The position numbers and the translations under genes are program-made. Source: an uncultured Verrucomicrobiota bacterium (GTDB taxonomy: Bacteria; Verrucomicrobiota; Verrucomicrobiia; Chthoniobacterales; JACTMZ01). Taken from it: a DNA stretch of 64,000 nucleotides. This document shows, piece by piece, positions 1 through 64,000 of this stretch. The stretch lies in contig CAJBKE010000055.1 in the NCBI GenBank assembly GCA_903953565.1, positions 65,957 through 129,956 of the forward strand. The letters run 5' to 3'. The notes below the pieces were generated by a model that had not been told where the DNA came from, did no database searches, and worked only from the letters and a program-made list of their open reading frames with translations. Numbering within the stretch: the first letter of the stretch is position 1; every line of letters starts with the position of its first letter.

Positions 1-946
1 GCGCGAAGTTGTCGGCGTCCGCCGCATCGGCCGCATCGCCCATCAGGCGCCGCAGCTCGCGTTGCTGTTTTTCGTTGAGCCCGGTGACGTCGTCTTCCCC
101 GAGCGGGGCGAGCCCGGCCTCATTGCTCGCCGTGGTGCAAACAATGGCCGGCACATCGGCCGCGCGAACATCGTCGAGCATGGCGCCGAGGTTGGACGCC
201 AAGTTGCGGGCCGCCGCTTCGCGCAAAGGCGAATCGGCAGGGATGACGGTTTGGCCGATCATTTCCTCCATGAGGCTCTTGTTCTCGTCAGCCCCTTCGT
301 AGAGCCAGCTGTCCATCAACTGCACCAACGCGAGTCCGCGCGCGGCGCGCATCCATCGTAGCGCCCAGAGCGGAAGTGACCCTGCGGCATTGATCGAAGC
401 CGTGCCGTAGGCGCCGAAGAATTCGTTGTTGCCGGTGTAGAAAACAAAAAGGTCCGGCGCGAACTTCAGTGCGTCGTGGACCTGATAAACGAGCGGAAAG
501 CTGGCCACTGCCGTCGTGCCGAGATTGATCACCTCCACTTTCTTCTCCGGCCACGCATCGGAGAGCATCGCTTGCAGGAAGGATGACATGGCCAAATTGC
601 GCGGCTGGGGATAGCCCTTCGCCGCGGATTCGCCGACGAGGAAAACACGCACCGTGTCCTTCGGTTTGGGCATGACGAAATTCGTCTGCTCCGCATACCC
701 GGGGCGCGTGGGATTGGCATAAAAATACGGCTTCGAAGCGCCCGGCTCGACAAGGCAAAGAGTTTCACCGGAAGGCAGTTTGCCCGCTTCGCGGATCCAC
801 GCCGGATAGCCGCCCCAACCGAACGCGCGCAGGGCCAGTTCCACCGCAACAAGCAGGAGGAGCGGCAGGGCAATCGTGATGACGATAAACAATCCGCGTT
901 TGGCCGCAGAGGGAGAGGAAGGACCGGATGGATTTCGCTTCGCCAT
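1..946 (-). CDS. SGNH/GDSL-like hydrolase family protein, N-terminal ~315 aa (gene runs off window start)
   Basis: Absent from the ORF track because it has no stop in the window. Hand translation of the reverse strand from ATG 946-944 gives MAKRNPSGPSSPSAAKRGLFIVITIALPLLLLVAVELALRAFGW (one TM helix), then VRVFLVGESAAKGYP and LFVFYTGNNEFFGAYG blocks typical of SGNH-type folds. No stop codon down to position 2. Confidence 0.55.
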   Translation of the reverse strand, partial: MAKRNPSGPSSPSAAKRGLFIVITIALPLLLLVAVELALRAFGWGGYPAWIREAGKLPSGETLCLVEPGASKPYFYANPTRPGYAEQTNFVMPKPKDTVRVFLVGESAAKGYPQPRNLAMSSFLQAMLSDAWPEKKVEVINLGTTAVASFPLVYQVHDALKFAPDLFVFYTGNNEFFGAYGTASINAAGSLPLWALRWMRAARGLALVQLMDSWLYEGADENKSLMEEMIGQTVIPADSPLREAAARNLASNLGAMLDDVRAADVPAIVCTTASNEAGLAPLGEDDVTGLNEKQQRELRRLMGDAADAADADNFA

Positions 947-1025
947 GAAGGATGCGAAGTTATGCCAATTTCGCACGGCGTCCAATGATGCGTTCTGCCT
1001 GCGGCGCCGCGAAAGGCCGAAAGTC

Positions 1026-1064
1026 AAAAACCCCGATCCGGGAAGAATCCGGACCGGGGTTTTT
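1026..1064 (-). terminator. Rho-independent terminator downstream of the PEP-CTERM gene
   Basis: AAAAACCCCGATCCGG / CCGGACCGGGGTTTTT inverted repeat (one mismatch) around a short loop. It is flanked by an A-run and a T-run (bidirectional shape) and lies about 20 nt past the stop at 1085. Confidence 0.55.
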
Positions 1065-1084
1065 GTATACGGCTCGGGGGAAAT

Positions 1085-1816
1085 TTATCTGCGAGCGCGG
1101 CGACGGGCGGCGTAACCGGCCAAACCCAAGGCGCTTATCGCAAGGAGAGCGTAGGTTGAGGGCTCGGGGACAACACTGATGCCCGTGCCGGGAGGATTTT
1201 GCGATGACGTGTAGGGACCTGCCCAAGAGGTGATAGCAACGTCCGGATTCGAGAGAGCATCGACCGCGGAATCGCTGGCTCCGCCGCCAGACGAATAAAC
1301 ATCAAAATACCAATCTCCGCTGGGAGCGCCGATGCTCGCGAAGAGTAATGTGAGAGAAATCTGGCTTGTGGCACCCGCGGTAAGGCTGATGGTGGGCGCG
1401 CTTCCAGTTTGTTCGATCCAGCTGGTGCCGTTGTAGCTCCAAAGTTGCGCGCCACCGCCGCCATTGACCCATGATCCGATCCAATAGTTCATGCCGCCAA
1501 TCGGGGAGTTCAAATTGATCGGACGATTCCACGCGTTGCCGGTGGTTGTTCCTGTTCCGCCCGTCGCGATACCTACCATGAAGTTACCCCAGTCTACCCC
1601 ACCGGTATTGGTGCTGATGTTGCCGTTCACCGTAATGTTGAAACGAATGTCGGTGGGCGTCGGGTTGGAAACCTCGGTGCTCAGGATGTCGAGTGTTCCG
1701 CCACCTGTGCTGATTGAGGGGTCAATGTCGCCACTGGCGTCATTGAAAGTTTGAGCCTTTAACGCGCCCCCCGCGAGCACTGCGGCGGCGAGAGAGGAGA
1801 AGAGGATGTTTTTCAT
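1085..1816 (-). CDS. PEP-CTERM sorting-domain secreted protein
   Basis: Track ORF 1085..1942. Start moved to the internal ATG giving signal peptide MKNILFSSLAAAVLAGGALKAQ. The C-terminus VPEPSTYALLAISALGLAGYAARRRARR has the PEP motif, a TM helix and an Arg cluster. Confidence 0.85.
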   Translation of the reverse strand: MKNILFSSLAAAVLAGGALKAQTFNDASGDIDPSISTGGGTLDILSTEVSNPTPTDIRFNITVNGNISTNTGGVDWGNFMVGIATGGTGTTTGNAWNRPINLNSPIGGMNYWIGSWVNGGGGAQLWSYNGTSWIEQTGSAPTISLTAGATSQISLTLLFASIGAPSGDWYFDVYSSGGGASDSAVDALSNPDVAITSWAGPYTSSQNPPGTGISVVPEPSTYALLAISALGLAGYAARRRARR

Positions 1817-1959
1817 TGTTTGGGGAGTTGGAGGAGAGATGTTGGAGAGATACCCAAAATCTAAAACCCCCGATAGCTTCGTCAACAGATTTTTTTGCGG
1901 GGATTTTGGGAAGCTTTTCTGGGTAAACAACCCACTCGGCATCAGGGCTTTGAATAGGC

Positions 1960-2667
1960 CTACCCATCAGGGTGGGCAGCGCGTTTCTTCCGGCGCAGGC
2001 GGAACCAGTTGTTCCAAGTCTTCCGGATAGTCTGGCGGGTGGACAAATACTGCTGCTCCAGCTCGGTCCCGCGACGCAGGGCCTCAAGCACGCCGCGCAC
2101 GCTGAAATCATCCGTCTCGACAATGGTGCAAGCCACCCCGACCGCCCCCGCATGGTGCGCATCGCTTCCCGCGGTCATGGGCAGTCCGCGTTTCTGCGCG
2201 TAGTCGTAGGCTTTACGGTTATGGCGCTTCAAGGTCGTCGCCGCGTTGAAGACCTCGAGCCCGTCGAGCGGCAAGGCGTCGAGCACGGACTCGCGGATGC
2301 CCGCGCGGAACAAATCATAGGGATGCGGCGCCACGGCCAAGCCGCCCGCCTCCTGCGCCAAACGGCACACCTCGGCGGACGGCATGCCTTTGAGCGAGGA
2401 CGGAAGGACGCAGCCGAGGCAAAGCAAATGACCGTCGGCCGTGGTGACCTCGATACCGGGAATGACGAGCATGCCATCGACCGGCTGCCCGTCGGCGCGC
2501 ATGAGTCCGTGCGAAATCATGTAATCGACCGCATCGCATGTGTTGTGGTCGGTGATGGCAAAGCCGTTGAGCCCGGCCGCGCGCGCCGCCGCGATCAAGT
2601 CCTCCGGACGGCTCACGCCATCGGCGGAGAAAAGCGAATGAACATGGAGGTCGATGCGGAGGGTCAT
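1960..2667 (-). CDS. PHP-domain metal-dependent phosphoesterase
   Basis: [17 protein letters not shown] (HxH), AITDHN and TAGSDAHH blocks characteristic of the PHP family. Confidence 0.8.
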
Positions 2668-2687
2668 GGCGGCGACTGAAGTAGCAG

Positions 2688-2722
2688 AGTTTCCAGTTTT
2701 CGGTTTTCAGTGTCCAGTGGAT
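2688..2722. repeat. Heptad-periodic simple repeat (AGTTTYC-like x5)
   Basis: agtttcc agttttc ggttttc agtgtcc agtggat in the divergent PHP/ppgK spacer. It is the reverse complement of the CTGAAAC-type heptads seen at 26391, 42431 and 43770. Confidence 0.5.
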
Positions 2723-2829
2723 CTGGCGGAAGGAAAAAGGCTAAGGCTGGGACTTGAAGCCTGAATGAAATCAGGGCGGCGCGGTTCCGTTCTTGCCCGC
2801 GCCGCGTAGCTGCGTTGCAATCGGAAGGC

Positions 2830-3585
2830 ATGCAAATCCTCGGGATCGACATCGGTGGTTCGGGCATCAAAGGCGCCCCGGTCAACATCGCAGACGGTGT
2901 GCTGGCCGCCGAACGCCAACGTATCCCCACCCCCACCCCATCCTCGCCGGATGCCGTGGCCGGGGTGATCAAACAGATTGCGGATAATTTCCCCGGCACC
3001 AACGGCCCGATCGGCATCACCTTTCCCGGCGTGGCCAAAAACGGCCGCATCCTCACCGCCGCGAACGTCGATCCGGCTTGGGTCAATTTCGATGCCGCCA
3101 CATTCTTCTCGGCCAAACTTGGACGCCCGGCCGTTGTGATCAATGACGCCGACGCTGCGGGCATCGCGGAAATGCGCTTCGGCGCCGGACGCGGCATCGC
3201 CGGCACCGTTGTGCTCATCACCCTCGGCACCGGCATCGGCAGCGCGGTGTTTCTCGACGGAAAACTCATGCCCAACACCGAGTTCGGACACATGGAAGTG
3301 CGCGGCAAGGATGCCGAAACACGTGCCGCGGAACGGGTGCGCGAGGAGAAAGATCTGGGCTGGGAGGAATGGGGTGCGCGCGTCGGCGAAGTCGTCGCCC
3401 GCCTCGCTTTCCTGCTCAATCCCGATCTCGTCATCATCGGCGGCGGGGTGAGCCGCAAAGCGGACAAATTCCTGCCCGTCGTGCAAAGCATGGTCAAACT
3501 GCCCGTGGTGCCGGCGCAATTGCAAAACCAAGCCGGCGTTGTCGGAGCAGCCCTTGTCGCGGCGGAATACGCCGTGCCCGCGTGA
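2830..3585 (+). CDS. ppgK: Polyphosphate glucokinase / ROK-family sugar kinase
   Basis: [19 protein letters not shown]-binding motif, plus [11 protein letters not shown] and [13 protein letters not shown] blocks. Start placed at ATG 2830 (the track start 2815 is a TTG). Confidence 0.8.
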
Positions 3586-4670
3586 AAAGCTCCGCATTCA
3601 TCGAAGTGCCGGTGCGCATCCCCGGCAGCGAATGCCGCGTGCTTGTCGGACGCGGACTGATCCAGCTCACCGGCGAACTCGTCCGCGAAACCGGTCTGCG
3701 CGGAGCCTGCGCCATCATCACCGACGATAATGTCGCGCGGCATCACAACGCAGCCGTGCAGCGATCGCTCGAAGCCGCCGGATACCGCGTCCATGTGTTC
3801 ATCGTGCCGGCCGGCGAGAAATCAAAAGCGATGTCGGTCGCGGAGGACTTGTGCGACCGCATGATCGCGGCCGGACTCGATCGTTCATCCTTTGTTGTCG
3901 CCCTCGGCGGCGGCGTGGTTGGCGATCTCGCCGGATTTGTCGCGGCCATTTACCAGCGCGGCATCCCGTTCGTGCAAATCCCGACCACGATTGTGGCGCA
4001 GGTCGATAGCTCGGTCGGCGGCAAGACCGGCGTGAATGCCCGCGCCGGCAAAAATCTCATCGGCAGCTTCCACCAGCCGCGCCTCGTGCTGGCCGACACC
4101 GACACACTCCGCACCCTGCCCGACCGTGAATACCGCGAAGGCTTCGCCGAGGTGATCAAACACGCCGCCATCCGCGATGCCGCCATGCTTGATGAACTCG
4201 ACCCAGATGCCCCGCGCGAGACCCTCGGTCCGCTCATCGCCCGCAACATCGCGATCAAAGCCGCCATCGTGGCGGAGGACGAACGCGAACAAACCGGCAC
4301 ACGCGCCCTGCTCAATTTCGGACACACCGTGGCGCACGCCATCGAGAATGCCGCCGGTTACGGACGCTTCCTGCACGGCGAAGCGGTGAGCATCGGCTTG
4401 GCCGCCGCGCTGCAAATTTCGCAGAACAAATCCGGACTCTCCGCCGCGGAAGCGCAACGCGTGCGCGATAAACTCGCCGCCTTCGGCCTGCCGCTTGCCC
4501 TCACCCCCGATCTCGACACGGAAACACTCCTCGCCGCCGCCCGCCGCGACAAAAAATTCGCCGAAGGCCAAATCCGCTATGTTCTCTCGCCGAAACTCGG
4601 CGAGGCTTTCGTCGCCGAGGATGTCACCGAGCAGGATCTCCGCACCGCGATCGAGTCGCTGCGGACGTAG
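3582..4670 (+). CDS. aroB: 3-dehydroquinate synthase
   Basis: [37 protein letters not shown] and [11 protein letters not shown] motifs. The track start 3369 lies inside ppgK. GTG 3582 overlaps the ppgK stop (GTGA). Confidence 0.9.
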
Positions 4671-4792
4671 TTGAAGGGGAACTCTTCTCGCAAGCATGAG
4701 CGATCAATATTCTCCGGTAGGACGCGGCGTCCCCGACGCGCCGACAACATTTCCCGCGCGCACGCGGCGGGTCCGGAGGCCCCGCCACACCC

Positions 4793-5935
4793 ATGAGGGT
4801 TGAGGCCTCACCACTCGCCACCCGCCACCCGTCACCCGCCACGGGTGCGAAGCACCTCTATATCCACATCCCCTTCTGCCTGCAGATCTGTCCCTACTGC
4901 AGCTTCTACAAAGACATCGCCGGACCGGGCAAAGCCGATCCGCTGGTCGAGGCCATCATTCGCGAGGCGGAACTTTTCGGAAACCGTTGCGCGCCGCACA
5001 CCGTGTTCATCGGGGGAGGAACACCCACCGCACTCTCCGTCACGCAACTTGAACGGCTCTTCGCCGGGTTGCAGCGGCACTTGGATTTCACCGACACGGA
5101 CGAATTCACCATCGAAATGAATCCGGCCACCGTGACAGCACGCAAAGCGGAGTTGCTGCGCGGCTTCGGCGTGAACCGGGTCAGCATGGGCGTGCAATCA
5201 TGGGATCCGCACCTGCTCAAGTTGCTCGGACGCGTCCACGACGCCGACCAAGTGCGCCGCTCTTTTGCCATCCTGCGCGAAGCAGGTTTTGACAATCTCA
5301 ACCTCGACCTGATCTACGGCGTTCCCGGACAAAGTTTGGCGCAATGGGAGGACAGCATCCGACAAACCGTTGGACTCGGGCCCGAACACATTTCGGCGTA
5401 TTGCCTTACCTACGAGGAAGACACCGAATACTTCGAGCGCATGACCCGTGGCGAATTCCGCGAGGACGTGGAAAGCGATGCCGGGTTCTTCGAGCGCGGG
5501 GTGGAAATGCTTTCGGCCGCGGGCTACGGGCAATACGAAATATCCAACCACGCACGCCCGGGTCGCGAGTGCCGGCACAACCTCGCGTATTGGGAAGGCG
5601 CGGATTACCTCGGACTCGGCCCCAGCGCGTGGTCAACGATCGGCGAGCGCCGCTGGCAGAACGCACCCGACACCGCCGCCTATGTGCAAGCCGTGCAAGC
5701 CGGCGTGCGTCCGCTTCGCAATGAAGAAATCCTCCCCGCCGCCACGCGCGAAGCGGAAAAAATCGCCTTCGGACTGCGCATGAACGCCGGCATCGATCCA
5801 GCCCGCCTCGCGGAACGGCATGAACTGATCAGCGGCCTGCGCGAGGAAGGTTTGCTCGAAGACCATGGCCCCCGCGTCCGCCTGACCCCCCGCGGCCGCC
5901 TCCTCGCCGACGAAATCGCCGCCGAGTTGATCTGA
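4793..5935 (+). CDS. hemW: Radical SAM heme chaperone HemW (HemN-like, oxygen-independent coproporphyrinogen oxidase family)
   Basis: HLYIHIPFCLQICPYCSFY carries the CxxxCxxC radical-SAM cluster motif. VFIGGGTP and the HemN C-terminal domain are present. The N-terminal 20 aa are encoded by a heptad repeat. Confidence 0.85.
   Translation: MRVEASPLATRHPSPATGAKHLYIHIPFCLQICPYCSFYKDIAGPGKADPLVEAIIREAELFGNRCAPHTVFIGGGTPTALSVTQLERLFAGLQRHLDFTDTDEFTIEMNPATVTARKAELLRGFGVNRVSMGVQSWDPHLLKLLGRVHDADQVRRSFAILREAGFDNLNLDLIYGVPGQSLAQWEDSIRQTVGLGPEHISAYCLTYEEDTEYFERMTRGEFREDVESDAGFFERGVEMLSAAGYGQYEISNHARPGRECRHNLAYWEGADYLGLGPSAWSTIGERRWQNAPDTAAYVQAVQAGVRPLRNEEILPAATREAEKIAFGLRMNAGIDPARLAERHELISGLREEGLLEDHGPRVRLTPRGRLLADEIAAELI
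4812..4846. repeat. (CACCCGY)5 heptad tandem repeat inside the hemW 5' end
   Basis: cactcgc cacccgc cacccgt cacccgc cacgggt, translated as LATRHPSPATG. Confidence 0.7.
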
Positions 5936-6029
5936 TTTCGCCAAACGACAAGCAGGATATCAGGAAACGATTCCTGCTTTGTTAGCTGCTGCTGGTGACG
6001 GCCTTTTTGTTGAGTATATTTGGCCGATC

Positions 6030-9000
6030 GTGTTCCGCTCCGCACGCCACATAGCCCTGATCTGTGTTTTCGCCGTCAACTTTTTTTGGGGCGGCCTAGC
6101 GCACGCCCAGATCACCGAGACCACTGGAATGGTGCGGGTGGAAGCAGAGTCTTCGACCGACAGAACTGCGCGCACGATCGGTAGCGTCAGCTACGCATGG
6201 ACCGATGACGCGGCAACGCCGGGTTTCTCGGGAACGGGATACATCGAGGCTTATCCCGCCGACGATGCGACAGCCACCACGGTTGCCACGGCTTGGGAAA
6301 CGGCTAGCCCGCAGATCAACTACAGCATCACGTTCAGCAATCCCGGCACCTACTACGTCTGGGTGCGCGGGTTTGCCGGCGACGCAAGCAGCGCGGGCGT
6401 TTACCTCGGACTCAACGGCACGAGTCTTGCCAATCCGCGCATCGACATGCAGCAGTTCAATGCCTGGACTTGGTCAAACACAGCTGCGGGGTCCGGCACA
6501 CCGGTCACGTTCAACATTCCTTCCGCCGGAACCTACACGCTGAACCTCTGGATGCGCGACGCATGGTTGGACATCGACCGCATCCTACTCACGCGGAACC
6601 CGAACTTCTCGCCCGCACCCGATCCAAACTTTTGGCGGAATCAGAACATTTACCAGATCATCACGGACCGGTTTTTCGACGGGGATCCTTCAAACAACAA
6701 TTTCTACGGAGGCGCGTCGCCCTCCACCGGCAACAGGACCCACGGTGGCGATTGGGTCGGGGTCGAAAGGAAACTCGACTACATCAAAGCGCTCGGTGCC
6801 ACGGCGATCTGGCTCTCGCCGGTGCTGAAAAATGGCAACGGCGACTTCGATTACCACGGCTACGCGGCGACCGATTTTTACAATGTCGACCCGCGTTTCG
6901 GCAACTTGCAGGACCTGCAGCGTCTCGTCCGCGAGGCGCAGAAGCGCGGCTTGCTCGTCATCAACGACGTCGTGGTGAACCACGGCAGTTCGTGGGTCGA
7001 TAGCGGCGATGCCGGGTATGCCAACTTTGTCTATCCGCCGGGCGGCTACAACCTGCGCTATAATTCCGGCGGCCGGCAATACGCGGTGCCCTTCGATCCG
7101 GCCTCGATTTCCTCCGTTTACGGAAACTCGAACCTCAACAACATCTTCCACAACAACGGCACCACGCAGAACTGGTCGGATGCCACGCAGGTGGAGTTGG
7201 GCGAACTGCTCTCGCTCGACGACTTCAAAACGGAAACGCCATACGTCCGCCAGAAGATGAAAGAAATCTGGACCCACTGGATTGATTCAGTGGGCTTTGA
7301 TGCCTACCGACTCGACACGGTGAAGCATGTGGAGATGGGGTTCTGGAACGAGTGGTCGCCGGCCATCCGCGCGGCGGCGCAAGCGGCGGACAAACCGAAC
7401 TTCTTCCAATTCGGCGAAATTTTCGACGGTTCGGACGCCAAAGTCGGGTCATACACGGGCACGAAGAGCGGCGGGAGTTACAAGATGGAGAGCGTCTTGG
7501 ACTACCCGCTCTATTACCAGATCGGCAGCGTGTTCGGCAGTGGCACGGGCAACACGGGCCAGATCGAAGGGCGTTACAACAACCTGACCACGGCGAACTA
7601 CGATGCCTCGGCCCTCGACTCGCTGGTCCTCAATATCGACAACCATGACAATTCGCGCTTCCTAGCAACGACCGGCAGCAGCACGGCGCGCCTCGAGGGC
7701 GCGCTGGCCTTCATGTACACCTCGCGCGGTATTCCCAGCCTTTATTACGGCACCGAGCAGGATTTCAACGGCGGCGCCGATCCCGCGAACCGAGAGGACA
7801 TGTTCGACGGTGCTTACGAGCAGGGCCCGTCGCTCGGGGACAACTTCAACATGACCAGCGCACGGTTCAAGCTGGTGGCCAAGTTGAACAACCTGCGCCG
7901 CCTTTATCCGGCGCTGCGCACAGGCTCGCATAATAATCTGTGGGCTAATTTCGGCGGTCCGGGTCTCCTCGCCTACGCCCGCCGGCTCAATGGCGAAGAG
8001 GCTTACGTGGTGCTGAACACGGCCACAACGGCACAGACCATCGGCGCTCGTCCAACCATCCATCCCGCAGGCACGGTGCTGGTCGATGTCTTGAATCCCG
8101 CCAACACGCTGACCGTGGCGGCTGAGGTTGATGGAATTCCTTCCTTCAGCATGCCAGCGCTGTCCTGCCGCATTTACGTCGCGCAATCACAGCTCCGGGC
8201 TCTCTCGCCGGTGGTCAACAGCATCACGCCCACGCACGATGCCACAGGCATCTCTCCCGCCTCATCCATCACGGTGACCTTCAGTCAGGCGATGAACGCA
8301 GCCAGCGTGCAGGCCGCTTTCTCCACGACGCCCGCTTCGACCGGGAATTTTGTCTGGTCCTCGGGCAACACGGTGGTGACCTACACCCCGTCGTCCAATC
8401 TCGCCGGCAGCACCATCTATACGGTGCGCATCGGCGACGCCGCGACGGATTCCACCGGAGTGGCCATGCATGGCGCCTTCGAATCGCGCTTCACCACCGG
8501 AGTGGCATCGAGCACCGCGCGCCCCTCCATCAACTCGTTTTCCTCCTCCGGGGTGACCGACGCCACGGCCTCGTTGGCCGCGGCCGTCACGCCGAATGGC
8601 GCCGCCACCACCGCCTTTTTCGAATACGGACTGACCACCGGCTATGGAACGACCGTTTCCGGCCAGGCCATCGGCAGCGGCAATTCGCCGATCAATGTGA
8701 GCGCCAACCTGAGCGGACTCGCCCCGGGAACAACCTACCACTACCGCGTCTACGCCACGAATTCCGTCGGCACCACATTCGGCGCAGACGCGACATTCGA
8801 CACTTCGGCGCCATTGCCGCAGGTCACGACCACAGCGGCTTCCTTTGTCACGACATCGACAACCAGCCTCAATGGCACGGTGAATCCGAACGGTCTGCCG
8901 ACGTCGGTCTACTTCCGGTGGGGCACGCGCAGTGACGATCTGAGCAATCAGACGGCCGGGCAAAACGTCGGGAGCGGATCCGTCAACATTGCGTTCTGGG

Positions 9001-11492
9001 CCGAACTGTCCTCGTTGCAGCCCGACACGACTTATTTCTTCCAAGCGGTGGCCGTGAACGGATCGAATGTTGTGCCCGGTTCGGTGCTGTCCTTCCACAC
9101 CCTGCCGGTCAAACCCACGGTGACGACCTTGGCCACGACCAACGTCTCGGTGACCAATGCCGTCCTGCCCGCGACGGTCAATCCGAACGGCTCCGAATCC
9201 ATTTTCTTTTTCGAATACGGCACGAACGCATCGTTCGGTGCAGTCACCGCCGCCCAGTCGGCGGGTGCGGGGACCAATGCCGTCTCCGTTAGCGCCACGC
9301 TTTCGAGTCTCGCTGCCGGCCAGACCTATTACTATCGCGCGGCCGCCTCGAATGCTTTCGGCATATCCTACGGATCGGCGCAAAACTTCTCCGCCGGACT
9401 GCCGCCGCCCTCCGCCAGCACGCTGACACCTGCCAATCTGACAACCAGCGGCGCCCTGTTGCGCGGCACAATCAATCCGAACAATTCTTACGCTTCGGCG
9501 TGGTTCGAGTGGGGGACGACGACCAGCTACGGATCGACATCGCGCATTCTTGCCACGGACACCATGGAAGGCCTCTCCGCTTTCAACCTGATTAACGGAT
9601 CGGTCGCGGGCGGAACCGGATTCGGCAATTACAGCCGCTATTCTATCGGCACCGGGGCGGGAACATATCTCGCGAACAATTCGCCCAACCAGACCATCGA
9701 CGGGGCCAAGACCATTGGTGCTTACGCGGGATCGGCAGCGGGCGTCTCTTTCCGGCGCTCGATCAGCACCACGCGCCAATTCGGCAGCATGCTGGTGTCC
9801 GCCCGGTTCAATGTGGACAACACCAAGGGTTTCTCCGGGTTCAATCTGAAATCGGCCAACGGCAGCGGTGCGAACGGTTTCGGTTCGGGCGAATTGGTGT
9901 CCTTTGGCGTCGCGCCGGGGGGCGGAAATAGCGGAATTCTCGTCACGGACTCGGGCGGCCAGCGCGTGCTGGATCTCGGCTCGGATGTGCGTAACACGAT
10001 CATCGACTTCAAAGTCGACTTCGATGCGCGTAACCGCCGCTACGTGGTCGCCGCAAAATTCCGCACCAGCGCGACCCACACCACGATCAGCGGGACGATG
10101 AGCGGCACCGGAACCAACGTCACGCACGTCGGCTTCGCCAACTGGAACAGCACGGGCGCCTTCCAAGACCTCATGGTCGACAGCCTCCAAGTGCTGGGTT
10201 CGACGGCGCTCGGCGGCGGGACAAATCCCATCGCGGTCAGCAATACGTTGAACGGCCTTTCCCCCAACACTCTTTACCATTACCGAGTCGCCTCGATGAA
10301 CCTCGATGGCGGGATACGCTACAGCGAAAATGCAACATTCTTTACCGGCATCGACCTCGCGGTGTCCGCGACCAACACCGACTCCAGCCTCGTCCAAGGC
10401 GGCATCGGGCAATTCACCGTTACCGTCTCCAACGTCGGCGCGTCGGCCAGCACCACGGCGCAGGTCACGGTGAGCAACCAGCTGCCCGTCGGCATGACCA
10501 TGACCTCGATGACGGGATCCGGCTGGGCTTTCAACTCGAACAATCTCACGGCCACGCGGATCGGGACTCTTAATGCCGGCACGAATTACCCCCCGATCAC
10601 CATTGGTTTCGCTGTCTCCACCAACGCCCCGTCGTTGCTGACCAACACCGTCACAGTTTCCGGGGGCGGCGATGGTAACGCCCTGAACAATACAAGCAAC
10701 CTGACCTGGTCCGTTGCGACCGGTCCAGATCTGGTCGTGACCAAGTCAACGAACAGCACCTTCCGCGAAGGTACCAACGGCTCATTCCTTGTCAATGTCG
10801 TGAATGTCGGTGGAACGCCGACGACCGGCGTGGTCACGGTGACCGAGCAACCGCCGGTCGGCATGGAGATCGTCTCGATGACCGGCACCGGATGGAATTC
10901 CAACTCGAGCAATGCGGTGACCCGCTCGGATAGCTTGGGCTCGAATGCCGATTATCCGCCCATCACGGTTGCCGTGGCTGTTGCCTCGAACGCACCCTCT
11001 GTTTTGACCAACATGGTCACCGTTTCCGGCGGAGGCGATGCGAACACCGACAACAATTCGGCGCAGTCCATCGCGAACGTCGTGCCCTCCCTCGCCCCGA
11101 TGGACGCGTGGAAGACCCTGCACTTCGGCACCACCATCAACGCGGGAGCAGCCGCAGACACCTATGTCGCGAGCGAAGACGGAATGCCGAACCTGCTCAA
11201 ATACGCGCTGGGGCTGGATCCGACCAACACGGCCGCGCCCGCGGATCGTCCCGCAATGCAAACCTTTCCTCCCCTCGCCATCAAGTTCCGCCGGGCCAAG
11301 GACGCGAGCGACGTGACGATCCACGTCGAGGCCACGGACAGCCTGATGAACTCGTGGAGCAACATCTGGACGAGCACAACCAACCCCTACGGCGGCGGCA
11401 CGAACTTTTTCGACGAAGTCATTGTGCTGGACCACGTTTCCGGAACGAACGACCCGCAGCGCTACCTGCGGCTCAAAGTCACGCGGCCGTAG
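6030..11492 (+). CDS. Giant secreted GH13 alpha-amylase-family enzyme with multiple accessory domains
   Basis: Start moved to GTG 6030 (MFRSARHIALICVFAVNFFWGGLAHAQ signal peptide; the track start is 5979). GH13 regions present: DVVVNHGS, GFDAYRLDTVKHV, FQFGEIFDG, NIDNHDNSRF. There is an N-terminal CBM-like module and at least 6 tandem ~95-aa beta-sandwich repeats (..GTTYHYRVYATNSVGT..). An uncharacterised ~210-aa domain lies at about 9560-10195, followed by DUF11-type repeats at about 10340-11080. Confidence 0.85.
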   Translation: MFRSARHIALICVFAVNFFWGGLAHAQITETTGMVRVEAESSTDRTARTIGSVSYAWTDDAATPGFSGTGYIEAYPADDATATTVATAWETASPQINYSITFSNPGTYYVWVRGFAGDASSAGVYLGLNGTSLANPRIDMQQFNAWTWSNTAAGSGTPVTFNIPSAGTYTLNLWMRDAWLDIDRILLTRNPNFSPAPDPNFWRNQNIYQIITDRFFDGDPSNNNFYGGASPSTGNRTHGGDWVGVERKLDYIKALGATAIWLSPVLKNGNGDFDYHGYAATDFYNVDPRFGNLQDLQRLVREAQKRGLLVINDVVVNHGSSWVDSGDAGYANFVYPPGGYNLRYNSGGRQYAVPFDPASISSVYGNSNLNNIFHNNGTTQNWSDATQVELGELLSLDDFKTETPYVRQKMKEIWTHWIDSVGFDAYRLDTVKHVEMGFWNEWSPAIRAAAQAADKPNFFQFGEIFDGSDAKVGSYTGTKSGGSYKMESVLDYPLYYQIGSVFGSGTGNTGQIEGRYNNLTTANYDASALDSLVLNIDNHDNSRFLATTGSSTARLEGALAFMYTSRGIPSLYYGTEQDFNGGADPANREDMFDGAYEQGPSLGDNFNMTSARFKLVAKLNNLRRLYPALRTGSHNNLWANFGGPGLLAYARRLNGEEAYVVLNTATTAQTIGARPTIHPAGTVLVDVLNPANTLTVAAEVDGIPSFSMPALSCRIYVAQSQLRALSPVVNSITPTHDATGISPASSITVTFSQAMNAASVQAAFSTTPASTGNFVWSSGNTVVTYTPSSNLAGSTIYTVRIGDAATDSTGVAMHGAFESRFTTGVASSTARPSINSFSSSGVTDATASLAAAVTPNGAATTAFFEYGLTTGYGTTVSGQAIGSGNSPINVSANLSGLAPGTTYHYRVYATNSVGTTFGADATFDTSAPLPQVTTTAASFVTTSTTSLNGTVNPNGLPTSVYFRWGTRSDDLSNQTAGQNVGSGSVNIAFWAELSSLQPDTTYFFQAVAVNGSNVVPGSVLSFHTLPVKPTVTTLATTNVSVTNAVLPATVNPNGSESIFFFEYGTNASFGAVTAAQSAGAGTNAVSVSATLSSLAAGQTYYYRAAASNAFGISYGSAQNFSAGLPPPSASTLTPANLTTSGALLRGTINPNNSYASAWFEWGTTTSYGSTSRILATDTMEGLSAFNLINGSVAGGTGFGNYSRYSIGTGAGTYLANNSPNQTIDGAKTIGAYAGSAAGVSFRRSISTTRQFGSMLVSARFNVDNTKGFSGFNLKSANGSGANGFGSGELVSFGVAPGGGNSGILVTDSGGQRVLDLGSDVRNTIIDFKVDFDARNRRYVVAAKFRTSATHTTISGTMSGTGTNVTHVGFANWNSTGAFQDLMVDSLQVLGSTALGGGTNPIAVSNTLNGLSPNTLYHYRVASMNLDGGIRYSENATFFTGIDLAVSATNTDSSLVQGGIGQFTVTVSNVGASASTTAQVTVSNQLPVGMTMTSMTGSGWAFNSNNLTATRIGTLNAGTNYPPITIGFAVSTNAPSLLTNTVTVSGGGDGNALNNTSNLTWSVATGPDLVVTKSTNSTFREGTNGSFLVNVVNVGGTPTTGVVTVTEQPPVGMEIVSMTGTGWNSNSSNAVTRSDSLGSNADYPPITVAVAVASNAPSVLTNMVTVSGGGDANTDNNSAQSIANVVPSLAPMDAWKTLHFGTTINAGAAADTYVASEDGMPNLLKYALGLDPTNTAAPADRPAMQTFPPLAIKFRRAKDASDVTIHVEATDSLMNSWSNIWTSTTNPYGGGTNFFDEVIVLDHVSGTNDPQRYLRLKVTRP

Positions 11493-11550
11493 TCGGTCTC
11501 TTGGACACGGCACCGCCCGTCCCCCTCCCCGCACCAAGCCCTTCTGTCAT

Positions 11551-11649
11551 GGTGGATCGCGCTATCCCAGCGCGATGCCGTTGCGCACACCATCGTGGCG
11601 CCACCGAAGCAAAGCGCAGATGGGCCCGAGGCAAACGGCACGATCCACC
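11551..11649. repeat. R5 MITE-like element with inverted termini GGTGGATCGCG / CACGATCCACC
   Basis: 99 bp bounded by an 11-bp terminal inverted repeat. The first ~50 nt (reverse complement) are about 80 percent identical to the copy at 59403-59532. Confidence 0.55.
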
Positions 11650-11668
11650 TTGGACAAATCCACGACGC

Positions 11669-11700
11669 AAAAAGGGCGTCTCTTTCGAGACGCCCTTTTG
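11669..11700. terminator. Bidirectional rho-independent terminator between the convergent GH13 and RRM genes
   Basis: AAAGGGCGTCTC-tttc-GAGACGCCCTTT is a perfect 12-bp stem, with an A-run on the left and a T-run on the right. Confidence 0.7.
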
Positions 11701-11720
11701 TGAATTTGCTGTCGGTTGAC

Positions 11721-12137
11721 TTAGTAGCCGCCGCGGTCTCCGCGATCGCGGTATCCGCCGCCACCACCGCCGCCGCCACGATAGCCACCGCCACCGCCGC
11801 CACGGCCTCCGCCGCCGCCACGATAGCCGCCACCGCCGCCACCGCCACCGCGGTAGCCGCCGCCGCCACCGCCGCCTTGCGGACGGTCTTCACGCGGACG
11901 CGCTTCGTTGACTTGGATGGTGCGGCCGTCCATGTCCTGACCATGGAATTTGCTGACGGCTGCGTTGGCTTCCTCGTCGGAGGAGAAAGTGATGAAACCG
12001 AAACCGCGCGAGCGGCCGGTCTGACGATCGACGGCAATCATGACGTCGGTCACGGTGCCACATTGACCGAAGGCGTCGCGGAGCGAGTCTTCGGTGGTGC
12101 TGAAGGGGAGATTCCCCACATAGAGTTTGTTACCCAT
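11721..12137 (-). CDS. RRM (RNP-1) RNA-binding protein with Gly/Arg/Tyr-rich tail
   Basis: KLYVGNLPF (RNP2) and RGFGFITF (RNP1). The C-terminal tail reads GGGGGGYRGGGGGGGGYRGG... Confidence 0.9.
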   Translation of the reverse strand: MGNKLYVGNLPFSTTEDSLRDAFGQCGTVTDVMIAVDRQTGRSRGFGFITFSSDEEANAAVSKFHGQDMDGRTIQVNEARPREDRPQGGGGGGGYRGGGGGGGGYRGGGGGRGGGGGGYRGGGGGGGGYRDRGDRGGY

Positions 12138-12308
12138 ACTATTATCTTTCTGTTGTGTTTATCTGCCAGGCTCCAAGCCGTCCGGTGCCTGCGCAAACTC
12201 CCACGAATGTAAAACTCAACCCGGGGGGCGCTTTCTGACCTGAACTTGTCGACTGTCAGTAGTGAAGGTGGCCCGATCCGGCCAAAGCGCAAGCGAAATC
12301 GGCCCAGC

Positions 12309-15300
12309 TTAAGGGGTGTGGACCACTTTGAAGCGGACAAATTTGCGGTCGCCATCCATCGGCACGCGGACGACTTTGCGGACGCAGCCCGCGGGGAGGT
12401 TGGCCTGACTGGCGGCATCGACCATTTCGATGCCGGCGCTCGACCAAGTTCCGCCCAAATCGGAGGTCGCTTCAGCCGAGACAACCACCGCCTCGTCGCC
12501 GGTCCGGACGACTGCGGTCATGAGCAAATGGGTTTCGTCGCGCGAAACCTGCATTGGTTCGCCCGCCTGCCCCGGTGCGCTCGCGCCGCCGACGCCGTAA
12601 TCCAAGAAGCTATCGTTGGACGGGGTTTCCTCACCAAGCCACTCGCCGTAACCTCCGCTCGCGCCCGTGCGGGTCACACTGCCATCAGCGGTGACCGTGC
12701 GTTCGCCGCTCGTTGCTACAATGTGCGACATGGCACCGACGTAGACGTTGCGTGCGGTGTCCGGTCCCGCGTTGCTGTTGTAGAATTGGATCCAGGAGAT
12801 TGAATCGCCGGTGACCAGATTGCCGGTAATCTCGCCGGAGCCGGTGGCGAGAGTGTAGGCATTGCCGGCGCCGAGGGTCAGGGTGAGATTGAGGCCCCCG
12901 GCGGTGTAAGCGATCGAGGTGGCCCGATTGCCTGCTGCATCAACCACGCGGTAATTGCTCTCACCACCGACAAAGAGAAAGCGGAAGCGTGCTGTGCCGC
13001 TCGCATCGCGGAGTTCGACTCCGACCTCGGCGCCGTTATCCATCCAGTTGTTGTCGAACTTCACATTGAACGAGTCGCCGGATTTCATCGCCGTGGTGAA
13101 CGAACGGGTGACCGCTGCACGACCGCCGTTGTTGGCCCAGAGACCGAAACCTTTGGTCGTGCCAACATTCATGTTGGACGGATTGTCGGCGAGAAAGCTG
13201 CCGGCGTTGGCTGCAGAATGGTCGAAATACCAGACCCCGAAGCCCGAGCCCTGACCCTGCTCGGTGACGAACGTGTTGTAGTTCATCGGCGTGTCGACGT
13301 AGGTCTGCTCGCCGGTGGTGGAAATAAGACCGGAGAACGTCACGTTGTTCGGGCCGGACGCGACCGGGATCTCGGCCGACCAATCCCAACCGGTAGATAC
13401 ATTGCCGCCGGGAAACGCAATGATACCCGAACCGCCGCTTGGATTCGTCCACGTCAGGCCCGCAGTGAAGCCCGATCCGGCACGACCGGTGAAGAGATAG
13501 CTCGCACTCATGGTCGAAACCGAACCTGCCGGATCGAGAACGAGCAAGTCGTCGGACAGCAACGGATTGGACAACGTCGTGACGCTGAGCGGCGCCGAGG
13601 CCGGGGAGTCGCCCGCCACGTTGACGGCCCTGACCGTGTATTGATAGGTCGTCTTGGGGCTCAGCCCGGTGTTGACGTAGACGGTGTCCGTGGGCGTGGC
13701 GACTTGCACGCCGTCGCGGAAGACTTTGTAGCTGGTCGCGGTGGCGGAGGGACTCCAACTGAGAGCAATGCTGCCGTTGCTCACTTCGCCGGCGGTGAGC
13801 CCGCCGGGCGCGGCGGGAGGATCGGTCGGCGGCGGCTGGGTGTTGACGTCGATATTCCAGTTGCCGCCGCCGTTGTTGTCCCAAGATGTCGCGTTGTTGT
13901 TGAAAACATAACGGACAATGGTGGCCTGGGCGGGAACGGTGTAGGTGTATTTCCAGTTGCTGCCATCCTTGGTCATGGTCACTCCGGGCACCGCCGTCCA
14001 GTTCGCCGTGACGTTCTCGTTGAAACCGTGGTGGACGTTGACCGTCGTGGCGGAGGCGAGGCCGCGGCCCGCGGGATTGTAGTAAACGGTAACGGGTTGG
14101 CCGGCCACGGGCGTGAAAGGAACCGTCCAAACGGGGCCCGAGGGCGCTTCGCAATCACGGATGGAGACGGACCAGTTTTGGCCGTTGCGGCTATCGATAA
14201 AGCTGCCGCTTTCGAAGTAGACGGTTGCGCTCGGGGCGTTGTCCGGTGCGTTGATCGTGTATGTCCAGACGTTGTTGCTGCCGGCCATGGCGTAGGGAGT
14301 CCAGGTCGCGCCGCCGTTGAAGCTGATCTGCATGGTGACCGACGATTTGTTTTCCAGCGGACCGTTGGTCGCAGTGTAGGTGACGGTGATCGGTTCGCAG
14401 TCGCTCGGATTGGCGGAGAAAGTCGCACTCGAGGACGGCACGATGCCGTCGTTGGCCACCCAGACATGCTGAATTTCGGATTTGCTCACGTTGCCCAGCC
14501 CGTCCGTCGACTCGATGTAGTAATCGACAAGTTTGTCGCGAAAATTGGGCAGCGAGGCATCGTCGATCTTGGCGAAGTAGTAATCGGCGATGACAGGATC
14601 GGACCAGAACGCAGGGTCGAAGACGAAATAGTCGATCTGCCCGTTCGCCGCGGCGGCATTGAGGGCCGTGCGCGTTTTGGGCAAAACGCGCTTGGTCATG
14701 TTGATCGTGACCCACTGGCCGACCTCCGGGCCGCCCGCGTAGGTTTCGTTCTGGTTGGTATCGAGTGGATTGTTTCCGTCGTTGTCGATGCGGACCTTGA
14801 GTCGGACGCCGTTCTCGGGAATGCCGTTGAGATCGTAGGCGTGGGTCCAGATGTAGAACCACGACGGCATCTTTTTGAGGAAATTGCTGTTGTTGATGTG
14901 CGGCTCGTTGTTGAACCAGCCGAAGGTGTAAGCGCCGGGGTTATAGGGGAAACGCTGGGGCTTGAGCACAGTGGGGCCGATTTTGTCCTTCGCCTTTCTG
15001 GCGGTGGTCATGAAGGCTTGGAGCTTGTCGACCGCGTTCTTGGTCGCGAGAGCGGGTTTGACCTCGTCGTCGTTGCCGAGGCCACCGTAGTAGTTGAAGC
15101 CGGAGTCGAGGCCTTTGAGGTAAATGTGCCACGCGAGTTCAACATCGTTGGGAGAAGTCCACGAACCGTCCCAATTGTAGGGGTGCGCGACTTTCCATTC
15201 GTTGACCATGTCGTTGCCGCCATTCTCTGCACTCAAAACTTGCTCGGCCGTCTCCAGCCAGTTGGCGCCGGCCATGAGCGGAGCGTAGCTGAAAAACTTG

Positions 15301-16667
15301 AGCGCAAAGCCCGGCGTCTCCATGTCGACCTGCGTGCCGGGGTGCGTCGTCTTGCCGCGATTGGCCACGGTCGCGACGGGCGGCTCCACCCACTTTAGGA
15401 AGTTAGGCGAGCCGTAACACATCTCGGGGAAAATCCACGCGCCATCCTCGATGTGGGTGTCGGAGGTAACCGAACTTTTCGCCGCGTTTACAAAATCCTG
15501 CGGCGCGGCGGGTTTGTAACCCTTGGTGGCGGATTCGCCGAATAGCTGCGGCGTCGCCTCGAACCAAGAACTGGAGCCGCCGCCCCACGCGTTGTCGCCA
15601 TCGGTGGAAGGCATGACGATGACCGGACGGTCGGCGTGCGGCGCGATGAAATCGTTGATCTTGGCAATGCCTTCGTTGGCGTAGCCGTAGCGGTAGGAAA
15701 GGACATCATCTGAAGGAACGGCATACATTTTCTTTTCCGCGCCGGTCTCGGGATTCACGTATTTGACGCGGTGCAGTTGGTAGGCAAAGGGAGCCACATT
15801 CCATGCGGCGTTGCCGGGATTGGGCATGCCATACCACCACTTTGTGACATCATCGAAACGCGGCGAGAGCTGGTCGGCCCGGTTCGGGGGACTCGAATAG
15901 ATGCCGTAGGAGCCTTCGGGATTCGCGCGGTCGTTGTAGCTCGGGCTGGTGCGGCTGATATGGTGGCTGGCGACGATGCTCCACTCGTAACCTTCGTCAA
16001 CGAGGACATCGATGAGGTGGCGGGAGTAGCCCATTTCCGTGGGGAAAAAGCCTTTCGAGTGATCGGAAAGGTCGCTGTTGCCACCCCACGCTTTCCACCA
16101 AGCCTGCTTGAAGGCCTGCAGTTCCTTGCGGAAAACGGACTTTGGAAGCATGGGCGCGAGCGAGTGGTGGTAAGTGAACCCGACAAGGTCCATGCGGGTG
16201 GAGCCGGAGGGCGTTTTCCAGCCGCGTGCATCTCGGAAGCCGGCATTCCAACTCCCACCGTAGCCGAGCTGACCGAGGCCCCCCAACTGGCGCACGTTGT
16301 CAATGAGAGAGCCCGAGTAACTGATAGCGAAGCCGCCGCGGCTATCGACGCCGGCCAAGGAATTGCGCGGACCTTGTTGGTAGGCGGTGCGGCGGTCGTC
16401 GAGGCCGAAGATGTCGGTGAGATTGTTTTCCGGATGCTGTGCGGGGCTGATCCCAGCGTAGTTCTGCGACGGCTTGAGCACGATCGAATCCCAAGCGTAT
16501 TGCCCGCGCGAGGTTTGACTGCCGTTGCGGTTCCATTCAGGCCAATAGAGCGGCTGGTGAGTGTGCCAGAAACGGGAGACGTAGACGTTGCCGTTGGCAA
16601 GGACAGAGGTTGGCAGGAGCACGACAGCGCAGAGCGCCGCCAGCACGAGGGTGCGGGGACAAGACAT
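12309..16667 (-). CDS. Giant secreted GH57/GH119-like alpha-glucan hydrolase with CBM25-like and FN3 modules
   Basis: Start moved to ATG 16667 (MSCPRTLVLAALCAVVLLPTSVLA signal peptide). FWHTHQPLYWPE, FFPTEMGYS and STDGDNAWGGG resemble GH57/GH119 regions I, III and IV. There are two starch-binding-type modules (..SWDNNGGGNWNIDV) and one FN3 (YKVFRDGVQV..YQYTVRAVNVAG). An uncharacterised ~190-aa domain lies at about 12726-13290. Confidence 0.7.
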   Translation of the reverse strand: MSCPRTLVLAALCAVVLLPTSVLANGNVYVSRFWHTHQPLYWPEWNRNGSQTSRGQYAWDSIVLKPSQNYAGISPAQHPENNLTDIFGLDDRRTAYQQGPRNSLAGVDSRGGFAISYSGSLIDNVRQLGGLGQLGYGGSWNAGFRDARGWKTPSGSTRMDLVGFTYHHSLAPMLPKSVFRKELQAFKQAWWKAWGGNSDLSDHSKGFFPTEMGYSRHLIDVLVDEGYEWSIVASHHISRTSPSYNDRANPEGSYGIYSSPPNRADQLSPRFDDVTKWWYGMPNPGNAAWNVAPFAYQLHRVKYVNPETGAEKKMYAVPSDDVLSYRYGYANEGIAKINDFIAPHADRPVIVMPSTDGDNAWGGGSSSWFEATPQLFGESATKGYKPAAPQDFVNAAKSSVTSDTHIEDGAWIFPEMCYGSPNFLKWVEPPVATVANRGKTTHPGTQVDMETPGFALKFFSYAPLMAGANWLETAEQVLSAENGGNDMVNEWKVAHPYNWDGSWTSPNDVELAWHIYLKGLDSGFNYYGGLGNDDEVKPALATKNAVDKLQAFMTTARKAKDKIGPTVLKPQRFPYNPGAYTFGWFNNEPHINNSNFLKKMPSWFYIWTHAYDLNGIPENGVRLKVRIDNDGNNPLDTNQNETYAGGPEVGQWVTINMTKRVLPKTRTALNAAAANGQIDYFVFDPAFWSDPVIADYYFAKIDDASLPNFRDKLVDYYIESTDGLGNVSKSEIQHVWVANDGIVPSSSATFSANPSDCEPITVTYTATNGPLENKSSVTMQISFNGGATWTPYAMAGSNNVWTYTINAPDNAPSATVYFESGSFIDSRNGQNWSVSIRDCEAPSGPVWTVPFTPVAGQPVTVYYNPAGRGLASATTVNVHHGFNENVTANWTAVPGVTMTKDGSNWKYTYTVPAQATIVRYVFNNNATSWDNNGGGNWNIDVNTQPPPTDPPAAPGGLTAGEVSNGSIALSWSPSATATSYKVFRDGVQVATPTDTVYVNTGLSPKTTYQYTVRAVNVAGDSPASAPLSVTTLSNPLLSDDLLVLDPAGSVSTMSASYLFTGRAGSGFTAGLTWTNPSGGSGIIAFPGGNVSTGWDWSAEIPVASGPNNVTFSGLISTTGEQTYVDTPMNYNTFVTEQGQGSGFGVWYFDHSAANAGSFLADNPSNMNVGTTKGFGLWANNGGRAAVTRSFTTAMKSGDSFNVKFDNNWMDNGAEVGVELRDASGTARFRFLFVGGESNYRVVDAAGNRATSIAYTAGGLNLTLTLGAGNAYTLATGSGEITGNLVTGDSISWIQFYNSNAGPDTARNVYVGAMSHIVATSGERTVTADGSVTRTGASGGYGEWLGEETPSNDSFLDYGVGGASAPGQAGEPMQVSRDETHLLMTAVVRTGDEAVVVSAEATSDLGGTWSSAGIEMVDAASQANLPAGCVRKVVRVPMDGDRKFVRFKVVHTP

Positions 16668-16707
16668 GTTCGGGGTGAACTGTTGGGATGTGTAGCGAGC
16701 TAAAAAC

Positions 16708-17496
16708 TCAGGGTGCGTTTCGGCTGAGTTGGAAATTGTTGAAGGAAAAGTCGTGGGTTTCGGCGTTGCGGTTGAAGAACGCGAGGCTCTGGATCGGCGC
16801 GCCGGCCTCGCCGCCCAACTTGCGTCCTTCAATCAGCTTCACCGACTTGTCTTTGAGGTTGATCACCTCGAGGTCGTAGGTGTCGGCATCGACCAGCGTC
16901 AGCGTGAGGGCCAAAGCCTCCTGAGTGATCGGAATGCCGGTGTCGAACTCCTTCTCGCTATCCGTGATCAAATAATTCGGCGCTCCCTCGCGCGCGAAGA
17001 AACGCACACGCGCACCCGTCTCGATGTCGGTCACTGCGCCATCGGCAGTGCCGGTGCGGTAAGTCACGCCCACCTCGCTGGGCGTGGAGTCATCCTGCTC
17101 GCCCTTCTGCTGGAAAGGCCCGTGCACGATTTCCAAAGAAAAATTGTCCCCCGTCGCCAACGGCACCGCGATGCCGCGGAAAGCGACCGATTCCTCGTAG
17201 CTCTTCCCATTGGCGAAGAGCGAAAACACGCGATCCGTCGTGATCGGCGCCAACTCAGGCTTCTCGCCCACCTTCCCCAGATAGTGCCCGGCAAAACTCC
17301 CCTCGCCATCCGACTTCGTCACCATCTTCCAAACAAAAAAACCGTTGTCCCCCCCGGTCCCGTCATTCCAACCACCATTGTACATCCCCTGATTGGCCTG
17401 ATCCTCACCCACATTGACCTGCGTCAACGCCCAAGCGGGCACCGCAAGACAAAGACCTGCTGAAAACAGCGGAACGAAGCGCAACAGGGGAATCAT
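16708..17496 (-). CDS. Secreted hypothetical protein, a stand-alone copy of the uncharacterised domain shared with both giant hydrolases
   Basis: Start moved to MIPLLRFVPLFSAGLCLAVPAWA (signal peptide). Its stop lies 40 nt upstream of the GH57-like gene start (same strand). See the findings for the by-eye alignment. Confidence 0.65.
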   Translation of the reverse strand: MIPLLRFVPLFSAGLCLAVPAWALTQVNVGEDQANQGMYNGGWNDGTGGDNGFFVWKMVTKSDGEGSFAGHYLGKVGEKPELAPITTDRVFSLFANGKSYEESVAFRGIAVPLATGDNFSLEIVHGPFQQKGEQDDSTPSEVGVTYRTGTADGAVTDIETGARVRFFAREGAPNYLITDSEKEFDTGIPITQEALALTLTLVDADTYDLEVINLKDKSVKLIEGRKLGGEAGAPIQSLAFFNRNAETHDFSFNNFQLSRNAP

Positions 17497-17565
17497 AAAC
17501 GGTAGGAAGGAAACAGAAAACTTACAGGCAAGAAGACAGCCTGTCAAACGACCCCCGGCACCCCC

Positions 17566-18639
17566 TCAATCCTCCGCCCCGTCGCCGAAATGCTTGCGCG
17601 GCACCAAGTAACGCCCCACGTAATCCTTCACCGCCTCATGCAGCGGCGCAATGCCGCCCTGGTAGCCGGTGGACTTCAGCTTGGTCACGTCCGCTTCGGT
17701 GAAATACTGATATTGCGAACGCAAAGCCTCGGGCATGTCGATGAATTCGATCCGTGCCTCCCGCCCCATCGCCTCGAAGATCGGGTGAACCAAATCCAAC
17801 CACGTGTGCGCCTCGCCCGATCCGATGTTGAAAAGCCCGCCGGCTTTTTTCGTCGCCGCCAGGTGCAGGGTCATGGCGACCGCATCCTTCACATAAAGAA
17901 AATCCCGCTTCTGCCCGCCGTCCGGATAGTCCGGATGGTAGCTCTTGAACAGTTTCACCTGCCCCGTCTCCTCGATCTGCCGCCATGCCTTGCTCACCAC
18001 GCTGCGCATATCCCCCTTGTGCTCTTCGTTCGGACCGAAAATGTTGAAATATTTCAGCCCCACAATGCGACGCAAATACCCCTCGCGCTGCGCGTGCTGA
18101 TCGAAGAGCTGCTTGGAGTAACCGTAAGCATTGAGCGGACGCCACGCCGCCAGATCATCCGACAAATCATCCATCCCGGCCGATCCATCCCCGTAAGTCG
18201 CAGCCGACGAGGCGTAAACAAAGCGCGACCCGCGTGCCAAAGCCCACTCGGCCAACTGCCGGGAGCAGCCGAAATTATTCCGCAGCAAATAATCCGCATC
18301 CCTCTCCGTCGTCGACGAACACGCCCCGAGGTGGAACACATGGGTAAAATTCCCAAACGCCCCCGCCCTCTCCTCCAAGCGGTCGTAAAATTCGTCCGAA
18401 TCGACCAGCTCCTCGAAGCGCAGCGGGGCCAGATTCCGCCATTTGTCGTCCGTTCCGAGATGATCGACCACTACGATGCGATCCGTCCCGTGCCAGCGGT
18501 TGAGGGCGCCGACCAACACACTGCCGATGAATCCCGCCCCGCCCGTGACGAGAAAACGGGCCTTGCCGGAAAATTCCGTCCCGCGCCCGCCGCTACGCTT
18601 CGCTGTCTTCCTTTTCGCTGGTTGCTTCGCTTTGCCCAT
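17566..18639 (-). CDS. hldD: ADP-L-glycero-D-manno-heptose 6-epimerase
   Basis: FLVTGGAGFIGS Rossmann motif, then ..VVVDHLGTDDKWRNL.., YASSAATYGDG and NAYGYSKQLFD (YxxxK). Confidence 0.8.
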   Translation of the reverse strand: MGKAKQPAKRKTAKRSGGRGTEFSGKARFLVTGGAGFIGSVLVGALNRWHGTDRIVVVDHLGTDDKWRNLAPLRFEELVDSDEFYDRLEERAGAFGNFTHVFHLGACSSTTERDADYLLRNNFGCSRQLAEWALARGSRFVYASSAATYGDGSAGMDDLSDDLAAWRPLNAYGYSKQLFDQHAQREGYLRRIVGLKYFNIFGPNEEHKGDMRSVVSKAWRQIEETGQVKLFKSYHPDYPDGGQKRDFLYVKDAVAMTLHLAATKKAGGLFNIGSGEAHTWLDLVHPIFEAMGREARIEFIDMPEALRSQYQYFTEADVTKLKSTGYQGGIAPLHEAVKDYVGRYLVPRKHFGDGAED

Positions 18640-18725
18640 GCGCCGCCGAACCTAACCGCCCGCACCTCCGCCGTGCAAACCCCTTCGCATTGCCACCGCC
18701 CCGCAACACCCGTAACATCCCACCC

Positions 18726-20417
18726 ATGATTTCGCCGCGCTGGGAAACGCGGGATCCCGCCGATCCCATTGTTGCGCAACAACTCGCGCGCGAACTCGGC
18801 ATCTCCCAACTCCTCGCCTCCCTTCTCGCCGCCCGCGGCATCACCGATCCCGGCGAAGCCGATGAGTTCCTCCACCCCCGTCTCGCCTCACTGCCCGATC
18901 CGCTCGACACCCCGGGCATGGCCGATGCCGCGCGCCGCATCGCCCTCGCCGTCGAACGACGCGAGAATGTCGTGCTCTATGGTGACTATGACGTCGATGG
19001 CGTCACTTCCCTCGCCATCCTCCACCGCTTCCTCGCCGCGCTTGGACTCGAGACCGGATGGTTCCTGCCGCTCCGCGAATCCGAAGGTTACGGACTGAGC
19101 CGCGACGGACTCGACCGCGTTTTCGCCGAACGCCAACCCACGCTCGTCGTCGCCCTCGACTGCGGCACCGGTTCGCATGAAGAGGCCGCCTGGCTCGCCG
19201 CCCGCGGCGTCGATCTCGTCATCATCGACCATCACGAACCCAAACACGGCGCCGCCCCCTGCGCCGCACTGGTCAACCCCAAGGCCGTCGGCGGCAACAC
19301 CGACCTCTGCACCGCAGCCCTTGCCTTCAAACTCTGCCACGGCATCCAGAAAGTCACCGGACGCCGCGATCCGGACCTGCGCGACTTCCTCGACCTCGCC
19401 GCCATGGGCACCATCTGCGACCTTGCCCCGCTGCGCGGCGAGAACCGTGTCATAGTCCGCCACGGACTCACCCGCCTCGGCCAGACCAAATGGGAAGGTC
19501 TGCGCGCCCTCATGGAAGTCTCCTCCGTCATGCCGCCCGTCACCACCGCCGAAGTCGGCTTCCGCCTCGGGCCCCGCCTCAATGCCGCCGGACGCCTCCA
19601 CACGGCCGAAGCCGCGCTCCGTCTTCTTCTCACCGAAGACGCGGACGAAGCCCGCCGCATCGCCCGCGAACTCGACGTCTGCAACCGCGAACGACAAGAC
19701 CTCGAACAGCAGGTCCTCGAAGCCGCCTTTGCCGCGCTCGAAAAAAACTTCGACCCGTCCCGCGATTGCGCCGTGGTCGTCGGCGGCGACGGATGGCATG
19801 CCGGTGTTGTCGGCATCGTCGCGTCACGCCTCTGCCGCAAATACCATCGACCCGCCATTGTCATAGGATTCGACGACCAGGGTGATGGACACGGCAGCGG
19901 ACGCAGCATCGCCGCCCTTTCTCTCGTCGAAACCCTCGGCGACTGCGCTGAATTGCTCGGTCCTTTCGGTGGTCACCACATGGCCGCCGGATTGAGCATC
20001 ACCCGACAGAACTTCGCCGATTTCCGCGAAAAGTTTTCCGCTGCCGCCGGTCGCCGCTTGCAGCCGCAGGATCTCGTCCCCCGCCTCACGCTCGACGCAC
20101 GCATTGACGTCGCCGAACTCGAACACGCCCACCTCGAAGAGTTGTCCCTGCTCGAACCCTGCGGCATGGGCAATCCCGCGCCGCTTTTCTACGCCCGCGC
20201 CGTCGCCCCCGTGCACGGCCCCGACGTGCTCAAAGAAAAACACGTCCGTTTCCGCGTACGCGGACGCGAAGAACTCCTCGCCGCCATCTACTTCAACGGC
20301 GCGAGCCAAGACTTTCCCCGCGCCCCCTGGGACGTCGCCTTCAAACTCGTCCGCAACGAATACCGCCAACGCGTCAGCCTCCAACTCGAAGTCCAACACC
20401 TCCGCTCCGCCGCCTGA
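18726..20417 (+). CDS. recJ: Single-stranded-DNA-specific exonuclease RecJ
   Basis: DHH-family motifs VVLYGDYDVDGVTS, ALDCGTGS and VIIDHH, plus DHHA1 GGHHMAAG. Start set at MISPRWETR. Confidence 0.9.
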   Translation: MISPRWETRDPADPIVAQQLARELGISQLLASLLAARGITDPGEADEFLHPRLASLPDPLDTPGMADAARRIALAVERRENVVLYGDYDVDGVTSLAILHRFLAALGLETGWFLPLRESEGYGLSRDGLDRVFAERQPTLVVALDCGTGSHEEAAWLAARGVDLVIIDHHEPKHGAAPCAALVNPKAVGGNTDLCTAALAFKLCHGIQKVTGRRDPDLRDFLDLAAMGTICDLAPLRGENRVIVRHGLTRLGQTKWEGLRALMEVSSVMPPVTTAEVGFRLGPRLNAAGRLHTAEAALRLLLTEDADEARRIARELDVCNRERQDLEQQVLEAAFAALEKNFDPSRDCAVVVGGDGWHAGVVGIVASRLCRKYHRPAIVIGFDDQGDGHGSGRSIAALSLVETLGDCAELLGPFGGHHMAAGLSITRQNFADFREKFSAAAGRRLQPQDLVPRLTLDARIDVAELEHAHLEELSLLEPCGMGNPAPLFYARAVAPVHGPDVLKEKHVRFRVRGREELLAAIYFNGASQDFPRAPWDVAFKLVRNEYRQRVSLQLEVQHLRSAA

Positions 20418-20456
20418 TCTCCCACGGAAGGATCCGTTGGAGTTTTTTCTTCCCAG

Positions 20457-20520
20457 GTAGGGTCGGCTGGCCTCTCCGAGCCGGAGGCTCTACGAGCAGG
20501 AGGCCAGCCGACCGCTGCAG
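20457..20520. repeat. R3-related palindromic element (possible recJ terminator)
   Basis: GGTCGGCTGGCCTC (20461-20474) pairs with GAGGCCAGCCGACC (20500-20513). The pair encloses CTCCGAGCCGGAGG and is followed by T7. The core resembles the copies at 26157, 26491, 30343 and 59479. Confidence 0.5.
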
Positions 20521-20582
20521 TTTTTTTGCCCCCGGCAGGGATCCGCCACCCTCAGCGGCCACCCATCTCCCCCGCTTCCATA

Positions 20583-20611
20583 TTGCCAACCACGCAGGTC
20601 AGTGCTTAACT
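20583..20611 (+). promoter_or_regulatory. Candidate sigma70-type promoter for tRNA-Ala
   Basis: TTGCCA-N17-TTAACT, ending 14 nt before the tRNA 5' end. Confidence 0.35.
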
Positions 20612-20625
20612 CTCCCTCTAGTTTC

Positions 20626-20698
20626 GGGGTCATAGCTCAGTTGGTAGAGCGCCTCAATGGCATTGAGGAGGTCTGGGGTTCGAATCCCCATGGCTCCA
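20626..20698 (+). tRNA. tRNA-Ala (anticodon GGC)
   Basis: A 73-nt cloverleaf folds by hand: acceptor GGGGTCA/TGGCTCC with the G3:U70 Ala identity pair, anticodon arm CCTCA-atGGCat-TGAGG, T-arm TGGGG-TTCGAAT-CCCCA. CCA is not encoded. Confidence 0.9.
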
Positions 20699-20764
20699 CT
20701 CCCCAGGCTTTTTCGCCCCAAGAAAAAAGCGCGCCAAACCCGCGCCCCGCCATAATTCCTCTTT

Positions 20765-20832
20765 TCGACTCTTCGTCTTTCGTCTCTTGGTCGCTTAGTC
20801 TATCCGCGTCGATCCGCGTTAATCCGTGGCTA
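20765..20832. repeat. TCGTCTY/TTGGTCG heptads followed by an R1 tail (3 x 10-bp ATCCGYGNNN)
   Basis: tcgtctt tcgtctc ttggtcg cttagtc, then atccgcgtcg atccgcgtta atccgtggct a. The tail contains the GT26 stop codon. Confidence 0.6.
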
Positions 20833-21592
20833 AATCTTCTTCGTCCTTCAACCGCGCCACCGGACTTTTGTCCCGGTAACGCGCGACCATTCCAATCAAA
20901 GGCAACGCACTCCAATACCGCGGAATGAACTTCCTCGGCTCGTAAATGCAACGCATGAGCCATCCGAGCCCACTGCGGTCGGCCCACACCGGAATCTTCG
21001 CCTGCGTTCCCGCGAGAAAAGCTACCGCGGCACCCGTGCAAACAATACCCGGACACAGATCAAGCCGCTCCCGCAACCACGCGCCGAGCACTTCCTGCTT
21101 TCCACCCGCAAGATTGAGAAACACCACCCGCGGCTTCGCACTCTTCAGTCTCCGCAGCAGTTCTTCATCCTTGATCGGATACCCGCGGTAAAACGGCGCC
21201 ACATACATATTCCCCTCGTCCACCGGAAAACCCTGCGTCCGCAACCACTCCGCAATCTTCCGCCCCTCCTCCTCCGTCGGCATCACCCAAAACGCCACCC
21301 CCGGCTCCGCCAACGCCGGATCCGCCAAAATCGCCTCGAGAAACTTCAACCCCGAATGCCGCGGCACACTCTTGCCCGTCGCCGCGCGATACACCGCCAC
21401 CATCACTGCGCTATCAGTCAACGCCACATCCGCAGTTTCCACCGCATGCCGATAATCCGGAACACTTCGCAACTCATTGGCCAAGTTCGGACCCGACGGC
21501 GCGACCACGAGCCCGCCACGCCAAGTCTCCGCCACCGCCCCCTCCACAGAGCCGGTAAAAAACGGAATCCCTAAAATTCGTTCGCGCGCCAT
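20819..21592 (-). CDS. WecB/TagA/CpsF-family (GT26) glycosyltransferase
   Basis: ILGIPFFTGS.., VVFLNLAGGKQEVLGAW, GTGAAVAFLAGT and PRWM-like ..LGWLMRCIYEPRK blocks typical of GT26. Confidence 0.8.
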   Translation of the reverse strand: MARERILGIPFFTGSVEGAVAETWRGGLVVAPSGPNLANELRSVPDYRHAVETADVALTDSAVMVAVYRAATGKSVPRHSGLKFLEAILADPALAEPGVAFWVMPTEEEGRKIAEWLRTQGFPVDEGNMYVAPFYRGYPIKDEELLRRLKSAKPRVVFLNLAGGKQEVLGAWLRERLDLCPGIVCTGAAVAFLAGTQAKIPVWADRSGLGWLMRCIYEPRKFIPRYWSALPLIGMVARYRDKSPVARLKDEEDLATD

Positions 21593-21668
21593 GAAGCAGC
21601 GAAACCTAACGTCTTTCCCGGAAATAAAAAAGCGCGCTCATCGCGCGCTCCTTGCCTGTTATCTTGCC

Positions 21669-21813
21669 GGCTAAACCGCCGCCCGTCGGAACCGGAGGCC
21701 CGTCGGCCGTAGATGGCCCCATAGGCAATCACCCGACAGGCGGCACTCCCCCAGTCCGATCGGCTAACGGCCGTTCGGACATATCCGCGTTTATCTGCGT
21801 TAATCCGTGGCTA
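21669..21813. repeat. R1 element copy b (enlarged hairpin 1)
   Basis: GGCTAAACCGCC, then the 12-bp stem GCCGCCCGTCGG/CCGACAGGCGGC around a 44-nt loop, then GGCACTCCCCCAGTCCGATCGGC..GCCGTTCGGAC and three 10-bp units ending AATCCGTGGCTA. The terminal CTA is the stop codon of the next gene. Confidence 0.6.
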
Positions 21814-22377
21814 ATTCCTTCCGTCTTCGCTTTTCCATCGAGGACCTCGTTCGCTCGCCGGATTCCCCGCCACAATAGTATTCGCCGGGACATTCCGCGT
21901 GATCACAGAACCCGCCGCCGCCACCGCTTCTTCCCCGACCTCCACCCCCGGACCGACAAAAACCCCGGCTCCGATCCAAGCGCCACTGCCGATCGTGATC
22001 GGCGCATTGCGGTAGCTGAACTGCGGATCCCGGTAGTCATGGTTACCCGTGCAGAGAAAAGCTCGCTGAGAAATACACGCCTGCGCGCCGATCTTCACCG
22101 GTTCGAAATTCAGGATGAACACTTCTTCCCCGATCCACGCGTGATCACCCACCTTCAGTTTCCACGGGAAATGCACATTCACCCGCGGCTTGATCACCAC
22201 CCCCTCACCGACCTTCGCCCCGAACGCCCGCAGCAGCTTCGCTTTCAAGCCCATCGGCCAAGGCAATGCCGAAAGAAGAAACACACACTTCAGCAAATAC
22301 CACACCGCCTCGACCAACTTTGACCGCCCACGATCCAAGCCCTTCTCTGCATCGAACTGATCCAAACGCGTTTTCAT
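21811..22377 (-). CDS. Hexapeptide-repeat O-acetyltransferase (WcaF-like)
   Basis: LbH repeats IGAQACISQRAFLCTGNH, IGSGAWIGAGVFVGPGVEVGEEAV and the N-terminal membrane-associated segment resemble colanic-acid WcaF-type enzymes. Confidence 0.8.
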   Translation of the reverse strand: MKTRLDQFDAEKGLDRGRSKLVEAVWYLLKCVFLLSALPWPMGLKAKLLRAFGAKVGEGVVIKPRVNVHFPWKLKVGDHAWIGEEVFILNFEPVKIGAQACISQRAFLCTGNHDYRDPQFSYRNAPITIGSGAWIGAGVFVGPGVEVGEEAVAAAGSVITRNVPANTIVAGNPASERGPRWKSEDGRN

Positions 22378-22433
22378 GAAACAAAGTAGTCAGTCGTCAG
22401 GCAGCAGTAGTCGGTTGGGAAAGCGTCGACAGA

Positions 22434-22766
22434 TCACAGCAAATCGTCAACTTGTCGCCCCAGCGCCGGCAACTTTCGCATAATAACATCCCAAACGATG
22501 GCATCATCCACGCTGTCGTAGCCGTGAATCAGGCGGTTGCGAAAACTGATCATTTGCCGCGCATCAGGAACCTTCTCGAACACCTCCGGGAATCGATCGC
22601 GGAGGCGCGTGCAGGCTTCGCCTATCACTTCGAACTTCCGCTCCACCGCGGCACGGCATTTTCCATCTCGCGAGTAGGCCTCGAGATCTAGCCCGCGGGT
22701 GAAATCGCCGATATCATCCAGCGCCTGCCGGATATCGAGCAGAAGCTTGCTTCTCTCAGGCAGCAT
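22434..22766 (-). CDS. HepT-like (DUF86, HEPN) ribonuclease toxin
   Basis: The Rx4HxY motif is present in FRNRLIHGYDSV. The size is 110 aa and the gene overlaps the upstream MNT gene by 11 nt. Confidence 0.85.
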   Translation of the reverse strand: MLPERSKLLLDIRQALDDIGDFTRGLDLEAYSRDGKCRAAVERKFEVIGEACTRLRDRFPEVFEKVPDARQMISFRNRLIHGYDSVDDAIVWDVIMRKLPALGRQVDDLL

Positions 22767-23076
22767 AAATCAGCCGACTCGTCTCATCCACGATCCGGCG
22801 AAAAAACGGATTACGTATAGCTCTCGTTGTGACGAGGTCAACTGGACGATGGAAAATCTCCTCAAGCCCCTCCGCCAAGGCCATGTAACGATCGGCAATG
22901 CCGGGTTTGTCGCCATCGACAAAGTCGACTACCACATCGACGTCGCTGCGGGACTCATCAAATTTCTCCGTGGCAGCAGACCCGAAGAGACGAAGCTCAC
23001 GCACCGAAAGGTCGCGGCAGAGCTGCGCGACACGCGACTCGCCGCCTTCGAGAATGCCTTGGAATTCCTTTGTCAT
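22756..23076 (-). CDS. MNT minimal nucleotidyltransferase antitoxin (MntA-like)
   Basis: LRLFGSAATEKFDESRSDVDVVVDF carries the GS..DxD nucleotidyltransferase motif. Confidence 0.85.
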   Translation of the reverse strand: MTKEFQGILEGGESRVAQLCRDLSVRELRLFGSAATEKFDESRSDVDVVVDFVDGDKPGIADRYMALAEGLEEIFHRPVDLVTTRAIRNPFFRRIVDETSRLIYAA

Positions 23077-23158
23077 GTCTACCTAGCTCTCCTTACGCCA
23101 CACCTCACGAGCCCGCAAGCCCATCTCTTTCCTACTCAGAGCCTTCACCTCTGTCTTG

Positions 23159-23254
23159 GCGGGCAAACCGCCTCGAGCCGGGGTCACACGGCTCGAGGCA
23201 TTTCCCCAGTCCGTGCGGCTGTAAAGCCGCTCGAACTAATCCGCGTCTATCCGT
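23159..23254. repeat. R1 element copy c
   Basis: GGCGGGCAAACCG, then the perfect 10-bp hairpin CCTCGAGCCG-gggtcaca-CGGCTCGAGG (23171-23198), then CATTTCCCCAGTCCGTGCGGCT..AGCCGCTCGAAC and decamers. Confidence 0.65.
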
Positions 23255-23323
23255 GTTAATTTGGTCACAGCGGCGACCCGTCTCCGCTTCGCTCCGGCTG
23301 TGGCTAAACAACATGCATTTCAC

Positions 23324-23731
23324 TCAAGTCTCCAAATCAAGTTTCATCCCTCTCAACAGCACTGCTGTCGCCACCCATCCAACCAACGCCCCGCCAATCC
23401 CCCAGCAAGTCGCCGTCCAGTTGAAGTGCCGCGTCAGCACAAAGATCTGCGCGGAGTCCTTGGCAAACGGCGCGAACAGACACAGCGCAAACGACACCGC
23501 CTTCCACTCGGGTCGCAGTCCAGCAACCGCCCCTGCGCCAAAGACCGCCAGCAAAAAGAACGCCGGGAAGTTGCGCGTGTAGGCATGGAGCTCCAGATGA
23601 TACTTCAACCAATGCGGCAGGAATGGAATCGTCATCATCCGTCCGTCCTCACGCAGCGTGATCCAAGCATACGCCACCACCAGCACCACCAGCCCCGCTA
23701 GTGAGATGCCTCTGATAATGCCGGCTGTCAT
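23324..23731 (-). CDS. Hypothetical small membrane protein (about 4 TM helices)
   Basis: The hydrophobic segments GISLAGLVVLVVAYAW, FPAFFLLAVFGAGAVAGL, VSFALCLFAPF and WGIGGALVGWVATAVLL are visible. No recognisable motif. Confidence 0.45.
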   Translation of the reverse strand: MTAGIIRGISLAGLVVLVVAYAWITLREDGRMMTIPFLPHWLKYHLELHAYTRNFPAFFLLAVFGAGAVAGLRPEWKAVSFALCLFAPFAKDSAQIFVLTRHFNWTATCWGIGGALVGWVATAVLLRGMKLDLET

Positions 23732-23750
23732 TCGAATTACGCCAGGCCGC

Positions 23751-24011
23751 TCACCTGTAGACCTCTTTTCGATGAGCCACGCGAATGACCTCGATGATCA
23801 AAACGCGGCCGATTACCTCGTAGATCACGCGGTAGTCACCGACGCGAATACGATAGATGTGCTGGCTACCCGCCAACTTAGTGCATCCATCAGGCAATGG
23901 ATTTTCCGCCAGCGCCTCGACTGCCTCGATAATTCCGGGAATCTCATCGGGCCTGATCTTCCGAAGATCCTTCTTCGTCGATTTACGCCACGTGATCGCG
24001 TAGGAGGCCAT
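23751..24011 (-). CDS. RelE/ParE-family toxin
   Basis: ITWRKSTKKDLRKI.., YRIRVGDYRVIYEV..VLIIEVIRVAHRKEVY is typical of the RelE/ParE fold. Confidence 0.8.
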   Translation of the reverse strand: MASYAITWRKSTKKDLRKIRPDEIPGIIEAVEALAENPLPDGCTKLAGSQHIYRIRVGDYRVIYEVIGRVLIIEVIRVAHRKEVYR

Positions 24012-24186
24012 CGCGCTTCAATTCCGCCAAAAACTCCTCGTGCTTGATGGTTGGTTCCTCACGACGCTCCGCCACGGCAGCAAGATCCTCCATGTCTTCC
24101 ATAAATCTTGCGTAGTCCTCGATCGGCACGATGACAGCCGTCTTAGTCCCGTCTTCATCTGTCAAAAACTGGAGTGCCGTGCTCAT
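23983..24186 (-). CDS. Phd/YefM-like antitoxin
   Basis: DEDGTKTAVIVPIEDYARFMEDMEDLAAVAERREEP. The gene lies upstream of the RelE-type toxin and overlaps it. Confidence 0.65.
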   Translation of the reverse strand: MSTALQFLTDEDGTKTAVIVPIEDYARFMEDMEDLAAVAERREEPTIKHEEFLAELKRDGLLRDHVA

Positions 24187-24306
24187 GATTCACCTATTCG
24201 CATATCCGCCCGGAAAAGCCAGTTCGTTTTACCTCTTTGGAGGGCCAGGCTCCCCCAGAACCTCCGAAAGCCCCCTAGATTGCTCCAATCTCCACGCCGT
24301 TACTTT

Positions 24307-24374
24307 CCACTAGCCACCTTTGCACTCGCCACTGCGCGGTTTACGCGTTCGCTGCCTCCTCCGCGCAGCGCGAC
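24307..24374. repeat. Duplicate of the sequence around the 3' end of the mosaic GT4 gene (heptads CACTAGC CACC.. plus TTACGCGYTCGCTGCCTCC)
   Basis: ccactagccacct..gccactgcgcggtttacgcgttcgctgcctcc here matches tcactagtcacctgccaccgcgcgttttacgcgctcgctgcctcc at 25334-25380. Confidence 0.5.
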
Positions 24375-24602
24375 TCAAGCCGCAAACTCGTAGACTGGCG
24401 CTTCAATGCGCCGCACCGGCACGCTTTTGCCAGCAATGATCGCCTGCAATCTGTCGACGGTTTCGGGAGAGAAGAAAGCTTCGCCGGTTTCCTTCGAGAC
24501 CCGGGCGGGCACATGCTCGACGACAAACACCTCGCCGTCGCGCTCAAGAGTGTAAGTGATGAGTTTGTTTTCCATGGCAACGCGAGTGAAAACGGGCGCC
24601 AT
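24375..24602 (-). CDS. YgiT/MqsA-N-like small protein lacking the zinc cysteines
   Basis: LITYTLERDGEVFVVEHVPARVSKETGEAFFSPETVDRLQAII follows the YgiT-type zinc-ribbon pattern (..VVVxNVPAxVCxxCGExxxxxET..) but has no Cys. The start may instead be MENKL at 24575. Confidence 0.4.
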   Translation of the reverse strand: MAPVFTRVAMENKLITYTLERDGEVFVVEHVPARVSKETGEAFFSPETVDRLQAIIAGKSVPVRRIEAPVYEFAA

Positions 24603-24656
24603 AATTAACTATTGAGCTACTCTCATAGCTGCATGCTATCCGACGGAAGGTATCTT

Positions 24657-24950
24657 TCACGATCCAAATGGTCGCCGTCCGGCATACCGAATATGAGCTA
24701 TAACGACCTCCCCAAGCATAACGCGGTAAAAAATCAGGCATTTCTTGAAGTAAAGAAAACGGAATCCAGGACGAAACCTCCAAATAGGGAAGCGCTCGGG
24801 AGCCCCCTCTAACGACTCCGCCGCATCCAAGATGCCGCGCAAGTATTCGTCGGCGACCACATCACACGCAGAAGCCTCGAAGACGTCTTCACGAACCTTG
24901 ATCAAGTCGCGTGATGCGCGACTGGCGTAACGGACAACGTATTTACTCAA
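24657..24950 (-). CDS. ParE/RelE-family toxin
   Basis: YVVRYASRASRDLIKV.., FRFLYFKKCLIFYRV..VVIAHIRYAGR. There is a 4-nt overlap with the upstream small gene. Confidence 0.75.
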   Translation of the reverse strand: MSKYVVRYASRASRDLIKVREDVFEASACDVVADEYLRGILDAAESLEGAPERFPIWRFRPGFRFLYFKKCLIFYRVMLGEVVIAHIRYAGRRPFGS

Positions 24951-25159
24951 AGCCCCAGTGCCCGCCGGATTTCCTCCGGCGAATGCAGACGTCCGGCAGC
25001 AACATCGGCCTCTGCCTCCGCCAGCGCGGCATTTATTTCTGCACGCTCGCGAGCATCGACATTTTGCAGCGAGAGAAGCTCCTCAGCTGTTTCCTTGACC
25101 AAAGCCAACTCCTCGGCGCTCGCCTCGCTCAAATGCTCAAGAATTTCCAGCGCACTCAC
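24947..25159 (-). CDS. Putative antitoxin partner of ParE
   Basis: 70-aa acidic helical protein immediately upstream of, and overlapping, the ParE-type gene. Confidence 0.55.
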   Translation of the reverse strand: MSALEILEHLSEASAEELALVKETAEELLSLQNVDARERAEINAALAEAEADVAAGRLHSPEEIRRALGL

Positions 25160-25215
25160 TAACTACCTTATACTCTTTGAGGCAAAATCGGTCAATCCCG
25201 CGCCCTCTCGTTTAC

Positions 25216-25325
25216 GGACAAACCGCCTTACACTGAGGTCACTCGGTGCGAGGCATTTCATTAGTCCGAACGGCTGCAAGCCGCTCGGACCCCATCCGTG
25301 GCTATCCGCGTAAATCCGTGGCTAA
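25216..25325. repeat. R1 element copy d
   Basis: GGACAAACCGCC, then the hairpin CCTTACACTGAG-gtca-CTCGGTGCGAGG, then CATTTCATTAGTCCGAACGGCTGCAAGCCGCTCGGAC, then atccgtggct atccgcgtaa atccgtggct a. Confidence 0.65.
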
Positions 25326-25358
25326 AGTCTTTTCACTAGTCACCTGCCACCGCGCGTT

Positions 25359-27128
25359 TTACGCGCTCGCTGCCTCCGCCGCCCGCAATGCCTGCCGCGC
25401 GAAATTCTCACAACTGAACCTTTCCACAATCTCCCGCGACCGCCTCCCCATCTCCGTAATGCCGTCCGTCTCTTGGTCTTTTTGCCTCTTTGTCTTTTGG
25501 TCTGCGATGCGACGAAGCGCTTCGCTCAACGCATCGACCGAAGACGGATCAAAAACAAAGCCGTTGGAGCGTTGCTCCAACGGGCCGTCAGTGGCCGCAA
25601 GTCCTCCCAACTCTGCGCCCTTAGCGAACTTGGCGTGAGGCACCAGATCCTCCGCGCATCCAGCGGCGCGCGAGACGATCACCGGCAAGCCGGCTGCCAT
25701 CGCCTCATTCACCACAAGCCCCCATTCCTCTTTCAAACTCGGCAAGACAAACGCCTCCGCCAACGCATAGAACACCGGGTTCTCCTCAATCTGCCTGAAT
25801 CCATAGAAAAAAACCGCGCCGCGATCGTTTTCTAAGGAGTTTTCAGTGTTCGGTTTACAGTTTTGGATAAGGCCCGTCTCGCAAAGCCTCGGCTCAGCCT
25901 GACTCTGCAGACCCTCGCAGCCTGCTCGGGTCACCGAGCTGGCTGCATTCCCCTCAGTCCGATCGGCTGCAAGCCGCTCGGACTTATCCGTGTTAATCCG
26001 TGTTAATCCGTGGCCCGTCTTTTCCACTCTCACATCTGTCCTATCCACAACGCGCAAGCCCAGTCCCCGCGCCTGCTCCCGCAACGCCCTCTCAAGCTCC
26101 CCACTGCCCACAAAAACTAGCGCCACTGGTGTGTGACGAGTGTCGGTCGTCTCTCTGACTCCATGCTCCCTGCTCCTCTCCGACCCGTAAGGTCTACGAG
26201 CTGGAGGGCCAGCTCCATGCTTTTCACCGCTCGCACGCGCGAATCGCGCGTAGGCCTCGACGAGCGTTGAAAGATTCTTCTTCTCCACCATCCGCCCTAG
26301 ACTCAGGAAATAACGCTGAGGAAGACCGTAGGTCTTCCGAAAATCTGAAAAACCGAGCCGAGGCTTTGCGAGACAGCCCTTAGGCAAATTCTGAAACACT
26401 GAAACACTGTCTTCCCCTCCCTCTGACTGACCCCTGTCCCCCGACCCCTGTCTCCCTTCCTGCTCAGCCCCCGAGGCCTCCGGCCGCTCTTGCTCCACGC
26501 TCCGTGCTCCATGCTCCTCTCCGACCCGTAGGTTCTCCGAGCCGGAGGGCATGCTGCGCACTTCGTCCGCTTTCGCGGCGAAGAGCGCATTATCCACCGC
26601 ATCATACCCCGTGAAAATTTTGTCAGCCGGGATGCCGAGCGAAGCAAAGTGACGCTTGTGCGGCTCGCCGCCGACGAGGGCGGCATCGAACTGCTTCACG
26701 ATCTGACGCTTGATCCAACGCTTCCATCCGGTCGCCTGTTCCGTGCCCGCATGGCTTTCATTCATCATCACCGTCCGGATCCCGAGGGACTTGGCTGCGG
26801 CGAAGAGCGCGAAATAGCGCGCCGGCGAATAGCTCGGAAGAAAAGCCACATCAACCTTCTCCTCACGAAACAACTTCCGCGCCTTCAGGAACACATCGAA
26901 CGGCGAAGCCGCCTCCTCCACCCCATCACACAAAGTCTTGAGTCCAGCACACCTATTACCAGCTACCTGCGACTCGTTACCTTCATTCCACTCATACGTC
27001 GTCGTCGCTCCTGCAATCTGAACCGGAACCACGCGTACACCCTGTTCGGCAGCCGCCCTCTGCGATGCCACCACGCGGGCATGGTGGTAAGGCCCAAACT
27101 GGCCAAAAAAAATAGCGATGCTGCGCAT
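25359..27128 (-). CDS. GT4-family (GT-B) glycosyltransferase carrying several in-frame repeat-element insertions
   Basis: Start set at MRSIAIFFGQFGPYHH; the track start 27263 lies inside R1 copy f. GT4 blocks present: YFLSLGRMVEKKNLSTLVEAY, LVFVGSGELERAL, FVLPSLKEEWGLVVNEAMAAGLPVIVS, NGFVFDP. These blocks are separated by segments built from R1, R3, R4 and heptad DNA. The ORF is 589 aa versus roughly 350-400 aa typical for GT4. Confidence 0.75.
   Translation of the reverse strand: MRSIAIFFGQFGPYHHARVVASQRAAAEQGVRVVPVQIAGATTTYEWNEGNESQVAGNRCAGLKTLCDGVEEAASPFDVFLKARKLFREEKVDVAFLPSYSPARYFALFAAAKSLGIRTVMMNESHAGTEQATGWKRWIKRQIVKQFDAALVGGEPHKRHFASLGIPADKIFTGYDAVDNALFAAKADEVRSMPSGSENLRVGEEHGARSVEQERPEASGAEQEGRQGSGDRGQSEGGEDSVSVFQNLPKGCLAKPRLGFSDFRKTYGLPQRYFLSLGRMVEKKNLSTLVEAYARFARASGEKHGAGPPARRPYGSERSREHGVRETTDTRHTPVALVFVGSGELERALREQARGLGLRVVDRTDVRVEKTGHGLTRINTDKSERLAADRTEGNAASSVTRAGCEGLQSQAEPRLCETGLIQNCKPNTENSLENDRGAVFFYGFRQIEENPVFYALAEAFVLPSLKEEWGLVVNEAMAAGLPVIVSRAAGCAEDLVPHAKFAKGAELGGLAATDGPLEQRSNGFVFDPSSVDALSEALRRIADQKTKRQKDQETDGITEMGRRSREIVERFSCENFARQALRAAEAASA
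25865..26014. repeat. R1 element copy e, complete, inside the GT4 reading frame
   Basis: Hairpin GCAGCCTGCTCGG-gtca-CCGAGCTGGCTGC (25917-25946), then CATTCCCCTCAGTCCGATCGGCTGCAAGCCGCTCGGAC, then atccgtgtta atccgtgtta atccgtggcc. It is translated as ..GHGLTRINTDKSERLAADRTEGNAASSVTRAGCEG.. Confidence 0.7.
26157..26220. repeat. R3 element copy b (in frame in GT4)
   Basis: gactccatgctccctgctcctctccgacccgtaaggtctacgagctggagggccagctccatgc, read as KHGAGPPARRPYGSERSREHGV. Confidence 0.65.
26391..26554. repeat. R4 heptad block (CTGAAAC../CCCTGTC..) fused to R3 copy c (in frame in GT4)
   Basis: ctgaaacactgaaacactgtcttcccctccctctgactgacccctgtcccccgacccctgtctccc.. followed by ..tgctccacgctccgtgctccatgctcctctccgacccgtaggttctccgagccggagggcatgc. 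It is read as SGSENLRVGEEHGARSVEQ..GRQGSGDRGQSEGGEDSVSVFQ. Confidence 0.65.
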
Positions 27129-27175
27129 TAAGTGAGGAGCCTTTGGCTCCGTGCTTTCATCTGTTTTCTGACTAA

Positions 27176-27286
27176 GGACAAACCGTCGCCTGTCGAGGCC
27201 ATCCGACAGGCGGCATTCCCCCCCTGTCCGATCAGCTGCAAGCCGCTCGGACCTTATCCTCATCCATCCGCGTCAATCCGTGGCTA
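27176..27286. repeat. R1 element copy f (fills the Wzy-GT4 intercistronic gap)
   Basis: GGACAAACCGT, then the perfect 9-bp hairpin CGCCTGTCG-aggccatc-CGACAGGCG (27187-27212), then GCATTCCCCCCCTGTCCGATCAGCTGCAAGCCGCTCGGAC, then decamers ending AATCCGTGGCTA. The tail contains the Wzy stop codon. Confidence 0.7.
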
Positions 27287-28688
27287 CAACTCCCCGGATC
27301 GACCTTCTCTGATTCCGCGCCGACCCTGCATTCAGCTTCGCGCTACGCCCAAACCACCAAGCTAACGCCACGATCGGAATCATCGCGTAAAGCATCTGGT
27401 AAAAATACTGCCAGAGGAAAAACCGCGTCAGGAACATCGCGTTCACCGTCACAATCCCAATCAAGCAATATTGGACGTAGCCACGCGGCATGGTGAGCAC
27501 ATACCAGTCAAGCCACGACAGGAGATATCCGAGCATGAACATCGAAAGCAGCATCCACAGCAAACCGCCATCGCGCAGAAACATTCCCGCGATTCCAGGC
27601 GAGTAAGGCGCACCTCGCGTGAACGTCATGTCCATCGTTATTCCCTGCTTCGGCTTGCCCTGCCACAGTGCCCGCGGCACGAAATGCAGGGGCACATATA
27701 GCCAAGACCACGCATAAGGCTTGTATGCTGGCTCGGTCTCTTTCGCCGCGACAAACGTGTCGAAGATATTCATGTCACCATCTGAATCGTAAAACTTCCA
27801 GTAAGCCTCACCTAAAGTGCGTTCTTCAAACACTGAATTAACCATGCCCTCTTCCGCTATCCGCTCATTCTCGGCGCCGCGAGTCTGCCCTAAATATTGG
27901 AAGAAGGGTTGCAGCACCACGATCGGTAAAATCAACCACGCATACCCCACCCTTCCTTGAAGCCTTTGTAAAACGGCAATGCCGGCAATCATCACTCCCG
28001 CGACGTAAAAACCTCGAAATAACGTTACATCACGCATCAGCCACGTGAACATTAGGAATAGCACCACCGAAACACTGAGCACCATCACGGTTCCTAGTGT
28101 CTTGCGTCGTAGGAATCCCTCGAACAGCACGACCACGGTTATGATGTGCACTGCCTGCAGCGGCATGGGCAAATCATAAACATACGCGCCAAAAGCGCTG
28201 CCGTAGAGCGAGCGCCCCCCCCGCGCGAGATAGAACATCACAGGCAACGTCGTCACCTGAAAAGCCAGCAATGCGGCACACACCTTTTGGCTCACCAAGG
28301 GTCGCAAGCTTTCCGCATTGTTCAGCGCACGACGCCGCCGGAGCCACCTAATGTGTAGACGTGGAAAAATGGCTGCCCCCAAAGCAAAGCAAACAAGCGC
28401 AGCGCTAGCCCACCATAAACCGTCGGTTATCTCATTCAACCCTACCCGCATTTGGAATAACCGCGTGAACAGCGTGTAATCTTTCTCCAACAACATATAA
28501 ACAGGCCGCACTCCAAAAAACAGAAACGACATAAATATGAACGCACCTGCCCCTGTCACCTGCTTACGATGGATTTCGCCGAGCAAAAGCACGAGTTGAC
28601 TCCCTACCAGCAGCCAGACCGAAGCCACCGTTCCAACAAGTGGATAAGCAGCCAGCAGGAGGAAAACAGCGGCAAAAACAAAGTTCAT
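27273..28688 (-). CDS. Polytopic membrane protein, probable O-antigen/EPS repeat-unit polymerase (Wzy-like)
   Basis: More than 10 predicted TM helices with one large hydrophilic loop (..ENERIAEEGMVNSVFEERTLGEAYWKFYDSDGD..). The locus context includes a Wzx and GT genes. No strict motif was found. Confidence 0.6.
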   Translation of the reverse strand: MNFVFAAVFLLLAAYPLVGTVASVWLLVGSQLVLLLGEIHRKQVTGAGAFIFMSFLFFGVRPVYMLLEKDYTLFTRLFQMRVGLNEITDGLWWASAALVCFALGAAIFPRLHIRWLRRRRALNNAESLRPLVSQKVCAALLAFQVTTLPVMFYLARGGRSLYGSAFGAYVYDLPMPLQAVHIITVVVLFEGFLRRKTLGTVMVLSVSVVLFLMFTWLMRDVTLFRGFYVAGVMIAGIAVLQRLQGRVGYAWLILPIVVLQPFFQYLGQTRGAENERIAEEGMVNSVFEERTLGEAYWKFYDSDGDMNIFDTFVAAKETEPAYKPYAWSWLYVPLHFVPRALWQGKPKQGITMDMTFTRGAPYSPGIAGMFLRDGGLLWMLLSMFMLGYLLSWLDWYVLTMPRGYVQYCLIGIVTVNAMFLTRFFLWQYFYQMLYAMIPIVALAWWFGRSAKLNAGSARNQRRSIRGVVATD

Positions 28689-28701
28689 AAGCCTGAGACC
28701 A

Positions 28702-29814
28702 TCAATCTGACCCGATACCGCTCAGAGCGTAATCGCTCCACAACCTTTCCAGCAATTGCATCCAACGCGCCGTCACTGCCTCTGGGGAGTAGTTAGCCAG
28801 GTAGAAGGCCCGAATCTCATCACGCTCAACCTCTCCGGCATCGAGTCGCTTCTTCAGATTCACCACGGCATCCACAAAAAGCTGCATATCCCCTGGACCT
28901 ATCACCAAGTGGTCGCCAGCCGAGCAGGCCAACTCCGCGATTCCTCCTTGATTCGAGGCGATCCAAGGTTTGCCAAAAGATAGCGCTTCAATCAAACACA
29001 GAGGACTGCCCTCCGTGTGCAGCGACGGCAAGACCACCGCATCGAGCCCGCCATAGATTTCCGCCAGCGGCGTCGAACGATCGAACGCCCCATGCCAAAC
29101 AAGGTTTGCACCGCCAACCGACCGAATTTTCTCAACCTCTGGACCGTCACCGAAGAAATGCCAGTTGACGTCAGCGCAAGCCTCGTGGCGCGATGCCTTG
29201 ATGATCACATCGATCCCTTTGCTAGCATCAAGTCTGCCGACAAACCCAAAATTCCACTTGCCAGTCTGCCTCTCGGCCTTGGCCCGTGTATCCCGATGCA
29301 CTGAGCCTATGGCATCCACTACAGTCGTCGTTAAATAGGGCATAACGGTCACCTCGCGATCCGGACTCCCCGTCAAGATGTTAGCTTTCGTCGCCTGCGA
29401 GCAGGCCGCCAGCGGCGGCCCTGCACTGATAAACTTTTTGTAGCGCGGCACCCACGACTCTGTTTCTTGCGCGCTACACGCCGTGTGGCAGTGGTGAAAT
29501 CCTTTCCGACGCCGACCCGCCACGCTCCAAATGAGCGGTGACGTATTCCCCTGTGAATTGGTGTAAAGCACGGAGCGCCGATTGAGGATACCCGCAAAGA
29601 AAGAGGACTGCGGAAAAGTATGGTAGCGCACACCGGCCTCTGAAAGCCCGGCGATTACCTCTCGCGGCAATTCTGAATACTTCACACAAAAGTCCACATC
29701 CCATCCGTGCGTGGCCACGGTCTTCGAGATGTTGAGCAAATGCGTTTCGATGCCGCCCATGGACGTCATCCATGGCGAGTAAATGCACAATTGTTTGCGG
29801 TTAGGTCCAGTCAT
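28702..29814 (-). CDS. GT4-family glycosyltransferase
   Basis: FGFVGRLDASKGIDVII, VVLPSLHTEGSPLCLIEALSFGKPWIASNQGGIAEL (EX7E-type region). Confidence 0.8.
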   Translation of the reverse strand: MTGPNRKQLCIYSPWMTSMGGIETHLLNISKTVATHGWDVDFCVKYSELPREVIAGLSEAGVRYHTFPQSSFFAGILNRRSVLYTNSQGNTSPLIWSVAGRRRKGFHHCHTACSAQETESWVPRYKKFISAGPPLAACSQATKANILTGSPDREVTVMPYLTTTVVDAIGSVHRDTRAKAERQTGKWNFGFVGRLDASKGIDVIIKASRHEACADVNWHFFGDGPEVEKIRSVGGANLVWHGAFDRSTPLAEIYGGLDAVVLPSLHTEGSPLCLIEALSFGKPWIASNQGGIAELACSAGDHLVIGPGDMQLFVDAVVNLKKRLDAGEVERDEIRAFYLANYSPEAVTARWMQLLERLWSDYALSGIGSD

Positions 29815-29823
29815 CGGCGACAG

Positions 29824-31050
29824 TTAGTCTCCCGCAGCGTAGCGCAGCAGAGCTGGCGCAAGATGCCTTGGGTGAAACTTGTCCGGAACACGTGCATTCG
29901 ACTGGAGCTTTTCCAGAATCTCCCGATCGCGCACAAGCGCCATGATCGCCTCGGCGATCGCTTCAGGCGAGATCTCCGGCAGCACTAGGCCATTCACGCA
30001 GTCTTCCACCACGAGCCCGCAATGCGTGGAAGCAACCACTGGCAGCCCATGGCCCAGCGCCTCAAGCTGCGTTAGACCAAAGCCATCCGAAAGGGTGGGA
30101 AAAAGGAATACATCAGACGCCCGATACAGCCTCTCGACCGTCGCTTTGTCCACCGGACCAAGAAAGCGCACGTTCGACAGCTGCGAGATCTCGTCCGGAA
30201 TCTTTACCCCAAGCGGACCAGCGAAGGTGAAGTCCACCGGCTCATTCTTCAGCATCCTGATCGCATCGAACAGCTGCCCTACCCCCTTCCGCAAAATCAC
30301 GCTCCCGAGAAACAAGGCCCGCAGCCGCGTATCGGGTCTCTTCTCCATGCTCCACGCTCCTCTCCGACCCGTAGGTTCTCCGAGCCGGAGGACATGCTCC
30401 ATGCTGCCGCTGGCCTCATAGACCAGCGGCACCTCCACGAGCTTCGCGGCACTTACCCCCGCTTCGATCCAGTTTCTTTTCGACCACTGGGAGTTCACGA
30501 TGATCTTATCCGCCATCTCGATTTCCCGCCGGAGGCCATCCCAATACTCTTTGGGCGCATCGATAGTTTGTCCGAGGTCCAAGGCCAGGTAGTTCGCCGC
30601 CGCGCGGCGCGTGATATCTTCCTCCATCCAGGCGAGATCGATCAGATCGAGAACGCAACGCATACCCTTCCTGCGCGCCACTTCAAAAGGCCACTGGGCG
30701 TTGTAGCTGTAAGAGAAAACTGTTTTCCCATCGACCACCTCAAGTTGATTAGCGCACCATTTGCCAAACCAGCTGATACGATACATACACGTCTGCCACG
30801 AACTCATGTGCTGCAACCTTACCCGAGCCTCGTAAACGAAGCGTCCCGCATTGGCGCGACGCACAAGTGCATCCGGAATCTGTGTGCTCCGGCGTGCTGC
30901 AATATTCGGGGCCAACGGCTTGAGTAGCTTTGCCTCACCAGCCGTCACCCAACTGTCCGCGAGCAGTGCAGAGAGCTTGCCTTCTTTGTGCAAAGCCGCC
31001 GGCACGGCGTAGTGCTCCCGCGATCCTAGTTGGCAGCAGATCCAAGACAT
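29824..31050 (-). CDS. GT4-family glycosyltransferase with one in-frame R3 insertion
   Basis: ALFLGSVILRKGVGQLFDA, VFLFPTLSDGFGLTQLEALGHGLPVVAS, NGLVLP. The insert MEHVLRLGEPTGRRGAWSME lies just before the C-terminal domain. Confidence 0.8.
   Translation of the reverse strand: MSWICCQLGSREHYAVPAALHKEGKLSALLADSWVTAGEAKLLKPLAPNIAARRSTQIPDALVRRANAGRFVYEARVRLQHMSSWQTCMYRISWFGKWCANQLEVVDGKTVFSYSYNAQWPFEVARRKGMRCVLDLIDLAWMEEDITRRAAANYLALDLGQTIDAPKEYWDGLRREIEMADKIIVNSQWSKRNWIEAGVSAAKLVEVPLVYEASGSMEHVLRLGEPTGRRGAWSMEKRPDTRLRALFLGSVILRKGVGQLFDAIRMLKNEPVDFTFAGPLGVKIPDEISQLSNVRFLGPVDKATVERLYRASDVFLFPTLSDGFGLTQLEALGHGLPVVASTHCGLVVEDCVNGLVLPEISPEAIAEAIMALVRDREILEKLQSNARVPDKFHPRHLAPALLRYAAGD
30343..30404. 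repeat. R3 element copy d (in frame in GT4)
   Basis: ctccatgctccacgctcctctccgacccgtaggttctccgagccggaggacatgctccatgc. Confidence 0.65.
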
Positions 31051-31149
31051 GGATTGGTTGCGAGTCGCTGGTAAAAAGTGGCGGGACTGAATGTCAGCTT
31101 TTGCCCTCGGCTTTGCCTCACGGCGTCTCCCTCTAATCGGCTCAGCTTG

Positions 31150-32718
31150 TCAGCTTTTTCCAGCGGTAAGCTTTTCCGCTAAACGCGTCGCGAGGCTTAG
31201 CGCGACGAAGGTTGTGTTTGCGTTGCTGGCAGTCCGGAAAGTCGCCGCACCGAGGACGTAGAGGTTATCTGTCCCGAAGACCTTAAGGTCGGTATCGACG
31301 ACGCCATCTTCTTCAGACCACCCCATCCGGGAGCCTCCCACGTGGTGGTAGTTGTCCTCGAGGGTTCGGAAAAATGCCTCGTCTTGCGAGAGCAATCCTT
31401 CGAGAACGCGCAACTCAGCGAGCCCGGTCTCACGCAGCGCGCTCTGGCAACGCAATGTGAAGTCCTTCATCGCAGGGAACTCCTCGCGGCCAAGTTTCCA
31501 ATCAAGGATAACTTTGGGCAGGCCATGCGCGTCTTTGACAGAGGGGTCTATGGTGATCCGGCTCTCGCGCAATGGCGTTTGCTCACTCTGCAGCACGAAG
31601 GAAATCTTTGATCCACTGGGCACAAAGACCCGGTTGTTCACGATGTAGCGCCACATCAGCGGCGGGAGATGTTTTCCGCAGGCGATGAGATTGCGGATCA
31701 ATCCCCCTACGTCGGTCACTTTTCGACTGTAGACCGCCGCCTTGAGAAACTGTTTCAAAAAGACCAGATTTTCACTGATCGAACTCTCGAAGTGCAGCAT
31801 GGCATGCATGTTCAGCACGTGATCACGCTCCAACGTATCGTTGTTTAGCCGGAGCTTTGGTTGGAACTTCGACCCGCCGAGCACAATCGACGAAAACAGG
31901 TTGAAGAACTCTTTGCGGTTCACCGGCCGGACCGATGCCACGCGACCTCCAATATGGTCCTGAAAGTAGCGTCCTACATTGTCGTTTTCCCGCCATGGCG
32001 CGATCCAGTCCGTCTGCCGCGCAGCATGAAGAAGAAGTCGCGAGATTTCGATCGTGCCGGCCGCCAAGATGAATTCGGTCCCACTGATACGGTGTTTCGC
32101 TTTCTTCGCGTCGAGCAAATGGACGTCGTCGATGTTGCCGCCCGCTCCGGAGAATCCCGTGACGATATGTCCGAGAAGGACTTTGATGTTGGGGTTTTCC
32201 TCCAACTCTTTTCGGAAGGCACCCGCCAAGCTGGGAATCTTCAGCCAGCGCGTAAGGAATATCTCCACTCCGTGACCGAACTTTGGGACATCCGTTTTGA
32301 GACCGTTGAAAACATCACGATCGGCCAGCATTTCTGCAGGAATACCGAGGTTCCGGTAAGTCGGCTCGTAGTAGCGGGCAACATCCTCATAGGTGATCGG
32401 CCACTTGGAATCGGGTAGCCACTCGCGTCCGGCGAAATCCGCCCGTTGAAACTCGACAAGCTGCCCGCCCCACAGATTGCTCGTGCCGCCGAGACTTTTG
32501 CTACGTCCGATTTTGATGCCGCGGTGCGGAAAGCCCACGGATTCGAACGTCTCCACACCGAAATTTCCGAGGCTTTCGTCCCCAGCTTCGATGAGCACGA
32601 CCTCCAGGCCTTGGCGCGCAAACAGAACCGCCGCATAGATGCCGACTGTTCCACCACCAACAATTACCAGGCGCGAAGGGTCGCTATCGCGCAGTTGCTC
32701 AACAGACTCAATGAACAT
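31150..32718 (-). CDS. GMC-family FAD-dependent oxidoreductase
   Basis: LVIVGGGTVGIYAAVLFARQGLEVVLIEAG (GxGxxG), SLGGTSNLWGG, and the C-terminal HHVGGSRMG..VVDTDLKVFGTDNLYVLGAATF. Confidence 0.8.
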   Translation of the reverse strand: MFIESVEQLRDSDPSRLVIVGGGTVGIYAAVLFARQGLEVVLIEAGDESLGNFGVETFESVGFPHRGIKIGRSKSLGGTSNLWGGQLVEFQRADFAGREWLPDSKWPITYEDVARYYEPTYRNLGIPAEMLADRDVFNGLKTDVPKFGHGVEIFLTRWLKIPSLAGAFRKELEENPNIKVLLGHIVTGFSGAGGNIDDVHLLDAKKAKHRISGTEFILAAGTIEISRLLLHAARQTDWIAPWRENDNVGRYFQDHIGGRVASVRPVNRKEFFNLFSSIVLGGSKFQPKLRLNNDTLERDHVLNMHAMLHFESSISENLVFLKQFLKAAVYSRKVTDVGGLIRNLIACGKHLPPLMWRYIVNNRVFVPSGSKISFVLQSEQTPLRESRITIDPSVKDAHGLPKVILDWKLGREEFPAMKDFTLRCQSALRETGLAELRVLEGLLSQDEAFFRTLEDNYHHVGGSRMGWSEEDGVVDTDLKVFGTDNLYVLGAATFRTASNANTTFVALSLATRLAEKLTAGKS

Positions 32719-32787
32719 AGGTCAGATTGGTTTTCTCACGAAGGCACGGGGTCACAAATAGGTGGAATGAGCGCCAATCCCCCCCCC

Positions 32788-33765
32788 TTAGCGCCTCAGT
32801 GTCTCTGTGAGAACCTCCTCAGTCAGTTCAAGAAACTTCTCGATTTGCTCGCTGCTGAAAACTTCACCATTCGCCACGCGCGCCGCCTGCTGAATGCGCC
32901 GGGCATTCTTCGAGGAGAAAAGCACGATCCCGTTGTGATTTCGCGCATGGGAGCCAGCTTGAAGAAGCATAGCAAGCTTGCCTTTGTCGGTGCAGTCCAC
33001 ACCCACATCCTGACTCCACGCGCGCTGCCGCTCGGGCCGCTGGGACAGCCATTCAACAAGAACCGGCAGCGCCGTGTTGAAGGGCGCGAACGTGATGCAC
33101 TTTGCGCCCGACGCTTGGCCAACTTCCAGGTGTCGGAACACGGGATTATCTTCGAACTGCAGCCATCGCGACGTTGGCAACCCGGACGCGGCAATCTGAC
33201 TTATCTGGGACCACTCTCCCCCGCAGCCATAGGCGCGGATGGAGCCCCGGGCAACTTCTCCCTCGAGAAACTCGATCAGCGGCTGGGAGGCCGCACTTTC
33301 CAGCGTCGGCTCATGCAGAAGGAACAGGTCGATGTAATCCGTGTGCAAGGCGGCGAGGCTTCGTTCCAAACTTGCCTTCGCTTTTTCAGGATCGAAAACA
33401 CCCCATGTTGAACCACTTTGCGGAGCCCCGCGCCGAAGCATGGTTTTTAGGAACGGCGCGGCTTTGAGAACCTTGCGCGCCGCGAGGTTGACCCACCGGT
33501 GCTTGGCCGCACCGGCTGGCTCGATACCGAACTTCGTGGTGATCGTGACTTTGTCCCTCTTACCGGCAAGAAAACCCCCGAGCAATCGCTCCGCCTCACC
33601 GTAACCGTAGTAAGCGGCGGTATCGAAATGCGTGATTCCCGAGTTATAAGCGGCGGCAAGCAACGCCAAACGCTCCTGCGTCGAATCAGCTGACATAAAA
33701 CTGGTAGTCCCAAAACCAAGAACCGAGGAAGCTTTTACCCGAGGAAACAATGCGACACTTTTCAT
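32788..33765 (-). CDS. Aldo/keto reductase
   Basis: GITHFDTAAYYGYGEAERLLG, VTITTKFG, IDLFLLHEP. Confidence 0.85.
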   Translation of the reverse strand: MKSVALFPRVKASSVLGFGTTSFMSADSTQERLALLAAAYNSGITHFDTAAYYGYGEAERLLGGFLAGKRDKVTITTKFGIEPAGAAKHRWVNLAARKVLKAAPFLKTMLRRGAPQSGSTWGVFDPEKAKASLERSLAALHTDYIDLFLLHEPTLESAASQPLIEFLEGEVARGSIRAYGCGGEWSQISQIAASGLPTSRWLQFEDNPVFRHLEVGQASGAKCITFAPFNTALPVLVEWLSQRPERQRAWSQDVGVDCTDKGKLAMLLQAGSHARNHNGIVLFSSKNARRIQQAARVANGEVFSSEQIEKFLELTEEVLTETLRR

Positions 33766-33860
33766 GTCAGATAAAGTAACGCATCAAGAGCACAACTTGC
33801 ATTACAAGCGAGTTCCTCACAAAACAACAACGCAATACCTATAGCAGCCGTGTGCCGGCT

Positions 33861-34850
33861 TTATTGCCGCGGTTGGACACGTAGCTCTTTTGATATGTCC
33901 ACTGGCTTTACGTGACTCATCAAAGAATAAGCCATTTTGTCAAGCCACGCGGGTGTAGCACCGAGGCCCCATGCAGCGAGCCGCATCAGGCCACAGTTGC
34001 CGTTGATGCATGAGGCCAAGGTTAAAATCTGTCGCTTAAACTGCTTCCGACCATTAGCTCCGCAATAGATGGCATGCCTAACCAGACGCTTCGCCAAAAG
34101 TCGCTCAAGAAGTTCGCTATTTCGGCCAGCGCACTTAGCATTATTGTGTATAGACAGAAATAGGGGCTCTGTGGACTCTGCGTAATCATTTCGGAACTCT
34201 TTTCCACCGATTCGCTCTTGATCGTGCTGTCTCCAATAGCCAACTAACGTATCGACAAAACTGCAGCAGCCGCCGAATAGCTTGGCCCGAACCTGATACT
34301 CCCAGTCCTGTGAACACTTCAAATCCTCATTCCACATGCCGATGCGTTCGACACATTCACGGCGGTAAAGCGCTCCCATTGTGTGCCAATGGCAATCAAT
34401 TAGATCTTTTGCGGTATCGCAAAACACTCCACCAATAGCATCACCAAGCGAGCCAGAAGAAAAATCCATTCCGCTTACCTGAACTTTGCCATAGGCAAAC
34501 TGGACGGCGGGCCTTCTTGCAAGAACATCCACCAGATCCGCGAGTCCACGCTCTGCTAGAATGTCGTCGGAGTCCGCGAACATGATTGCTTCCCCGCGAG
34601 CCACGCGTATGCCTTCATTTCTGGCGGCTTGAGCGCCTCGGTGTAAGACCTTACTAAGAGACACCTCAAAGCCCTCCTCCTGCCGAGAAGCCTGGATATA
34701 CTTAGCTACGCACTCAGACGTATCATCTGTTGATCCATCGTCCACGATCACCACTTCAATGGGCCGATGCGATTGGGACCTAATCGAGCAAATAAGCTCA
34801 CCCAACAAACGAGACCGGTTGTAGGTTGGAACAATTATCGAGACATTCAT
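33861..34850 (-). CDS. GT2-family glycosyltransferase
   Basis: VSIIVPTYNRSRLLGELICSI, VVIVDDGSTDDT, FADSDDIL (DxD). Confidence 0.85.
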   Translation of the reverse strand: MNVSIIVPTYNRSRLLGELICSIRSQSHRPIEVVIVDDGSTDDTSECVAKYIQASRQEEGFEVSLSKVLHRGAQAARNEGIRVARGEAIMFADSDDILAERGLADLVDVLARRPAVQFAYGKVQVSGMDFSSGSLGDAIGGVFCDTAKDLIDCHWHTMGALYRRECVERIGMWNEDLKCSQDWEYQVRAKLFGGCCSFVDTLVGYWRQHDQERIGGKEFRNDYAESTEPLFLSIHNNAKCAGRNSELLERLLAKRLVRHAIYCGANGRKQFKRQILTLASCINGNCGLMRLAAWGLGATPAWLDKMAYSLMSHVKPVDISKELRVQPRQ

Positions 34851-35048
34851 TCAGCGATAATTTCCCTTAAGCCACTGTGGTATTGAACTTTCCCATACTG
34901 CGCTACACATAATTTCCAAGGCCAGACTTTGAATACTGCTTAGCCGACGCACCATGTGACTCATGCCATTGTTGCCGACACTTGTCGGATAATTGCATTG
35001 AGGCGCTGCGTCTTTGCTCTGCGCTGATTATAGGCCACCTTAACCAGC

Positions 35049-35930
35049 TCATCTCCGCTCTTTTTGCAAGGTCGGACACAGAAGATATCTCAGAATTTGC
35101 CACTTGATATAGTAATGGAATACTGTCCTCGCCCAGATCCCGCGAAGTTTGTTTGTAAACGAAAAGTTGGCATCTCCCGCAGCTGTGATCCAGTCTCGCA
35201 GCGGAGGCAAAGCGAGACGAGTCAGGTGCCGGAACACGTGTTTCGCTAGATCCTCCTCACGAAACCGCTCCGCCATAGCCCCAGCCACTCTTTTGGCCTT
35301 TACCAAGTAGTCTTCTCTGCGCCGACGCGCCGGATGCCTGACGGCTAGGCCACCGTTGTAGACGAGCTTAAGCCCCCTCCTTCTTGCCAGCATGCACCAC
35401 TCCATGTCGGCACCAGAAAGAACATCACCATCAAACTGCCCTATGGCGTCAAAAGCACTCCGTCTGGCGACCAGATTTGCGGTTACCCCGCCACCGCGGC
35501 CGTTCACCCGCCTCTCAATTGGGAAGCCGAATATCATATCCGCAATTTCCCAAGACGTGACTGCATCTGGATTTTGGGGAAACACGATGACCCTGCCAGC
35601 GAATATGTCAGCATCGGAAGAATGAACCAACCTGAAGATCTGCGCTACCCAGTCCATCTCCGGCAGGCAATCTGAATCGGTGAATGCTATGACGTCACCT
35701 GACGCAACGCGCAAGCCGGCATTACGCGCGGCATAGGATCCGGGTTTCGTTTCAGCCAGATAGGATGTGTGCAGGTGTCTTTTGAGCATCTCACGCAGCG
35801 CCGTATCTCCGGCGTTGTCGACCACAATAATCTCAACAGAGTGGTCCCGGACCTGCTGCTCGAGGACCTCGACGCATTTCTGAAGACGCTCGTCGTCTTT
35901 GTAGGTGGGAATAATGACGGAGAGCTTCAT
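35049..35930 (-). CDS. GT2-family glycosyltransferase
   Basis: Start moved to MKLSVIIPTYKDDERL (ATGA overlap with the upstream pyruvyl transferase stop). IIVVDNAGD and FTDSDCLP (DxD) are present. Confidence 0.85.
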   Translation of the reverse strand: MKLSVIIPTYKDDERLQKCVEVLEQQVRDHSVEIIVVDNAGDTALREMLKRHLHTSYLAETKPGSYAARNAGLRVASGDVIAFTDSDCLPEMDWVAQIFRLVHSSDADIFAGRVIVFPQNPDAVTSWEIADMIFGFPIERRVNGRGGGVTANLVARRSAFDAIGQFDGDVLSGADMEWCMLARRRGLKLVYNGGLAVRHPARRRREDYLVKAKRVAGAMAERFREEDLAKHVFRHLTRLALPPLRDWITAAGDANFSFTNKLRGIWARTVFHYYIKWQILRYLLCPTLQKERR

Positions 35931-37111
35931 TGTGAGGGAGCCATCCCGGGCGTCCGTGCGGATTTGGTGATGCTCTCGATCTCTGTCCACATCCCCCTCA
36001 CTACGTTCTTGATGTCCTCTGAGCGAGCACCGAGCTGCCTGCGCAGCTTCTCCGAAGAAGACCGGCTGCACAAGCCCTCCAATCTTTCGACCGTTTGTTC
36101 AGGAGAGAGCTCATCGAGGACGAGATCCGGTGCGCCGAAGTCGCGGGCCAGCTCCTGGTATTTGTGGCTCCAGCTCGTGGCGAGAGTTGGCACGCCTTGA
36201 AAAAGACCGCTGGCGAATCCATGGAAGCGCGACGTGAGCAAGCAGGAGCACTTACCGATCGCCATCTTGATCTCGCGCGGATCCAACAACGACACGATCT
36301 CGACGGCACCCTCGACGGCCCGCTGAATCTCTTCACAGAGACGGCGATCTTGGTCGCCCTCGTGCAGAATCAGCGCAACTCGATGCCCCCGGGCCAGGAC
36401 TCCCTGCGCCACACCAATCAAGTAGTCCAAGTAGCCGGCCCGGGTCAGGCCGGCGCCCTGCGAATACATTTTATGGTTAGGAATCACGCCAATGACTCCC
36501 TCCAGCGCATCCATACCCCGAAACGGCTGCGGACTGACCAGACACGTGAAATCATACCCACGGGCCACGGATCTCGATCCCGGCGCCAACTGGCGCAGAT
36601 TTGCCAAAGAGGCTTCGTCGCGGGCATAGATGCGGTCTGCTTGCGACAAGATGCTCTGCATCTCGGCGCGCAGTGCGGGGGTCTCGAAGGGCCCGAAGGC
36701 CTGCGGCAGAAGAACGACACGGCTCCCCTGTCGCCGCCATTGGCCGATTCGACTCCCGAGCCTGTCCCTCGCCTTGGCCGCCCCCCACGAGTCGCCGTAG
36801 GCATACCCGGAAGCATCCATGAAAACATCCACATCCCGCTCGCGGACCACTCCGAGACGTCTGGCCACGCCTTCCGGCCAACGATTAGCAAGGTGTCCGT
36901 AAGGCAGGCGGGCTGACACCGGGTGCCACACCTTCGCCCACAGCTTGTGGCGCAGACGATCTTCAAAGCGGGTGTCCCAACGGACTGCCAGCCTTGTCTC
37001 CACGGGCAATCGCGCCGCCCATTCGGAAATGGCCAGCAGCATCAATTCGGCCCCCTTGTTCGGAAAGCCGATGCCCAAGACTTCAATAGTAAGTGGCTGG
37101 ATCGTAACCAT
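35927..37111 (-). CDS. Polysaccharide pyruvyl transferase family protein
   Basis: GIGFPNKGAELML.., LPQAFGPF, and the C-terminal SCLLTSRFHGFASGLFQGVPTLATSWSHKYQEL typical of the PS_pyruv_trans family. Confidence 0.8.
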   Translation of the reverse strand: MVTIQPLTIEVLGIGFPNKGAELMLLAISEWAARLPVETRLAVRWDTRFEDRLRHKLWAKVWHPVSARLPYGHLANRWPEGVARRLGVVRERDVDVFMDASGYAYGDSWGAAKARDRLGSRIGQWRRQGSRVVLLPQAFGPFETPALRAEMQSILSQADRIYARDEASLANLRQLAPGSRSVARGYDFTCLVSPQPFRGMDALEGVIGVIPNHKMYSQGAGLTRAGYLDYLIGVAQGVLARGHRVALILHEGDQDRRLCEEIQRAVEGAVEIVSLLDPREIKMAIGKCSCLLTSRFHGFASGLFQGVPTLATSWSHKYQELARDFGAPDLVLDELSPEQTVERLEGLCSRSSSEKLRRQLGARSEDIKNVVRGMWTEIESITKSARTPGMAPSQ

Positions 37112-37113
37112 GC

Positions 37114-38253
37114 CTAGAGTTTGCCCGTCCCATAATACCTCCGCGCCACTGCCAACGGCGTCTTCTCTGAATAAGGAATTCCGCCTGTTGGATCAGGATA
37201 CCCCACTCCCACTAACATGACCGGCCGCTGCCACGGAGCCAAATCCAACTCACGAGCCATGGCTCGCTCTCTCTCTTCGATATCTGGCCAGTTTATGGGA
37301 CAGGATGCGAGACCAAGAGTTTCAAGCGCGATCATCATGTTCATCGCAGCGAGAGAACCATCGATATAAATCAAGTGTCTGTCACGTTCGTCGAAGTAGG
37401 CATCAAGACGTCCCACAATTACTACGAGAACAGGAATGTTGTCCGCGTATCCACGCGTGCCCATCGGGATGGACGCCACACGTCCCACATCAGCTTCTGA
37501 ATCGATCACATAAAACTCAAAAGGTTGGCGGTTGCAAGCACTCGGCGCCTGCAACGCCGCCAGTATCGCATTGTCTACCAAATGCCGCTCGACCGGCCGC
37601 TTTTGAAACCAGCGCGTGGACCGACGCCGCGCTAGGAGCCTCATGAAGTCTTGATAGGTAACACCCGTGTCAGGCAGGTTCTCTCGCCGATATGGAATGC
37701 TTCGGCGGACTGATCCAGCACCGCCGGTAGCTTCTGTAGCCCTTAAGAAACGGGCGCGCAATTGCTCGGTTAGCCCATCAAGCTCAATTGCGTCGAAGTA
37801 ATCAGTTAACACGTCGCTATACCATTTGACCTCACCGGAGCGGCACTCCACCGAAACATCACAAGGAACCACCTGCTCGTAGCTCACAATAGTTTCCTCA
37901 ATGTAATCCAGAGCAAACACTTTACGCCGCGGCCGCATAATGAGCGCTTTCTCCAACCGATGAACATTACGTCGTAGGGTATATCTCTGCGACTCCACGC
38001 CATTGAGATTAGCTAAGTGCGCCTTTCGTGCTGCGAACACCGATGTCAGCTCGCGCAAAAATGCCCGATCAAGCAGAGTGTAATACACGAGAACGCAAAG
38101 CCAGTGGTCTGGTAAGTGAACTACAGCCCACTTGAGTAATCTATTCTTCCAAAAGCTGAGCTTACCGCGGAGATTCATAATTAAGCTTGAACGGCTGAAC
38201 GCGCCTCGCCTGCCCATCCTGTTTTTTCCCTGCCGACGTAGAGGTGCTGACAA
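37114..38253 (-). CDS. Nitroreductase-family protein with ~170-aa N-terminal extension
   Basis: RRSTRWFQKRPV..ILAALQAPSACNRQPFEFYVI.. is the nitroreductase fold. It lies 3 nt upstream of the pyruvyl transferase start (same strand). The start is uncertain (38253 or MNLRGKL at 38178). Confidence 0.7.
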   Translation of the reverse strand: MSAPLRRQGKNRMGRRGAFSRSSLIMNLRGKLSFWKNRLLKWAVVHLPDHWLCVLVYYTLLDRAFLRELTSVFAARKAHLANLNGVESQRYTLRRNVHRLEKALIMRPRRKVFALDYIEETIVSYEQVVPCDVSVECRSGEVKWYSDVLTDYFDAIELDGLTEQLRARFLRATEATGGAGSVRRSIPYRRENLPDTGVTYQDFMRLLARRRSTRWFQKRPVERHLVDNAILAALQAPSACNRQPFEFYVIDSEADVGRVASIPMGTRGYADNIPVLVVIVGRLDAYFDERDRHLIYIDGSLAAMNMMIALETLGLASCPINWPDIEERERAMARELDLAPWQRPVMLVGVGYPDPTGGIPYSEKTPLAVARRYYGTGKL

Positions 38254-38259
38254 TTTACT

Positions 38260-38486
38260 CCCTCAAGGTGAGCGCCCACGGTTTGAGTAATATACTTTAC
38301 GGTGAATGGCACGCGCCGGGGATTCATGAGCAATCCTCCATCTAAACGATGCACATTCCTGCAGAGGAGCACTCGTGCGCAGGCGTGGCTATTTACTCGA
38401 AAAGATCCTAAGACCTTCTTCACGGCCCGTCTCAGACACCGGATTCCTCGTAGTGGGGACGACAACATTTGTCGCAAGAGTGACAT
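38260..38486 (-). pseudogene. Fragmentary duplicate of the nitroreductase-family N-terminal extension
   Basis: Track ORF 38181..38486 contains LCRNVHRLDGGLLMNPRRVPFTVKYITQTV, which matches LRRNVHRLEKALIMRPRRKVFALDYIEETI of the adjacent gene. It is in a different frame and has no full domain. Confidence 0.35.
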
Positions 38487-38501
38487 AATAGGCTTGGGAA
38501 A

Positions 38502-39980
38502 TCAAATACGGCTGAACTGTCCGCGGTGGAGAAGAGCGGCACACCTTTTAAGATCGCTCCAGCCGCTCGGAAGTAGCACGGTGCAAATAAAGTAGGCGAC
38601 TACAAAAGAGCCACCTAAAGAGACAATTTTTAGTACAAGGCACAGTTGGTCGATCCAGTCGGCACGGACAATCGCCCAACTCATGAAAACAGCGACGATG
38701 CTCGCTATGGCAGGACCTGAGATAGGAATAAAAAAATCGCTGGAGCGAAGCGGGGTCTTTTTAAAGACAAACAGCAAGGACGGATATAAAATAGTGTAGT
38801 TAACAACCGCGTAAGCGATGGCGACACCAATTGAGCCCCACTGCACGCCAACTATAAATGCGATGCTGACGCACACGGCATTTAAGATACCCCACTGCGC
38901 GTAGCGCCCACTTTGCCCGCTCGAAAGAAGCACCATCCCCCGCAGCCCAGCTACGGGTTGAATGAAGGCGGTAAGCGCAAGAAGGGAAAAGAGCGGAGCG
39001 ACCCCCAGCCACTCACGCCCCAAAAGCAACTCGATAATGGGCGAGGATGCCACAAACAAAAAAGCAGTGAGAGGCATGGAGACGAAGGCTAGGAGATGAG
39101 TGACTCTGCGGTAATAGACGCGGTAGGCATCTGGTTGATTCAGCAAGCGGCTCATTGCCGGAAATGCAACTGCATTGATCGGCCCTCGGATCGCCGTGAT
39201 AGGAAACATCAGCAACTGATATGCGCGGGAGTAAAGCCCAAGTGCGTCGGTGCCCCAGAACTTGCCGATTAGAACATTGTCGAGATTCCGATGAAAATAA
39301 TTAACCAGCTCAAACAAAGTGACATTAGCCCCGAATCCAAGCATCTCCCGTATCCCAGCGTTTCTACTAAACAAAGCGGGGCGAAAAGGCGAAAGGATGA
39401 AGAGCAAGACAGTCGTGGTGATCCCGGCGGAGAGTAACCCCCACACCAAGGCCCAATAGGCAAAATCTTGAAGGGCCAGGGTTACGGAGGTGATCAGACC
39501 AGCAATGGAGCCTGAGATGGCTGCCACAGCTCTACGCCCGAACTGCATTTCGCGCACAAGGCGTGCACCGTGTTGCGTTCCCAAGCTGCCAATCACAAAT
39601 GTGAAGGAAAGCGCGATAGTGACGAGCGTAAGTTCCGGCTGCCCATAAAACCATGCGACGAGTGGCGACGCAGCGGCGACAATTGCGGTCAATACCGTGC
39701 CCATGGCGACATTGAGCCAAAATAGATTGCTCTGCTGCGCGCGGGTGAGGTCCTTTTTCTGCACGGCAGCCGATGATAGCCCAAGATCGCGAAAAATTCC
39801 GGCAAAAGCGGTGATGGCCATAACCATGGCAATGATGCCGTAGTCGTCTGGCGAAAGCAGTCGTGCGAGGATGACAGTGGAGGCGAGTTGGATGGCGATG
39901 CTGATGGCCTGCGAGGCCATCGTCACTATCCCACCGCGCACGGACTTGCGTTTCAGATCCTGGAGGTCCGTTTTCAACAA
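38502..39980 (-). CDS. wzx: Wzx-type polysaccharide flippase (MOP/PST family)
   Basis: SVRGGIVTMASQAISIAIQLASTVILARLLSPDDYGIIAMV.. and about 12-14 TM helices. The start codon is TTG. Confidence 0.8.
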   Translation of the reverse strand: MLKTDLQDLKRKSVRGGIVTMASQAISIAIQLASTVILARLLSPDDYGIIAMVMAITAFAGIFRDLGLSSAAVQKKDLTRAQQSNLFWLNVAMGTVLTAIVAAASPLVAWFYGQPELTLVTIALSFTFVIGSLGTQHGARLVREMQFGRRAVAAISGSIAGLITSVTLALQDFAYWALVWGLLSAGITTTVLLFILSPFRPALFSRNAGIREMLGFGANVTLFELVNYFHRNLDNVLIGKFWGTDALGLYSRAYQLLMFPITAIRGPINAVAFPAMSRLLNQPDAYRVYYRRVTHLLAFVSMPLTAFLFVASSPIIELLLGREWLGVAPLFSLLALTAFIQPVAGLRGMVLLSSGQSGRYAQWGILNAVCVSIAFIVGVQWGSIGVAIAYAVVNYTILYPSLLFVFKKTPLRSSDFFIPISGPAIASIVAVFMSWAIVRADWIDQLCLVLKIVSLGGSFVVAYFICTVLLPSGWSDLKRCAALLHRGQFSRI

Positions 39981-40091
39981 CTCTAAACTTTTAGCAAATT
40001 GAACATGCCGTTTGGTAAATAATCCAAGTCAACAAGGAGATCAGGCCTTGCTCTGCGCTTTTCCTAGGTTTGAGGATGACTTCAACATTTT

Positions 40092-40130
40092 CCCCTAAGA
40101 CGAGCCGCCAGATGGATTTGTTATGCTTAC
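40092..40130 (-). promoter_or_regulatory. R2 box copy a: GCATAAC-N17-CGTCTTA (minus-strand sense), ECF-sigma-like promoter candidate upstream of wzx
   Basis: Minus-sense -35-like GCATAAC (40126-40120), a 17-nt spacer, then -10-like CGTCTTA (40102-40096). It lies about 115 nt upstream of the wzx start. The 39-nt core is conserved in three copies. Confidence 0.45.
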
Positions 40131-40198
40131 TTGCTATCGACTTTCACAAATTCGCAGCTAACCAGCAGCGAACTGCGGCTAAACACGACCATGCTCAA

Positions 40199-40984
40199 CT
40201 AGCGCAAAAACAAGTGCACCGAATTGGCCTTACGCTCGGCTATCGCGCCTCCGTGATGAAATCCAGCCTCCTGCAAGGATGGCAGCACGGATGGAAGTTC
40301 GCAGATACCGTGATGCAATTCGACCACAAATGCCGAAGACCTCTGCAAGAGCTCAGCATAGCAGGAAACGAACTCACTTTCTGATCCCTCAATATCGCAC
40401 TTAACAAGATCCCAATGCTGCTCACCGAATGTTTGGTCAAGATCGATATACTCCAGTTGCATTTTATTCTTGCTGGCGTCCGTAGATGACTCAACGACCC
40501 TCCCGGCATGGTAGCTGTGAGTTTGCTGAAAAGCTGCGCCCCCTTGGCGTTTACCTGCCAATCCTCTGACCAGATTCAACTGGCAACGCCCCGCGCGATG
40601 GGCTTCTTGCTGACCGACGCGCCTTCTCATTTCCGCAATGTTGCAGGCGTCGGGCTCCACAGCTGCGACGAAAAGCTTCGGCCGCAGCCCTTCCACACCG
40701 AGTCTGTCCAGCACGCGCAACAAGAAGAATCCGACGTTCGAACCGAGATCCAAGATTCGCAGTTCGTCACGACCGTCGCGGGCCAAGGATACCAGCGTCT
40801 CGATCGGCTTGTCGTATTCACCATCGACAAAAATGTCGTTGTAGAGACACCAATCAACATGGCTCAGGACCTCGACATGAACGCCCGAAGCCAAGGTAAA
40901 CTTCAATTGCGCCCGCTCGTAATACTTCCGCTGAAGCGCCCTGAGTAACCGAGGTGGCAGCATGTGTTTTAGGGCCTGTTTCAT
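40199..40984 (-). CDS. FkbM-family methyltransferase
   Basis: ILDLGSNVGFFLL (SAM motif I), VAAVEPD, LVKCDIEGSESEF. Confidence 0.8.
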   Translation of the reverse strand: MKQALKHMLPPRLLRALQRKYYERAQLKFTLASGVHVEVLSHVDWCLYNDIFVDGEYDKPIETLVSLARDGRDELRILDLGSNVGFFLLRVLDRLGVEGLRPKLFVAAVEPDACNIAEMRRRVGQQEAHRAGRCQLNLVRGLAGKRQGGAAFQQTHSYHAGRVVESSTDASKNKMQLEYIDLDQTFGEQHWDLVKCDIEGSESEFVSCYAELLQRSSAFVVELHHGICELPSVLPSLQEAGFHHGGAIAERKANSVHLFLR

Positions 40985-41091
40985 AAGAATGGACTAAATG
41001 TGGTCATAGGCAGTGCGAAACGCTGGCCGCTTATCGGCTCAAGGTCAATCAGACCGGCTGATTCTTTGCAAAGAGTTCAAAGACAACTGGG

Positions 41092-42234
41092 TCATCCTGC
41101 TGCAGTAGCGCTCACTTTGGCGCGCGGGAAAAGAGCTTCTCGAAGGCGCAAGCTTGGCTTCTCAACAAGCCGATTGAGCCAAAAGCCGAGGGCAATCGAA
41201 CCCGCGATGAACACAAACATATAAAGAGGGTAATGAACCCCCAGCGACAACGAAAATCCATCACTGAGCCAGGGCCACAGCCACCGGTTGACCGCCATGT
41301 GCCAAAGGTAGATCGAGTAACTGGCCCCGCCCACAGCAGCAAGTAGCATTAGCCATTTTCCACTACCACTTTCCAAGCGGACTGCTGCCAAAACAAGAAA
41401 CCCCGAAGCCACATAGAGAAGAGTGTAGCCTGCAACACTCATCGGCTTGTGAGTTTCCACCTCGAACAAGAAGGCTGGTATGAAAAGTGCTGCTCCCGCA
41501 ACCAGCAAAAGTATCGTCGGCACCTTTGCTATTTTGGCTTTCAGGCCATGAAAGTGCCAAAGGTAAGCCAGTAGCACGCCGAACATCAGGGAATCCAGAC
41601 GGATGTGACTTCCGAAATACAACCATTTGAAGTGCTGAGGCCCCACCGTCCCGATGAATAATGAGGCCAATAACCGGGCGGCAAAGCAGAACACAGCACA
41701 GGCGAGAAAGATCAGTGGGATATAGGCAAGAGCTTGCTGCGGTCGCGGACACTTGCGGAGCAGCAGAAATAGAGCAGCCGCTAACAAAAGGTAAAAATGC
41801 CACTCAACTGCTAGTGACCAAGTGTGATTCCACAGAGCTCCTGTGTAGTTCTGCATCATCAACAGCTCACTGATCGTCTGACGTATCCTAATCGGTCGGC
41901 CTTGGAGCCATGTCACGATAACGGTTACGACGATCAGCAGAAACAAAGGAGGGTAGATCTTGAATCCTCTTCGAATGAGAAACCGCTTGAGGTCTAGAGA
42001 GCCGCGCTTCTTGTATTCCTCGAAAAGCAGACCGGATACAAGGAACCCGCTCAGCACGAAAAAGAGATCAACACCAACCCACCCGCCTGTGCGCCAAACA
42101 CTCAGAAACGGGTTGTCCTCATAACCAGGCAACAGGTGCCTACCCAACACCAGCAAAATTGCGACTAACCGCAGCAGATCTAGTCCCGTGTTGCGCATTA
42201 ATTTAAGACTTCGCGCAACCTGACGGTCAGCCAC
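41092..42234 (-). CDS. Acyltransferase family 3 (membrane O-acyltransferase)
   Basis: GLDLLRLVAILLVLGRH.., VDLFFVLSGFL, and about 10 TM helices. Confidence 0.85.
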   Translation of the reverse strand: MADRQVARSLKLMRNTGLDLLRLVAILLVLGRHLLPGYEDNPFLSVWRTGGWVGVDLFFVLSGFLVSGLLFEEYKKRGSLDLKRFLIRRGFKIYPPLFLLIVVTVIVTWLQGRPIRIRQTISELLMMQNYTGALWNHTWSLAVEWHFYLLLAAALFLLLRKCPRPQQALAYIPLIFLACAVFCFAARLLASLFIGTVGPQHFKWLYFGSHIRLDSLMFGVLLAYLWHFHGLKAKIAKVPTILLLVAGAALFIPAFLFEVETHKPMSVAGYTLLYVASGFLVLAAVRLESGSGKWLMLLAAVGGASYSIYLWHMAVNRWLWPWLSDGFSLSLGVHYPLYMFVFIAGSIALGFWLNRLVEKPSLRLREALFPRAKVSATAAG

Positions 42235-42326
42235 GGCTAACGGCGCTTAAGATGTTTCCGACAATATGCATGTTCAGTGAGTAGTGCTCCTGCCTCTCAA
42301 ATACTGGAGCACGAATTCAAACTCTG

Positions 42327-42365
42327 CCCGTAAGACGAGCCGCCGGGTGGATTTGTTGTGCTCAC
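42327..42365 (-). promoter_or_regulatory. R2 box copy b: GCACAAC-N17-CGTCTTA upstream of the acyltransferase gene
   Basis: Minus-sense GCACAAC (42361-42355), a 17-nt spacer, then CGTCTTA (42337-42331). It lies about 97 nt upstream of ATG 42234. Confidence 0.45.
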
Positions 42366-42500
42366 TTTTTGATAGATCACGGGGTGATCAGCATGGAGCG
42401 TGGAGCGCGGAGCCTGGAGCGGTTCCGGCTGAACACTGCAAACTGAACACTGGAAACTCCTCTTCTGTTCCTCCGTAAGAGCCAGTCTCCTAAGTCAGCG
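42366..42500. repeat. Composite spacer: GATCAC-ggg-GTGATC hairpin, (NNNGGAG)4 heptads, CTGAACA/CTGCAAA heptads
   Basis: gatcacggggtgatc agcatggag cgtggag cgcggag cctggag.. ctgaaca ctgcaaa ctgaaca ctggaaa. The first 45 nt recur at 46021-46060. Confidence 0.55.
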
Positions 42501-42521
42501 CCCTAGGCGAACTTGCCGTGC

Positions 42522-42698
42522 TCAACTCTCCGGCGCCTCAGCCACGCGCGCGGTCGCCTGTTTCTGGGCTTGGCGTTCAAGTTTCTCTCGTTGGAGCTTT
42601 TTGTAATGGTCTACCAGACGAGCAAGATCGTGGCCGTGCTGCTCGGATATCCTCTGCCGAGCGGCCCTGACCTCTTTGATTGTCTGATTCTCAAGCAT
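42522..42698 (-). CDS. 58-aa helical protein overlapping the PIN gene stop (candidate cognate antitoxin)
   Basis: Below the ORF-track size cut-off, so hand translated: MLENQTIKEVRAARQRISEQHGHDLARLVDHYKKLQREKLERQAQKQATARVAEAPES. ATG 42698 overlaps the PIN stop by 8 nt. Confidence 0.45.
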   Translation of the reverse strand: MLENQTIKEVRAARQRISEQHGHDLARLVDHYKKLQREKLERQAQKQATARVAEAPES

Positions 42699-43170
42699 AT
42701 CGCTCTCCTAGGAGTTCGAGTGGTGTGATGATTTCGGGAGTATCCAGCCGTAGCCTGCCGTTGATCCTTCGCAGATGCTGTTTTTTGCGGGCATTGGCAA
42801 GATGTGTGCAGTTCCAAGTTAACAGGTAATCCATCTTGTAGTAGGACGCAACCGCGACATGGAGCGCGTCGCCCGCTACATCCTTGGGCATGAGATAGTT
42901 GTCGATGTAAACCTGCGCGATTTCGCGGATTTCGTCGTTGATCTCCAAGAGCAAGGCATTCTCAAGCAGTTCCAACTTCTGCTCTTTCTCGGGGTGTTCC
43001 CCAGACTCCAACTCCTCCATGACAGCGACGGAGGTCCAGCAGTCACACAACATCCGCGGCCCATCCCACCACTCCCGCGTCCAATCTTTCATGGCGAGGC
43101 TCTCCGGATCCGTTCTGGTTGCCCAGTAGAAACTCGGAATTGTCGTCTCGATGTAAACAGTCGGCTTCAT
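42691..43170 (-). CDS. PIN-domain (VapC-like) protein
   Basis: MKPTVYIETTIPSFYWA..TREWW.., DALHVAVASYYKMDYLLTWNCTHL. ATG 43170 gives an ATGA overlap with the GT4 stop; the alternative ATG is 43179. The track start 43371 lies inside GT4. Confidence 0.7.
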   Translation of the reverse strand: MKPTVYIETTIPSFYWATRTDPESLAMKDWTREWWDGPRMLCDCWTSVAVMEELESGEHPEKEQKLELLENALLLEINDEIREIAQVYIDNYLMPKDVAGDALHVAVASYYKMDYLLTWNCTHLANARKKQHLRRINGRLRLDTPEIITPLELLGERYA

Positions 43171-44447
43171 ACGCGACATGCTGAAATTACCTGATCCGCA
43201 ATCTGATCCCAGCTGTAACTCTTCTCCACCAACTCTCTCCCCCTCAATCCCCTTTCCGCGCGCTCCGCGTCCTCTGCGGTTAGAGCACTTCTTAAAGTCT
43301 TTTCTACGGAATCTAGTTCCGGACGACTCTCCCAAGCGCCACCCGCGGCCGTGAGTTCCGGGAAATTGCACTCATCCGTCTGCACCACCGGAATGCGATG
43401 CGCCGCCGCTTCCAGCACCGCCATCGGGAATCCCTCGGAATAGGAGGGCAACACAAACAAATCCGCCGTGCGTAACAGCGCATGCTTCTCCGGCCCTGAA
43501 ACCGCCGGATGGATCCAACACGTCTCCGAGCATCCACAGTCCGCAATCATCTTCTCCACCGTCGCCTGATATCCCCCTTCATCCGGACCCACGATCAACA
43601 ACTCCCAATCCGGAAACTCTTTGCTCAACTTCCCCCAAGCCGGCACCAACAAATCCAGCCCCTTCTTCGCATGAATCCGGGACAGGAAAAGCAGGCGCTT
43701 GGGCCGGCGCCGCCGCATCCAAGCGCCGTAGCGGGTAGAAAGTTGCGAGTCACTGGTCTTTGTATCTCCGACTGAAACACTGTCCTTCCGAAACACCGAG
43801 GCCCCCGGCCAACCCTGTCCCCTTCCTCCTGTCTCCTGTTTCCCTTCGTGCGCGTCGAGCTCATCGACTTCGTCGATGTCGATGCCGTTCGGAATCACAT
43901 GCACGACCGCATGCGATCCGACGACCGCACGAATCTGCTCCGCCTCCTTGTTCGACACAGCGCGCCACCAACGGACGTGAGCGATGTTTTTATCTTCGAA
44001 CAGCCAATGCGCGAGGCGCTTTTTACCCCGCGAGCGGCGGAGGATCCACGGATCGAAAAATCCCTGCGGATGGTAAACCAGCGGCTTGCCACGTTTCCGC
44101 GCCTCGCCCCCGAGCCACATATTGGTCCAAACGTAGAGCCCATGACCATGAAACCACTCCGCCTGTTCCACCGCCTCCGCCGCAAGTCGCTTCAACTCCG
44201 GTGCATAACAAGCCTTCGCCGGCCCCTTGCGAACCCCCTGGATGACATCGGGCCAAGTCCGATGAAAATCCGCCGCTCGCGTCGCGAGCAGCAAGGATTT
44301 CGAGGCATGGGCAAAATCCGAACCCTGACTACTGCCACCTGACGACTGCCAACTCTTACCTCGCATAGCGAGGTGAAGAGACAACGCCGCCTGCCCCAAC
44401 CCCGCCCCCTGCAGCGGCTCGAGCGATTGAACAAAATGTAAGTGCAT
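43167..44447 (-). CDS. GT4-family glycosyltransferase with one in-frame R4 insertion
   Basis: RLLFLSRIHAKKGLDLL, LFVLPSYSEGFPMAVLEAAAHRIPVVQT. The insert KQETGGRGQGWPGASVFRKDSVSVGDTKTSDSQ lies before the C-terminal domain. Confidence 0.8.
   Translation of the reverse strand: MHLHFVQSLEPLQGAGLGQAALSLHLAMRGKSWQSSGGSSQGSDFAHASKSLLLATRAADFHRTWPDVIQGVRKGPAKACYAPELKRLAAEAVEQAEWFHGHGLYVWTNMWLGGEARKRGKPLVYHPQGFFDPWILRRSRGKKRLAHWLFEDKNIAHVRWWRAVSNKEAEQIRAVVGSHAVVHVIPNGIDIDEVDELDAHEGKQETGGRGQGWPGASVFRKDSVSVGDTKTSDSQLSTRYGAWMRRRRPKRLLFLSRIHAKKGLDLLVPAWGKLSKEFPDWELLIVGPDEGGYQATVEKMIADCGCSETCWIHPAVSGPEKHALLRTADLFVLPSYSEGFPMAVLEAAAHRIPVVQTDECNFPELTAAGGAWESRPELDSVEKTLRSALTAEDAERAERGLRGRELVEKSYSWDQIADQVISACRV
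43766..43846. repeat. R4 heptad element (in frame in GT4)
   Basis: ctccgactgaaacactgtccttccgaaacaccgaggcccccggccaaccctgtccccttcctcctgtctcctgtttccc is related to 26391-26480. Confidence 0.6.
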
Positions 44448-44448
44448 T

Positions 44449-44503
44449 GCGCGTGCTTCACCCGCGCAGTGGCGAGTACGAAGGTTAAAGGTTAAAAGTA
44501 ACG
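44449..44503. repeat. F1: 55-nt leader element directly upstream of the GT4 ATG (direct repeat of F2)
   Basis: The hairpin gcgcgtg-cttca-cccgcgc, then ..ggttaaaggttaaaagtaacg. It is about 80 percent identical to 44752-44806. Confidence 0.6.
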
Positions 44504-44567
44504 CCGGCCTACAGAGAAAACCGCGTCATTCCGCTCCAATTTTCGACTTTGTGCGCGACGCAACAGC

Positions 44568-44740
44568 CTTCGTGGGGGGCACCACATGTCATGTTGCTGG
44601 CCGCACGAAGCATGTTGCTGCGCGCACGAACTTCGTGGTGGCCACCACATGTCATGTTGCTAGCTGCACAAAGCATGTTGCTGGTCGCACATAGTTCGTG
44701 GTGGCCCCCACAAGGCTTGTTGCCAGTCGCACATGGTCAT
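44568..44740. repeat. Tandem array: 63-bp unit x ~2.8, each unit made of three related 18-24-bp sub-units (GCACNAAGCATGTTGCTGGYC-like)
   Basis: Unit starts are at 44568, 44631 and 44694. Sub-unit starts are at 44579, 44603, 44624, 44642, 44666, 44687, 44705 and 44729. The array contains CTTCGTG/CACGAAG inverted repeats and the palindrome CACGAAcTTCGTG. Confidence 0.7.
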
Positions 44741-44751
44741 CATTCAGCAGG

Positions 44752-44806
44752 GCGCGGGCTTCACCCGCGCTGTAGCGGGTGGGAATGTAAAAGGTAAAAA
44801 GTAACG
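44752..44806. repeat. F2: second copy of the F1 leader element
   Basis: GCGCGGG-cttca-CCCGCGC is a perfect 7-bp hairpin, followed by ..tgtaaaaggtaaaaagtaacg. Confidence 0.6.
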
Positions 44807-44824
44807 ACGCGATCCGAATGGAGC

Positions 44825-45265
44825 CTAGAGCAGGGATTCCGCCAGAACCCGACTTTCGGGAGGCAATAAGGCCGCCAGCCGGGACCACGCGCGATCCATC
44901 ATAGACAAAGCATGTTCGGCCTCACCGCGCTCCACGACGCCAATATCACCGGGGTAACGCAAGTCCACCGCGTAAGGTGTCAGCAAACTGCAAGCTTCCT
45001 TGAGATCAGCCGTTGATGAATCGAGTTCGACCGCTGTATCAAGCAAAGCAACGAGGTTATGCGTCCGGGGCGCAGCTGCTCCCCGGGAAATCAGAAATGC
45101 TTTCAGTATTTTTTCGACCGCCTGCTGCGCGTGATAGCACGCAGTCTCAGGCACGGGCGCCTCGGCTTCAAAAAGCAGATGGGCAGAACGCCAATCCCAC
45201 TCGCCTCGCTTCACCCATTCGAGGCACTCCGCTTCGGGCGAATCGAACTCAAGAGGGGACGCCAT
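44825..45265 (-). CDS. HEPN-domain protein (toxin-type partner of MNT)
   Basis: Start moved to MASPLEFD. Contains CYHAQQAVEKILKAFL..THNLVALL..DLRYPG. Confidence 0.8.
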   Translation of the reverse strand: MASPLEFDSPEAECLEWVKRGEWDWRSAHLLFEAEAPVPETACYHAQQAVEKILKAFLISRGAAAPRTHNLVALLDTAVELDSSTADLKEACSLLTPYAVDLRYPGDIGVVERGEAEHALSMMDRAWSRLAALLPPESRVLAESLL

Positions 45266-45617
45266 AGAGAAGCTGTCCCTCGGTCTGCACGGCGCGCTCG
45301 ACCGAAGAGAGCCAGGAACTACGGCGGTGAAAATCACCCCGCCGGACCACCTTGATCTCCACCGGCAATTTGGTGCCCGCGAGAGAGGCGTAGGCCTCGC
45401 TGGCGAGGCGGCGCGGCGGCTGCTCGGTCTCATCATCGACGACAACCAGCAAATCAATGTCGCTCTCCGGACGTTGCTCGCCGCGCGCGTAAGAGCCGAA
45501 AAGGTAGATGGCGCGAGCCGGTATGCGCTGAGCGATGGTTTTCACCGCCTCACCGAGCGCGGCCTTGACCGGACCGCTCAGGCTACTTGCTTGCGATGCT
45601 AGCGTTTTCATCGGCAA
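45249..45617 (-). CDS. Minimal nucleotidyltransferase (MNT)
   Basis: IYLFGSYARGEQRPESDIDLLVVV. The gene overlaps the HEPN gene by 17 nt. Confidence 0.8.
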   Translation of the reverse strand: MPMKTLASQASSLSGPVKAALGEAVKTIAQRIPARAIYLFGSYARGEQRPESDIDLLVVVDDETEQPPRRLASEAYASLAGTKLPVEIKVVRRGDFHRRSSWLSSVERAVQTEGQLLYGVPS

Positions 45618-45862
45618 TACGTGAACTCATCTTCAGCTTCGGCAACGTCCCAGTCGATGGCGGCGACACCGAGTTCAGAAATCCGGTGGATAAAATCGTA
45701 ACGAGACATCGGGACCAACTGCGCCGCCTGGCCGGTGGTCAGCCGCCCCAGTTCGAAGAGCTTCGCCGCCATGGCAAAACGCGCCTCCGCCTCGAACTCC
45801 TCACGCGACATGTGCAGGGTCTCCAAGAGATCTTCGGGATATTGTGCAACCATCGTGGTCAT
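45608..45862 (-). CDS. UPF0175-family small HTH-like protein
   Basis: AAKLFELGRLTTGQAAQLVPMSRYDFIHRISELGV. The gene overlaps the MNT gene by 10 nt. Confidence 0.7.
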   Translation of the reverse strand: MTTMVAQYPEDLLETLHMSREEFEAEARFAMAAKLFELGRLTTGQAAQLVPMSRYDFIHRISELGVAAIDWDVAEAEDEFTYCR

Positions 45863-45963
45863 ACCATTGCAATCCTAAGCAGCATCAGGCCCAAAGCAAA
45901 CCGATAGATAGACCCGCTAGTCCTCCATGCACACCACATCGACGACAATGACTGCAAAATTTC

Positions 45964-46002
45964 CCCGTAAGACGAACCGCCAGACGGATTTGTTGTGCTC
46001 AC
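45964..46002 (-). promoter_or_regulatory. R2 box copy c: GCACAAC-N17-CGTCTTA upstream of the UPF0175-MNT-HEPN block
   Basis: Minus-sense GCACAAC (45998-45992), a 17-nt spacer, then CGTCTTA (45974-45968). It lies about 106 nt upstream of ATG 45862. Confidence 0.45.
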
Positions 46003-46200
46003 TTTTTCCATCTTCAAACGTAGATCACGGCGTGATCAGCATGGAGCGTGGAGCTCGGAGCAGATTAGACTAAAAAACCGAACACCGAAGACTGAGCTGA
46101 GGCTCTGCGTCCCCGTCTTTCTTTCTTTAGTTTCTTGGTCTTTTAGTCCCCGCGGCTCTGTGTCTCAGTGAGAACTAGGCTCTTAGCCCCGCGAGGTTAG
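46003..46200. repeat. Composite heptad-rich spacer (GATCAC-ggc-GTGATC hairpin, NNNGGAG heptads, CCGAACA/CCGAAGA, TCTTGGTCTTTTAGTC words)
   Basis: It shares tagatcacggNgtgatcagcatggagcgtggagc with 42372-42410 and tcttggtcttttagt with 49010-49050 (reverse complement), 20780 and 25470. Confidence 0.5.
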
Positions 46201-46222
46201 CGATGAACGCGGGCAGCAGAAC

Positions 46223-46408
46223 CTAAGCAGCGCGGGTCTTTGTGCCGCGTGGAGGCAGTTCGGGAAAAATTCCCGATTTGGCTAGCTTCTCCCACAACTC
46301 CTTGCTCACCGGCTCGCCGCCCTGTTGCTCAACCCACCGGTCAAACTCCGCATCGGACATGCCGTCCGTTTTAGCGACGCATTCGGCTTCGCCGCGAGGC
46401 AACTTCAT
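46223..46408 (-). CDS. Small acidic hypothetical protein (paralog of 46405..46602)
   Basis: SDAEFDRWVEQQGGEPVSKELWEKL aligns with VEEMDDWIIAQGGQSISPEELKDF of the upstream gene. There is a 4-nt overlap. Confidence 0.45.
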   Translation of the reverse strand: MKLPRGEAECVAKTDGMSDAEFDRWVEQQGGEPVSKELWEKLAKSGIFPELPPRGTKTRAA

Positions 46409-46602
46409 GGCAAAGCCGAGGCAAAGGGAAAGTCAGCGTCGCCGGGATTCTCGGCTTTCACGTCAGCCCATTGCGCGTGAGCCACAAAATCCTTCAGCTC
46501 TTCAGGCGATATCGACTGCCCGCCTTGAGCTATGATCCAATCGTCCATCTCCTCAACCGTAGCGGAGGCCGGGTCAATGAGCGGCATGTGGCTTCGCTCC
46601 AC
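46405..46602 (-). CDS. Small acidic hypothetical protein (paralog of 46223..46408)
   Basis: See the paralog entry. The gene starts 3 nt after the DUF2283 gene stop. Confidence 0.45.
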   Translation of the reverse strand: MERSHMPLIDPASATVEEMDDWIIAQGGQSISPEELKDFVAHAQWADVKAENPGDADFPFASALP

Positions 46603-46605
46603 GGC

Positions 46606-46803
46606 TTAGCCGGCCAAGGCGTAATCAATTGCCCTAGGGTTATCGACGCGTTTGCTGGCGTTCAGGATTTCCAAGCCGACGACATTGCCCGCGGCATCGT
46701 AGTCCAAGATGACACCGGGCTTGGCCTCGTCACTTTCTTCCACCAGCGCCTCGCTCAAAACGATCGAGAGCGCATCGACTTCGGGATCATAGGTTACTCT
46801 CAT
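46606..46803 (-). CDS. DUF2283-family small protein (antitoxin-type)
   Basis: MRVTYDPEVDALSIVLSE..DYDAAGNVVGLEILNASK. Confidence 0.75.
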   Translation of the reverse strand: MRVTYDPEVDALSIVLSEALVEESDEAKPGVILDYDAAGNVVGLEILNASKRVDNPRAIDYALAG

Positions 46804-47084
46804 AGTTTCCAGTATTTGTTGATTTTGGTTGTCCGGTAGATTGTTACGATTTTCTTCGGATTTGCAGCTTCATTGATAACAGCCCGCAGAAGACACGGCT
46901 TTCCGTCTTTCGCGCTAAGGCATTGGTAGCACACCAAGCCTCCGTGCGCTTCCATTATCTGATCCGGGTGCTCCATGAGCGACGCCACTTGCTCGGGTGA
47001 AATCTGACGCCGGAGCATTTCCTCCTCCGCATGCTTGGAGATGCTAAAGCTCACAAAGGGTGCTTCATATAGTTTTTCGACCAA
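46800..47084 (-). CDS. DUF4258-family protein (toxin-type)
   Basis: ISKHAEEEMLRRQISPEQVASLMEHPD..IVTIYRT. There is an ATGA overlap with the DUF2283 gene. Confidence 0.7.
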   Translation of the reverse strand: MVEKLYEAPFVSFSISKHAEEEMLRRQISPEQVASLMEHPDQIMEAHGGLVCYQCLSAKDGKPCLLRAVINEAANPKKIVTIYRTTKINKYWKL

Positions 47085-47150
47085 CGAGCGGCGGCCCGTT
47101 ACTAGTCAAACCCGTTTCATCCGGCAAACAAGCCGCCGGTCTCGTTTCCA

Positions 47151-47702
47151 CTATGAGGTCGAATACTCGGCAGAGCCGATCAGCAGATCGATGACCGCGG
47201 CCAACCAAATCATGTGGGTGCATTCGACGATGTTGTAAGCGCGGCTATCGGCCCAAAGGTTAATATCGGCAAGCGCGCCGAGGGGATTGTCTTTGGCAAA
47301 GCCGGTGAAGGCCGCGACATACAGTCCAAGCTCTTTGGCGTGCTGAGCAGCTTTGACCACATTGGGCGATTTGCCGCTGCTGCTGATCAGGATGAGGACA
47401 TCCCCTTTGTCGGCGTAGAAATCGAGGGCCTTGGCGATCCAGTTTTCGTATCCGCAATCATTGCCGAGCGCAGTGATGAGGTTGGCATCGTTGAAGGCCA
47501 TGGCGCGGACCTTCCCCTGCTTGGAAAAATCCGTGGCCAAATGGCTGGCGATCGAAGCGCTCGCGCCATTGCCGGCCAGCATAAGCTTGTGCCCGGAGTC
47601 CCGGGCTTCAGCGATGCGGTCCTTGAGACGGGTGATGAGTCCGGGGATCTGCGGATCCGCGAGCAGCCGTGGATATTCGGCCAAGTAGGATTGGAGGTTC
47701 AT
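47151..47702 (-). CDS. SIS-domain sugar-phosphate isomerase (GmhA-like)
   Basis: KLMLAGNGASASIASHLATDF, GDVLILISSSGKSPNVVKAAQHAKELG. Confidence 0.75.
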   Translation of the reverse strand: MNLQSYLAEYPRLLADPQIPGLITRLKDRIAEARDSGHKLMLAGNGASASIASHLATDFSKQGKVRAMAFNDANLITALGNDCGYENWIAKALDFYADKGDVLILISSSGKSPNVVKAAQHAKELGLYVAAFTGFAKDNPLGALADINLWADSRAYNIVECTHMIWLAAVIDLLIGSAEYSTS

Positions 47703-47723
47703 GATTTTGATTGATGAAACGTT

Positions 47724-48989
47724 CTATGTCGTAACTTCGTCGAGCGCGGAAATCTTGTCCGCTTCCTTGAGGGCCATACCGACGACTTGGTCCATGTTGT
47801 AGTAGCGGTAGGTGGCCAAGCGTCCAATGAACGACACTGAAGGTGTCGTAGTGGCGGGTGACGGGTGGCTAGTGGCGAGCGAAGAAGAGAGTGACCGGAG
47901 GTGGTCCGGGAAGGGATCCGATTCGGTGAGAGCTTTATATTTCTGGTAGGTCGCGGCGGAGTCGGGGGCCGGGATCGGATAGTAGGCTTCTTTGCCGGGG
48001 CCGAAATCGTCGGGATATTCGCGGACAATCGTTGTGTTTTCACACTGCTGACCGGTGGCGTGCTTGATTTCGACGATGCGGGTGAACTCCTCGTCGTTCG
48101 GATAATTCACCTGCATGGCGGGTTGGTAAAAGCCCGGAGGGCTTTCGAAAGATGAGGGCGGAGACCTGAAACCTGAGTGATAGGAAGATAACTGCTCGGA
48201 GGTGAAGGATTCGGGTTCGAAGCGGAGCGAGCGATACGGGAGGCGTCCGTGGCAGTAGTCGTAGTATTCGTCGATCGGACCGGTGTAGACGAGGCGCTTG
48301 AAGTTCACCTGCGGCAGGATGTCGCGGAACTCGGTGTTGAGCATGATCTCCAGCTTGTCTCCGCACGCTGCAACCATGCGCTCGAACATCACCGTGTAGC
48401 CATCTTTCGGAATCGCTTGGAAATCTTCGCGCAGGTAGCGGTCGTCTCGGTTGGTGCGGATCGGGATTCGTCCGCAGACTGACGCATCAAGATCCCTCGG
48501 ATGACGCCGCCACTGCTTGAGCGTGTAGCCTTTGAAAAACTTCTCGTAGAGCTCCCAGCCGACTTGGCTGACGATGACTTCTTCTGAGTTCGCCGGATTT
48601 TCGATGGGCACGCGGTGCTCGGCGATCCACGCTTCCATTTCTTCCGAGGTGGAGGGACGCCCGAGGAATTGCTCGAAGGTGTTGAGGTTGATCGGGAAAT
48701 TCCAATAGCGGCCGTCGGAGTAAGACAGAATTTTGTATTCGACCGGATGCCATTCGGTGAACTGGCTCAAGTAGTCGACAATGCGCGGGGCGTTGGTGCG
48801 GAAATAATGCGGTCCGTAAGTGTGAATCAGAACGCCGGCTTCGTCGTATTTGTCATAAGCATTGCCGCCGAGGTGATCACGCTTCTCGACAATGAGACAC
48901 GTCTTCCCCTGTTGCGTGGTGAGACGCTCGGCGATGGTCAGGCCGGAAAACCCGGCGCCGACAATCAGGCAGTCGATGTTGCGGAGCAT
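47724..48989 (-). CDS. glf: UDP-galactopyranose mutase with an in-frame heptad-repeat insert
   Basis: DCLIVGAGFSGLTIAERL, LIVEKRDHLGGNAYD, HTYGPHYFRTN, FIGRLATYRYYNMDQ. An extra ~25 aa (SDPFPDHLRSLSSSLATSHPSPATTTPS) precedes the FIGRL block. Confidence 0.9.
   Translation of the reverse strand: MLRNIDCLIVGAGFSGLTIAERLTTQQGKTCLIVEKRDHLGGNAYDKYDEAGVLIHTYGPHYFRTNAPRIVDYLSQFTEWHPVEYKILSYSDGRYWNFPINLNTFEQFLGRPSTSEEMEAWIAEHRVPIENPANSEEVIVSQVGWELYEKFFKGYTLKQWRRHPRDLDASVCGRIPIRTNRDDRYLREDFQAIPKDGYTVMFERMVAACGDKLEIMLNTEFRDILPQVNFKRLVYTGPIDEYYDYCHGRLPYRSLRFEPESFTSEQLSSYHSGFRSPPSSFESPPGFYQPAMQVNYPNDEEFTRIVEIKHATGQQCENTTIVREYPDDFGPGKEAYYPIPAPDSAATYQKYKALTESDPFPDHLRSLSSSLATSHPSPATTTPSVSFIGRLATYRYYNMDQVVGMALKEADKISALDEVTT
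47843..47925. repeat. Heptad insert in glf, including (CACCCGY)-type units in reverse orientation
   Basis: cgtagtg gcgggtg acgggtg gctagtg gcgagcg aagaaga gagtgac cggaggt. It belongs to the same family as 4812-4846. Confidence 0.6.
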
Positions 48990-49057
48990 GGAGCGGTGCG
49001 GCGAAGCCGCGGACTAGAGACTAAGAGACGAAGGAACTAAAAGACCAAGAGACAGCC

Positions 49058-49140
49058 GAGTCTGCGGAGATGGGTCGCCGCGGCGACCAAACGGGTAACG
49101 AGTCGAGCCGCTACTCGGGCTTTTCGGCGACGCGGGCGGT
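49058..49140. repeat. 83-84-bp direct repeat copy 1 (covers the last 10 codons of DUF2442 gene 1 plus 53 nt downstream)
   Basis: gagtctgcggagatgGGTCGCCGCGGCGACCaaacgggtaacgagtcgagccgctactcgggcttttcggcgacgcgggcggt. It contains a 16-bp perfect palindrome. Confidence 0.75.
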
Positions 49141-49383
49141 TGCGAATCGGCGCTGGCCGAAGTCACCACGTCTCAAACCACCGAGCGAGAGATCTTCGTC
49201 AAGATCAGGCCAGTGCAAACCGAATGGGGAAATTTCCACATTGTTGAGTTGGGCTTCGGTCCCGCAACTCAACCGCGGATTTTCTCCGACCGGGAAACGC
49301 AATTCAGAACCGTCCTCCATCTCAACGACCATGGCCGGAGCAGAGTAGTAAACGCGCTTCGCTTTAGCGTCCGAAGTGCTCAT
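49111..49383 (-). CDS. DUF2442-family protein
   Basis: The size, its position after a DUF4160 gene, and the motif ..RVYYSAPAMVVEMEDGSELRFPV... The C-terminus ARVAEKPE is encoded by the repeat. Confidence 0.65.
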   Translation of the reverse strand: MSTSDAKAKRVYYSAPAMVVEMEDGSELRFPVGENPRLSCGTEAQLNNVEISPFGLHWPDLDEDLSLGGLRRGDFGQRRFATARVAEKPE

Positions 49384-49600
49384 GCCACTTATCCAATATC
49401 AGCTGTTTGTTTTCCTGGGCAAGCTGTTGGGCCTTTGCCAGATCATTAAGTCTGAAGCCGTGGGATTCCCGCAGTTCCACGCCGTCCGCAACGTCAAAGA
49501 TTGCCTCGGCGCCCGCCTTCACAACATGCACGTGGACCGGTTCATGGTCGTTGCTGTAAAAGCCGAAGCGGAAGCCGTCTTGTTCAAATACTCTGGGCAT
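49364..49600 (-). CDS. DUF4160-family protein
   Basis: FRFGFYSNDHEPVHVHVVKAGAEAIF. Confidence 0.7.
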   Translation of the reverse strand: MPRVFEQDGFRFGFYSNDHEPVHVHVVKAGAEAIFDVADGVELRESHGFRLNDLAKAQQLAQENKQLILDKWHEHFGR

Positions 49601-49642
49601 GGCGCAGGCAGGCGTGTCCGCCTGTCACGAGTTGCTGGAACC

Positions 49643-49726
49643 GGACTCTGCGGAGACGGGTCGCCGCGGCGACCAAACGGGTAACGAGTGGAGCCGCTAC
49701 TCGGGCTTTTCGGCGACGCGGGCGGT
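49643..49726. repeat. 83-84-bp direct repeat copy 2
   Basis: ggactctgcggagacgGGTCGCCGCGGCGACCaaacgggtaacgagtggagccgctactcgggcttttcggcgacgcgggcggt, nearly identical to 49058-49140. Confidence 0.75.
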
Positions 49727-50017
49727 CATCTGTGATTTCCACCGCTGGGCCGCAGCCGCAAAGGCATCTTTGTGCAGTGGCCAGTCGTGGAGAACCGAAG
49801 GATCGAAGTCCGCGCCGTTCGGCCAGACAACTGTGCCAACCTCAGAATCGAGCGCGACGCGTGAGAAGAGGAACGGGTCGCGGAGCGGGCCGTAGAGCTC
49901 CCCTTCAAGCACATCGGCAAGATCAACGACCGTCTCGACCCCGTCCTCAAAGCGAAGATGAAGCGAATAGGGTGCAACGCACTCGAACCCGGTAATCCTG
50001 TGGATGGGATGAGTCAT
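49697..50017 (-). CDS. DUF2442-family protein
   Basis: ITGFECVAPYSLHLRFEDGVETVVDL. It has the same repeat-encoded C-terminus ARVAEKPE. Confidence 0.7.
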   Translation of the reverse strand: MTHPIHRITGFECVAPYSLHLRFEDGVETVVDLADVLEGELYGPLRDPFLFSRVALDSEVGTVVWPNGADFDPSVLHDWPLHKDAFAAAAQRWKSQMTARVAEKPE

Positions 50018-50019
50018 GG

Positions 50020-50289
50020 CTATTCAAGAGGCCTGATAGGCATTGCCGAACGCCCATTCATCAATTGCTGCCAATCGGCTTCGAGCTCAGTCTGGTGCAA
50101 CTCGGCCCACGCTTCCACCAGTCTTTGCTGACGCTGCGGGAGAGACCCGGCGATAACAGCGACCGGACGAATGGTAAAAACTGCGGCATGCTCCTGATAA
50201 TAAGCGTGGAAATGCGCTTCGTGATGGCCAGCCGAGGGCTCCGCAAACATACGGATGATGATCCCGTGAAATCGCGAGAGTTCGGGCAT
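50020..50289 (-). CDS. DUF4160-family protein
   Basis: MPELSRFHGIIIRMFAEPSAGHHEAHFHAYYQEHAAVF. Confidence 0.7.
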   Translation of the reverse strand: MPELSRFHGIIIRMFAEPSAGHHEAHFHAYYQEHAAVFTIRPVAVIAGSLPQRQQRLVEAWAELHQTELEADWQQLMNGRSAMPIRPLE

Positions 50290-50298
50290 TGCTCGACC

Positions 50299-51351
50299 TC
50301 ACGCCCCGCGGGTTTTCCATGCATCGACAATTTGCTTGATTGTGTCTTCGAGCGAGATGGTGATATCCCACGCCGGATAGTCGCGGCGCATTTTGGCGAG
50401 GTTACTGATGTAGCAGATGTGGTCGCCGATGCGGTTTTCGTCGACGTAGGTGTGGATCTGCTTTTGGCCGGTGAATTTCTCGGTGATGGAAAAGGCCTCG
50501 AGAATGGAGCAGGAGTTGTCGCGTCCGCCGCCGATGTTGTAGACCTCGGCCACACGAGGAGCTTTGAGGAATTCCTCGATGAAACGGGCGACATCGTGGC
50601 TGTGGATATTGTCGCGGACCTGTTTACCTTTGTAGCCGTAGACTTTGTATTCCTTGCCCTCGAGGTTGCACTTCACGAGGTAGCTGAGGAAACCATGCAG
50701 CTCGACGCCGGAGTGGTTCGGGCCGGTGAGACATCCGCCGCGCAGGCAGCAGCTGGGCATGTTGAAGTAGCGACCGTATTCCTGGACGATGATGTCGGCC
50801 GCGGCTTTCGAGGCGCCGAAGAGTGAGTGCTTTGATTGGTCGATGGAGAAATCCTCGGCGATGCCGTCGGCGTAGGCGGGATCGTTATAGTCCCAGCGCG
50901 TCTCGAGTTCCTTGAGTTTGATGTAATTCGGACGATCGCCGTAGACCTTGTTGGTCGACATGTGGGCGAAGGGCGATTCGGGGCAAGAACGACGAACCGC
51001 CTCTAGAAGATTCAATGTGCCGACCGCATTGGTGTCGAAGTCATCGAACGGGATAGCGGCAGCGCGGTCGTGGCTGGGTTGCGCGGCGGTGTGGACGATG
51101 GCGTCGGGCTTGAGGCCCGCGATGAGATCGAGGACGCCCTGTCGATCGCGGATGTCGAGTTCGTGGTGGTGGAAATTTTTGATCAGTTTGGCCAGACGTT
51201 CCTGGTTCCAGCGGGTGTCGCCCTGCGGCCCGAAGAAAACGGCGCGCTGGTTGTTGTCGAGGCCGTGGATTTCCCATCCGAGGTCGGCGAAATGAAGACA
51301 AACTTCCGAGCCGATGAGGCCGGAGGAACCGGTGACGAGGAGTTTTTTCAT
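50299..51351 (-). CDS. NAD-dependent sugar-nucleotide epimerase/dehydratase (SDR, CDP-paratose-2-epimerase-like)
   Basis: [14 protein letters not shown] (GxxGxxG), [17 protein letters not shown], and a YxxxK-equivalent in [10 protein letters not shown]. Confidence 0.8.
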
Positions 51352-51355
51352 ATCT

Positions 51356-51418
51356 AGCGTGGAGTTTGGAGCTTGGAGCAGGGAGCCGGAAGATTGGAAC
51401 GGGAAGTTGTGAGTAAGG
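51356..51418. repeat. Nine tandem heptads AGNNNGG (minus sense CCNNNCT / CTCC-rich) abutting the epimerase start
   Basis: agcgtgg agtttgg agcttgg agcaggg agccgga agattgg aacggga agttgtg agtaagg. Confidence 0.7.
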
Positions 51419-51805
51419 CTAGGATGTTGGGCGGGTTTTCAAGGTGCGGCGGAAAGCGAAGATCATTTTGCTTTGCTGTTCCAATTCCTCAAGCAGCGGA
51501 TGGGTGTCTTTTTCGTCAAGATAGCCGTTTTTAGTAAGCAAGCTGAGCATACTAGCCACTTCGTAGACCGAGCGGCGGGAGAACTTGAGAAAGTTGGCGA
51601 AATCATCGGGTGAGTCGCTGCCGGAACCTTCAGCTATGTTGTTGGTGATACTGAGCGTCGCGGCACGGAGTTGCTCGGCAAAGCGGTGGAATTTGCGCTC
51701 GTCCAGCTTTTCAGCCAATGCGAATAGAGATGTGGTCGCGGTTGCCGCGCGCTGCCAAATCTCCAACGATTCGAACCGGAATTTTGCTTCGTTCTGCGAC
51801 TCCAT
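51419..51805 (-). CDS. Four-helix-bundle protein (23S rRNA intervening-sequence protein family)
   Basis: Start moved to [20 protein letters not shown]. Contains [18 protein letters not shown] and [18 protein letters not shown]. Confidence 0.8.
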
Positions 51806-51834
51806 GCTCCAAGCCCCAGGCTCCATGCTTCGCT

Positions 51835-52362
51835 TCACTCCGCGGCGACTTGCTTGATCATGGGGAGGATGTCGTTGAGAAGGCGGTGCCACGTTTCGAC
51901 TTTGCCCAGACGCGTGCGTTGAAACTCGGCCTCCGGAGAGTCGTCCTCGATACTGAGCGCGAGGGACTCAAGGTGATCGCGTCCGTTTTCGAGATGCGGT
52001 TCGATGCGCATCCGCAAGATGCCCCCGGCAAGTTTGCGCAGGTTGACCTCCGCGCGGTAATGGTCCTTGCGCACCCCGGGGAGGAACACTTTTTCCACAG
52101 CACCCATTTGCCGCAGCCAATCAAGACCCTCCCATGTGCCGCCGCGGCTGGCGCTGAGCAGGGCGGTCATTTCGTCGAGATTGAGCGGACGGGAGGTGGA
52201 AAAGAGCAGACCGTAAACCTGTCCGGCCGAACGCGGCAGGGACAAGGCATCGGCCGCCCGAACAAAGAGTTCGATGGTCTGCCCCTGGAAGGTATTTAAC
52301 CCATTCCGGGCAAGCTGCCGCCCTTGGTCAACACGTCGTGTTTGAACCCCGGCAGATGACAT
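51835..52362 (-). CDS. GbsR/MarR-type winged-helix transcriptional regulator
   Basis: IELFVRAADALSLPRSAGQVYGLLFSTSRPLNLDEMTALLSASRGGTWEGLDWLRQMGAV. Confidence 0.75.
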   Translation of the reverse strand: MSSAGVQTRRVDQGRQLARNGLNTFQGQTIELFVRAADALSLPRSAGQVYGLLFSTSRPLNLDEMTALLSASRGGTWEGLDWLRQMGAVEKVFLPGVRKDHYRAEVNLRKLAGGILRMRIEPHLENGRDHLESLALSIEDDSPEAEFQRTRLGKVETWHRLLNDILPMIKQVAAE

Positions 52363-52537
52363 GGAATTAACGGCGGGAACTCGGACCTATCGAGCATCCG
52401 CAATGCCAAAACTAAACACCACCCCGGGAATTATTCAAGAAATCGTGAACGAAACCGACAGAAAGAGTGATCATTTTTTCTCATATCGTGAAAGTTCTTC
52501 TGTAGGAGTTGCCCTGAAGCCCCTAACTTGTCCGGTC

Positions 52538-53320
52538 ATGCGAAGGCTTGCGGTCTGTTTTTCGGGATTGGCTTGCCTGGTCTGCACCGCGCACTCGGTT
52601 CCACCTGCTCGCATCGTGAGCCTTGCCCCCAATCTCACCGCGATGGTTATCGAGCTAGGTGCCGGGGAGTCATTGGCGGCCGTGACGCCATTTTGCACGG
52701 CTCCGGAAAACGTGCCGCGCATTCGCGGCGGCATGCAGCCCGAAGCGGAAACTGTCCTCGCGCTCGAACCCGATCTCGTGCTGGCCTCGCCTATCACCCC
52801 CGCCCCCACCTTGCGCCAATTCCATGATCTCGGTATCCGCACCGAAGTCGTCGCAACGGGTTCGCTGGCCGAAATCCGCGCTGCGATGGACCGACTGGCT
52901 GCCGTTTGCCAAGTGACTCCGCGGCAAGCACCGCCGGTCAGGAAGGAGCGACCGTCGAAGAGCGCCGCATTACTCTTCGGAGCAGACACCGGATACAGCG
53001 CAGGATGCGGGACGCACGCGCATGAGATTCTCGAGTCGGCAGGCCTCCGCAATATCGCGGCCGAGGCGTCCGGTCCCTGGCCGCAGCTCAGCGAGGAATT
53101 CCTCCTCGCTGCAGATCCCGAGATCATCATTGTTGCCGATTATGGCAAATCGAACAAAGAGCAGTTACTTGAGTTCCTGCGCGATCACCCCTTGCGAAAA
53201 CATCTGGCCGCGGTCCGCGCCGGACGCGTGGTGATTTTTCCCGCACAAGCCTTCAGCATTCCGGGCCCGGCCGCGCTCGAAGCCGGGGACAAATTGCGGG
53301 CGGAGGTGGAGAAGTTATGA
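52538..53320 (+). CDS. ABC transporter periplasmic binding protein (BtuF / Fe3+-siderophore type)
   Basis: Start moved to MRRLAVCFSGLACLVCTAHS (signal peptide). Contains RIVSLAPNLTAMVIELGAGESLAAVT and EPDLVLAS. Confidence 0.75.
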   Translation: MRRLAVCFSGLACLVCTAHSVPPARIVSLAPNLTAMVIELGAGESLAAVTPFCTAPENVPRIRGGMQPEAETVLALEPDLVLASPITPAPTLRQFHDLGIRTEVVATGSLAEIRAAMDRLAAVCQVTPRQAPPVRKERPSKSAALLFGADTGYSAGCGTHAHEILESAGLRNIAAEASGPWPQLSEEFLLAADPEIIIVADYGKSNKEQLLEFLRDHPLRKHLAAVRAGRVVIFPAQAFSIPGPAALEAGDKLRAEVEKL

Positions 53321-54114
53321 GGACAAGCTCGAGCGTCGCGACGCTACAAGGGCGTGGCGTCCGTGCCGGATATGGAGGTTGCGAAGTGCTGCAAGGCATC
53401 GATGTCGATGTCATGCGCGGCGAGGTGCTGTCTGTGGTCGGGCCGAATGGTTGCGGCAAAAGCACACTGCTGCGCGCCGTAACTGGTCTGATTCCACTTT
53501 ACGGGGGCGAGGTGCGGATCGACGGAATTTCTTTGGCGGAGCTTTCCGCAATGCAACGCGCACGCCTTTGCGCGGTGCAACCGCAGGTTGAGGCGCCGCT
53601 CTTCGATTACACGGTCGGTCAATTCGTGTTGCTCGGACGGCATCCGCACCGCCGTTCGCTGGCTCCGGCTAGCGCGGAAGACCATGCCTCAACCTCGCGC
53701 GCACTCGAACAGACGGATTTGGCCGGGTTCGGCAAGCGCAGCATCCGTTCGTTGAGCACCGGCGAATGGCAACGCGCCCTGCTTGCTCGTGCCTTGGCGC
53801 AGGGTGCACCGCTGCTCCTGCTCGACGAACCGGCGGCGCACCTCGATCCGGGTCACCGCTTTGTCATGCATACACTGCTGCGCAAGTTGGCCCGCGAAGA
53901 GAACCGCGCGGTGCTTTGCGTCTCGCACGATCTCAATCTGGCCGCAGAGTTCAGCGACCGGATGATGATCATGTCCAAGGGCTCGGTCATTGCAACCGGT
54001 CCTCCGGATGAAGTCATGACGGAGCCACACTTGCATGCAGCCTTCCAATGCGATGCGCTGCGCGTCGGAATGAATCCCTTCACCGGACGTCCGGGAACCT
54101 TCTTTGCCTCATGA
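53317..54114 (+). CDS. ABC transporter ATP-binding protein (FecE/BtuD type)
   Basis: Walker A GPNGCGKSTLL, signature LSTGEWQR, Walker B LLLLDEPAAHLD. Confidence 0.9.
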   Translation: MRTSSSVATLQGRGVRAGYGGCEVLQGIDVDVMRGEVLSVVGPNGCGKSTLLRAVTGLIPLYGGEVRIDGISLAELSAMQRARLCAVQPQVEAPLFDYTVGQFVLLGRHPHRRSLAPASAEDHASTSRALEQTDLAGFGKRSIRSLSTGEWQRALLARALAQGAPLLLLDEPAAHLDPGHRFVMHTLLRKLAREENRAVLCVSHDLNLAAEFSDRMMIMSKGSVIATGPPDEVMTEPHLHAAFQCDALRVGMNPFTGRPGTFFAS

Positions 54115-55091
54115 GCACGACCGCGCGCTTGATCTTCCTGGCTCTTGCCTCGCTGGCCGTATTCGTCGCAGCGGTTTGCATCGGTCCGACGCAATTGCTC
54201 GACCTGCCGCGGTTGTTCGACTTGCTGCGATTCGGCGCGTCCACGCCGGAACTAGAACGCGCCTCGCTCGTCTTTTGGGAATTGCGCTTGCCGCGCGTGC
54301 TGCTCGCGGCGGCGGCCGGCGCGAATCTTGCCTTGGGTGGTCTGTTGCTCCAGGCCATTTTCCGGAATCCTCTGGCCGAACCGTATTTGCTGGGTCTGTC
54401 GTCGGGCGGTGCGCTCGGAGCCGTGATCGCCTTGGCGGCAGGAGCGACTGTTGTCACGTGGCCGGCGCTGGCCGGCAGCTTGGTCATTGCGGCTATTGTG
54501 CTCCTGATCTGCCGGCGGCGCATCGCCGCGGACTTGCCGTCCTTGCTGCTGGTCGGTGTTGCTTTGGGAGCGCTGGCCCAGGCCTTCACCACGGCGATCA
54601 TCCTGCGTTTTGATCCGGGGGCATTGCGCAGTATTCTTTTCTGGCTGATGGGCAGTTTTGCCGGCCGCGGATGGACGGAAGTTGGTATGCTTGTGCCTGC
54701 GGCCCTGATCGGCGGGGCCATCGTCTTTCTGCTGCACCGCCCGCTGGATCTGCTCGCTCTCGGCGGCGAAAGCGCGCATCACCTCGGTGTCCGCGTTTCC
54801 TTCGTGCAGACCGCAGGCATCGCACTGGCTGCCGTGCTTGCGGCAGTTACCGTAGCAGCGTGCGGAACGATCGGATTTGTCGGTCTGATGGCCCCACACT
54901 TGGCACGGCGACTGGTCGGCGCGCCGCATGGTGTGTCTGTTCCCGGCAGCATTATGGTCGGTGCGATACTCACGGTTGGCGCGGATCTCGCCGCGCGGAC
55001 TGTCTTGGCCGGAACCGAACTACCGGTCGGTGTGGTCACCGGTGCGTTCGGCTGCGTCTTTTTCCTCGCGCTGCTACACCGAAAGAACTGA
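54111..55091 (+). CDS. FecCD/BtuC-family ABC permease
   Basis: Start at MSTTARLIFLALASL (ATGA overlap with the ATPase stop). Contains LRLPRVLLAAAAGANLALGGLLLQAIFRNPLAEPYLLGLSSG. Confidence 0.85.
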   Translation: MSTTARLIFLALASLAVFVAAVCIGPTQLLDLPRLFDLLRFGASTPELERASLVFWELRLPRVLLAAAAGANLALGGLLLQAIFRNPLAEPYLLGLSSGGALGAVIALAAGATVVTWPALAGSLVIAAIVLLICRRRIAADLPSLLLVGVALGALAQAFTTAIILRFDPGALRSILFWLMGSFAGRGWTEVGMLVPAALIGGAIVFLLHRPLDLLALGGESAHHLGVRVSFVQTAGIALAAVLAAVTVAACGTIGFVGLMAPHLARRLVGAPHGVSVPGSIMVGAILTVGADLAARTVLAGTELPVGVVTGAFGCVFFLALLHRKN

Positions 55092-55101
55092 CTCTGCACG
55101 G

Positions 55102-55512
55102 ATGGTCAAAGTTAATATCCGCTACGAAGGAGGCCTGCGTTGCGCGGCAACGCACGGACCTTCCGGACAAACCCTCCACACCGACGCGCCGGTCGACAAC
55201 CACGGACGCGGCGAATCGTTCTCGCCGACCGATCTGGTGGCCACCGCACTCGGGGCGTGCATGGCCACGATCATGGGCATCGCGGCGGATCGCCATCAGA
55301 TCGACCTTCGCGGAATGGACATCGAAGTGACGAAGGAAATGTCCGCCGACTCTCCACGGCGCATTGCGAAGCTGGCAACGACCATCAAGGTGCCGCTTGC
55401 GCCGGATCATCCGCAGTGCGCACTGCTGGAAAACGCGGCACTGACCTGTCCGGTCCACAAAAGCCTGAGCAGCGAAATGGAGAAACCGGTGGATTTCCGG
55501 TGGGTTGGGTAA
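55102..55512 (+). CDS. OsmC/Ohr-family peroxiredoxin-like protein
   Basis: Start moved to MVKVNIRYEGG. Contains FSPTDLVATALGACMATIM and LTCPVHKSL (the two conserved Cys). Confidence 0.8.
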   Translation: MVKVNIRYEGGLRCAATHGPSGQTLHTDAPVDNHGRGESFSPTDLVATALGACMATIMGIAADRHQIDLRGMDIEVTKEMSADSPRRIAKLATTIKVPLAPDHPQCALLENAALTCPVHKSLSSEMEKPVDFRWVG

Positions 55513-55577
55513 GAGCGCGAAGCGCTATGCAATCAATCGTGCCGGGACGGCACGATCCACCTTGGGGCGGCTAAAAG

Positions 55578-58541
55578 CTATGCGCTGCGGCCGCAGCAGG
55601 ACTTGAACTTCTTACCGCTGCCGCAGGGGCACGGTTCGTTGCGGCCGACTTTCGGAACTTCGCGACGCACGGGCAGTTCGATTTTCAATTCACCCTGTTC
55701 GGCTGTCGTAGATTGGGACGCTGCGGGGCGCGCACCAACGCCGTCGGGTGACTCACCGCCGGAAAACTTCTGCTGCAGCTGGGAAAGGAAAGTTTCGAAC
55801 GAGGCAAGGTTCGTCGTGCTGCGGAAGAGGTTAACCAGCACTTCCCCGCGAACGCGGTCCATCAGCTCGACAAACATTTTGTAGGCCTCGCTCTTGTATT
55901 CCACGAGCGGGTCTTTTTGTCCGTAGGCACGGAGATAAACGCCCTCGCGGAGTCCATCCATCGCGTAAAGGTGCTCCTGCCAGAGGCGGTCGATGGCGTT
56001 GAGCATGATGTAACGCTCGAGCATCTTGAGCGCGTCGCCCTGCTCGTGTCCGGCTTTCAGCTCGTAGGCCGCTTTGATTTTCTCGACGAGGAACTTTCCG
56101 TTTTCCTCGACGGAGCGCGTCTCGAATTGCGCGGTTTCTTTTTTGAGACCGAGCGGGAAGGTCTGGTTCACCCACTGGAGCAGGTCGTCGTAATCCGGCT
56201 CGCCCTTCTCGCCGGGCTCGAGCAGGTCCTCGACTTTCTTCGGGACCATCTCATCGATGACCTCGTAAACCATGGCGCGCGGGTTGTCCGTCTCGATGGC
56301 TTCGTTGCGGTAGCCGTAGATGACCGCACGCTGCTGGTTCATCACATCGTCGAACTCGAGCGTGCGTTTGCGGATGAGATAATTGCGCTGCTCGACGCGT
56401 TTCTGGGCAGTTTCGACACTCTTGTTGAGCCACGGATGCTCCAGTTCCTCGCCCTCCTCCATGCCGAAGCGCTCCATGATCTTGGTCATGCGGTCGGCCG
56501 CGCCGAAATTGCGCATGAGGTCGTCTTCGAAACTGACAAAAAACTGCGAGCTGCCCGGATCGCCTTGGCGCGCGCAACGTCCGCGCAGCTGTCGGTCGAT
56601 ACGGCGGGATTCGTGGCGTTCGGTGCCGATGACGTGGAGGCCGCCGAGATCCGGAACGCCGGAGCCGAGTTTGATGTCCGTGCCGCGGCCGGCCATGTTG
56701 GTCGAAATGGTCACCGTGCCAGGCTGTCCGGCGCGCGAGACGATCTCTGCTTCCTGCAGGTGGAACTTGGCGTTGAGAACGTTGTGCGGGATCTTTTCGC
56801 GTTTGAGCATGCGACTCAAAAGCTCGGATGATTCCACGCTGGCTGTGCCGACCAGCACGGGTTGCTTGTCGGCGTGGCGCTTTCTTATCTGCTCGATGAC
56901 TGCGTTGTATTTCTCGCGGCGCGTCTTGTAGATGCGGTCGTTGGAGTCCTTGCGGGAGACGGCGCGGTTGGTCGGGATGACCACGACATCGAGAGCGTAG
57001 ATATCATGGAATTCGTTGGCCTCGGTCTCGGCCGTGCCCGTCATGCCGCCGAGCTTTTCGTAGAGCCGGAAGTAATTCTGGATGGTGATGGTGGCCAGCG
57101 TCTGCGTCTCGCGGTCGATCTGCACACCCTCCTTGGCTTCCACGGCCTGATGCAATCCGTCGCTCCAACGGCGTCCGGGCATTTTGCGACCGGTGAACTG
57201 GTCGACAATGAGGACTTTGTTTTCCTCCACGACGTATTCGACGTCTTTCTCGTAGAGACAATAGGCCTTGAGCAGTTGCGAGATATTGTGGATGCGCTCG
57301 GCTTGCGCGTCGAAGTGCTGCTGCTTCTTCGCTTTGGCTTCGATCTTGTCCTTGTCGGTGAGGGATGCATCGAGATCAATGTCGGTGAACTCGTTGATCA
57401 GGTCGGGCAGCACGAACGCATCGGGATCATCCGGGTTCATGTACGAGCGGCCTTTTTCCGTAAGGTCGGCTTCGTGCTGGCGCTCTTCGATCGTGTAGAA
57501 GAGCTCTTCCTTCAGGGCGACGAGCGCTTCTTTGTTGGTGTCCTGGTAGAAGGCGAGCTCGGCTTTATCGAGCAGCTTGCGCATTTCGGGTTCCTCCATG
57601 AGGCGGAGAAGACCTTTGTTGCGCGGTTCGCCGAGTTTGACTTTGAAGAGCGCGCGTCCGGCTTCCTCATTGTCCCCTTTTTCCAGAAGCTCTTTCACGT
57701 CGGTGACGAGACGGCTGCAGAGCATGGATTGTTTGCGCACGAGCTGGTCGACGAGCGGCTTGAACCGGTCGTATTGGTGCGTCGAAACGGTCGCCGGGCC
57801 GCTGATGATGAGAGGCGTGCGGGCCTCGTCGATGAGGATGGAATCCACTTCGTCGACGATCGCGAAGTAGTGCCCGCGCTGCACCTGCTGCTCCTTCGAA
57901 GTGGCCATGCCATTGTCGCGCAGGTAATCGAAGCCGAACTCGCTGTTCGTGCCGTAGGTGATGTCGCAGGCGTATTGCGCGCGACGGACATCCGGCGGCT
58001 GGTCGTGCTGAATGACACCGACGGTCAATCCGAGAAAACGGTAAATCTCACCGACCCACTCGGCATCGCGGCGGGCCAGGTAATCGTTGACCGTGACAAG
58101 GTGCGAACCGCGTCCGGCCAGCGCGTTGAGAAAAAGCGGCAAGGTGGCGACGAGCGTCTTGCCTTCGCCGGTGGCCATTTCGGCGATGCGTCCGCTGTGC
58201 AGGACCATGCCGCCGATGAGCTGGACGTCGAAGTGGACCATTTGCCATTCGATGGGATGATCGACCACGCTGACGGTGCGACCGCAGAGGCGGCGGGCGG
58301 TGTTTTTCACCATGGCAAAAGCCTCGGGCAGAATCTGGTCGAGAGCCGCCTGCTGCTCCTTGTAGTCCTCGATGGCCGAGATGCGCGCCTTCCATCCGGC
58401 GGTCTTGGCCCGCAGTTCGTCGTCCGAGAGCGATTGGTATTCCTGCTCCAGCTCGTTGATTCTGCGCACGATCGGCATCATGCGCTTGATCTCGCGCTGG
58501 TTTTTCGAGCCGATGATTTTCTTGATGATGAAATTGACCAT
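55578..58541 (-). CDS. secA: Preprotein translocase ATPase SecA
   Basis: Start at [21 protein letters not shown]. Contains [33 protein letters not shown] and the C-terminal zinc motif [14 protein letters not shown]. Confidence 0.95.
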
Positions 58542-58658
58542 AACGACGCCCGCGCCGGGGCGCGAAAACCTCCAAAATATCCGTCCGCCCCGCCCCCGCA
58601 AAGAAAATTGGGTCCTGCGGACTTGCCCAAAGCGGCCGGCCGCGTGAATTTGGCGACC

Positions 58659-59366
58659 ATGAAAACCGCCTTCCTTGCCCTCCTTCTGACCCTACCGGCC
58701 GTGGCCCTCGGCCAAAATCCGCCCCAACCCCCGGGCACGAACCCGATGGCAGCCTTCGCCGGCATGCTTCAAGCCTTCCAAGGAACCAACAACAATGACC
58801 CCTCCGCTCCCGGCATGGGCGGCGACATGATGGCGGCCGCCGCCCAATTCATGAACGCGCTGCAGGGAGGAACGAACAACCCGCTGGCCGCGATGGGCAG
58901 CAAAACGGCGGTTGATTTCCGCGAGTTGCGGGCACTTTTGCCCGCGGAGGCCGCCGGCCTGCGCCGCACTGATGCGAACGGACGCAAAACCGGCGCCTTC
59001 GGCGTCAATGTTTCCGAAGCCACCGGACAATACGGCGAGGGCGAAGGTCCGCGCCTCGAAATCAAAATCACCGATCTCGGGGCCATGGGTCCGGCTGCAG
59101 GCATGGCGAGCATTGGCTGGACGGCCACCGAAGTCGACAGCGAGGGCGATCGAGGCTACGAGCGCACCACGAAATATCAGGGCCGCAAGGGAATCGAACA
59201 ATACCGCACCGCCGACAAATCGGGCTCGGCCAAAGTGATGGCCGGAGGCCGCTTCATGGTGGAAATCAGCGGCAAAAATATCGAACCGGCACAACTCCAA
59301 GCAGCCGCCGAATCGGTCGACCTCGGGGCCTTGGAACGCCTGGCGAACCGGCCGCAAATCGAATAA
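58659..59366 (+). CDS. Secreted hypothetical protein
   Basis: Only the last 235 aa of track ORF 56862..59366 are plausible (the rest is antisense to secA). It starts with [19 protein letters not shown] (signal peptide). Confidence 0.55.
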
Positions 59367-59402
59367 CGCCAGCTCCCAAAAGGTTTCAGGCGTTGATTGG
59401 AG

Positions 59403-59532
59403 AGTGGATCGCGATGTTTGCCTAGGGGCCATCTGCGCTCCGCTTCGGTTCCATCGCGACTGCCAGGCTGAAATATCGCGCCGGGCTCCCGGCTCGTAGA
59501 GCCTACAGCTCGGAGAGACGGCGCGATCCACC
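59403..59532. mobile_element. R5 MITE-like element carrying a nested R3-type element
   Basis: The termini are (a)GTGGATCGCG .. CGCGATCCACC. The interior matches the copy at 11551-11649 in reverse complement. The extra ~40 nt ccgggctcccggctcgtagagcctacagctcggagagacgg (59479-59520) is an inverted R3 core. Confidence 0.55.
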
Positions 59533-59602
59533 TTGCAAGACGTCCGGAAACTTTTCGCGGACAACCATACGGGCAGATTAGCTTCGTGCGGGGTCAATCG
59601 TC

Positions 59603-61903
59603 TTGCACCAAAAGACCCGGCGGGTGATGTTGCCCTTCGACATGCCGAAGCCACGCCGCCGGCCCGCCGCTGAAAAACGCCGGTCCACCACCCGTTCCCG
59701 CAGAGGAAAAGATTCCGGCACACGCCGCCAGCAAGGGAAAGACAAAAGCCGTCCGGAATCTCCCCGCATTCCCGGCCCGCGGGAAATACCGACGGGAGTA
59801 GCGGACGCCGCCCTCGCCGCCAAAATTCTTTCCTTGGTCCACCGCCAGCGTCAGTCGCCGCCCTCCATGCAGGAGATCGCCTCGCGCTTGCGCCTCGCGC
59901 CCGGAGAAGGTGCGGCGACCTTGGCCAAAACGCTGCACGACCTCGAGTTGTCCGGCGGCATTGTGCGCGTGCGGCAGGACCAATTTGCCATTCCCTCCGA
60001 CGTGGACCTCGTGGTCGGCACGATCCAGACGCACCGCGACGGTTCAGCCCACCTCCTGCGCGACAAGCCGGGTGAACAGGAATTTTATCTCACCCCGGAG
60101 AACACGGCGACCGCGCTACCCGGAGATCGTGTCGTGGTGCGTCACCTGCGCGACCAACCACCCCATCGCGGTTATCAACCCTGCGGACGCGTCATCCGCA
60201 TCCTCAAACGCGGCACAACCACCGCGGTCGGCACTCTCGAAAAATCGGCACGCTTCTGGCACGTCGTGCCCGACGACAAACATTTCGTCCACAATATCTA
60301 CGTCCCCCAACCCGCGGCGCCGCTGCGCCCCAACCAAGGCGACAAGGTCGTGGTCAAACTGGGCGAATGGAAATCCCGCCACACCAATCCCGAGGGGGAA
60401 ATCGTCGAGGTCCTTGGACCGGCGGATAAACCCGGCATCGATATCGAGTCGATCATCCGCAAGTTCGACCTGCCGGCCAAGTTTCCGGAAAACGTCCTCG
60501 CCGAAGCAAAGTCATTCGCCGACATCGTGCCCGAGTCCGCCGCGCGCGGACGCGAAGATTGCCGCGACACCCTCGTGGTGACGATCGATCCGGACGACGC
60601 GCGCGATTTCGACGATGCGATCAATGTCGAGAAGACCAAGGACGGATGGAAGCTTACCGTCCACGTGGCCGATGTTTCGCACTATGTCACTCCGGGCACC
60701 CCTCTGGACCACGAAGCCTACAAACGCGGAAACAGCGTTTACCTGCCGGACCGCGTCATTCCCATGCTGCCCGAGGCCTTGAGCAACGGTCTTTGCAGTC
60801 TGCGTCCGGACGAAGACCGTCTCACCTTCGCCGCGTTTCTCGAGATTTCACGCGAGGGTAAGATCCGCAAATCGCGTTTTGCCAAATGCATCATCCGCAG
60901 CGCACGCCGCTTCACTTACAAAGAGGCTTTCGCCCGGTTGCAGGTCAAGCCGGCGGACCACTTCGACCGCATGCTCCACGAGGCCTGGGCCATGGCTTCG
61001 GTCATGCGCAAAAAGCGTTTTGAAGAAGGCTCGCTCGACCTCGATTTCCCCGAAGTGAAAGTCTGGTTGGACGATCAGGGCCGACCGGCGCGCCTCGAAC
61101 GCATCGAGAACGACATTTCCCACCAACTCATCGAGGAATGCATGCTCGCGGCCAACGAAGCGGTGGCCCGCTTCTTCCGCCTCAAGCCCGCCGCGGCCAT
61201 CCATCGCGTGCACGAGAAGCCGGATGAAGCCAAGCTCAACGAATACCGCGAGCGTGCGCAGATGCACGGACACAAAGTCGGCAACCTCGCGGTGCGCAAG
61301 GAGCTGACGCGTTTCCTCAAAATGCTGCGCGGCCAGCCCGAGGAATACGCCTTGAAGACCGCGCTGCTGAAAAGCCTGAAACGGGCCAGCTACTCTCCCG
61401 AGCCGGCCGGACACTATGGTCTGGCCAAAGACGACTACACGCATTTCACCAGCCCGATCCGCCGCTATGCCGATCTCATCGTGCATCGCGTGCTCTCCGA
61501 CGTCTGCGGCTACAGCAAACCGAAAGGACGCATCCCGTTCGAAGAAATTTCGCGGCATATCTCCACGACCGAGCGCAACGCGTCCGAAGCAGAGCGCGAG
61601 GCCGTGCGGCTCAAGAAATTCGAATTCTTCCGCCAGCAATTGGCCAAGAAGACCGGACAAACCTTCAAAGCCATCGTCCTCGAAGTCCGCAACTTCGGCA
61701 TGTTCGTCGAATTGCCGGACGTCATGGCCGGCGGACTCATCCATGTGTCGGCCCTCGGCGACGACTTCTACACCTTCGACCAGGCGAGGCAGCGCTTCAT
61801 CGGTCGCAAGAAAAAGAAAACCTACAAGGCCGGCGACGAACTCGAAGTCGTCGTGGCCCGGGTCGATCCCTTCAAGCAGCAACTCGACTTCGCGCCGGTC
61901 TAA
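59603..61903 (+). CDS. rnr: Ribonuclease R
   Basis: Has an N-terminal winged-helix region, cold-shock-like domains, RNB-domain motifs (TIDPDDARDFDDAI, HYGLAKDDYTHFTSPIRRYADLIVHR) and a C-terminal S1 domain (FGMFVEL). The start is uncertain: TTG 59603, ATG 59627 or ATG 59642. Confidence 0.9.
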   Translation: MHQKTRRVMLPFDMPKPRRRPAAEKRRSTTRSRRGKDSGTRRQQGKDKSRPESPRIPGPREIPTGVADAALAAKILSLVHRQRQSPPSMQEIASRLRLAPGEGAATLAKTLHDLELSGGIVRVRQDQFAIPSDVDLVVGTIQTHRDGSAHLLRDKPGEQEFYLTPENTATALPGDRVVVRHLRDQPPHRGYQPCGRVIRILKRGTTTAVGTLEKSARFWHVVPDDKHFVHNIYVPQPAAPLRPNQGDKVVVKLGEWKSRHTNPEGEIVEVLGPADKPGIDIESIIRKFDLPAKFPENVLAEAKSFADIVPESAARGREDCRDTLVVTIDPDDARDFDDAINVEKTKDGWKLTVHVADVSHYVTPGTPLDHEAYKRGNSVYLPDRVIPMLPEALSNGLCSLRPDEDRLTFAAFLEISREGKIRKSRFAKCIIRSARRFTYKEAFARLQVKPADHFDRMLHEAWAMASVMRKKRFEEGSLDLDFPEVKVWLDDQGRPARLERIENDISHQLIEECMLAANEAVARFFRLKPAAAIHRVHEKPDEAKLNEYRERAQMHGHKVGNLAVRKELTRFLKMLRGQPEEYALKTALLKSLKRASYSPEPAGHYGLAKDDYTHFTSPIRRYADLIVHRVLSDVCGYSKPKGRIPFEEISRHISTTERNASEAEREAVRLKKFEFFRQQLAKKTGQTFKAIVLEVRNFGMFVELPDVMAGGLIHVSALGDDFYTFDQARQRFIGRKKKKTYKAGDELEVVVARVDPFKQQLDFAPV

Positions 61904-61908
61904 CGGAC

Positions 61909-64000
61909 CTATTTCGCCCTACCGCTCTCGCCGCTGTTGCGATTCGCAAGGTAGAAGAGCACCGGGACCGCCATGCGGCTGAGCAGGAGTGACGCGATCT
62001 CGCCGGCCATCAGCGAAATGGCCAAGCCCTGGAAGATCGGGTCGAACAAAATGACCCCGGCCCCGACCACCACGGCCATGGCGGTGAGCAACATGGGACG
62101 GAACCGCACCGCACCGGCGTCGATGACCGCCTGATCGAGCGGCATGCCCTGTGCGCGGCGCAGTTGGATGAAGTCGACGAGGATGATGGAATTCCGCACC
62201 ACAATGCCCGCGCCGGCCATGAACCCGATCATCGATGGCGCGCTGAAAAATGCGCCCATCAATCCGTGAGCCGGCAGGATGCCGACGAGCGAAAAAGGAA
62301 TAGCCGCCATCACCACCAGCGGCGTGAGGAAAGATCCGAACCATCCGACCATCAGCAGGTAAATCAGGATCAAGACGGCGGCAAAAGCCAGGCTGAGGTC
62401 GCGGAACACCTCGATCGTGATATGCCACTCGCCGTCCCATTTGATTGCGGGCTGGAAATCGGTGAAGGGCAGGGTCGCATTGTAGATTTCCACCGCACCG
62501 TCCGCCCCGCCGAAATTGGAGGCATTCAGCGCGGCCAGCCGGCGGTTCATTTCGAGAATGGCATAGACCGGGCTTTCCACTTCACCCGCCACATCGGCCA
62601 TGACGTAAACGACGGGCATGAGATTCTTGTGGTAGAGACTTTTGTCCTCTGTGGTCGTATCGACCCGCACCAGCTCGCGTAACGGAACCAAGGGCGCGGC
62701 GGCGGCGCCGGATCCAGGCTCGGGCAACGCGTTGGCATCGCCCGAACGCACGCGCAGGGAGAGAAGTTGCTCGGGCGTGGCTTTGTCGCGGTTGGGCAAT
62801 TCGAGGACGACATTGACGTCCTCTTTTTCCCTTGGCTGGTGGATGAGATCGACCGACTGCCCGCGTGTCGCGATGGCCAAAGTGCGCGAGATGGTGTCTG
62901 CACTGATGCCGTTGAGCGCCGCTTTTTCCTTGTCGACCACGAACCGCGCCTTCGGCTGGTCCGCTTCGACATACCAATCGACATCGACCACCCCGGTGGT
63001 CTCGCCGAATATTTTCTTCACCTCCGCGGCCAACTTCAGCCGCGACGCATCGTCCGGCCCGTAGATCTCGGCCACGATGGTCTGCAGCACCGGCGGTCCG
63101 GGCGGCACTTCGGCCACGGCGAGCCGCGCATTGTGCCGCTCGGCGATTTCGGCCAGACGCGGACGCACCCGCTTGGCAATATCGTGGCTCTGCTCCCGGC
63201 GGTCGTGGCGCGAGAGCAGATTGACCTGCAGGTCGGCCACCGCCGGACCCGAGCGCATGAAGTAGTGGCGGACGAGGCCGTTGAAATTGAAAGGCGAAGC
63301 CGTTCCCGCGTAGATCTGCACGTCGCGCACTTCCTTCTCCGGCAGCAGGGCATCGGCCATCTCGCGGGCCACGGCGGCCGTCTGCTCGAGGGAACTGTCC
63401 TCCGGCATGTTGAGGATGACCTGGAACTCGCTCTTGTTGTCGAAGGGCAGCATTTTCACCTTCACAAAACCGAGCGGAACAAGGGCGAACGACCCCAGCA
63501 GGAGAAAGACGATCACCGCGAGAAAGGTCCAACGCCATTTCGCGTCGTGGATGAGATGACCCATCCACTTGCGGTAAAGCAGAGTGAACTTCCCTTCTTT
63601 TTCCCCCTCCCCGTGATGCTCCCCGACTTCGCGCGCCAGCATGCGCCGCGCCGCCCATGGCGTGACGATGAACGCGATGAGCAACGACCAGAACATCGCC
63701 GCGCTTGCCCCGATCGGGATCGGGCGCATGTAGGGCCCCATCAGACCGCTGACAAAAGCCATCGGCAGAATCGCGGCAATGACCGCGAGCGTGGCGAGGA
63801 TCGTCGGGTTGCCCACCTCGGCCACCGCTTCGATCGCCACCTCGCTGAGGTTGCGGCGGGCGTTCTGCGGCATGCGGTAGTGCCGCACCACGTTTTCCAC
63901 CACCACGATGGCGTCATCGACGAGAATGCCGATGGAAAAAATCAGGGCAAACAGCGTGATGCGGTTCAGCGTGTAGCCGTAAAGATAGAAAACGAGCAGG
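61909..64000 (-). CDS. RND efflux transporter permease (AcrB family), C-terminal ~695 aa; 5' end beyond the window
   Basis: The frame stays open to position 64000 (..[23 protein letters not shown]..). Contains [12 protein letters not shown] and the C-terminal TM bundle [38 protein letters not shown]. Confidence 0.85.

What the first reader, a model, noticed from the sequence alone, without database searches (positions are those of the whole stretch)
20801..27286. R1: a ~100-nt two-hairpin element with a 3 x 10-bp tail, six co-oriented copies in 6.5 kb, always just 3' of minus-strand genes
The copies are 20801-20832 (tail only), 21669-21813, 23159-23254, 25216-25325, 25865-26014 and 27176-27286. 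On the given strand the architecture is GGACAAACCG, hairpin 1, GGCATTCCCC, hairpin 2 (GTCCGATCGGCT-gca-AGCCGCTCGGAC, about 12 bp), then three tandem decamers ATCCGYGNNN ending AATCCGTGGCTA. Hairpin-1 stems have different sequences in each copy yet are each self-complementary: CCTCGAGCCG/CGGCTCGAGG at 23171-23198, CGCCTGTCG/CGACAGGCG at 27187-27212, and GCAGCCTGCTCGG/CCGAGCTGGCTGC at 25917-25946. They often enclose a GTCA loop. The structure is therefore conserved while the sequence is not. Five of the six copies begin 0-70 nt after the stop codon of a minus-strand gene (GT26, WcaF-like, membrane protein, mosaic GT4, Wzy); the sixth, copy e, lies inside the mosaic GT4 ORF. In mRNA sense R1 is therefore a 3'/intercistronic element. 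It could be a REP/BIME-like transcript stabiliser or insulator, or a protein-binding site, since the decamer phasing equals one helical turn. I cannot match it to a described repeat family.
Basis: seen in the sequence. Interest (0 to 1): 0.65.

Follow-up and report, generated by a model that had tools for sequence, protein, structure and literature searches.

The report
Sense-oriented palindromic repeat in polysaccharide locus
R1 is a real, previously undescribed ~100-nt two-hairpin repeat found only in the cell-surface-sugar gene clusters of a few uncultured Verrucomicrobia; it behaves like a small insertion element that is transcribed, and in places translated, with its host genes, but one hairpin is conserved too well to be mere junk.

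Summary
Six co-oriented copies lie at 20801-27286 and nowhere else in the 64 kb. The architecture is as described: three 10-nt repeats, a sequence-invariant 12-bp hairpin 2, and a hairpin 1 whose stem varies but stays paired (11 of 13 pairs change on both sides; 0 of 500 shuffles match).

The REP/BIME interpretation is only partly supported:
- R1 is not a genome-wide family. Scans of 185,579 genomes, 241 million metagenome contigs and 1.84 billion proteins find it only in polysaccharide loci of a few Chthoniobacterales.
- Close relatives with the same gene backbone lack it.
- It sits between ancestral stop codons and ancestral terminators.
- It has entered glycosyltransferase ORFs in frame at three or more sites, always in sense orientation.
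- It is mixed with other small modules.

It is not an attC site, a tagged REP, a terminator or any Rfam family, and it does not travel with the toxin-antitoxin cassettes beside it.

Hairpin 2 is constrained at nucleotide level: all 9 synonymous sites are identical in six species, against 37% of sites elsewhere in the gene.

Best reading (confidence 0.42): a low-copy modular insertion element that is co-transcribed, with a hairpin-2 core recognised by an unknown partner.

The parts
20801..20832 (-). R1 copy a: tail only (three decamers). The WecG stop codon (20819-20821) lies inside it.
   Evidence: nhmmer, model positions 1-33
20726..20748 (-). Intrinsic terminator downstream of copy a. Not part of R1; it marks the end of the transcription unit.
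21669..21813 (-). R1 copy b, long form with branched hairpin 1. Hairpin 2 is at 21754-21780. The hexapeptide-transferase stop codon (21811-21813) is the TAG of the tail.
21632..21646 (-). Ancestral GCGCGC-type terminator about 25 nt downstream of copy b. The same terminator is present in relatives that lack R1 at this site.
23159..23306 (-). R1 copy c. Hairpin 1 is at 23171-23198 and hairpin 2 at 23209-23236. The tail is interrupted at about 23255-23300 by an M2-like module, and the TTAGCC start is at 23301-23306.
25216..25325 (-). R1 copy d. Hairpin 2 is at 25264-25290. It lies 34 nt after the GT4 stop and 57 nt before the ParE2 antitoxin start.
25916..26014 (-). R1 copy e. Hairpin 1 is at 25917-25946 and hairpin 2 at 25957-25983. 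It is translated in frame inside the GT4 ORF as GHGLTRINTDKSERLAADRTEGNAASSVTRAGC.
25862..25915 (-). M2-like module abutting copy e. It is one arm of the 34-nt inverted repeat 25862-25895 / 26355-26388.
27176..27286 (-). R1 copy f. Hairpin 1 is at 27187-27212 and hairpin 2 at 27226-27252. The Wzy-like gene's stop codon (27273-27275) lies inside the tail.

Best explanation
R1 is a low-copy, modular, non-autonomous palindromic insertion element. It is one module of a mosaic-repeat system in a clade of freshwater Chthoniobacterales (Verrucomicrobiota).

Shown:
- R1 entered polysaccharide-biosynthesis loci at a dozen or so independent sites, always in the sense orientation.
- Copies survive where they do not destroy a gene. 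These are the last few codons of a gene (two of the three sense frames reach a stop within 15 nt of the tail), the space between a stop codon and a pre-existing terminator, and permissive protein loops entered in the one fully open frame.
- The hairpin-2 core is kept nearly invariant.

Inferred:
- Once inserted, R1 is transcribed with the operon.
- Its two GC-rich hairpins have no U-tract, so they should not terminate transcription. They would act as barriers to 3'-5' exonucleases or as processing sites, as REP/BIME hairpins do.
- The invariance of hairpin 2 means a sequence-specific partner recognises it, either a protein acting on DNA or RNA, or the machinery that copies the element.
- The variable hairpin-1 stem is kept paired mainly by templated palindrome correction or recombination between copies, not by stepwise RNA-level compensation.
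For: Restricted and patchy distribution:
- True R1 occurs in only 3 of the MAGs hit in 185,579 species genomes, and in 7 of the 19 metagenome stretches that matched the hairpin-2 core.
- Only 9 of 1.84 billion representative proteins match its translation, and the real matches with an identifiable gene are glycosyltransferases.
- L057 and L058 share the backbone Wzy-GT4-Mem135-MNT/HepT-Hexa-WecG but have no R1. L060 lacks it after Hexa.

Insertion signature:
- Copy b lies between the Hexa stop region and a terminator that is also present at the empty sites.
- Genes end inside the tail.
- There are in-frame copies at three or more sites in two glycosyltransferase genes.
- The GT4 frame is open in 6 of 6 intragenic copies but in only 5 of 18 intergenic ones.

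Mosaic behaviour:
- Module M2 replaces or splits the tail.
- Module M3 follows R1 in two different genes.

Orientation: every copy found is in gene sense.

Constraint on hairpin 2:
- Mean pairwise identity is 0.93, against 0.65 for the hairpin-1 stem.
- Inside GT4, all 9 synonymous third positions are identical in six species. Elsewhere in the gene 37% of such sites are identical in all six, giving p of about 1e-4.

Hairpin 1:
- Covariation is strong.
- There is no sense-strand G.U excess, and arm hybrids such as L050_1 differ by 3-base blocks.
Against: - A mobile element should be dispersed through a genome, yet R1 is found only in polysaccharide loci.
- No transposase, recombinase or autonomous parent element was found.
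- No target-site duplication could be defined, and the terminal inverted repeats are only 5-6 nt.
- Orthologous copies at the same site in several species (for example copy e) show the insertions are old. Neutral decay of hairpin 2 would then be expected. Its invariance fits a host function better than a selfish one.
- Whole-element folding slightly favours the sense strand (56 G.U pairs against 21), mainly because of the basal stem.
- No transcript data exist, so the effect on mRNA is inferred only.
Confidence: 0.42

Rival explanations
1. R1 is a dedicated cis-acting RNA element of polysaccharide operons. A sense-strand structured site would be bound by a specific factor that controls processing, stability, read-through of the downstream terminators, or translation. 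The three GGAU-containing decamers and hairpin 2 would be the binding platform.
For: - Orientation is exclusively sense, and R1 is restricted to polysaccharide loci.
- Hairpin 2 and the hairpin-1 loop are nearly invariant while the stems covary.
- Nucleotide-level constraint holds even inside a coding region.
- Many copies lie about 25 nt upstream of intrinsic terminators.
- The basal U.G wobble is present in 15 of 19 copies in sense.
Against: - R1 is absent from close relatives with the same operon and the same terminators.
- Copies lie inside ORFs and overlap stop codons.
- The hairpin-1 stem has more A.C (13) than G.U (5) in sense.
- There is no Rfam match.
- No NusG/RfaH-like or RNA-binding gene was found among the ORFs examined.
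Confidence: 0.27
2. R1 is a DNA-level binding or recombination site for an unlinked recombinase or transposase. Hairpin 2 would be a 10-7-10 core with an asymmetric centre. The phased CGGAY repeats would be accessory (arm-type) sites. Together they would mediate the gain, loss or shuffling of segments of the locus.
For: - CGGAY lies at -27, -17, -7 and +22, and inverted RTCCG at 0 and +72, relative to hairpin 2.
- The asymmetric centre TTGCA is invariant.
- All copies are direct repeats.
- Gene content between copies differs among relatives, and gene 3' ends are duplicated.
- The locus abuts tRNA-Ala or comM, both classic integration hotspots.
Against: - The TA cassettes move as bare operons whose homology ends outside R1.
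- Cassette turnover is just as high in R1-free loci.
- No recombinase was found in the window or in the related loci examined.
- The core does not occur in viral contigs.
- Covariation in hairpin 1 is not expected for a duplex binding site.
Confidence: 0.17
3. R1 is a decaying remnant with no present activity or function. Its apparent conservation would come from recent horizontal exchange of the locus and gene conversion among the copies.
For: - Occurrence is patchy, with truncated and interrupted copies (a, c, e) and hybrid arms.
- R1 is dispensable in relatives.
Against: - Flanking coding DNA is 15-25% diverged, and third positions are about 31% diverged, yet hairpin 2 is invariant in six species.
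- Gene conversion within a genome does not slow divergence between species.
Confidence: 0.1
4. R1 copies are integron-type attC sites marking gene cassettes.
For: - Copies are co-oriented at the 3' ends of genes.
- TA genes lie between copies.
- The sequence is variable but hairpins are conserved.
- GATTAAC and GTTTGTC loosely resemble the R'' and R' boxes.
Against: - The tail and the 3' end do not pair with each other. There are two independent hairpins rather than one long bulged stem.
- Segments between copies hold several backbone genes, not single cassettes.
- No integrase was found.
- Cassette boundaries are not in R1.
Confidence: 0.02

Closest known systems
REP / BIME elements of Enterobacteria and Pseudomonas (GTAG- and CGTC-tagged REP superfamilies, PMC3733652)
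   Same: - GC-rich imperfect palindromes of about 27 nt, lying after stop codons and co-transcribed.
- Combined with other motifs into mosaics.
- Occasional intragenic units.
- The expected effect is protection of upstream mRNA from 3' exonucleases.
   Different: - No GTAG or CGTC tag.
- No head-to-head dimers. All copies are in one orientation.
- A handful of copies confined to one type of locus, instead of tens to thousands dispersed.
- No RAYT found.
- An extra three-decamer tail and a second, covarying hairpin.
Rickettsia palindromic elements (RPE)
   Same: Palindromic elements of 100-150 nt that insert in frame into protein-coding genes. They are translated as tolerated loop insertions, and they also occur in intergenic DNA.
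   Different: RPEs are dispersed over many unrelated genes of a genome. R1 is seen only in glycosyltransferase genes and gene ends of polysaccharide loci. There is no sequence similarity, and the phylum is different.
Neisseria intergenic mosaic elements (NIME: RS units with dRS3) and pneumococcal BOX elements
   Same: - Modular composites of short repeat units in varying combinations.
- Clustered in particular intergenic regions next to variable or cassette-like genes.
- Predicted stable secondary structure.
   Different: - The unit sequences and architecture differ.
- dRS3 belongs to the CGTC-tagged class, and R1 has no such tag.
- NIME and BOX elements are numerous genome-wide.
- R1 also occurs in frame within ORFs.
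EAR (eps-associated RNA) and other operon-internal antitermination elements of polysaccharide operons (own knowledge; Irnov and Winkler 2010)
   Same: A structured, sense-oriented element inside a long exopolysaccharide operon, upstream of internal terminators.
   Different: - No similarity to any Rfam model, at gathering or relaxed thresholds.
- Multiple copies per operon.
- Absent from sister operons that keep the same terminators.
- No cognate factor identified.
Integron attC sites
   Same: Located at the 3' ends of co-oriented genes. Structure is conserved more than sequence in part of the element. TA genes are nearby.
   Different: - No R''/R' pairing.
- Two separate hairpins.
- No integrase.
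- Cassette boundaries lie elsewhere.

Membership tests
REP (GTAG/CGTC-tagged palindromic repeats) | Unpaired GTAG or CGTC tetranucleotide at one end of the stem-loop | tested here: not met
   Hairpin 2 is preceded by TAAG, ATAG or ATGG in gene sense and by CTCA on the other strand. No GTAG or CGTC tag occurs in any of 24 copies. Definition taken from PMC3733652.
REP (GTAG/CGTC-tagged palindromic repeats) | Tens to thousands of copies dispersed through the genome, often as inverted dimers | tested here: not met
   No copies lie in the other 57 kb of the window. In GTDB genomes the hits fall only on the homologous locus of 3 MAGs. All copies are direct, none inverted.
REP (GTAG/CGTC-tagged palindromic repeats) | Associated RAYT (IS200/IS605-like) transposase flanked by the repeats | not testable with these tools
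   No complete genome of an R1-bearing organism is available. No transposase was seen among the ORFs examined.
Integron attC | R''-L''...L'-R' boxes that pair into one long bulged hairpin | tested here: not met
   Single-sequence and consensus folds give two independent hairpins. The tail stays unpaired, and the 3' end pairs with the linker, not with the tail.
Integron attC | Array adjacent to an intI integrase, with one cassette per site | tested here: not met
   No tyrosine recombinase was found among ORFs from 16.7 to 54 kb. Intervals between copies hold one to eight genes, counting the small unnamed ORFs, and include conserved backbone genes.
Intrinsic (Rho-independent) terminator | GC-rich hairpin directly followed by a U-run | tested here: not met
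   Hairpin 2 is followed by UGAGGGG and hairpin 1 by GGUUUGUCC. The scan reports separate terminators downstream of copies a and b, not the R1 hairpins themselves.
Rickettsia-type palindromic elements (works-like comparison) | In-frame insertion into ORFs, kept translatable | tested here: met
   Copy e and its orthologues in five other loci keep the frame open (6 of 6). The peptide is present in many GT4 orthologues and at two further sites in a second glycosyltransferase.
MITE | Terminal inverted repeats and a target-site duplication | tested here: inconclusive
   Only a 5-6-nt inverted motif is present (CGGAY at the 5' end, RTCCG at +72). TTAGCC flanks copy b on both sides, but the other copies have TTTGTCC at the 3' end. 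Filled and empty sites are too diverged to define a duplication.
Any Rfam family (including EAR/epsC and known sRNAs) | Covariance-model match | tested here: not met
   Only tRNA-Ala reaches the gathering score in the window. Relaxed search of 20700-27400 gives only chance-level hits with E of 0.8 or more.

The most novel reading that the evidence does not exclude
R1 is not junk. It is a portable cis-site with a dedicated trans-acting partner specific to polysaccharide loci. The partner could be, for example, an RNA-binding or antitermination factor, or a recombinase. Hairpin 2 and the phased GGAU/CGGAY repeats would be under purifying selection wherever the element sits, even when it is translated inside a glycosyltransferase. 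This would be a mobile regulatory module that plugs new genes into a locus-wide control circuit.
Probability: 0.25. Interest if true: 0.65.

Novelty: new variant of a known kind. Interest (0 to 1): 0.4.

Why it matters
Small palindromic repeats are usually studied as abundant, genome-wide families. R1 shows a different pattern. It has few copies, a single orientation, and is confined to surface-polysaccharide loci of an uncultured verrucomicrobial clade. It is able to sit at gene ends or to be translated inside enzymes.

It also gives a clean natural experiment. The same 27-nt hairpin is held invariant at synonymous sites in six diverged species, which implies a recognisable partner that could be searched for.

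It also cautions annotators. The 'mosaic' GT4 proteins of 395-632 aa in this clade owe their length differences to in-frame repeat modules, not to domain fusions.

Tried and rejected
1. attC/integron reading: rejected on the fold, the cassette boundaries and the absence of an integrase.
2. R1 as the att or recombination site carried by the TA cassettes: rejected. The ParE2 and AbiE-like operons are shared between loci only over the operon itself, and R1-free loci have equally variable TA content.
3. R1 coupled to the GCGCGC terminator as one regulatory unit: rejected. The terminator is ancestral and is present at empty sites.
4. Phage or plasmid att site: the hairpin-2 core has no hit in viral contigs.
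5. Strain-level presence/absence using L001-L004: these loci are at least 99.97% identical to the window with no indels, so they are uninformative.
6. L054 as an empty site for copy d: it turned out to be a replacement of about 750 bp by about 400 bp of other sequence, not a clean insertion.
7. Strand-of-function test by G.U versus A.C: the whole-element fold favours the sense strand, the hairpin-1 stem does not. Inconclusive.
8. Word-indexed protein search with a 42-aa consensus translation: returned nothing for technical reasons and cost one search. It was replaced by the exhaustive HMMER search.
9. Operon-specific NusG/RfaH-like factor: none was detected among the ORFs tested.
10. tRNA-derived origin (weak resemblance of the tail to the tRNA-Ala 3' end, and of hairpin 2 to a class II tRNA D-arm): no tRNA-model hit on R1 even at relaxed thresholds. 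Treated as chance.
11. A 5-codon mini-ORF (ATG-N12-TGA) in hairpin 1: present in only about half of the copies and explained by the fixed arm length. Not pursued.

Full report
**1. The observation**

The region 20600-27500 contains the six copies at the stated coordinates, all in one orientation.
- The hairpin-2 pattern GTCCGNNCGGCTNNNNGCCGNTCGGAC, with up to 3 mismatches, occurs at four sites (eight strand-hits). The expectation from shuffles is 0.01.
- The terminal 12-mer AATCCGTGGCTA occurs 14 times against 3.96 expected, and every perfect match lies in R1.
- A profile built from the copies finds R1 nowhere else in the 64 kb.

In gene sense (minus strand) the element reads as follows:
- TAGCCACGGATT-NNN-CGCGGAT-NNN-CGCGGAT (three 10-nt repeats);
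- hairpin 2: GTCCGAGCGGC-TTG-CAGCCGATCGGAC;
- a linker: TGAGGGGAATGCC;
- hairpin 1: a variable stem with loop GUGAC;
- GGCGGTTTGTCC.

Each copy folds into the two hairpins.

- Copy c extends to 23306, because another short module splits its first decamer.
- Copy b is a long form with a branched hairpin 1.
- The 25862-25915 part of 'copy e' is a different module.
- Hairpin 2 always has exactly one central mismatch.

**2. Setting**

The window carries one long minus-strand polysaccharide cluster running from about 52 kb down to 20.8 kb.
- It encodes a flippase, GT2 and GT4 glycosyltransferases, a pyruvyl transferase, acyltransferases, UDP-galactopyranose mutase, an epimerase, a Wzy-like protein, WecG and others.
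- It ends against a convergent tRNA-Ala and recJ.
- Toxin-antitoxin pairs are interspersed among the last genes: HepT/MNT, ParE/RelB, and a second ParE pair.
- The organism is an uncultured freshwater Chthoniobacterales (Verrucomicrobiota). The same contig recurs at 99.97-100% identity, with no indels, in several metagenomes, and the related MAGs are so named.

**3. Distribution**

- An exact scan of one genome per species (185,579 species) with the hairpin-2 pattern gave 33 stretches. Most were single chance matches in GC-rich genomes. True R1 occurs in three verrucomicrobial MAGs only. In the MAG with several copies they all lie on one contig, at the homologous locus.
- A scan of 241 million metagenome records with the hairpin-2 core gave 19 stretches. 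Seven hold true R1, and those with identifiable neighbouring genes are homologues of this locus; the short L043 contig has none identified.
- An exhaustive HMMER search of 1.84 billion representative proteins with the translation of copy e gave nine hits at E of 0.001 or less. The genuine ones with an identifiable gene are glycosyltransferases; one 70-aa hit (P0121) has no known context.
- No viral contig carries the core.

R1 is therefore a rare element specific to one kind of locus. It is not a genome-wide REP-like family.

**4. R1 is dispensable and was inserted**

- Two relatives (L057, L058) share the backbone Wzy-GT4-Mem135-MNT/HepT-Hexa-WecG and are full of toxin-antitoxin genes, yet have no R1. 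Others (L059, L060) have it at only some of the positions.
- The GCGCGC-type terminator after the hexapeptide-transferase gene is present in R1-free loci. In the window and in L011, copy b sits between the stop region and that terminator, and the gene's last codons run into the R1 tail.
- Two of the three sense frames of the tail reach a stop within 15 nt. The third frame is open through the whole element.
- That open frame is the one in which copy e is read inside GT4. It is open in all six intragenic copies but in only 5 of 18 intergenic copies.
- The R1 peptide (GHGLTRI..SERLAADRT..) is present in many GT4 orthologues and absent from others.
- R1 also occurs in frame at two further positions in a second glycosyltransferase.

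Every copy found, at a dozen or so distinct sites, is in gene sense.

**5. R1 is one module of a mosaic**

- In relatives the decamer tail is split or replaced by a ~31-nt module (M2), inserted after TTAGCCAC. The same module forms an inverted pair inside GT4 in the window.
- Intragenic R1 copies in two different genes are followed by the same further module.
- Another repeat is inserted in frame in two GT4 genes of the window.
- Orthologues of the GT4 range from about 395 to 632 aa because of such in-frame inserts at about six loops.

**6. Relation to the toxin-antitoxin cassettes**

- The ParE2 operon is shared between the window and L053 only from about 15 nt before its start codon to its stop. 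R1 is not part of the shared unit.
- An AbiE-like operon is 95% identical between L018 and L059/L060, in unrelated contexts. Homology again ends at the operon, and R1 lies 3' of it in one case and 5' of it in the other.

R1 is therefore not the recombination site of these cassettes. They simply land in the same intergenic spaces.

**7. Structure and constraint**

- On 19 short-form copies, hairpin 1 shows changes on both sides in 11 of 13 pairs (35 cells). None of 500 column shuffles reaches this, and slid controls give 1-4 pairs. RNAalifold recovers both hairpins.
- Hairpin 2 never covaries. It is simply invariant (mean pairwise identity 0.93, against 0.65 for the hairpin-1 stem), as is the hairpin-1 loop (0.95).
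- Inside GT4, the nine synonymous third positions of hairpin 2 are identical in six species. The rest of the gene has 69% pairwise third-position identity, and only 37% of such sites are identical in all six. This gives p of about 1e-4.

So the sequence of hairpin 2 is constrained at the nucleotide level.

The strand of action is unresolved:
- Whole-element folds favour the sense strand (56 G.U pairs against 21; sense folds better in 13 of 20 copies), mainly through the basal stem.
- Within the hairpin-1 stem, A.C mismatches (13) outnumber G.U (5), and most non-pairs are other mismatches.
- Some copies are arm hybrids that differ by 3-base blocks. This fits templated palindrome correction or recombination better than stepwise RNA compensation.

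A CGGAY motif lies at -27, -17, -7 and +22, and its inverse RTCCG at 0 and +72, relative to hairpin 2. This arrangement is compatible with phased protein binding on DNA.

**8. Comparison with known systems**

- R1 matches no Rfam model.
- It lacks the GTAG/CGTC tag and the dispersal that define REP superfamilies.
- It does not fold like an attC site and has no integrase nearby.
- Its hairpins lack the U-run of terminators.
- In behaviour it is closest to three known kinds of element:
  - Rickettsia palindromic elements (in-frame, translated insertions);
  - BIME, NIME and BOX mosaics (modular composites at gene ends);
  - REP hairpins, for its likely effect on the transcript.
- It differs from all of them in copy number, locus restriction and strict orientation.

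**9. Verdict**

The REP/BIME analogy fails on membership, and an RNA-level constraint on hairpin 1 is not demonstrated.

The best explanation (confidence about 0.42) is a low-copy modular insertion element. It is co-transcribed, and sometimes translated, with polysaccharide genes, and its hairpin-2 core is recognised by an unknown partner.

A dedicated cis-regulatory RNA (0.27) and a DNA recombination or binding site (0.17) remain live alternatives. The main obstacle is the lack of a complete genome and of transcript data.

Noticed in passing
window 26159-26221, 26500-26562, 30343-30405 (weaker copy at 20455-20510): A second repeat family (CTCCATGCTCC..CTCCGACCCGTAGG..GAGCCGGAGG) is inserted in frame in two different GT4 genes. 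It contributes the 'MEHGA..SGDRGQSEGG'-type low-complexity stretches seen in the orthologues.
   Followed up: partly
window 25862-25895 / 26355-26388; 23255-23300; L011, L053, L018: A ~31-nt module (AGCCGAGTCTGCGAGACAGCCGAAGGCAAAT) forms a 34-nt inverted pair inside GT4. It is also found inserted after 'TTAGCCAC' of the R1 tail at several independent places, so it looks like a separate small insertion element that targets R1.
   Followed up: partly
proteins P0001-P0120 (orthologues of window 25359-27131): Orthologues of this GT4 range from about 395 to 632 aa because of hypervariable in-frame inserts at about six surface loops. The inserts are translations of repeat modules. This may be a clade-wide phenomenon in Chthoniobacterales.
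   Followed up: partly
L018 1646-2549 versus L059 8876-9778 and L060 8593-9492; window 24655-25175 versus L053 3778-4290: Toxin-antitoxin operons (an AbiE-like one at 95% identity, and ParE2 at 80%) occur in unrelated positions as bare operons. No flanking homology or recognisable site is shared, so how they move is unexplained.
   Followed up: partly
window 24323-24364 and 25341-25382: The 3' end of the GT4 gene and its downstream small hairpin are duplicated 1 kb apart (86% identity), bracketing copy d, the ParE2 pair and orf75. This is a possible footprint of an insertion that regenerated the gene end.
   Followed up: no
L022 746-1409 (same contig as L011): A chimeric ORF joins a ChlI/ComM C-terminal fragment to WecG fragments, followed by R1, a PIN toxin gene, a second R1, and then the intact comM-like gene. 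This is evidence of rearrangement at the WecG/comM junction.
   Followed up: no
window 40072-40132, 42307-42367, 45944-46004; 42373-42413, 46021-46061; 44444-44809; 49058-49140 / 49644-49726: Several other short repeat families lie in the upstream half of the cluster: a 61-nt unit in three copies, a 41-nt unit in two copies, a 63-nt tandem, and an 83-nt pair at 96% identity. None was characterised.
   Followed up: no
R1 hairpin 1, e.g. window 23171-23205: About half of the copies contain a 5-codon mini-ORF (ATG-N12-TGA, e.g. MPRAV*) running from the linker ATG to the TGA of the conserved loop. It is probably a by-product of the fixed arm length.
   Followed up: no

What the first reader, a model, noticed from the sequence alone, without database searches (positions are those of the whole stretch)
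25359..27128. A GT4 glycosyltransferase ORF carrying roughly 200 codons of in-frame repeat-element DNA
All canonical GT-B/GT4 blocks are present and in order: N-domain MRSIAIFFGQFGPYHH..GGEPHKRHF, YFLSLGRMVEKKN, LVFVGSGELERAL, FVLPSLKEEWGLVVNEAMAAGLPVIVS and NGFVFDP. They are separated by segments that are copies of DNA also found non-codingly in this window. (i) 26391-26554 is R4 heptads plus R3, lying between the two Rossmann domains. (ii) 26157-26220 is R3. (iii) 25865-26014 is a complete R1 with both hairpins and the decamer tail, read as GHGLTRINTDKSERLAADRTEGNAASS. It splits the strand-helix unit between ..GLGLRVV and VFFYGF... (iv) about 25463-25500 is TCGTCTC/TTGGTCT-type heptads read as KTKRQKDQETDG. 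No insertion introduces a stop or a frameshift, which gives 589 aa against a typical 350-400. This parallels the in-frame palindromic elements (RPEs) known from Rickettsia genes, but here it involves several unrelated repeat families within a single surface-polysaccharide enzyme.
Basis: partly seen in the sequence, partly recalled or inferred. Interest (0 to 1): 0.8.

Follow-up and report, generated by a model that had tools for sequence, protein, structure and literature searches.

The report
Glycosyltransferase gene riddled with in-frame repeats
About a third of a sugar-transferring enzyme gene in a Verrucomicrobia-type bacterium is short repeat DNA that sits in the protein's loops without breaking the reading frame, a free-living and unusually dense parallel to the "selfish DNA inside genes" known from Rickettsia.

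Summary
The minus-strand ORF 25359-27128 encodes a 589-aa GT4/GT-B glycosyltransferase. An insert-free ortholog has 375 aa.

- **Extra residues.** Roughly 190-215 extra residues lie at five sites. AlphaFold models these as low-confidence coil between well-modelled core elements.
- **Origin of the inserts.** They are built from repeat modules: a ~95-nt hairpin-plus-decamer element (R1), a 33-nt hairpin (R3 core) embedded in GGAGCAT heptads, other short palindromes and several heptad arrays.
- **R1.** It has five non-coding copies nearby, all at 3' ends of genes.
- **R3.** It is read in three different frames at three sites, and each copy is a clean 33-nt insertion relative to a relative's allele.
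- **Selection.** The core has dN/dS of 0.12-0.20. The identical protein is on 7 contigs, at least four of them from different assemblies.
- **Family pattern.** Homologs show eight hypervariable sites with mosaic repeat content. Some relatives carry the gene split at the linker by toxin-antitoxin cargo, with both halves still constrained.

R4 has no clear non-coding copy here. The R1 insertion is shared by a subclade rather than private to this genome.

Verdict: a new, unusually dense variant of the known RPE-like phenomenon. The insertion mechanism is unknown.

The parts
25359..27128 (-). GT4 / GT-B glycosyltransferase ORF of 589 aa. The true start is at 27128; the upstream ORF extension to 27263 runs into an R1 copy.
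26343..26552 (-). Site i: inter-domain linker, aa 193-262, modelled as low-confidence coil and made of several repeat modules.
   Evidence: linker is 22-108 aa across homologs, 88 here
26518..26550 (-). R3 core copy 1, a 33-nt hairpin read as ..PSGSENLRVGE... It is absent from the P0002 allele.
26491..26517 (-). GGAGCAT-type heptad array (TGCTCCA on the + strand) flanking R3 core copy 1.
26462..26495 (-). Roughly 30-nt palindromic module (..GAGCGGCCGGAGGCCTCGGGGGCT..) present here and absent from P0002.
26391..26460 (-). R4: CTGAAACA repeats and GACCCCTGTCCCCC 14-mers (heptad-type), read as GRQGSGDRGQSEGGEDSVSVFQ.
26355..26374 (+). R5 20-mer GAGCCGAGGCTTTGCGAGAC, in inverted orientation relative to the copy at 25876-25895. 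Read as ..LAKPRLG...
26159..26221 (-). Site ii: R3 copy 2 with flanking heptads. The core is about 26179-26211 and is read as PPARRPYGSER. The core is absent from P0002.
25925..26020 (-). Site iii: full R1 element (decamers CACGGATTAA, then a 12-13-bp hairpin, then the distal part), read as GHGLTRINTDKSERLAADRTEGNAASSVTR in the only frame of R1 that is open.
25876..25895 (-). R5 20-mer, direct orientation, read as AEPRLCET.
25836..25866 (-). AAAACTG-type heptads read as QNCKPNTENS. The same module type (ENCKLNTEHS) occurs at several sites in homologs, and CTGAACA heptads lie non-codingly at 42429-42458.
25581..25640 (-). Site v: variable loop, aa 497-516. It is short here and up to 75 aa of repeat modules in homologs.
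25458..25503 (-). Site iv: AGACCAA/GAGACGA-type heptads read as KTKRQKDQETDG.
25264..25328 (-). Non-coding R1 copy 31 nt downstream of the GT stop codon.
27226..27290 (-). R1 copy between the upstream 471-aa gene and the GT. It supplies that gene's last codons and its TGA stop.
21748..21817 (-). R1 copy at the 3' end of the hexapeptide-transferase gene. The stop codon TAG lies inside R1.
23209..23269 (-). Non-coding R1 copy downstream of the 135-aa gene.
20798..20836 (-). R1 decamer part at the 3' end of the WecG-like gene (stop TAA inside it), followed by TCGTCTC/TTGGTC heptads at 20763-20792.
30343..30405 (-). R3 copy 3 (core 30361-30393), in frame in the linker of the neighbouring 408-aa GT4 and read as LRLGEPTGRRG. 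It is an exact 33-nt insertion relative to the L051 ortholog.
43813..43839 (-). CCCTGTC heptads (R4-like) in frame in the linker of a third GT4 (43167-44447, 426 aa).

Best explanation
The ORF is a real, selectively maintained GT4 (GT-B fold, EX7E-type) glycosyltransferase. It belongs to a polysaccharide-biosynthesis operon in a Chthoniobacterales-like Verrucomicrobiota genome.

About 190-215 of its 589 codons are not ancestral enzyme sequence. They are short repeat DNA of the kinds that otherwise fill the 3' spacers of genes in this lineage:
- a ~95-nt decamer-plus-hairpin element (R1);
- a 33-nt hairpin (R3 core) that sits inside GGAGCAT heptad arrays;
- other 20-30-nt palindromes;
- several heptanucleotide arrays.

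**Shown.** These modules occupy the inter-domain linker and peripheral loops. They are gained, lost and swapped between close alleles. They are read in whatever frame happens to be open, and they leave the catalytic core under purifying selection.

**Inferred.**
- The encoded peptides are disordered passengers without a function of their own.
- Selection acts only as a filter, so the copies that persist keep the frame, lack stops and sit where the fold tolerates extra chain.
- Palindromic modules enter by a hairpin or single-strand-based, target-specific insertion. R3 always lands in GGAGCAT arrays without a target duplication.
- Heptad arrays change by slippage.
- Recombination between alleles shuffles the modules.
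For: **(1) Fold.**
- The AF2 model has pLDDT above 90 for the core and low values at aa 200-259, 301-333, 363-437, 499-515 and 545-556.
- Foldseek finds MshA, GlgM, BshA and PimA (357-400 aa) with target-normalised TM-scores of 0.67-0.77.
- The EX7E residues E467, E468 and E475 are invariant in 64 homologs.

**(2) Insert-free ortholog.** P0112 has 375 aa and 60% identity in the N domain, with gaps exactly at the five sites. Loop lengths across 120 homologs range over 22-108, 12-114, 32-120, 16-75 and 28-50 aa.

**(3) Filled versus empty sites.**
- Within a 95%-identical tract shared with P0002 there are 34 substitutions and four repeat indels: 33, 30 and 33 nt in the window allele, and 30 nt in P0002.
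- The neighbouring GT408 carries an exact 33-nt R3 insertion relative to its ortholog.
- No R3 core occurs in L051, L003 or L005.

**(4) The peptide is not what is conserved.**
- R3 is read in three different frames at three sites.
- R5 is read in both orientations.
- dN/dS is 0.48-0.63 in the insert zones against 0.12-0.20 in the core.

**(5) A filter is at work.**
- R1's 5' end, TTAGCCACGGATTRA, carries stops in two frames, and the GT copy is read in the third.
- The inserts have 0 stops in the used frame, against 4 and 11 in the others.

**(6) The non-coding counterparts are real.** Five R1 copies sit at gene 3' ends in the same orientation. The hairpins fold.

**(7) Not an artefact.** The identical protein is on 7 contigs, four of which were read and come from different assemblies.

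**(8) The phenomenon is general.** Two more GT4 genes in the window and an unrelated GT4 family (P0126-P0128) carry the same modules in frame.
Against: - There is no evidence that the full-length protein is made.
- No transposase or other mobilising enzyme was identified, and no target-site duplication or terminal inverted repeat was seen, so the insertion mechanism is inference.
- R3 is low-copy. The window has 3 copies, all coding, and the 25-mer has only 2 exact matches in the JGI metagenome collection.
- R4 has no clear non-coding copy in the window.
- The same eight sites are occupied again and again across the family. R1 at site iii is 97% identical between two alleles over its 100 aligned nt, and identical over most of that stretch, while its flanks are 46-59% identical. 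Selection for having something there, at protein or RNA level, could also produce that pattern.
- dN/dS in the insert zones is confounded by aligning non-homologous modules.
Confidence: 0.75

Rival explanations
1. The inserts are selected features, either at protein or at RNA level. At protein level they would be disordered, charged linkers and loops that tune membrane association, partner binding or domain closure. At RNA level they would be hairpins or heptads inside the message that act as binding, processing or pausing sites in the operon mRNA.
For: - The same eight positions are occupied across dozens of homologs.
- R1 at site iii is nearly identical between alleles whose flanks have diverged.
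- Non-coding R1 copies have a fixed position and orientation at gene 3' ends, which suggests an RNA-level role.
- One hairpin copy (L003 7867) changes on both arms in a compensatory way.
Against: - The content at each site is a mosaic and is interchangeable. For example, R1 is replaced by AGACCAA heptads in L005.
- The same DNA is read in different frames.
- An insert-free ortholog exists.
- The inserts are modelled as low-confidence coil.
- Insert zones have relaxed dN/dS.
- Recurrent occupancy is also what one expects if these are simply the only tolerant sites.
Confidence: 0.12
2. The gene is a contingency (phase-variable) locus. Gain or loss of single 7-nt units in the intragenic heptad arrays would switch this surface-polysaccharide enzyme on and off.
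For: - Heptad arrays lie inside a polysaccharide glycosyltransferase.
- Heptad unit numbers differ between alleles.
- Heptanucleotide repeats are reported to be the most abundant long simple-sequence repeats in many bacteria and prone to slippage (Mrazek 2007, as summarised in PMC4679880).
Against: - The arrays are short and imperfect, at most 3.9 units with 80% matches.
- The identical ORF is present on 7 contigs, at least four of them from separate assemblies, with no frameshifted variant on record.
- Most of the inserted DNA is not tandem repeat.
Confidence: 0.05
3. The gene is a decaying pseudogene that has not yet acquired a stop codon.
For: It carries an unusual load of foreign DNA. Related loci are disrupted by cargo genes.
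Against: - Core dN/dS is 0.12-0.20.
- All catalytic motifs are invariant.
- The used frame has 0 stops over 210 insert codons, with P about 4e-4.
- Dozens of homologs with different insert sets keep the ORF.
- Even the split alleles keep both halves at dN/dS 0.12-0.13.
Confidence: 0.04
4. The ORF is an assembly artefact, with repeats wrongly collapsed into or joined within it.
For: Repeat-rich metagenomic DNA is prone to misassembly.
Against: The same 589-aa protein is called on 7 contigs, and the four that were read come from different assemblies and samples. Orthologous inserts occur at the same sites in many other assemblies.
Confidence: 0.01

Closest known systems
Rickettsia palindromic elements (RPEs; Ogata et al. 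2000, 2002, as summarised in PMC10969869 and PMC1779305)
   Same: Interspersed hairpin-forming repeats found both between genes and in frame inside functional genes. They sit at positions compatible with the fold. The host genes stay intact and constrained.
   Different: - RPEs are 100-150 bp and are known from Rickettsia and related obligate intracellular alphaproteobacteria. Each is described as encoding a conserved peptide.
- Here the host is a Verrucomicrobiota-type genome.
- The modules are 20-95 nt plus heptad arrays, and belong to several unrelated families.
- One module (R3) is read in three frames.
- Up to five sites are filled in one gene and eight in the family, making up about a third of the ORF.
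- No sequence relationship to RPEs is known.
REP/REPIN palindromes mobilised by RAYT transposases, and palindrome-associated elements of the IS200/IS605 type (PMC3733652, PMC3116915; the mechanism is my own knowledge)
   Same: Short GC-rich imperfect palindromes near gene 3' ends. The R3 core is a 33-nt hairpin that inserts at a fixed sequence context (GGAGCAT arrays) without a target duplication, as expected for single-strand hairpin transposition.
   Different: - No RAYT or TnpA gene was identified.
- Copy number is low.
- All R3 copies in the window are intragenic.
- The GTAG tetranucleotide lies in the loop rather than at the end of the palindrome.
Other small repeats fused to or inside ORFs: BRE of Bordetella, ERIC/YPAL/RU of enterobacteria, BOX/RUP/SPRITE of pneumococcus (PMC3184786, PMC10969869)
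   Same: Small intergenic repeats that sometimes lie inside coding sequences, or that extend or terminate ORFs at their 3' ends. R1 supplies the stop codon of three neighbouring genes.
   Different: Those cases are usually one element per gene. Here one enzyme holds a mosaic of families, and its homologs show systematic site-specific turnover.
Heptanucleotide tandem repeats: TAACTGA repeats of Beggiatoaceae and cyanobacteria (PMC4679880), and cyanobacterial STRR heptamers (my own knowledge)
   Same: Tandem 7-nt units of several sequence types that are lineage-specific and mostly intergenic.
   Different: Here short, degenerate arrays also lie inside ORFs. They are read through in frame as 7-aa periodic peptides such as EHGAWSM and KTKRQKDQET.
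Simple-sequence-repeat phase-variable glycosyltransferases of Haemophilus, Neisseria and Campylobacter (PMC12721329 for the principle; the examples are my own knowledge)
   Same: Repeats whose unit length is not a multiple of three, inside surface-polysaccharide glycosyltransferase genes.
   Different: Arrays here are short and imperfect, and no frameshifted alleles were seen.
Two-polypeptide GT-B enzymes such as Alg13/Alg14 (my own knowledge)
   Same: In relatives (L003, L005) the N and C Rossmann domains are separate genes that both stay under purifying selection.
   Different: The split here is recent, lies within one gene family, and is caused by insertion of toxin-antitoxin-like cargo into the repeat-filled linker. 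The window allele is unsplit.

Membership tests
GT4 glycosyltransferase (GT-B fold) | C-terminal Glycos_transf_1 domain above the curated threshold | tested here: met
   PF00534 scores 82.4 bits against a cut-off of 26.4, at aa 438-550. The first half of the domain is separated from it by inserts ii and iii.
GT4 glycosyltransferase (GT-B fold) | Two Rossmann-like domains with an N-terminal GT4-type domain | tested here: met
   Pfam Glyco_transf_4 is borderline at 28.1 bits against 28.5. The AF2 model (pTM 0.79) matches MshA, GlgM, BshA and PimA with target-normalised TM-scores of 0.67-0.77.
GT4 glycosyltransferase (GT-B fold) | EX7E motif in the C domain | tested here: met
   E467-E468...E475 (EEWGLVVNE) is invariant in 64 homologs.
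GT4 glycosyltransferase (GT-B fold) | Glycosyl transfer activity, donor and acceptor | not testable with these tools
   The only support is operon context, with other GT4 genes, a WecG-like gene and an acetyltransferase.
RPE-like in-frame palindromic elements | The same repeat family occurs both intergenically and inside ORFs of one genome | tested here: met
   - R1 has 5 non-coding copies and 1 in-ORF copy.
- Heptad types also occur in both settings.
- R3 is met only weakly, since all 3 copies are coding.
RPE-like in-frame palindromic elements | Hairpin-forming (palindromic) sequence | tested here: met
   R1 has a 12-13-bp stem, R3 core 10-12 bp and R6 12 bp. Z-scores for R1 and R3 range from -0.5 to -3.6.
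RPE-like in-frame palindromic elements | Insertion preserves the ORF and sits where the fold tolerates it | tested here: met
RPE-like in-frame palindromic elements | Element of 100-150 bp in Rickettsiales, homologous to RPE families | tested here: not met
   The modules are 20-95 nt. The relatives are Chthoniobacterales and Verrucomicrobiae MAGs. Rfam gives no hit except a tRNA. Homology to RPE models was not tested directly.
RPE-like in-frame palindromic elements | One reading frame and one conserved peptide per element family | tested here: inconclusive
   R1 fits, since only one of its frames is open and that frame is the one used. R3 does not fit, since it is read in three frames.
REP/REPIN (RAYT-mobilised) | 20-40-nt GC-rich imperfect palindrome | tested here: met
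   The R3 core is 33 nt.
REP/REPIN (RAYT-mobilised) | High-copy and predominantly extragenic | tested here: not met
   There are 3 copies in 64 kb, all intragenic. The 25-mer has 2 exact matches in JGI metagenome contigs.
REP/REPIN (RAYT-mobilised) | Cognate RAYT gene in the genome | not tested
   Only a 64-kb window was available and no systematic domain scan of all ORFs was run.
MITE | Terminal inverted repeats and target-site duplication | tested here: not met
   Filled-versus-empty comparisons show clean 33-nt and 30-nt differences without flanking duplication. At site iii, R1 is exchanged for heptads between fixed junctions.
Simple-sequence-repeat contingency locus | Long, near-perfect tract, with length variants that shift the frame | tested here: not met
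   Arrays have at most 3.9 units at 80% matches. The protein is identical on 7 contigs. Population depth was not examined.

The most novel reading that the evidence does not exclude
This Verrucomicrobiota lineage may harbour translation-compatible mini-elements. The R3 core has a fixed length of 33 nt (11 codons), is stop-free in all three sense frames in two of its three copies, and inserts specifically into GGAGCAT heptad arrays. All three sites are filled in this genome and none in the L051 relative, which suggests a recent burst. Such elements would spread inside genes without penalty. The repeat-filled GT-B linkers would then act as landing pads where whole toxin-antitoxin cassettes integrate, producing functional two-chain glycosyltransferases. 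If so, this is an active, previously undescribed mode of intragenic mobile DNA and gene fission in free-living bacteria.
Probability: 0.25. Interest if true: 0.75.

Novelty: new variant of a known kind. Interest (0 to 1): 0.6.

Why it matters
In-frame colonisation of genes by small repeats is mostly discussed as a curiosity of Rickettsia and a few pathogens. This case shows several things at once.

- **Scale and setting.** It occurs in an uncultured, free-living Verrucomicrobiota lineage. One enzyme carries about one third passenger sequence from several repeat families, with family-wide turnover at eight defined sites.
- **A map of tolerant sites.** The pattern is in effect a natural insertion-tolerance map of the GT-B fold, useful for engineering loops and linkers of glycosyltransferases.
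- **A warning for annotation.** Oversized glycosyltransferases and repeat-derived peptides in metagenomic protein sets need not be new domains.
- **A test case for mobility.** The filled and empty R3 sites allow a test for targeted hairpin-element insertion.
- **Gene fission.** The split alleles show a route from linker invasion to fission of a two-domain enzyme.

Tried and rejected
- **Protein search with a composite R1 peptide.** It was replaced by a full phmmer scan of representatives. That scan found R1 peptides with identifiable domains only in GT4 proteins.
- **Genome-collection scan with the R1 18-mer.** Of 44 stretches, most are chance 18-20-nt matches. True copies occur only in Chthoniobacterales, Chthoniobacter and Verrucomicrobiae MAGs (L016, L032, L047, L027). 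The window's own genome is evidently not a representative in that collection.
- **Metagenome scan with the R3 25-mer.** Only two matches were found: one is an ortholog with R3 at the same site, the other a probable non-coding copy in heptads. R3 therefore cannot be called a high-copy family.
- **Integron-like cassette idea (R1 as an attC-like boundary of the toxin-antitoxin modules).** Rejected, because R1 does not flank each cassette and has no attC architecture.
- **R1 as an intrinsic terminator.** Rejected, because no T-run follows the hairpin and the scan does not flag it.
- **Pfam 'GT4-conflict' hit.** It covers only 42 residues around the EX7E motif and was treated as generic GT4 similarity.
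- **Technical failures.** A strict period-7 autocorrelation scan and a fuzzy-regex scan failed for technical reasons. TRF and blastn-short were used instead.
- **Literature search.** No paper on repeats in Chthoniobacterales coding sequences was found.
Full report
**1. The ORF and the enzyme**

A longer version reaching 27263 begins inside a repeat copy (MRIRSERLAADRT...) and is not supported by homologs or by public gene calls.

- Pfam finds Glycos_transf_1 at aa 438-550 (E 3.5e-23) and a borderline Glyco_transf_4 at aa 73-179.
- An AlphaFold2 model built on 64 homologs has pTM 0.79. The core has pLDDT above 90. Low confidence is confined to aa 200-259, 301-333, 363-437, 499-515 and 545-556.
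- Foldseek against the PDB returns retaining GT4 enzymes (MshA, GlgM, BshA, PimA, HepE) of 357-400 aa, with target-normalised TM-scores of 0.67-0.77.
- The EX7E residues E467, E468 and E475 are invariant in the family.

The protein is therefore a GT-B/GT4 enzyme with about 200 surplus residues.

**2.

A homolog alignment places low-occupancy segments at aa 200-250, 298-321, 375-422 and 549-557. These correspond to window 26379-26531, 26166-26237, 25863-26006 and 25458-25484.

*R1.* This is a ~95-nt element: three decamers of the type CACGGATTAA, then the hairpin GTCCGAGCGGCTTGCAGCCGATCGGAC, then a distal part. Besides the in-ORF copy at 25925-26020, the window holds copies at 20798-20836, 21748-21817, 23209-23269, 25264-25328 and 27226-27290, all in one orientation. 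The hairpin 27-mer has 3 matches at up to 3 mismatches, against 0.00 expected.

*R3.* This is a 33-nt hairpin core flanked by GGAGCAT heptads. A 36-mer occurs twice exactly (26513-26548 and 30356-30391, 0.00 expected) and once at 89% identity (26172-26207).

*Other modules.*
- R5, a 20-mer, is present twice in the ORF in opposite orientations.
- A 30-nt palindrome lies in the linker.
- Several heptad types are present (TGCTCCA, CCCTGTC, AAAACTG and AGACCAA classes).
- The site iv heptads match non-coding 49018-49074.
- GGAGCAT and CTGAACA heptads lie non-codingly at 42390-42458.

*Systematic check.* A comparison of all intergenic DNA against all credible ORFs in the window singles out this gene (six hits) and one other GT4. 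A hit to a glycine-rich ORF and two hits to a probably spurious ORF remain.

*Corrections.* The third R3 copy is not non-coding. It lies in frame in the linker of the neighbouring 408-aa GT4. R4 has no clear non-coding counterpart in the window. Its relative is in the linker of a third GT4 (43167-44447).

**3. Not an artefact and not a pseudogene**

- The identical 589-aa protein is called on 7 contigs. The four that were read come from different assemblies and samples.
- The insert zones have no stop in the used frame, against 4 and 11 in the other two frames. The chance of that from base composition is about 4e-4.
- Core codons give dN/dS of 0.12-0.20 against three relatives. Insert zones give 0.48-0.63, an imperfect figure because the modules aligned there are not always homologous.

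**4. Insert-free, differently filled and split alleles**

*Insert-free ortholog.* P0112 (375 aa) aligns over both domains, with 60% identity in the N domain, and has gaps exactly at the five sites.

*Variable loop lengths.* Across the 120 best homologs (Chthoniobacterales MAGs where named), spacing between conserved anchors varies as follows:

| Site | Range across homologs (aa) | This protein (aa) |
|---|---|---|
| Linker (i) | 22-108 | 88 |
| Site ii | 12-114 | 43 |
| Site iii | 32-120 | 97 |
| Site v | 16-75 | 26 |
| Site iv | 28-50 | 37 |

Three N-domain sites also vary. They are empty or minimal here and filled in relatives. The window protein exceeds the family minima by 193 aa.

*Mosaic content.* The content at each site is a mosaic of a small vocabulary of repeat-derived peptides: DQKTKRPKDQET, EHGAGGMEHG, SGDRGQSEGGEDSVSVF, EHLSTLN, ENCKLNTEHS, LNPQRSTLN, TDGGDAAATLK and HGLTRINTDKSERLAADRT.

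*DNA-level comparison.* The closest allele (P0002, L051) is a mosaic of blocks 46-97% identical to the window gene. Inside a 95%-identical tract of 736 aligned nt there are 34 substitutions and four clean repeat indels. The R3 core is present here and absent there at both sites (33 nt each). A 30-nt palindrome is present here only, and another 30-nt palindrome is present there only. The neighbouring GT408 shows the same pattern, an exact 33-nt R3 core inserted into a GGAGCAT array relative to its L051 ortholog. No R3 core is present in L051, L003 or L005. At site iii, one relative has AGACCAA heptads in place of R1 between the same junctions, with no target duplication.

*Split alleles.* In L003 and L005 the gene is split at the linker. 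The N half ends in heptads followed by a hairpin (R6). Then come 1.2-1.5 kb of different cargo: ParE-like and HTH pairs in one, a phosphoribosyltransferase-like gene plus DUF4926 in the other. The C half then starts at MDYRKAYGLP. Between these two split alleles both halves have dN/dS of 0.12-0.13 at dS 0.47-0.73, so the two-gene form appears functional.

**5. The peptide is a passenger**

- R3 is read in three different frames: SGSENLRVGEEHG, PPARRPYGSERS and LRLGEPTGRRGAW.
- R5 is read in both orientations.
- Non-coding R1 copies sit at or just after the stop codon of the upstream gene. The R1 5' end, TTAGCCACGGATTRA, provides the actual stop codon of three genes.
- That motif has stops in two frames. 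The copy inside the GT is read in the third frame, which is the only open one. This is what a survival filter would produce.
- The hairpins are predicted to form. They are not followed by T-runs and are not flagged as intrinsic terminators.

**6. Breadth**

- True R1 copies outside this locus were found only in Chthoniobacterales, Chthoniobacter and Verrucomicrobiae MAGs. There they look intergenic and clustered.
- A full phmmer scan of 1.8 billion representatives with the 34-aa R1 peptide found it in frame in homologs of this enzyme and in an unrelated GT4 family, at two other positions (P0126-P0128). P0128 is also full of the other modules.
- The R3 25-mer has only two exact matches in the JGI metagenome collection: an ortholog with R3 at the same site, and a probable non-coding copy embedded in heptads.

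R1 is thus a lineage-restricted, locally clustered 3'-end element, and R3 is a low-copy hairpin tied to GGAGCAT arrays.

**7. Interpretation**

*Best supported.* A functional GT4 has had its linker and peripheral loops colonised by the lineage's intergenic repeat modules. Selection acts only as a filter for frame, absence of stops and structural tolerance.

*Shown.*
- location in low-confidence loops;
- turnover between alleles;
- use of several reading frames;
- constraint on the core;
- non-coding counterparts.

*Inferred.*
- The peptides have no function of their own.
- Palindromes enter by a targeted hairpin or single-strand mechanism. R3 is always in GGAGCAT arrays, always 33 nt, and has no target duplication.
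- Heptads change by slippage.
- Allelic recombination shuffles the modules.

*Rivals.*
- Selected disordered linkers or RNA-level roles. Recurrent occupancy and the near-identity of R1 between diverged alleles keep this alive.
- Phase variation. Disfavoured, because the arrays are short and imperfect and no variant alleles were seen.
- Pseudogene or artefact. Effectively excluded.

**8. Comparison with what is known**

In-frame small repeats are documented for Rickettsia RPEs, Bordetella BRE, enterobacterial ERIC/RU elements and pneumococcal BOX/RUP/SPRITE (PMC10969869, PMC3184786, PMC1779305). Heptanucleotide arrays are known as lineage-specific, mostly intergenic repeats (PMC4679880).

This case works like RPEs but is not a member of that family. 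The host, the sizes and the use of several families and frames all differ. It partly resembles REP and IS200/IS605-type hairpin elements, but copy number is low and no transposase is known. I found no description of this for Verrucomicrobiota.

I rate it a new variant of a known kind. It is of moderate to good interest because of its density, the multi-family mosaic, the clean filled and empty sites, and the link to gene fission.

Noticed in passing
L005:1909-5017 and L003:1651-5047 (relatives of window 25359-27128): In these relatives the same glycosyltransferase is split at the inter-domain linker into two genes. They are separated by 1.2-1.5 kb of different cargo: ParE-like and HTH pairs in one, a phosphoribosyltransferase-like gene plus DUF4926 in the other. 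Both halves keep dN/dS of 0.12-0.13 between the two split alleles, which suggests a functional two-chain GT-B.
   Followed up: partly
window 27273-27290, 21811-21817, 20819-20836: The 5' motif of R1 (TTAGCCACGGATTRA) supplies the last codons and the stop codon of three genes: the 471-aa membrane protein, the hexapeptide transferase and the WecG-like transferase. All non-coding R1 copies sit at 3' ends of genes in the same orientation, and all six copies in the window lie within 20.8-27.3 kb.
   Followed up: partly
window 22434-25159: Several toxin-antitoxin-like pairs (antitoxin + ParE-like, RelB-like + ParE, MNT + HepT) are interleaved with the polysaccharide genes. Orthologous loci (L003, L005, L051) carry different small cassettes at the same intergenic positions.
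   Followed up: partly
window 30343-30405 (in ORF 29824-31050) and 43813-43839, 44324-44351 (in ORF 43167-44447): Two further GT4 genes of the cluster carry in-frame repeat modules. GT408 has R3 in its inter-domain linker. GT426 has CCCTGTC-type heptads in its linker and a second repeat array nearer its N-terminus.
   Followed up: yes
window 25359-25382 vs 24341-24364: The 3' end of the GT is the codons for AAEAASA plus a hairpin CGCGCG-TAAAA-CGCGCG with the stop codon in the loop. It is duplicated downstream of the 75-aa gene. Related hairpin-plus-AAGGTTA-heptad units lie at 44444-44506 and 44747-44809.
   Followed up: partly
window 25561-25583: A perfect 10-bp hairpin followed by CTTTGTTTTT (terminator-like) lies inside the ORF, over the conserved LEQRSNGFVF codons. 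The stem is not conserved in the P0002 allele.
   Followed up: no
L051:5935-5966, L005:2799-2830, L003:2518-2549; in frame at L005:2214-2237: Another hairpin element (R6, GGCCTGATGGAGTAGTTTCACCTCCACAGGCC) lies a few to ~35 nt downstream of the stop codon of the gene before it in three loci. The same DNA is read in frame as GGVVSPPQAE in the N domain of several homologs.
   Followed up: partly
window gene 25359-27128 vs L051:4001-5899: Nucleotide identity between the two alleles is a mosaic, 46-97% in blocks of 54 to about 830 nt, with block boundaries near repeat modules. This suggests frequent recombination within this gene.
   Followed up: partly
window 20460-20515: A strong 14-bp-stem hairpin (z = -4.6) lies downstream of ORF 18690-20417 and just upstream of a tRNA gene (20626-20698). 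It contains an R3-like inner palindrome, CTCCGAGCCGGAGG.
   Followed up: no
window 11755-11877: A long CCGCCA/CCACGATAG-type repeat whose period is a multiple of three (glycine-rich on the opposite strand), in an ORF-dense region. It is unrelated to the finding.
   Followed up: no
window 49058-49140 and 49644-49726: An 83-nt direct repeat, 96% identical, with copies 586 nt apart in a probably non-coding region. AGACTAAG-type short repeats lie next to it at 49012-49053.
   Followed up: no

What the first reader, a model, noticed from the sequence alone, without database searches (positions are those of the whole stretch)
26157..26554. The same ~60-bp R3 element is translated in all three reading frames in three different insertions
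The R3 core in gene sense is ..CTCCGGCTCGGAGAACCTACGGGTCGGAGAGGAGCATGGAGC... At 26491-26554 it is read as ..SGSENLRVGEEHGARSVEQ. At 30343-30404 (a different GT4 gene) it is read as ..VLRLGEPTGRRGAWSMEK. At 26157-26220 it is read as ..PARRPYGSERSREHGV. Taking the shared GGGTCGGAGAGG, the three copies use frames cGG-GTC-GGA-GAG-G, acG-GGT-CGG-AGA-GG and GGG-TCG-GAG-AGG. By hand translation the element has no stop codon in any sense-strand frame and only one (TAG) among the three antisense frames. All coding copies are in the stop-free orientation. An element that can land in any phase of an ORF without truncating it is either strongly filtered by selection or has evolved to be coding-neutral.
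Basis: seen in the sequence. Interest (0 to 1): 0.7.

Follow-up and report, generated by a model that had tools for sequence, protein, structure and literature searches.

The report
Tiny hairpin repeat inserted within genes
A 33-base hairpin-forming repeat has been copied into short 7-base repeat tracts inside sugar-transferase genes of an uncultured soil bacterium, and it survives there as an extra 11-amino-acid loop in whichever reading frame it lands. This is a new example of known "selfish DNA inside genes", not an element specially built to be translatable.

Summary
Three copies of one repeat lie inside two GT4 glycosyltransferase genes of an uncultured Chthoniobacterales bacterium, and they are read in codon phases 0, 1 and 2.

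The mobile unit is 33 nt (11 codons), not about 60 bp. Orthologous genes in a related contig have all three sites empty, each with a gap of exactly 33 nt. Each insertion sits at ATG^GAGC (or NGG^GAGC) inside a heptamer tract (ATGGAGC)n, with no target duplication. Because 7 mod 3 = 1, such a tract offers the same target in all three phases.

The "stop-free" claim is only partly true and is not statistically unusual. Copy 1 carries a sense-strand TAG that happens to be out of phase. In this window, 48% of all 33-mers are stop-free in all three frames of a given strand.

R3 is a subtype of a 33-nt structured core that is more than 90% identical in Desulfobacterota and Verrucomicrobiota MAGs. That core is mostly intergenic, and its consensus has a TAG on each strand.

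The best reading is a REP/SDR-like micro-element that is tolerated in disordered loops and filtered by selection. Intragenic REPs of Opitutus terrae and Rickettsia RPEs are precedents. How the element is mobilised is unknown.

The parts
26176..26208 (-). R3 copy 1. The 33-nt unit in gene sense is CCCTCCAGCTCGTAGACCTTACGGGTCGGAGAG. It is read as (G)PPARRPYGSER(S), inserted at codon phase 2, and carries an out-of-phase TAG.
   Evidence: A gap of exactly 33 nt in the orthologue L122. An identical 33-mer lies at a different site of an orthologous GT4 in L150. nhmmer E = 1.3e-9.
26517..26549 (-). R3 copy 2. The 33-nt unit in gene sense is CCCTCCGGCTCGGAGAACCTACGGGTCGGAGAG. It is read as PSGSENLRVGE and is inserted after a complete ATG codon (phase 0).
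   Evidence: A gap of exactly 33 nt in L122. The insert is shared with L148 and P0027. An identical 33-mer lies in another GT4 in L100.
30360..30392 (-). R3 copy 3. The 33-nt unit in gene sense is TCCTCCGGCTCGGAGAACCTACGGGTCGGAGAG. It is read as (V)LRLGEPTGRR(G) and is inserted at phase 1.
   Evidence: A gap of exactly 33 nt in the L122 orthologue, whose empty site reads SGSMEHGAWSMER. The same site is filled in P0169, P0170 and P0181, and is read in another frame in P0132/L151.
26491..26516 (-). Heptamer tract (GCTCCNN)n, which is (ATGGAGC)n in gene sense, flanking copy 2. It is the insertion target. Similar tracts flank copy 1 (26158-26175 and 26209-26221) and copy 3 (30342-30359 and 30393-30405).
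   Evidence: TRF finds period 7. The pattern search gives 14 matches against 0.02 expected. Orthologues keep the tract without R3.
25359..27128 (-). GT4 glycosyltransferase gene 1 (589 aa, P0001), the host of copies 1 and 2. It carries at least 5 variable insert segments built from repeats.
   Evidence: Pfam Glycos_transf_1 and Glyco_transf_4. Alignment A1. In the AF2 model the fold has pLDDT above 90 and the inserts (196-260, 305-331, 368-430) have pLDDT below 50. The identical protein occurs on 7 contigs.
29824..31050 (-). GT4 glycosyltransferase gene 2 (408 aa), the host of copy 3, which sits in the interdomain linker.
   Evidence: Pfam, with the C-domain starting at aa 238 and R3 just before it. 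The linker is hypervariable among 120 orthologues.
20472..20504 (+). Intergenic family member (pan-type core CTCTCCGAGCCGGAGGCTCTACGAGCAGGAGGC). It sits at the apex of a perfect 20-nt palindrome (20461-20471 / 20505-20513) and is followed by a T-run, downstream of an ORF and upstream of tRNA-Ala.
   Evidence: Removing the 33 nt leaves GGTCGGCTGGCCAGCCGACC, read directly.
59485..59517 (-). Intergenic family member (CTCTCCGAGCTGTAGGCTCTACGAGCCGGGAGC) enclosed by a complementary outer stem (about 59473-59484 / 59518-59530), between two + strand ORFs.
   Evidence: The same context occurs in the Chthoniobacter MAG loci L080 and L003.
26457..26486 (-). A further 30-nt insert (GAGCAAGAGCGGCCGGAGGCCTCGGGGGCT in gene sense) next to copy 2. 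It is absent from L122 and partly shared with L148.
   Evidence: No other copy was found in the data held.

Best explanation
R3 is a 33-nt structured micro-repeat. It has a GTAG-tagged stem-loop enclosed by a second short helix, so it resembles REP and SDR elements.

Shown:
- It has been copied, without target duplication, into heptanucleotide tracts (ATGGAGC)n.
- These tracts already sat in disordered linker or loop positions of GT4 glycosyltransferase genes of a Chthoniobacterales bacterium.
- The unit is 3 x 11 nt, so it never shifts the frame.
- The target recurs every 7 nt, so it is offered in all three codon phases.
- The sequence is G+C-rich, so most phases are open anyway.

Inferred:
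- Selection then removes copies that bring a stop into phase or that are 32 nt long.
- The peptides themselves have no function.
- The enzyme or process that copies the unit is not identified.
For: Insertion polarity and unit size.
- All three sites are empty in the orthologous genes of L122. The gaps are exactly 33 nt and the junctions are ATG^/NGG^...^GAGC inside heptamer tracts.
- Most orthologues have the tract without R3.

Recent copying.
- The copy-2 33-mer recurs in another GT4 gene of a different MAG (L100).
- The copy-1 33-mer recurs at another site in L150.

Family and structure.
- At least 119 stretches in genome contigs carry a core more than 90% identical to R3, with unrelated flanks.
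- The two-helix fold is supported by covariation: 27 double-change cells, with 0 of 500 shuffles reaching that score. A simple long hairpin is not supported.

Tolerance.
- The AF2 model gives pLDDT above 90 for the GT-B fold and below 50 for every insert segment.
- The identical protein is found on 7 contigs from several samples.

Filter.
- The family is mostly intergenic.
- The consensus has a TAG on each strand.
- The TAG-bearing subtype is seen in ORFs only in the permissive phase.
- A 32-nt copy disrupts a gene in L049.

No special design is needed.
- The stop-free status is expected from composition.

Precedent.
- Intragenic GTAG REPs of Opitutus terrae are translated in several frames (PMC3733652).
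- Rickettsia RPEs are inserted in frame in ORFs (PMC10969869).
Against: - No full-genome census was possible. Only 5 family copies lie in the 64-kb window, and about 5 independent in-ORF events were found in all, every one of them in GT4 genes.
- All in-ORF copies have one orientation. A pure filter predicts only about 60:40, so target or orientation specificity, or peptide-level selection, may also act.
- The unit is 33 nt at the ORF sites but 32 nt in L049, so the native length is uncertain.
- No mobilising enzyme was found.
- Patchy presence of the copy-3 insert among orthologues could mean repeated insertion, loss or recombination.
Confidence: 0.7

Rival explanations
1. R3 has been shaped by selection on the element itself to be open in all three sense frames (coding-neutral by design), so that it can colonise ORFs.
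For: - The TAG-less subtype (GGAGAAC in place of GTAGAGC) is the commonest one inside ORFs. It occurs as an identical sequence at copies 2 and 3 and in L100.
- The same insert is read in two different frames in orthologues because the heptamer tract changes by 7 nt. Three open frames are therefore useful in practice.
Against: - 28-46% of shuffles of the 33-mer, and 48% of all 33-mers of the window, are equally stop-free.
- Copy 1 and L150 carry a sense TAG.
- The family consensus has a stop on each strand and is mostly intergenic.
- The same TAG-less 33-mer also occurs outside clear coding sequence (L142).
Confidence: 0.12
2. R3 does not transpose. It spreads between heptamer tracts by homologous recombination or gene conversion, using the tracts on both sides as homology, and whole linker cassettes are swapped between alleles and paralogues.
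For: - R3 is flanked by the same heptamers on both sides at four sites.
- The three-way alignment shows mosaic cassettes. L148 shares copy 2 but carries different modules after it and at site B.
- The same modules (EWRVTSDES, GVASPPQA, ESSVGS..) recur in both GT4 paralogue families.
Against: - The family core also sits in unrelated contexts where flank homology cannot explain the transfer. These include the apex of unique palindromes, octamer and hexamer tracts, a ~300-nt MITE, and the inside of transposase genes.
- In L100 the flanking heptamers are different (CCTGTCC).
Confidence: 0.25
3. R3 is an ordinary GTAG-type REP mobilised as single-stranded DNA by a RAYT (Y1 HUH transposase) encoded elsewhere in the genome.
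For: - A GTAG lies immediately 5' of a 5-bp stem-loop (GTAG-GCTC-TAC-GAGCC).
- There is no target duplication.
- Intragenic GTAG REPs are most numerous in the verrucomicrobium O. terrae (PMC3733652).
Against: - No RAYT gene was found next to any copy in about 0.9 Mb of loci. The only Y1-like fragment (L049) is interrupted by the core rather than flanked by it, and Pfam did not confirm it.
- Copies in the window are singletons, not inverted pairs.
- Near-identity of the core across phyla is, from my own knowledge of REP/RAYT systems, atypical. This was not checked in a paper.
Confidence: 0.25
4. The hairpin or its peptides are functional parts of these GT4 genes (an mRNA regulatory structure or a linker peptide) and are conserved for that reason.
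For: - The sense-strand RNA folds somewhat better than shuffles (z = -1.6 to -2.2).
- All in-ORF copies share one orientation.
Against: - Three frames give three unrelated peptides.
- Close orthologues lack the insert.
- The insert segments are predicted to be disordered.
- The fold supported by covariation is strand-symmetric, and the family is mostly intergenic.
Confidence: 0.06

Closest known systems
Intragenic GTAG-tagged REPs, especially in Opitutus terrae (Di Nocera et al. 2013, BMC Genomics 14:522, PMC3733652)
   Same: - Short GTAG-tagged stem-loop repeats that are mostly extragenic.
- Dozens are inserted in frame in ordinary genes of a verrucomicrobium.
- One family (GTAG-19) is translated as GTGVPPV, TGGTPVP, HGRDARAT, WHGRPAR and VARAPRP, that is in several frames and both orientations.
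   Different: - The R3 sequence is unrelated to the listed peptides.
- R3 has an extra outer helix and a fixed 33-nt unit.
- It lies in heptamer tracts, as singletons rather than dimers.
- Its core is shared across phyla.
- No RAYT link is shown.
Rickettsia palindromic elements (RPE; Ogata et al. 2000, as summarised in PMC10969869 and PMC3733652)
   Same: Palindromic selfish repeats inserted in frame into many unrelated protein-coding genes. They add a peptide segment that is compatible with the fold.
   Different: - RPEs are about 100-150 bp.
- They encode a conserved peptide read in one frame.
- They are restricted to Rickettsia.
- R3 is 33 nt, is read in three frames, and belongs to a cross-phylum family.
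Small dispersed repeats (SDR) of Nostocaceae (Elhai et al. 2008, Genome Res 18:1484; paper not held, cited in PMC3116915 and PMC5861425; details are from my memory of its abstract)
   Same: - Very small (21-27 nt) dispersed repeats.
- A conserved hairpin supported by compensatory changes.
- Often embedded in tandem heptamer repeats or in mini-transposons.
- No known enzyme.
   Different: - A different sequence and different phyla.
- R3 is 33 nt.
- I do not know of in-frame residence in ORFs being a feature of SDRs.
- SDR-like repeats were reported as confined to Nostocaceae.
Heptanucleotide-repeat elements of Geobacter metallireducens (Aklujkar et al. 2009, PMC2700814)
   Same: [quoted passage not shown] This is a precedent for heptamer tracts inside genes of a Desulfobacterota genome.
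   Different: - A different heptamer.
- No nested hairpin unit is described.
- The authors interpreted them as regulatory sites.

Membership tests
GTAG-type REP / REPIN (RAYT-mobilised) | GTAG tetranucleotide at the 5' side of a short imperfect palindrome of 20-40 bp | tested here: met
   The core is ..GC[Y]-GTAG-GCTC-TAC-GAGCC-GGA-[R]GC. Columns 12, 14 and 16 are invariant and column 13 is conserved in at least 90% of sequences. Stem 15-19/23-27 is 93% paired.
GTAG-type REP / REPIN (RAYT-mobilised) | A RAYT (Y1 HUH transposase) gene in the same genome, typically flanked by the repeats | tested here: inconclusive
   A motif scan of all loci found one Y1-like fragment (L049), which is interrupted by the core rather than flanked by it, and Pfam gave no hit. 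The full source genome is not available.
GTAG-type REP / REPIN (RAYT-mobilised) | High copy number, mostly extragenic, often as inverted pairs | tested here: inconclusive
   The wider family is mostly in short open stretches. The window holds 5 singletons, 3 of them intragenic. Genome copy number is unknown.
Rickettsia palindromic elements (RPE) | A palindromic repeat of about 100-150 bp that encodes one conserved peptide, in Rickettsia | tested here: not met
   The unit is 33 nt, it gives three different peptides, and the host is Chthoniobacterales.
Rickettsia palindromic elements (RPE) | In-frame insertion into otherwise intact, conserved ORFs at positions compatible with the fold | tested here: met
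   Empty against filled orthologous sites. Intact GT-B fold with disordered inserts.
Cyanobacterial SDR elements | Very small unit embedded in tandem heptamer repeats or mini-transposons | tested here: met
   R3 lies in heptamer tracts. Pan-type cores lie in 6-8-mer tracts and in a ~300-nt MITE with terminal inverted repeats.
Cyanobacterial SDR elements | Conserved secondary structure supported by compensatory changes | tested here: met
   Pairs 9-33 (GC 36 / CG 8), 11-31 (CG 33 / UA 17) and 15-27. 0 of 500 shuffles reach the covariation score. Caveat: the sample was selected by a sequence pattern.
Cyanobacterial SDR elements | Sequence families SDR1-8, confined to Nostocaceae | not tested
   The host phyla differ. 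The SDR sequences were not at hand, so only the kind can be compared, not membership.
MITE | Terminal inverted repeats and target-site duplication, 70-300 bp | tested here: not met
   33 nt, no TIR distinct from the hairpin, and no duplication at the three junctions.
Rfam RNA families | Match to a curated covariance model | tested here: not met
   The gathering scan of the whole window finds only tRNA. The E-value scan of one intergenic copy gives a best E of 1.1.

The most novel reading that the evidence does not exclude
R3 belongs to an undescribed, horizontally spread family of 32-33-nt structured mobile units. These would be among the smallest mobile elements known.
- They insert precisely and without target duplication into short tandem repeats, hairpin apices, MITEs and even transposase genes.
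- They occur in Desulfobacterota and Verrucomicrobiota alike.
- In Chthoniobacterales a TAG-less subtype, together with 7-nt tract slippage, turns enzyme linkers into frame-sliding, hypervariable cassettes.
Probability: 0.35. Interest if true: 0.65.

Novelty: new member of a known kind. Interest (0 to 1): 0.45.

Why it matters
- It gives a clean case of empty against filled sites for a 33-nt unit inside essential-looking enzymes. This shows how much foreign sequence the linkers of GT-B enzymes can absorb.
- It shows that heptamer tracts plus a three-frame-open insert let the same DNA be read in different frames in close relatives.
- Gene callers and protein clustering will treat such inserts as real sequence. 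They inflate length variation (375-632 aa among orthologues here) and create spurious low-complexity "motifs".
- If the cross-phylum core is truly mobile, finding its enzyme would address the question left open by the cyanobacterial SDRs: how do elements too small to carry any recognisable ends move?

Tried and rejected
- **Rfam.** The gathering scan of the window and an E-value scan of one copy gave no family.
- **Literature string search** for the core sequence found nothing.
- **Metagenome scan** for the R3 subtype returned only 27 stretches, mostly intergenic-looking, which is too few for a census.
- **Protein search with a synthetic 111-aa concatenate** of the five open R3 frames gave 9 weak hits and did not even recover P0001, so it is uninformative.
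- **A simple long hairpin** (pairs 3-15/19-31) as the conserved fold was rejected: no covariation and 71% paired, the same as shuffles.
- **Long-ORF heuristic for coding status** gave false positives. Examples are window 59485-59517, and L011 and L106, where the core lies upstream of the real start. Each in-ORF claim therefore rests on homology or Pfam instead.
- **RAYT association.** One motif hit only, not confirmed by Pfam.
- **The extra 30-nt inserts** next to copy 2 and in L122 were searched for as repeats. No other copy was found.
- **Elhai et al. 2008** could not be read because it is not held.
Full report
**What is at the coordinates**

The window comes from an uncultured Chthoniobacterales bacterium (Verrucomicrobiota). 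The 589-aa product of ORF 25359..27128(-) is identical to a protein seen on 7 metagenome contigs, and its named relatives are Chthoniobacterales glycosyltransferases.

The repeat is real:
- A 35-mer core occurs twice exactly, against 0 expected.
- The repeat finder returns a three-copy family at 26159-26221, 26500-26562 and 30343-30405.
- The first two copies lie in one GT4 glycosyltransferase ORF and the third in another, both on the minus strand.

From the ORF coordinates, the shared GGGTCGGAGAGG starts at codon position 1, 2 and 3 respectively. The translations are PPARRPYGSER, PSGSENLRVGE and LRLGEPTGRR.

**The unit is 33 nt and was inserted**

I fetched the orthologous locus of a related genome (L122) and aligned both GT4 genes at the DNA level. 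All three sites are empty there, and each gap is exactly 33 nt. In gene sense the junctions are:
- GCATG^CCCTCC...GGAGAG^GAGCATGG
- GCTGG^CCCTCC...GGAGAG^GAGCAGGG
- GCATG^TCCTCC...GGAGAG^GAGCGTGG

The unit [C/T]CCTCCGGCTCGGAGAACCTACGGGTCGGAGAG therefore sits inside a heptamer tract (ATGGAGC)n, with no target duplication. TRF and a pattern search find such tracts at seven places in the window, with or without R3. Most orthologues carry the tract alone, encoded as SMEHGAWSME and similar peptides.

The insertion points are at codon phase 0 (copy 2), phase 1 (copy 3) and phase 2 (copy 1). Two plain facts explain the "three frames":
- 33 = 3 x 11, so no frameshift arises in any phase.
- A 7-nt periodic target (7 mod 3 = 1) presents the same junction in all three phases.

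**Stops**

Copy 1 has a sense-strand TAG (TCG-TAG-ACC) that is simply out of phase.

The stop-free status is not remarkable:
- 28-46% of mono- or dinucleotide shuffles of the 33-mer are stop-free in three frames.
- For the 62-64-nt versions the figure is 7-14%.
- 48% of all 33-mers in the window are stop-free on a given strand, and 25% of all 64-mers.

**A wider family**

Most are Desulfobacterota MAGs, many are Verrucomicrobiota, and a few are other bins.

- The 33-nt core CTCTCCGAGC[Y]GTAGGCTCTACGAGCCGGA[R]GC has a mean column identity of 92%, while the flanks are unrelated.
- The flanks include 6-8-nt tandem tracts on both sides and perfectly complementary stems whose apex the core occupies. 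The window copy at 20472-20504 is an example: removing it leaves the 20-nt palindrome GGTCGGCTGGCCAGCCGACC.
- The core also lies inside a ~300-nt MITE with terminal inverted repeats, and inside transposase genes.
- Covariation supports a fold of two helices around a 3x3 internal loop, with a free 5' tail: pairs 9-33, 11-31 and 15-27, 27 double-change cells, and 0 of 500 shuffles reaching the score. It does not support a single long hairpin. The caveat is that the sample was selected by a sequence pattern.
- R3 is the subtype with C9/G33 and, in copies 2 and 3, GGTTCTCC in place of GGCTCTAC.
- No Rfam family matches, and the string is not in the paper library.

**Coding against non-coding**

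- Nearly all pan-type copies lie in short open stretches.
- nhmmer finds 5 family copies in the window: the 3 in GT4 genes and 2 intergenic.
- The consensus carries a TAG in one frame on each strand.

Verified in-ORF copies outside the window:
- L100 has a 33-mer identical to copy 2 in a third GT4, in the loop equivalent to the copy-1 site, read as GPPARRTYGSER.
- L150/P0090 has a 33-mer identical to copy 1 at yet another heptamer tract, in the same TAG-hiding phase.
- L148 and P0027 are orthologues of copy 2.
- P0169, P0170 and P0181 carry the copy-3 insert.
- P0132/L151 also carries the copy-3 insert, but there it is read in a different frame, because the tract downstream of it is 7 nt shorter and the sequence upstream differs.

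Among 240 GT4 homologues, 9 carry R3-like peptides in sense frames and none in the two open antisense frames. However, the heptamer tracts themselves are also always in one orientation (51 proteins against 0), and R3 has a fixed orientation relative to the tract. The bias therefore cannot be assigned to stop avoidance.

A counter-example to "never disrupts" exists. In L049 a 32-nt copy splits ...GHLF|QNRYKS...YIHLNPLRA of a Y1-transposase-like gene, with a frameshift and an in-phase TAG. The family assignment rests on motifs I recognise from my own knowledge, and Pfam gave no hit.

**Why it is tolerated**

- In alignment A1, orthologues of 375-632 aa share conserved blocks and differ at about 7 sites that are filled with recurring repeat-derived peptides.
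- An AF2 model of the 589-aa protein has pLDDT above 90 for the GT-B fold and below 50 for residues 196-260, 305-331 and 368-430. These are the insert segments that contain R3 copy 2 (residues 194-204) and copy 1 (residues 308-318).
- Copy 3 lies just before the C-domain of the second GT4. That linker has dozens of alternative versions among 120 orthologues.
- A three-way alignment shows that whole modules are swapped between close relatives.

**Mechanism**

Shown:
- Precise 33-nt presence or absence at three sites.
- Identical units at different loci and in different genomes.
- A conserved fold.
- Residence in disordered loops.

Inferred:
- Copy-and-insert activity followed by purifying selection.

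Unknown:
- The mobilising activity. A RAYT-type enzyme is suggested by the GTAG tag and the lack of duplication, but it is unsupported by any linked gene. Recombination through the flanking tracts may explain spread among heptamer tracts, but not the unrelated contexts.

**Comparison with what is known**

- Di Nocera et al. (PMC3733652) list about 70 intragenic GTAG REPs in the verrucomicrobium Opitutus terrae. One family is translated in several frames and orientations.
- Rickettsia RPEs are the classic in-frame case.
- Nostoc SDRs share the very small size, the conserved hairpin and the heptamer-tract context. The reference is known only through citing papers, and the details are from my memory.
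- Geobacter metallireducens has heptamer tracts inside genes.

R3 is therefore a new family of a known kind. The possibly new parts are the cross-phylum 33-nt core and the frame-sliding it permits.

**Verdict**

- The "stop-free by design" reading is not supported statistically.
- The selection-filter reading is supported.
- Interest is moderate.

Noticed in passing
window 25951-26020; also 20801-20836, 21748-21817, 23209-23269, 25264-25328, 27226-27290: A second repeat family, made of the hairpin GTCCGATCGGCTGCAAGCCGCTCGGAC followed by TATCCGYGTTAATCCGTGGC. The copy at 25951-26020 is read in frame in the GT4 gene (GHGLTRINTDKSERLAADRTEG) and is shared by several orthologues. The other copies are intergenic, and one lies just upstream of the GT4 start.
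   Followed up: partly
window 25447-25503, 46130-46166, 49012-49074: 8-nt tracts of the AAGACCAAGAGAC type. One is translated at the C-terminal part of the GT4 protein (DQKTKRQKDQET). In the orthologue L122 a similar tract lies near the N-terminus instead.
   Followed up: no
window 51799-51831 with gene 51419..51892(-); L052: A heptamer tract (GCTCCNN)n sits directly upstream of, or in the N-terminal extension of, a PF05635 23S_rRNA_IVP (four-helix-bundle) gene. A Desulfobacterota locus shows an HGAWSMEHG-coding tract before a similar gene.
   Followed up: partly
L037 and L039 (one Desulfobacterota contig): The core lies inside IS91-family (PF04986 Y2_Tnp) transposase gene fragments. A 750-nt, 99.5%-identical segment shared by the two loci ends 2 nt past the core. 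In L039 the core is read in frame as PPARRAYGSE at a deletion junction.
   Followed up: partly
L019, L107, L007, L052, L013, L018, L112, L055, L108 (Desulfobacterota MAGs): A ~230-330-nt MITE-like element with terminal inverted repeats TAGCCCGGATGTTTCATGAAT / ATTCATGAAACATCCGGGCTA carries the 33-nt core near one end.
   Followed up: no
L122:~5270-5300 (orthologue of the GT4 gene): A 30-nt insert, TCCGCCTACGCCCTGCGGGTCTACGGCGTGA (SAYALRVYGVT), lies inside the otherwise invariant EQATG|WKRW block of the N-domain and is absent from the window. No other copy was found.
   Followed up: partly
window 44568-44733: A 63-nt tandem repeat with 2.6 copies, 83% matches, and an internal 21-nt periodicity.
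   Followed up: no
window 49058-49140 and 49644-49726; 40072-40132, 42307-42367, 45944-46004: An 83-nt direct repeat pair at 96% identity, 586 nt apart, and a three-copy 61-nt family. Two copies of the latter (42307, 45944) are each followed by a heptamer tract (42388-42420, 46036-46061) in regions without long ORFs.
   Followed up: no
L142 and L126 (freshwater metagenome contigs): The R3-type core lies in the opposite orientation, 12 aa upstream of the conserved part of a MarR-like regulator (it would read LRPVGSPSRRA). I could not tell whether it is inside the ORF or in the leader. If it is coding, it would be the only antisense in-ORF copy.
   Followed up: partly
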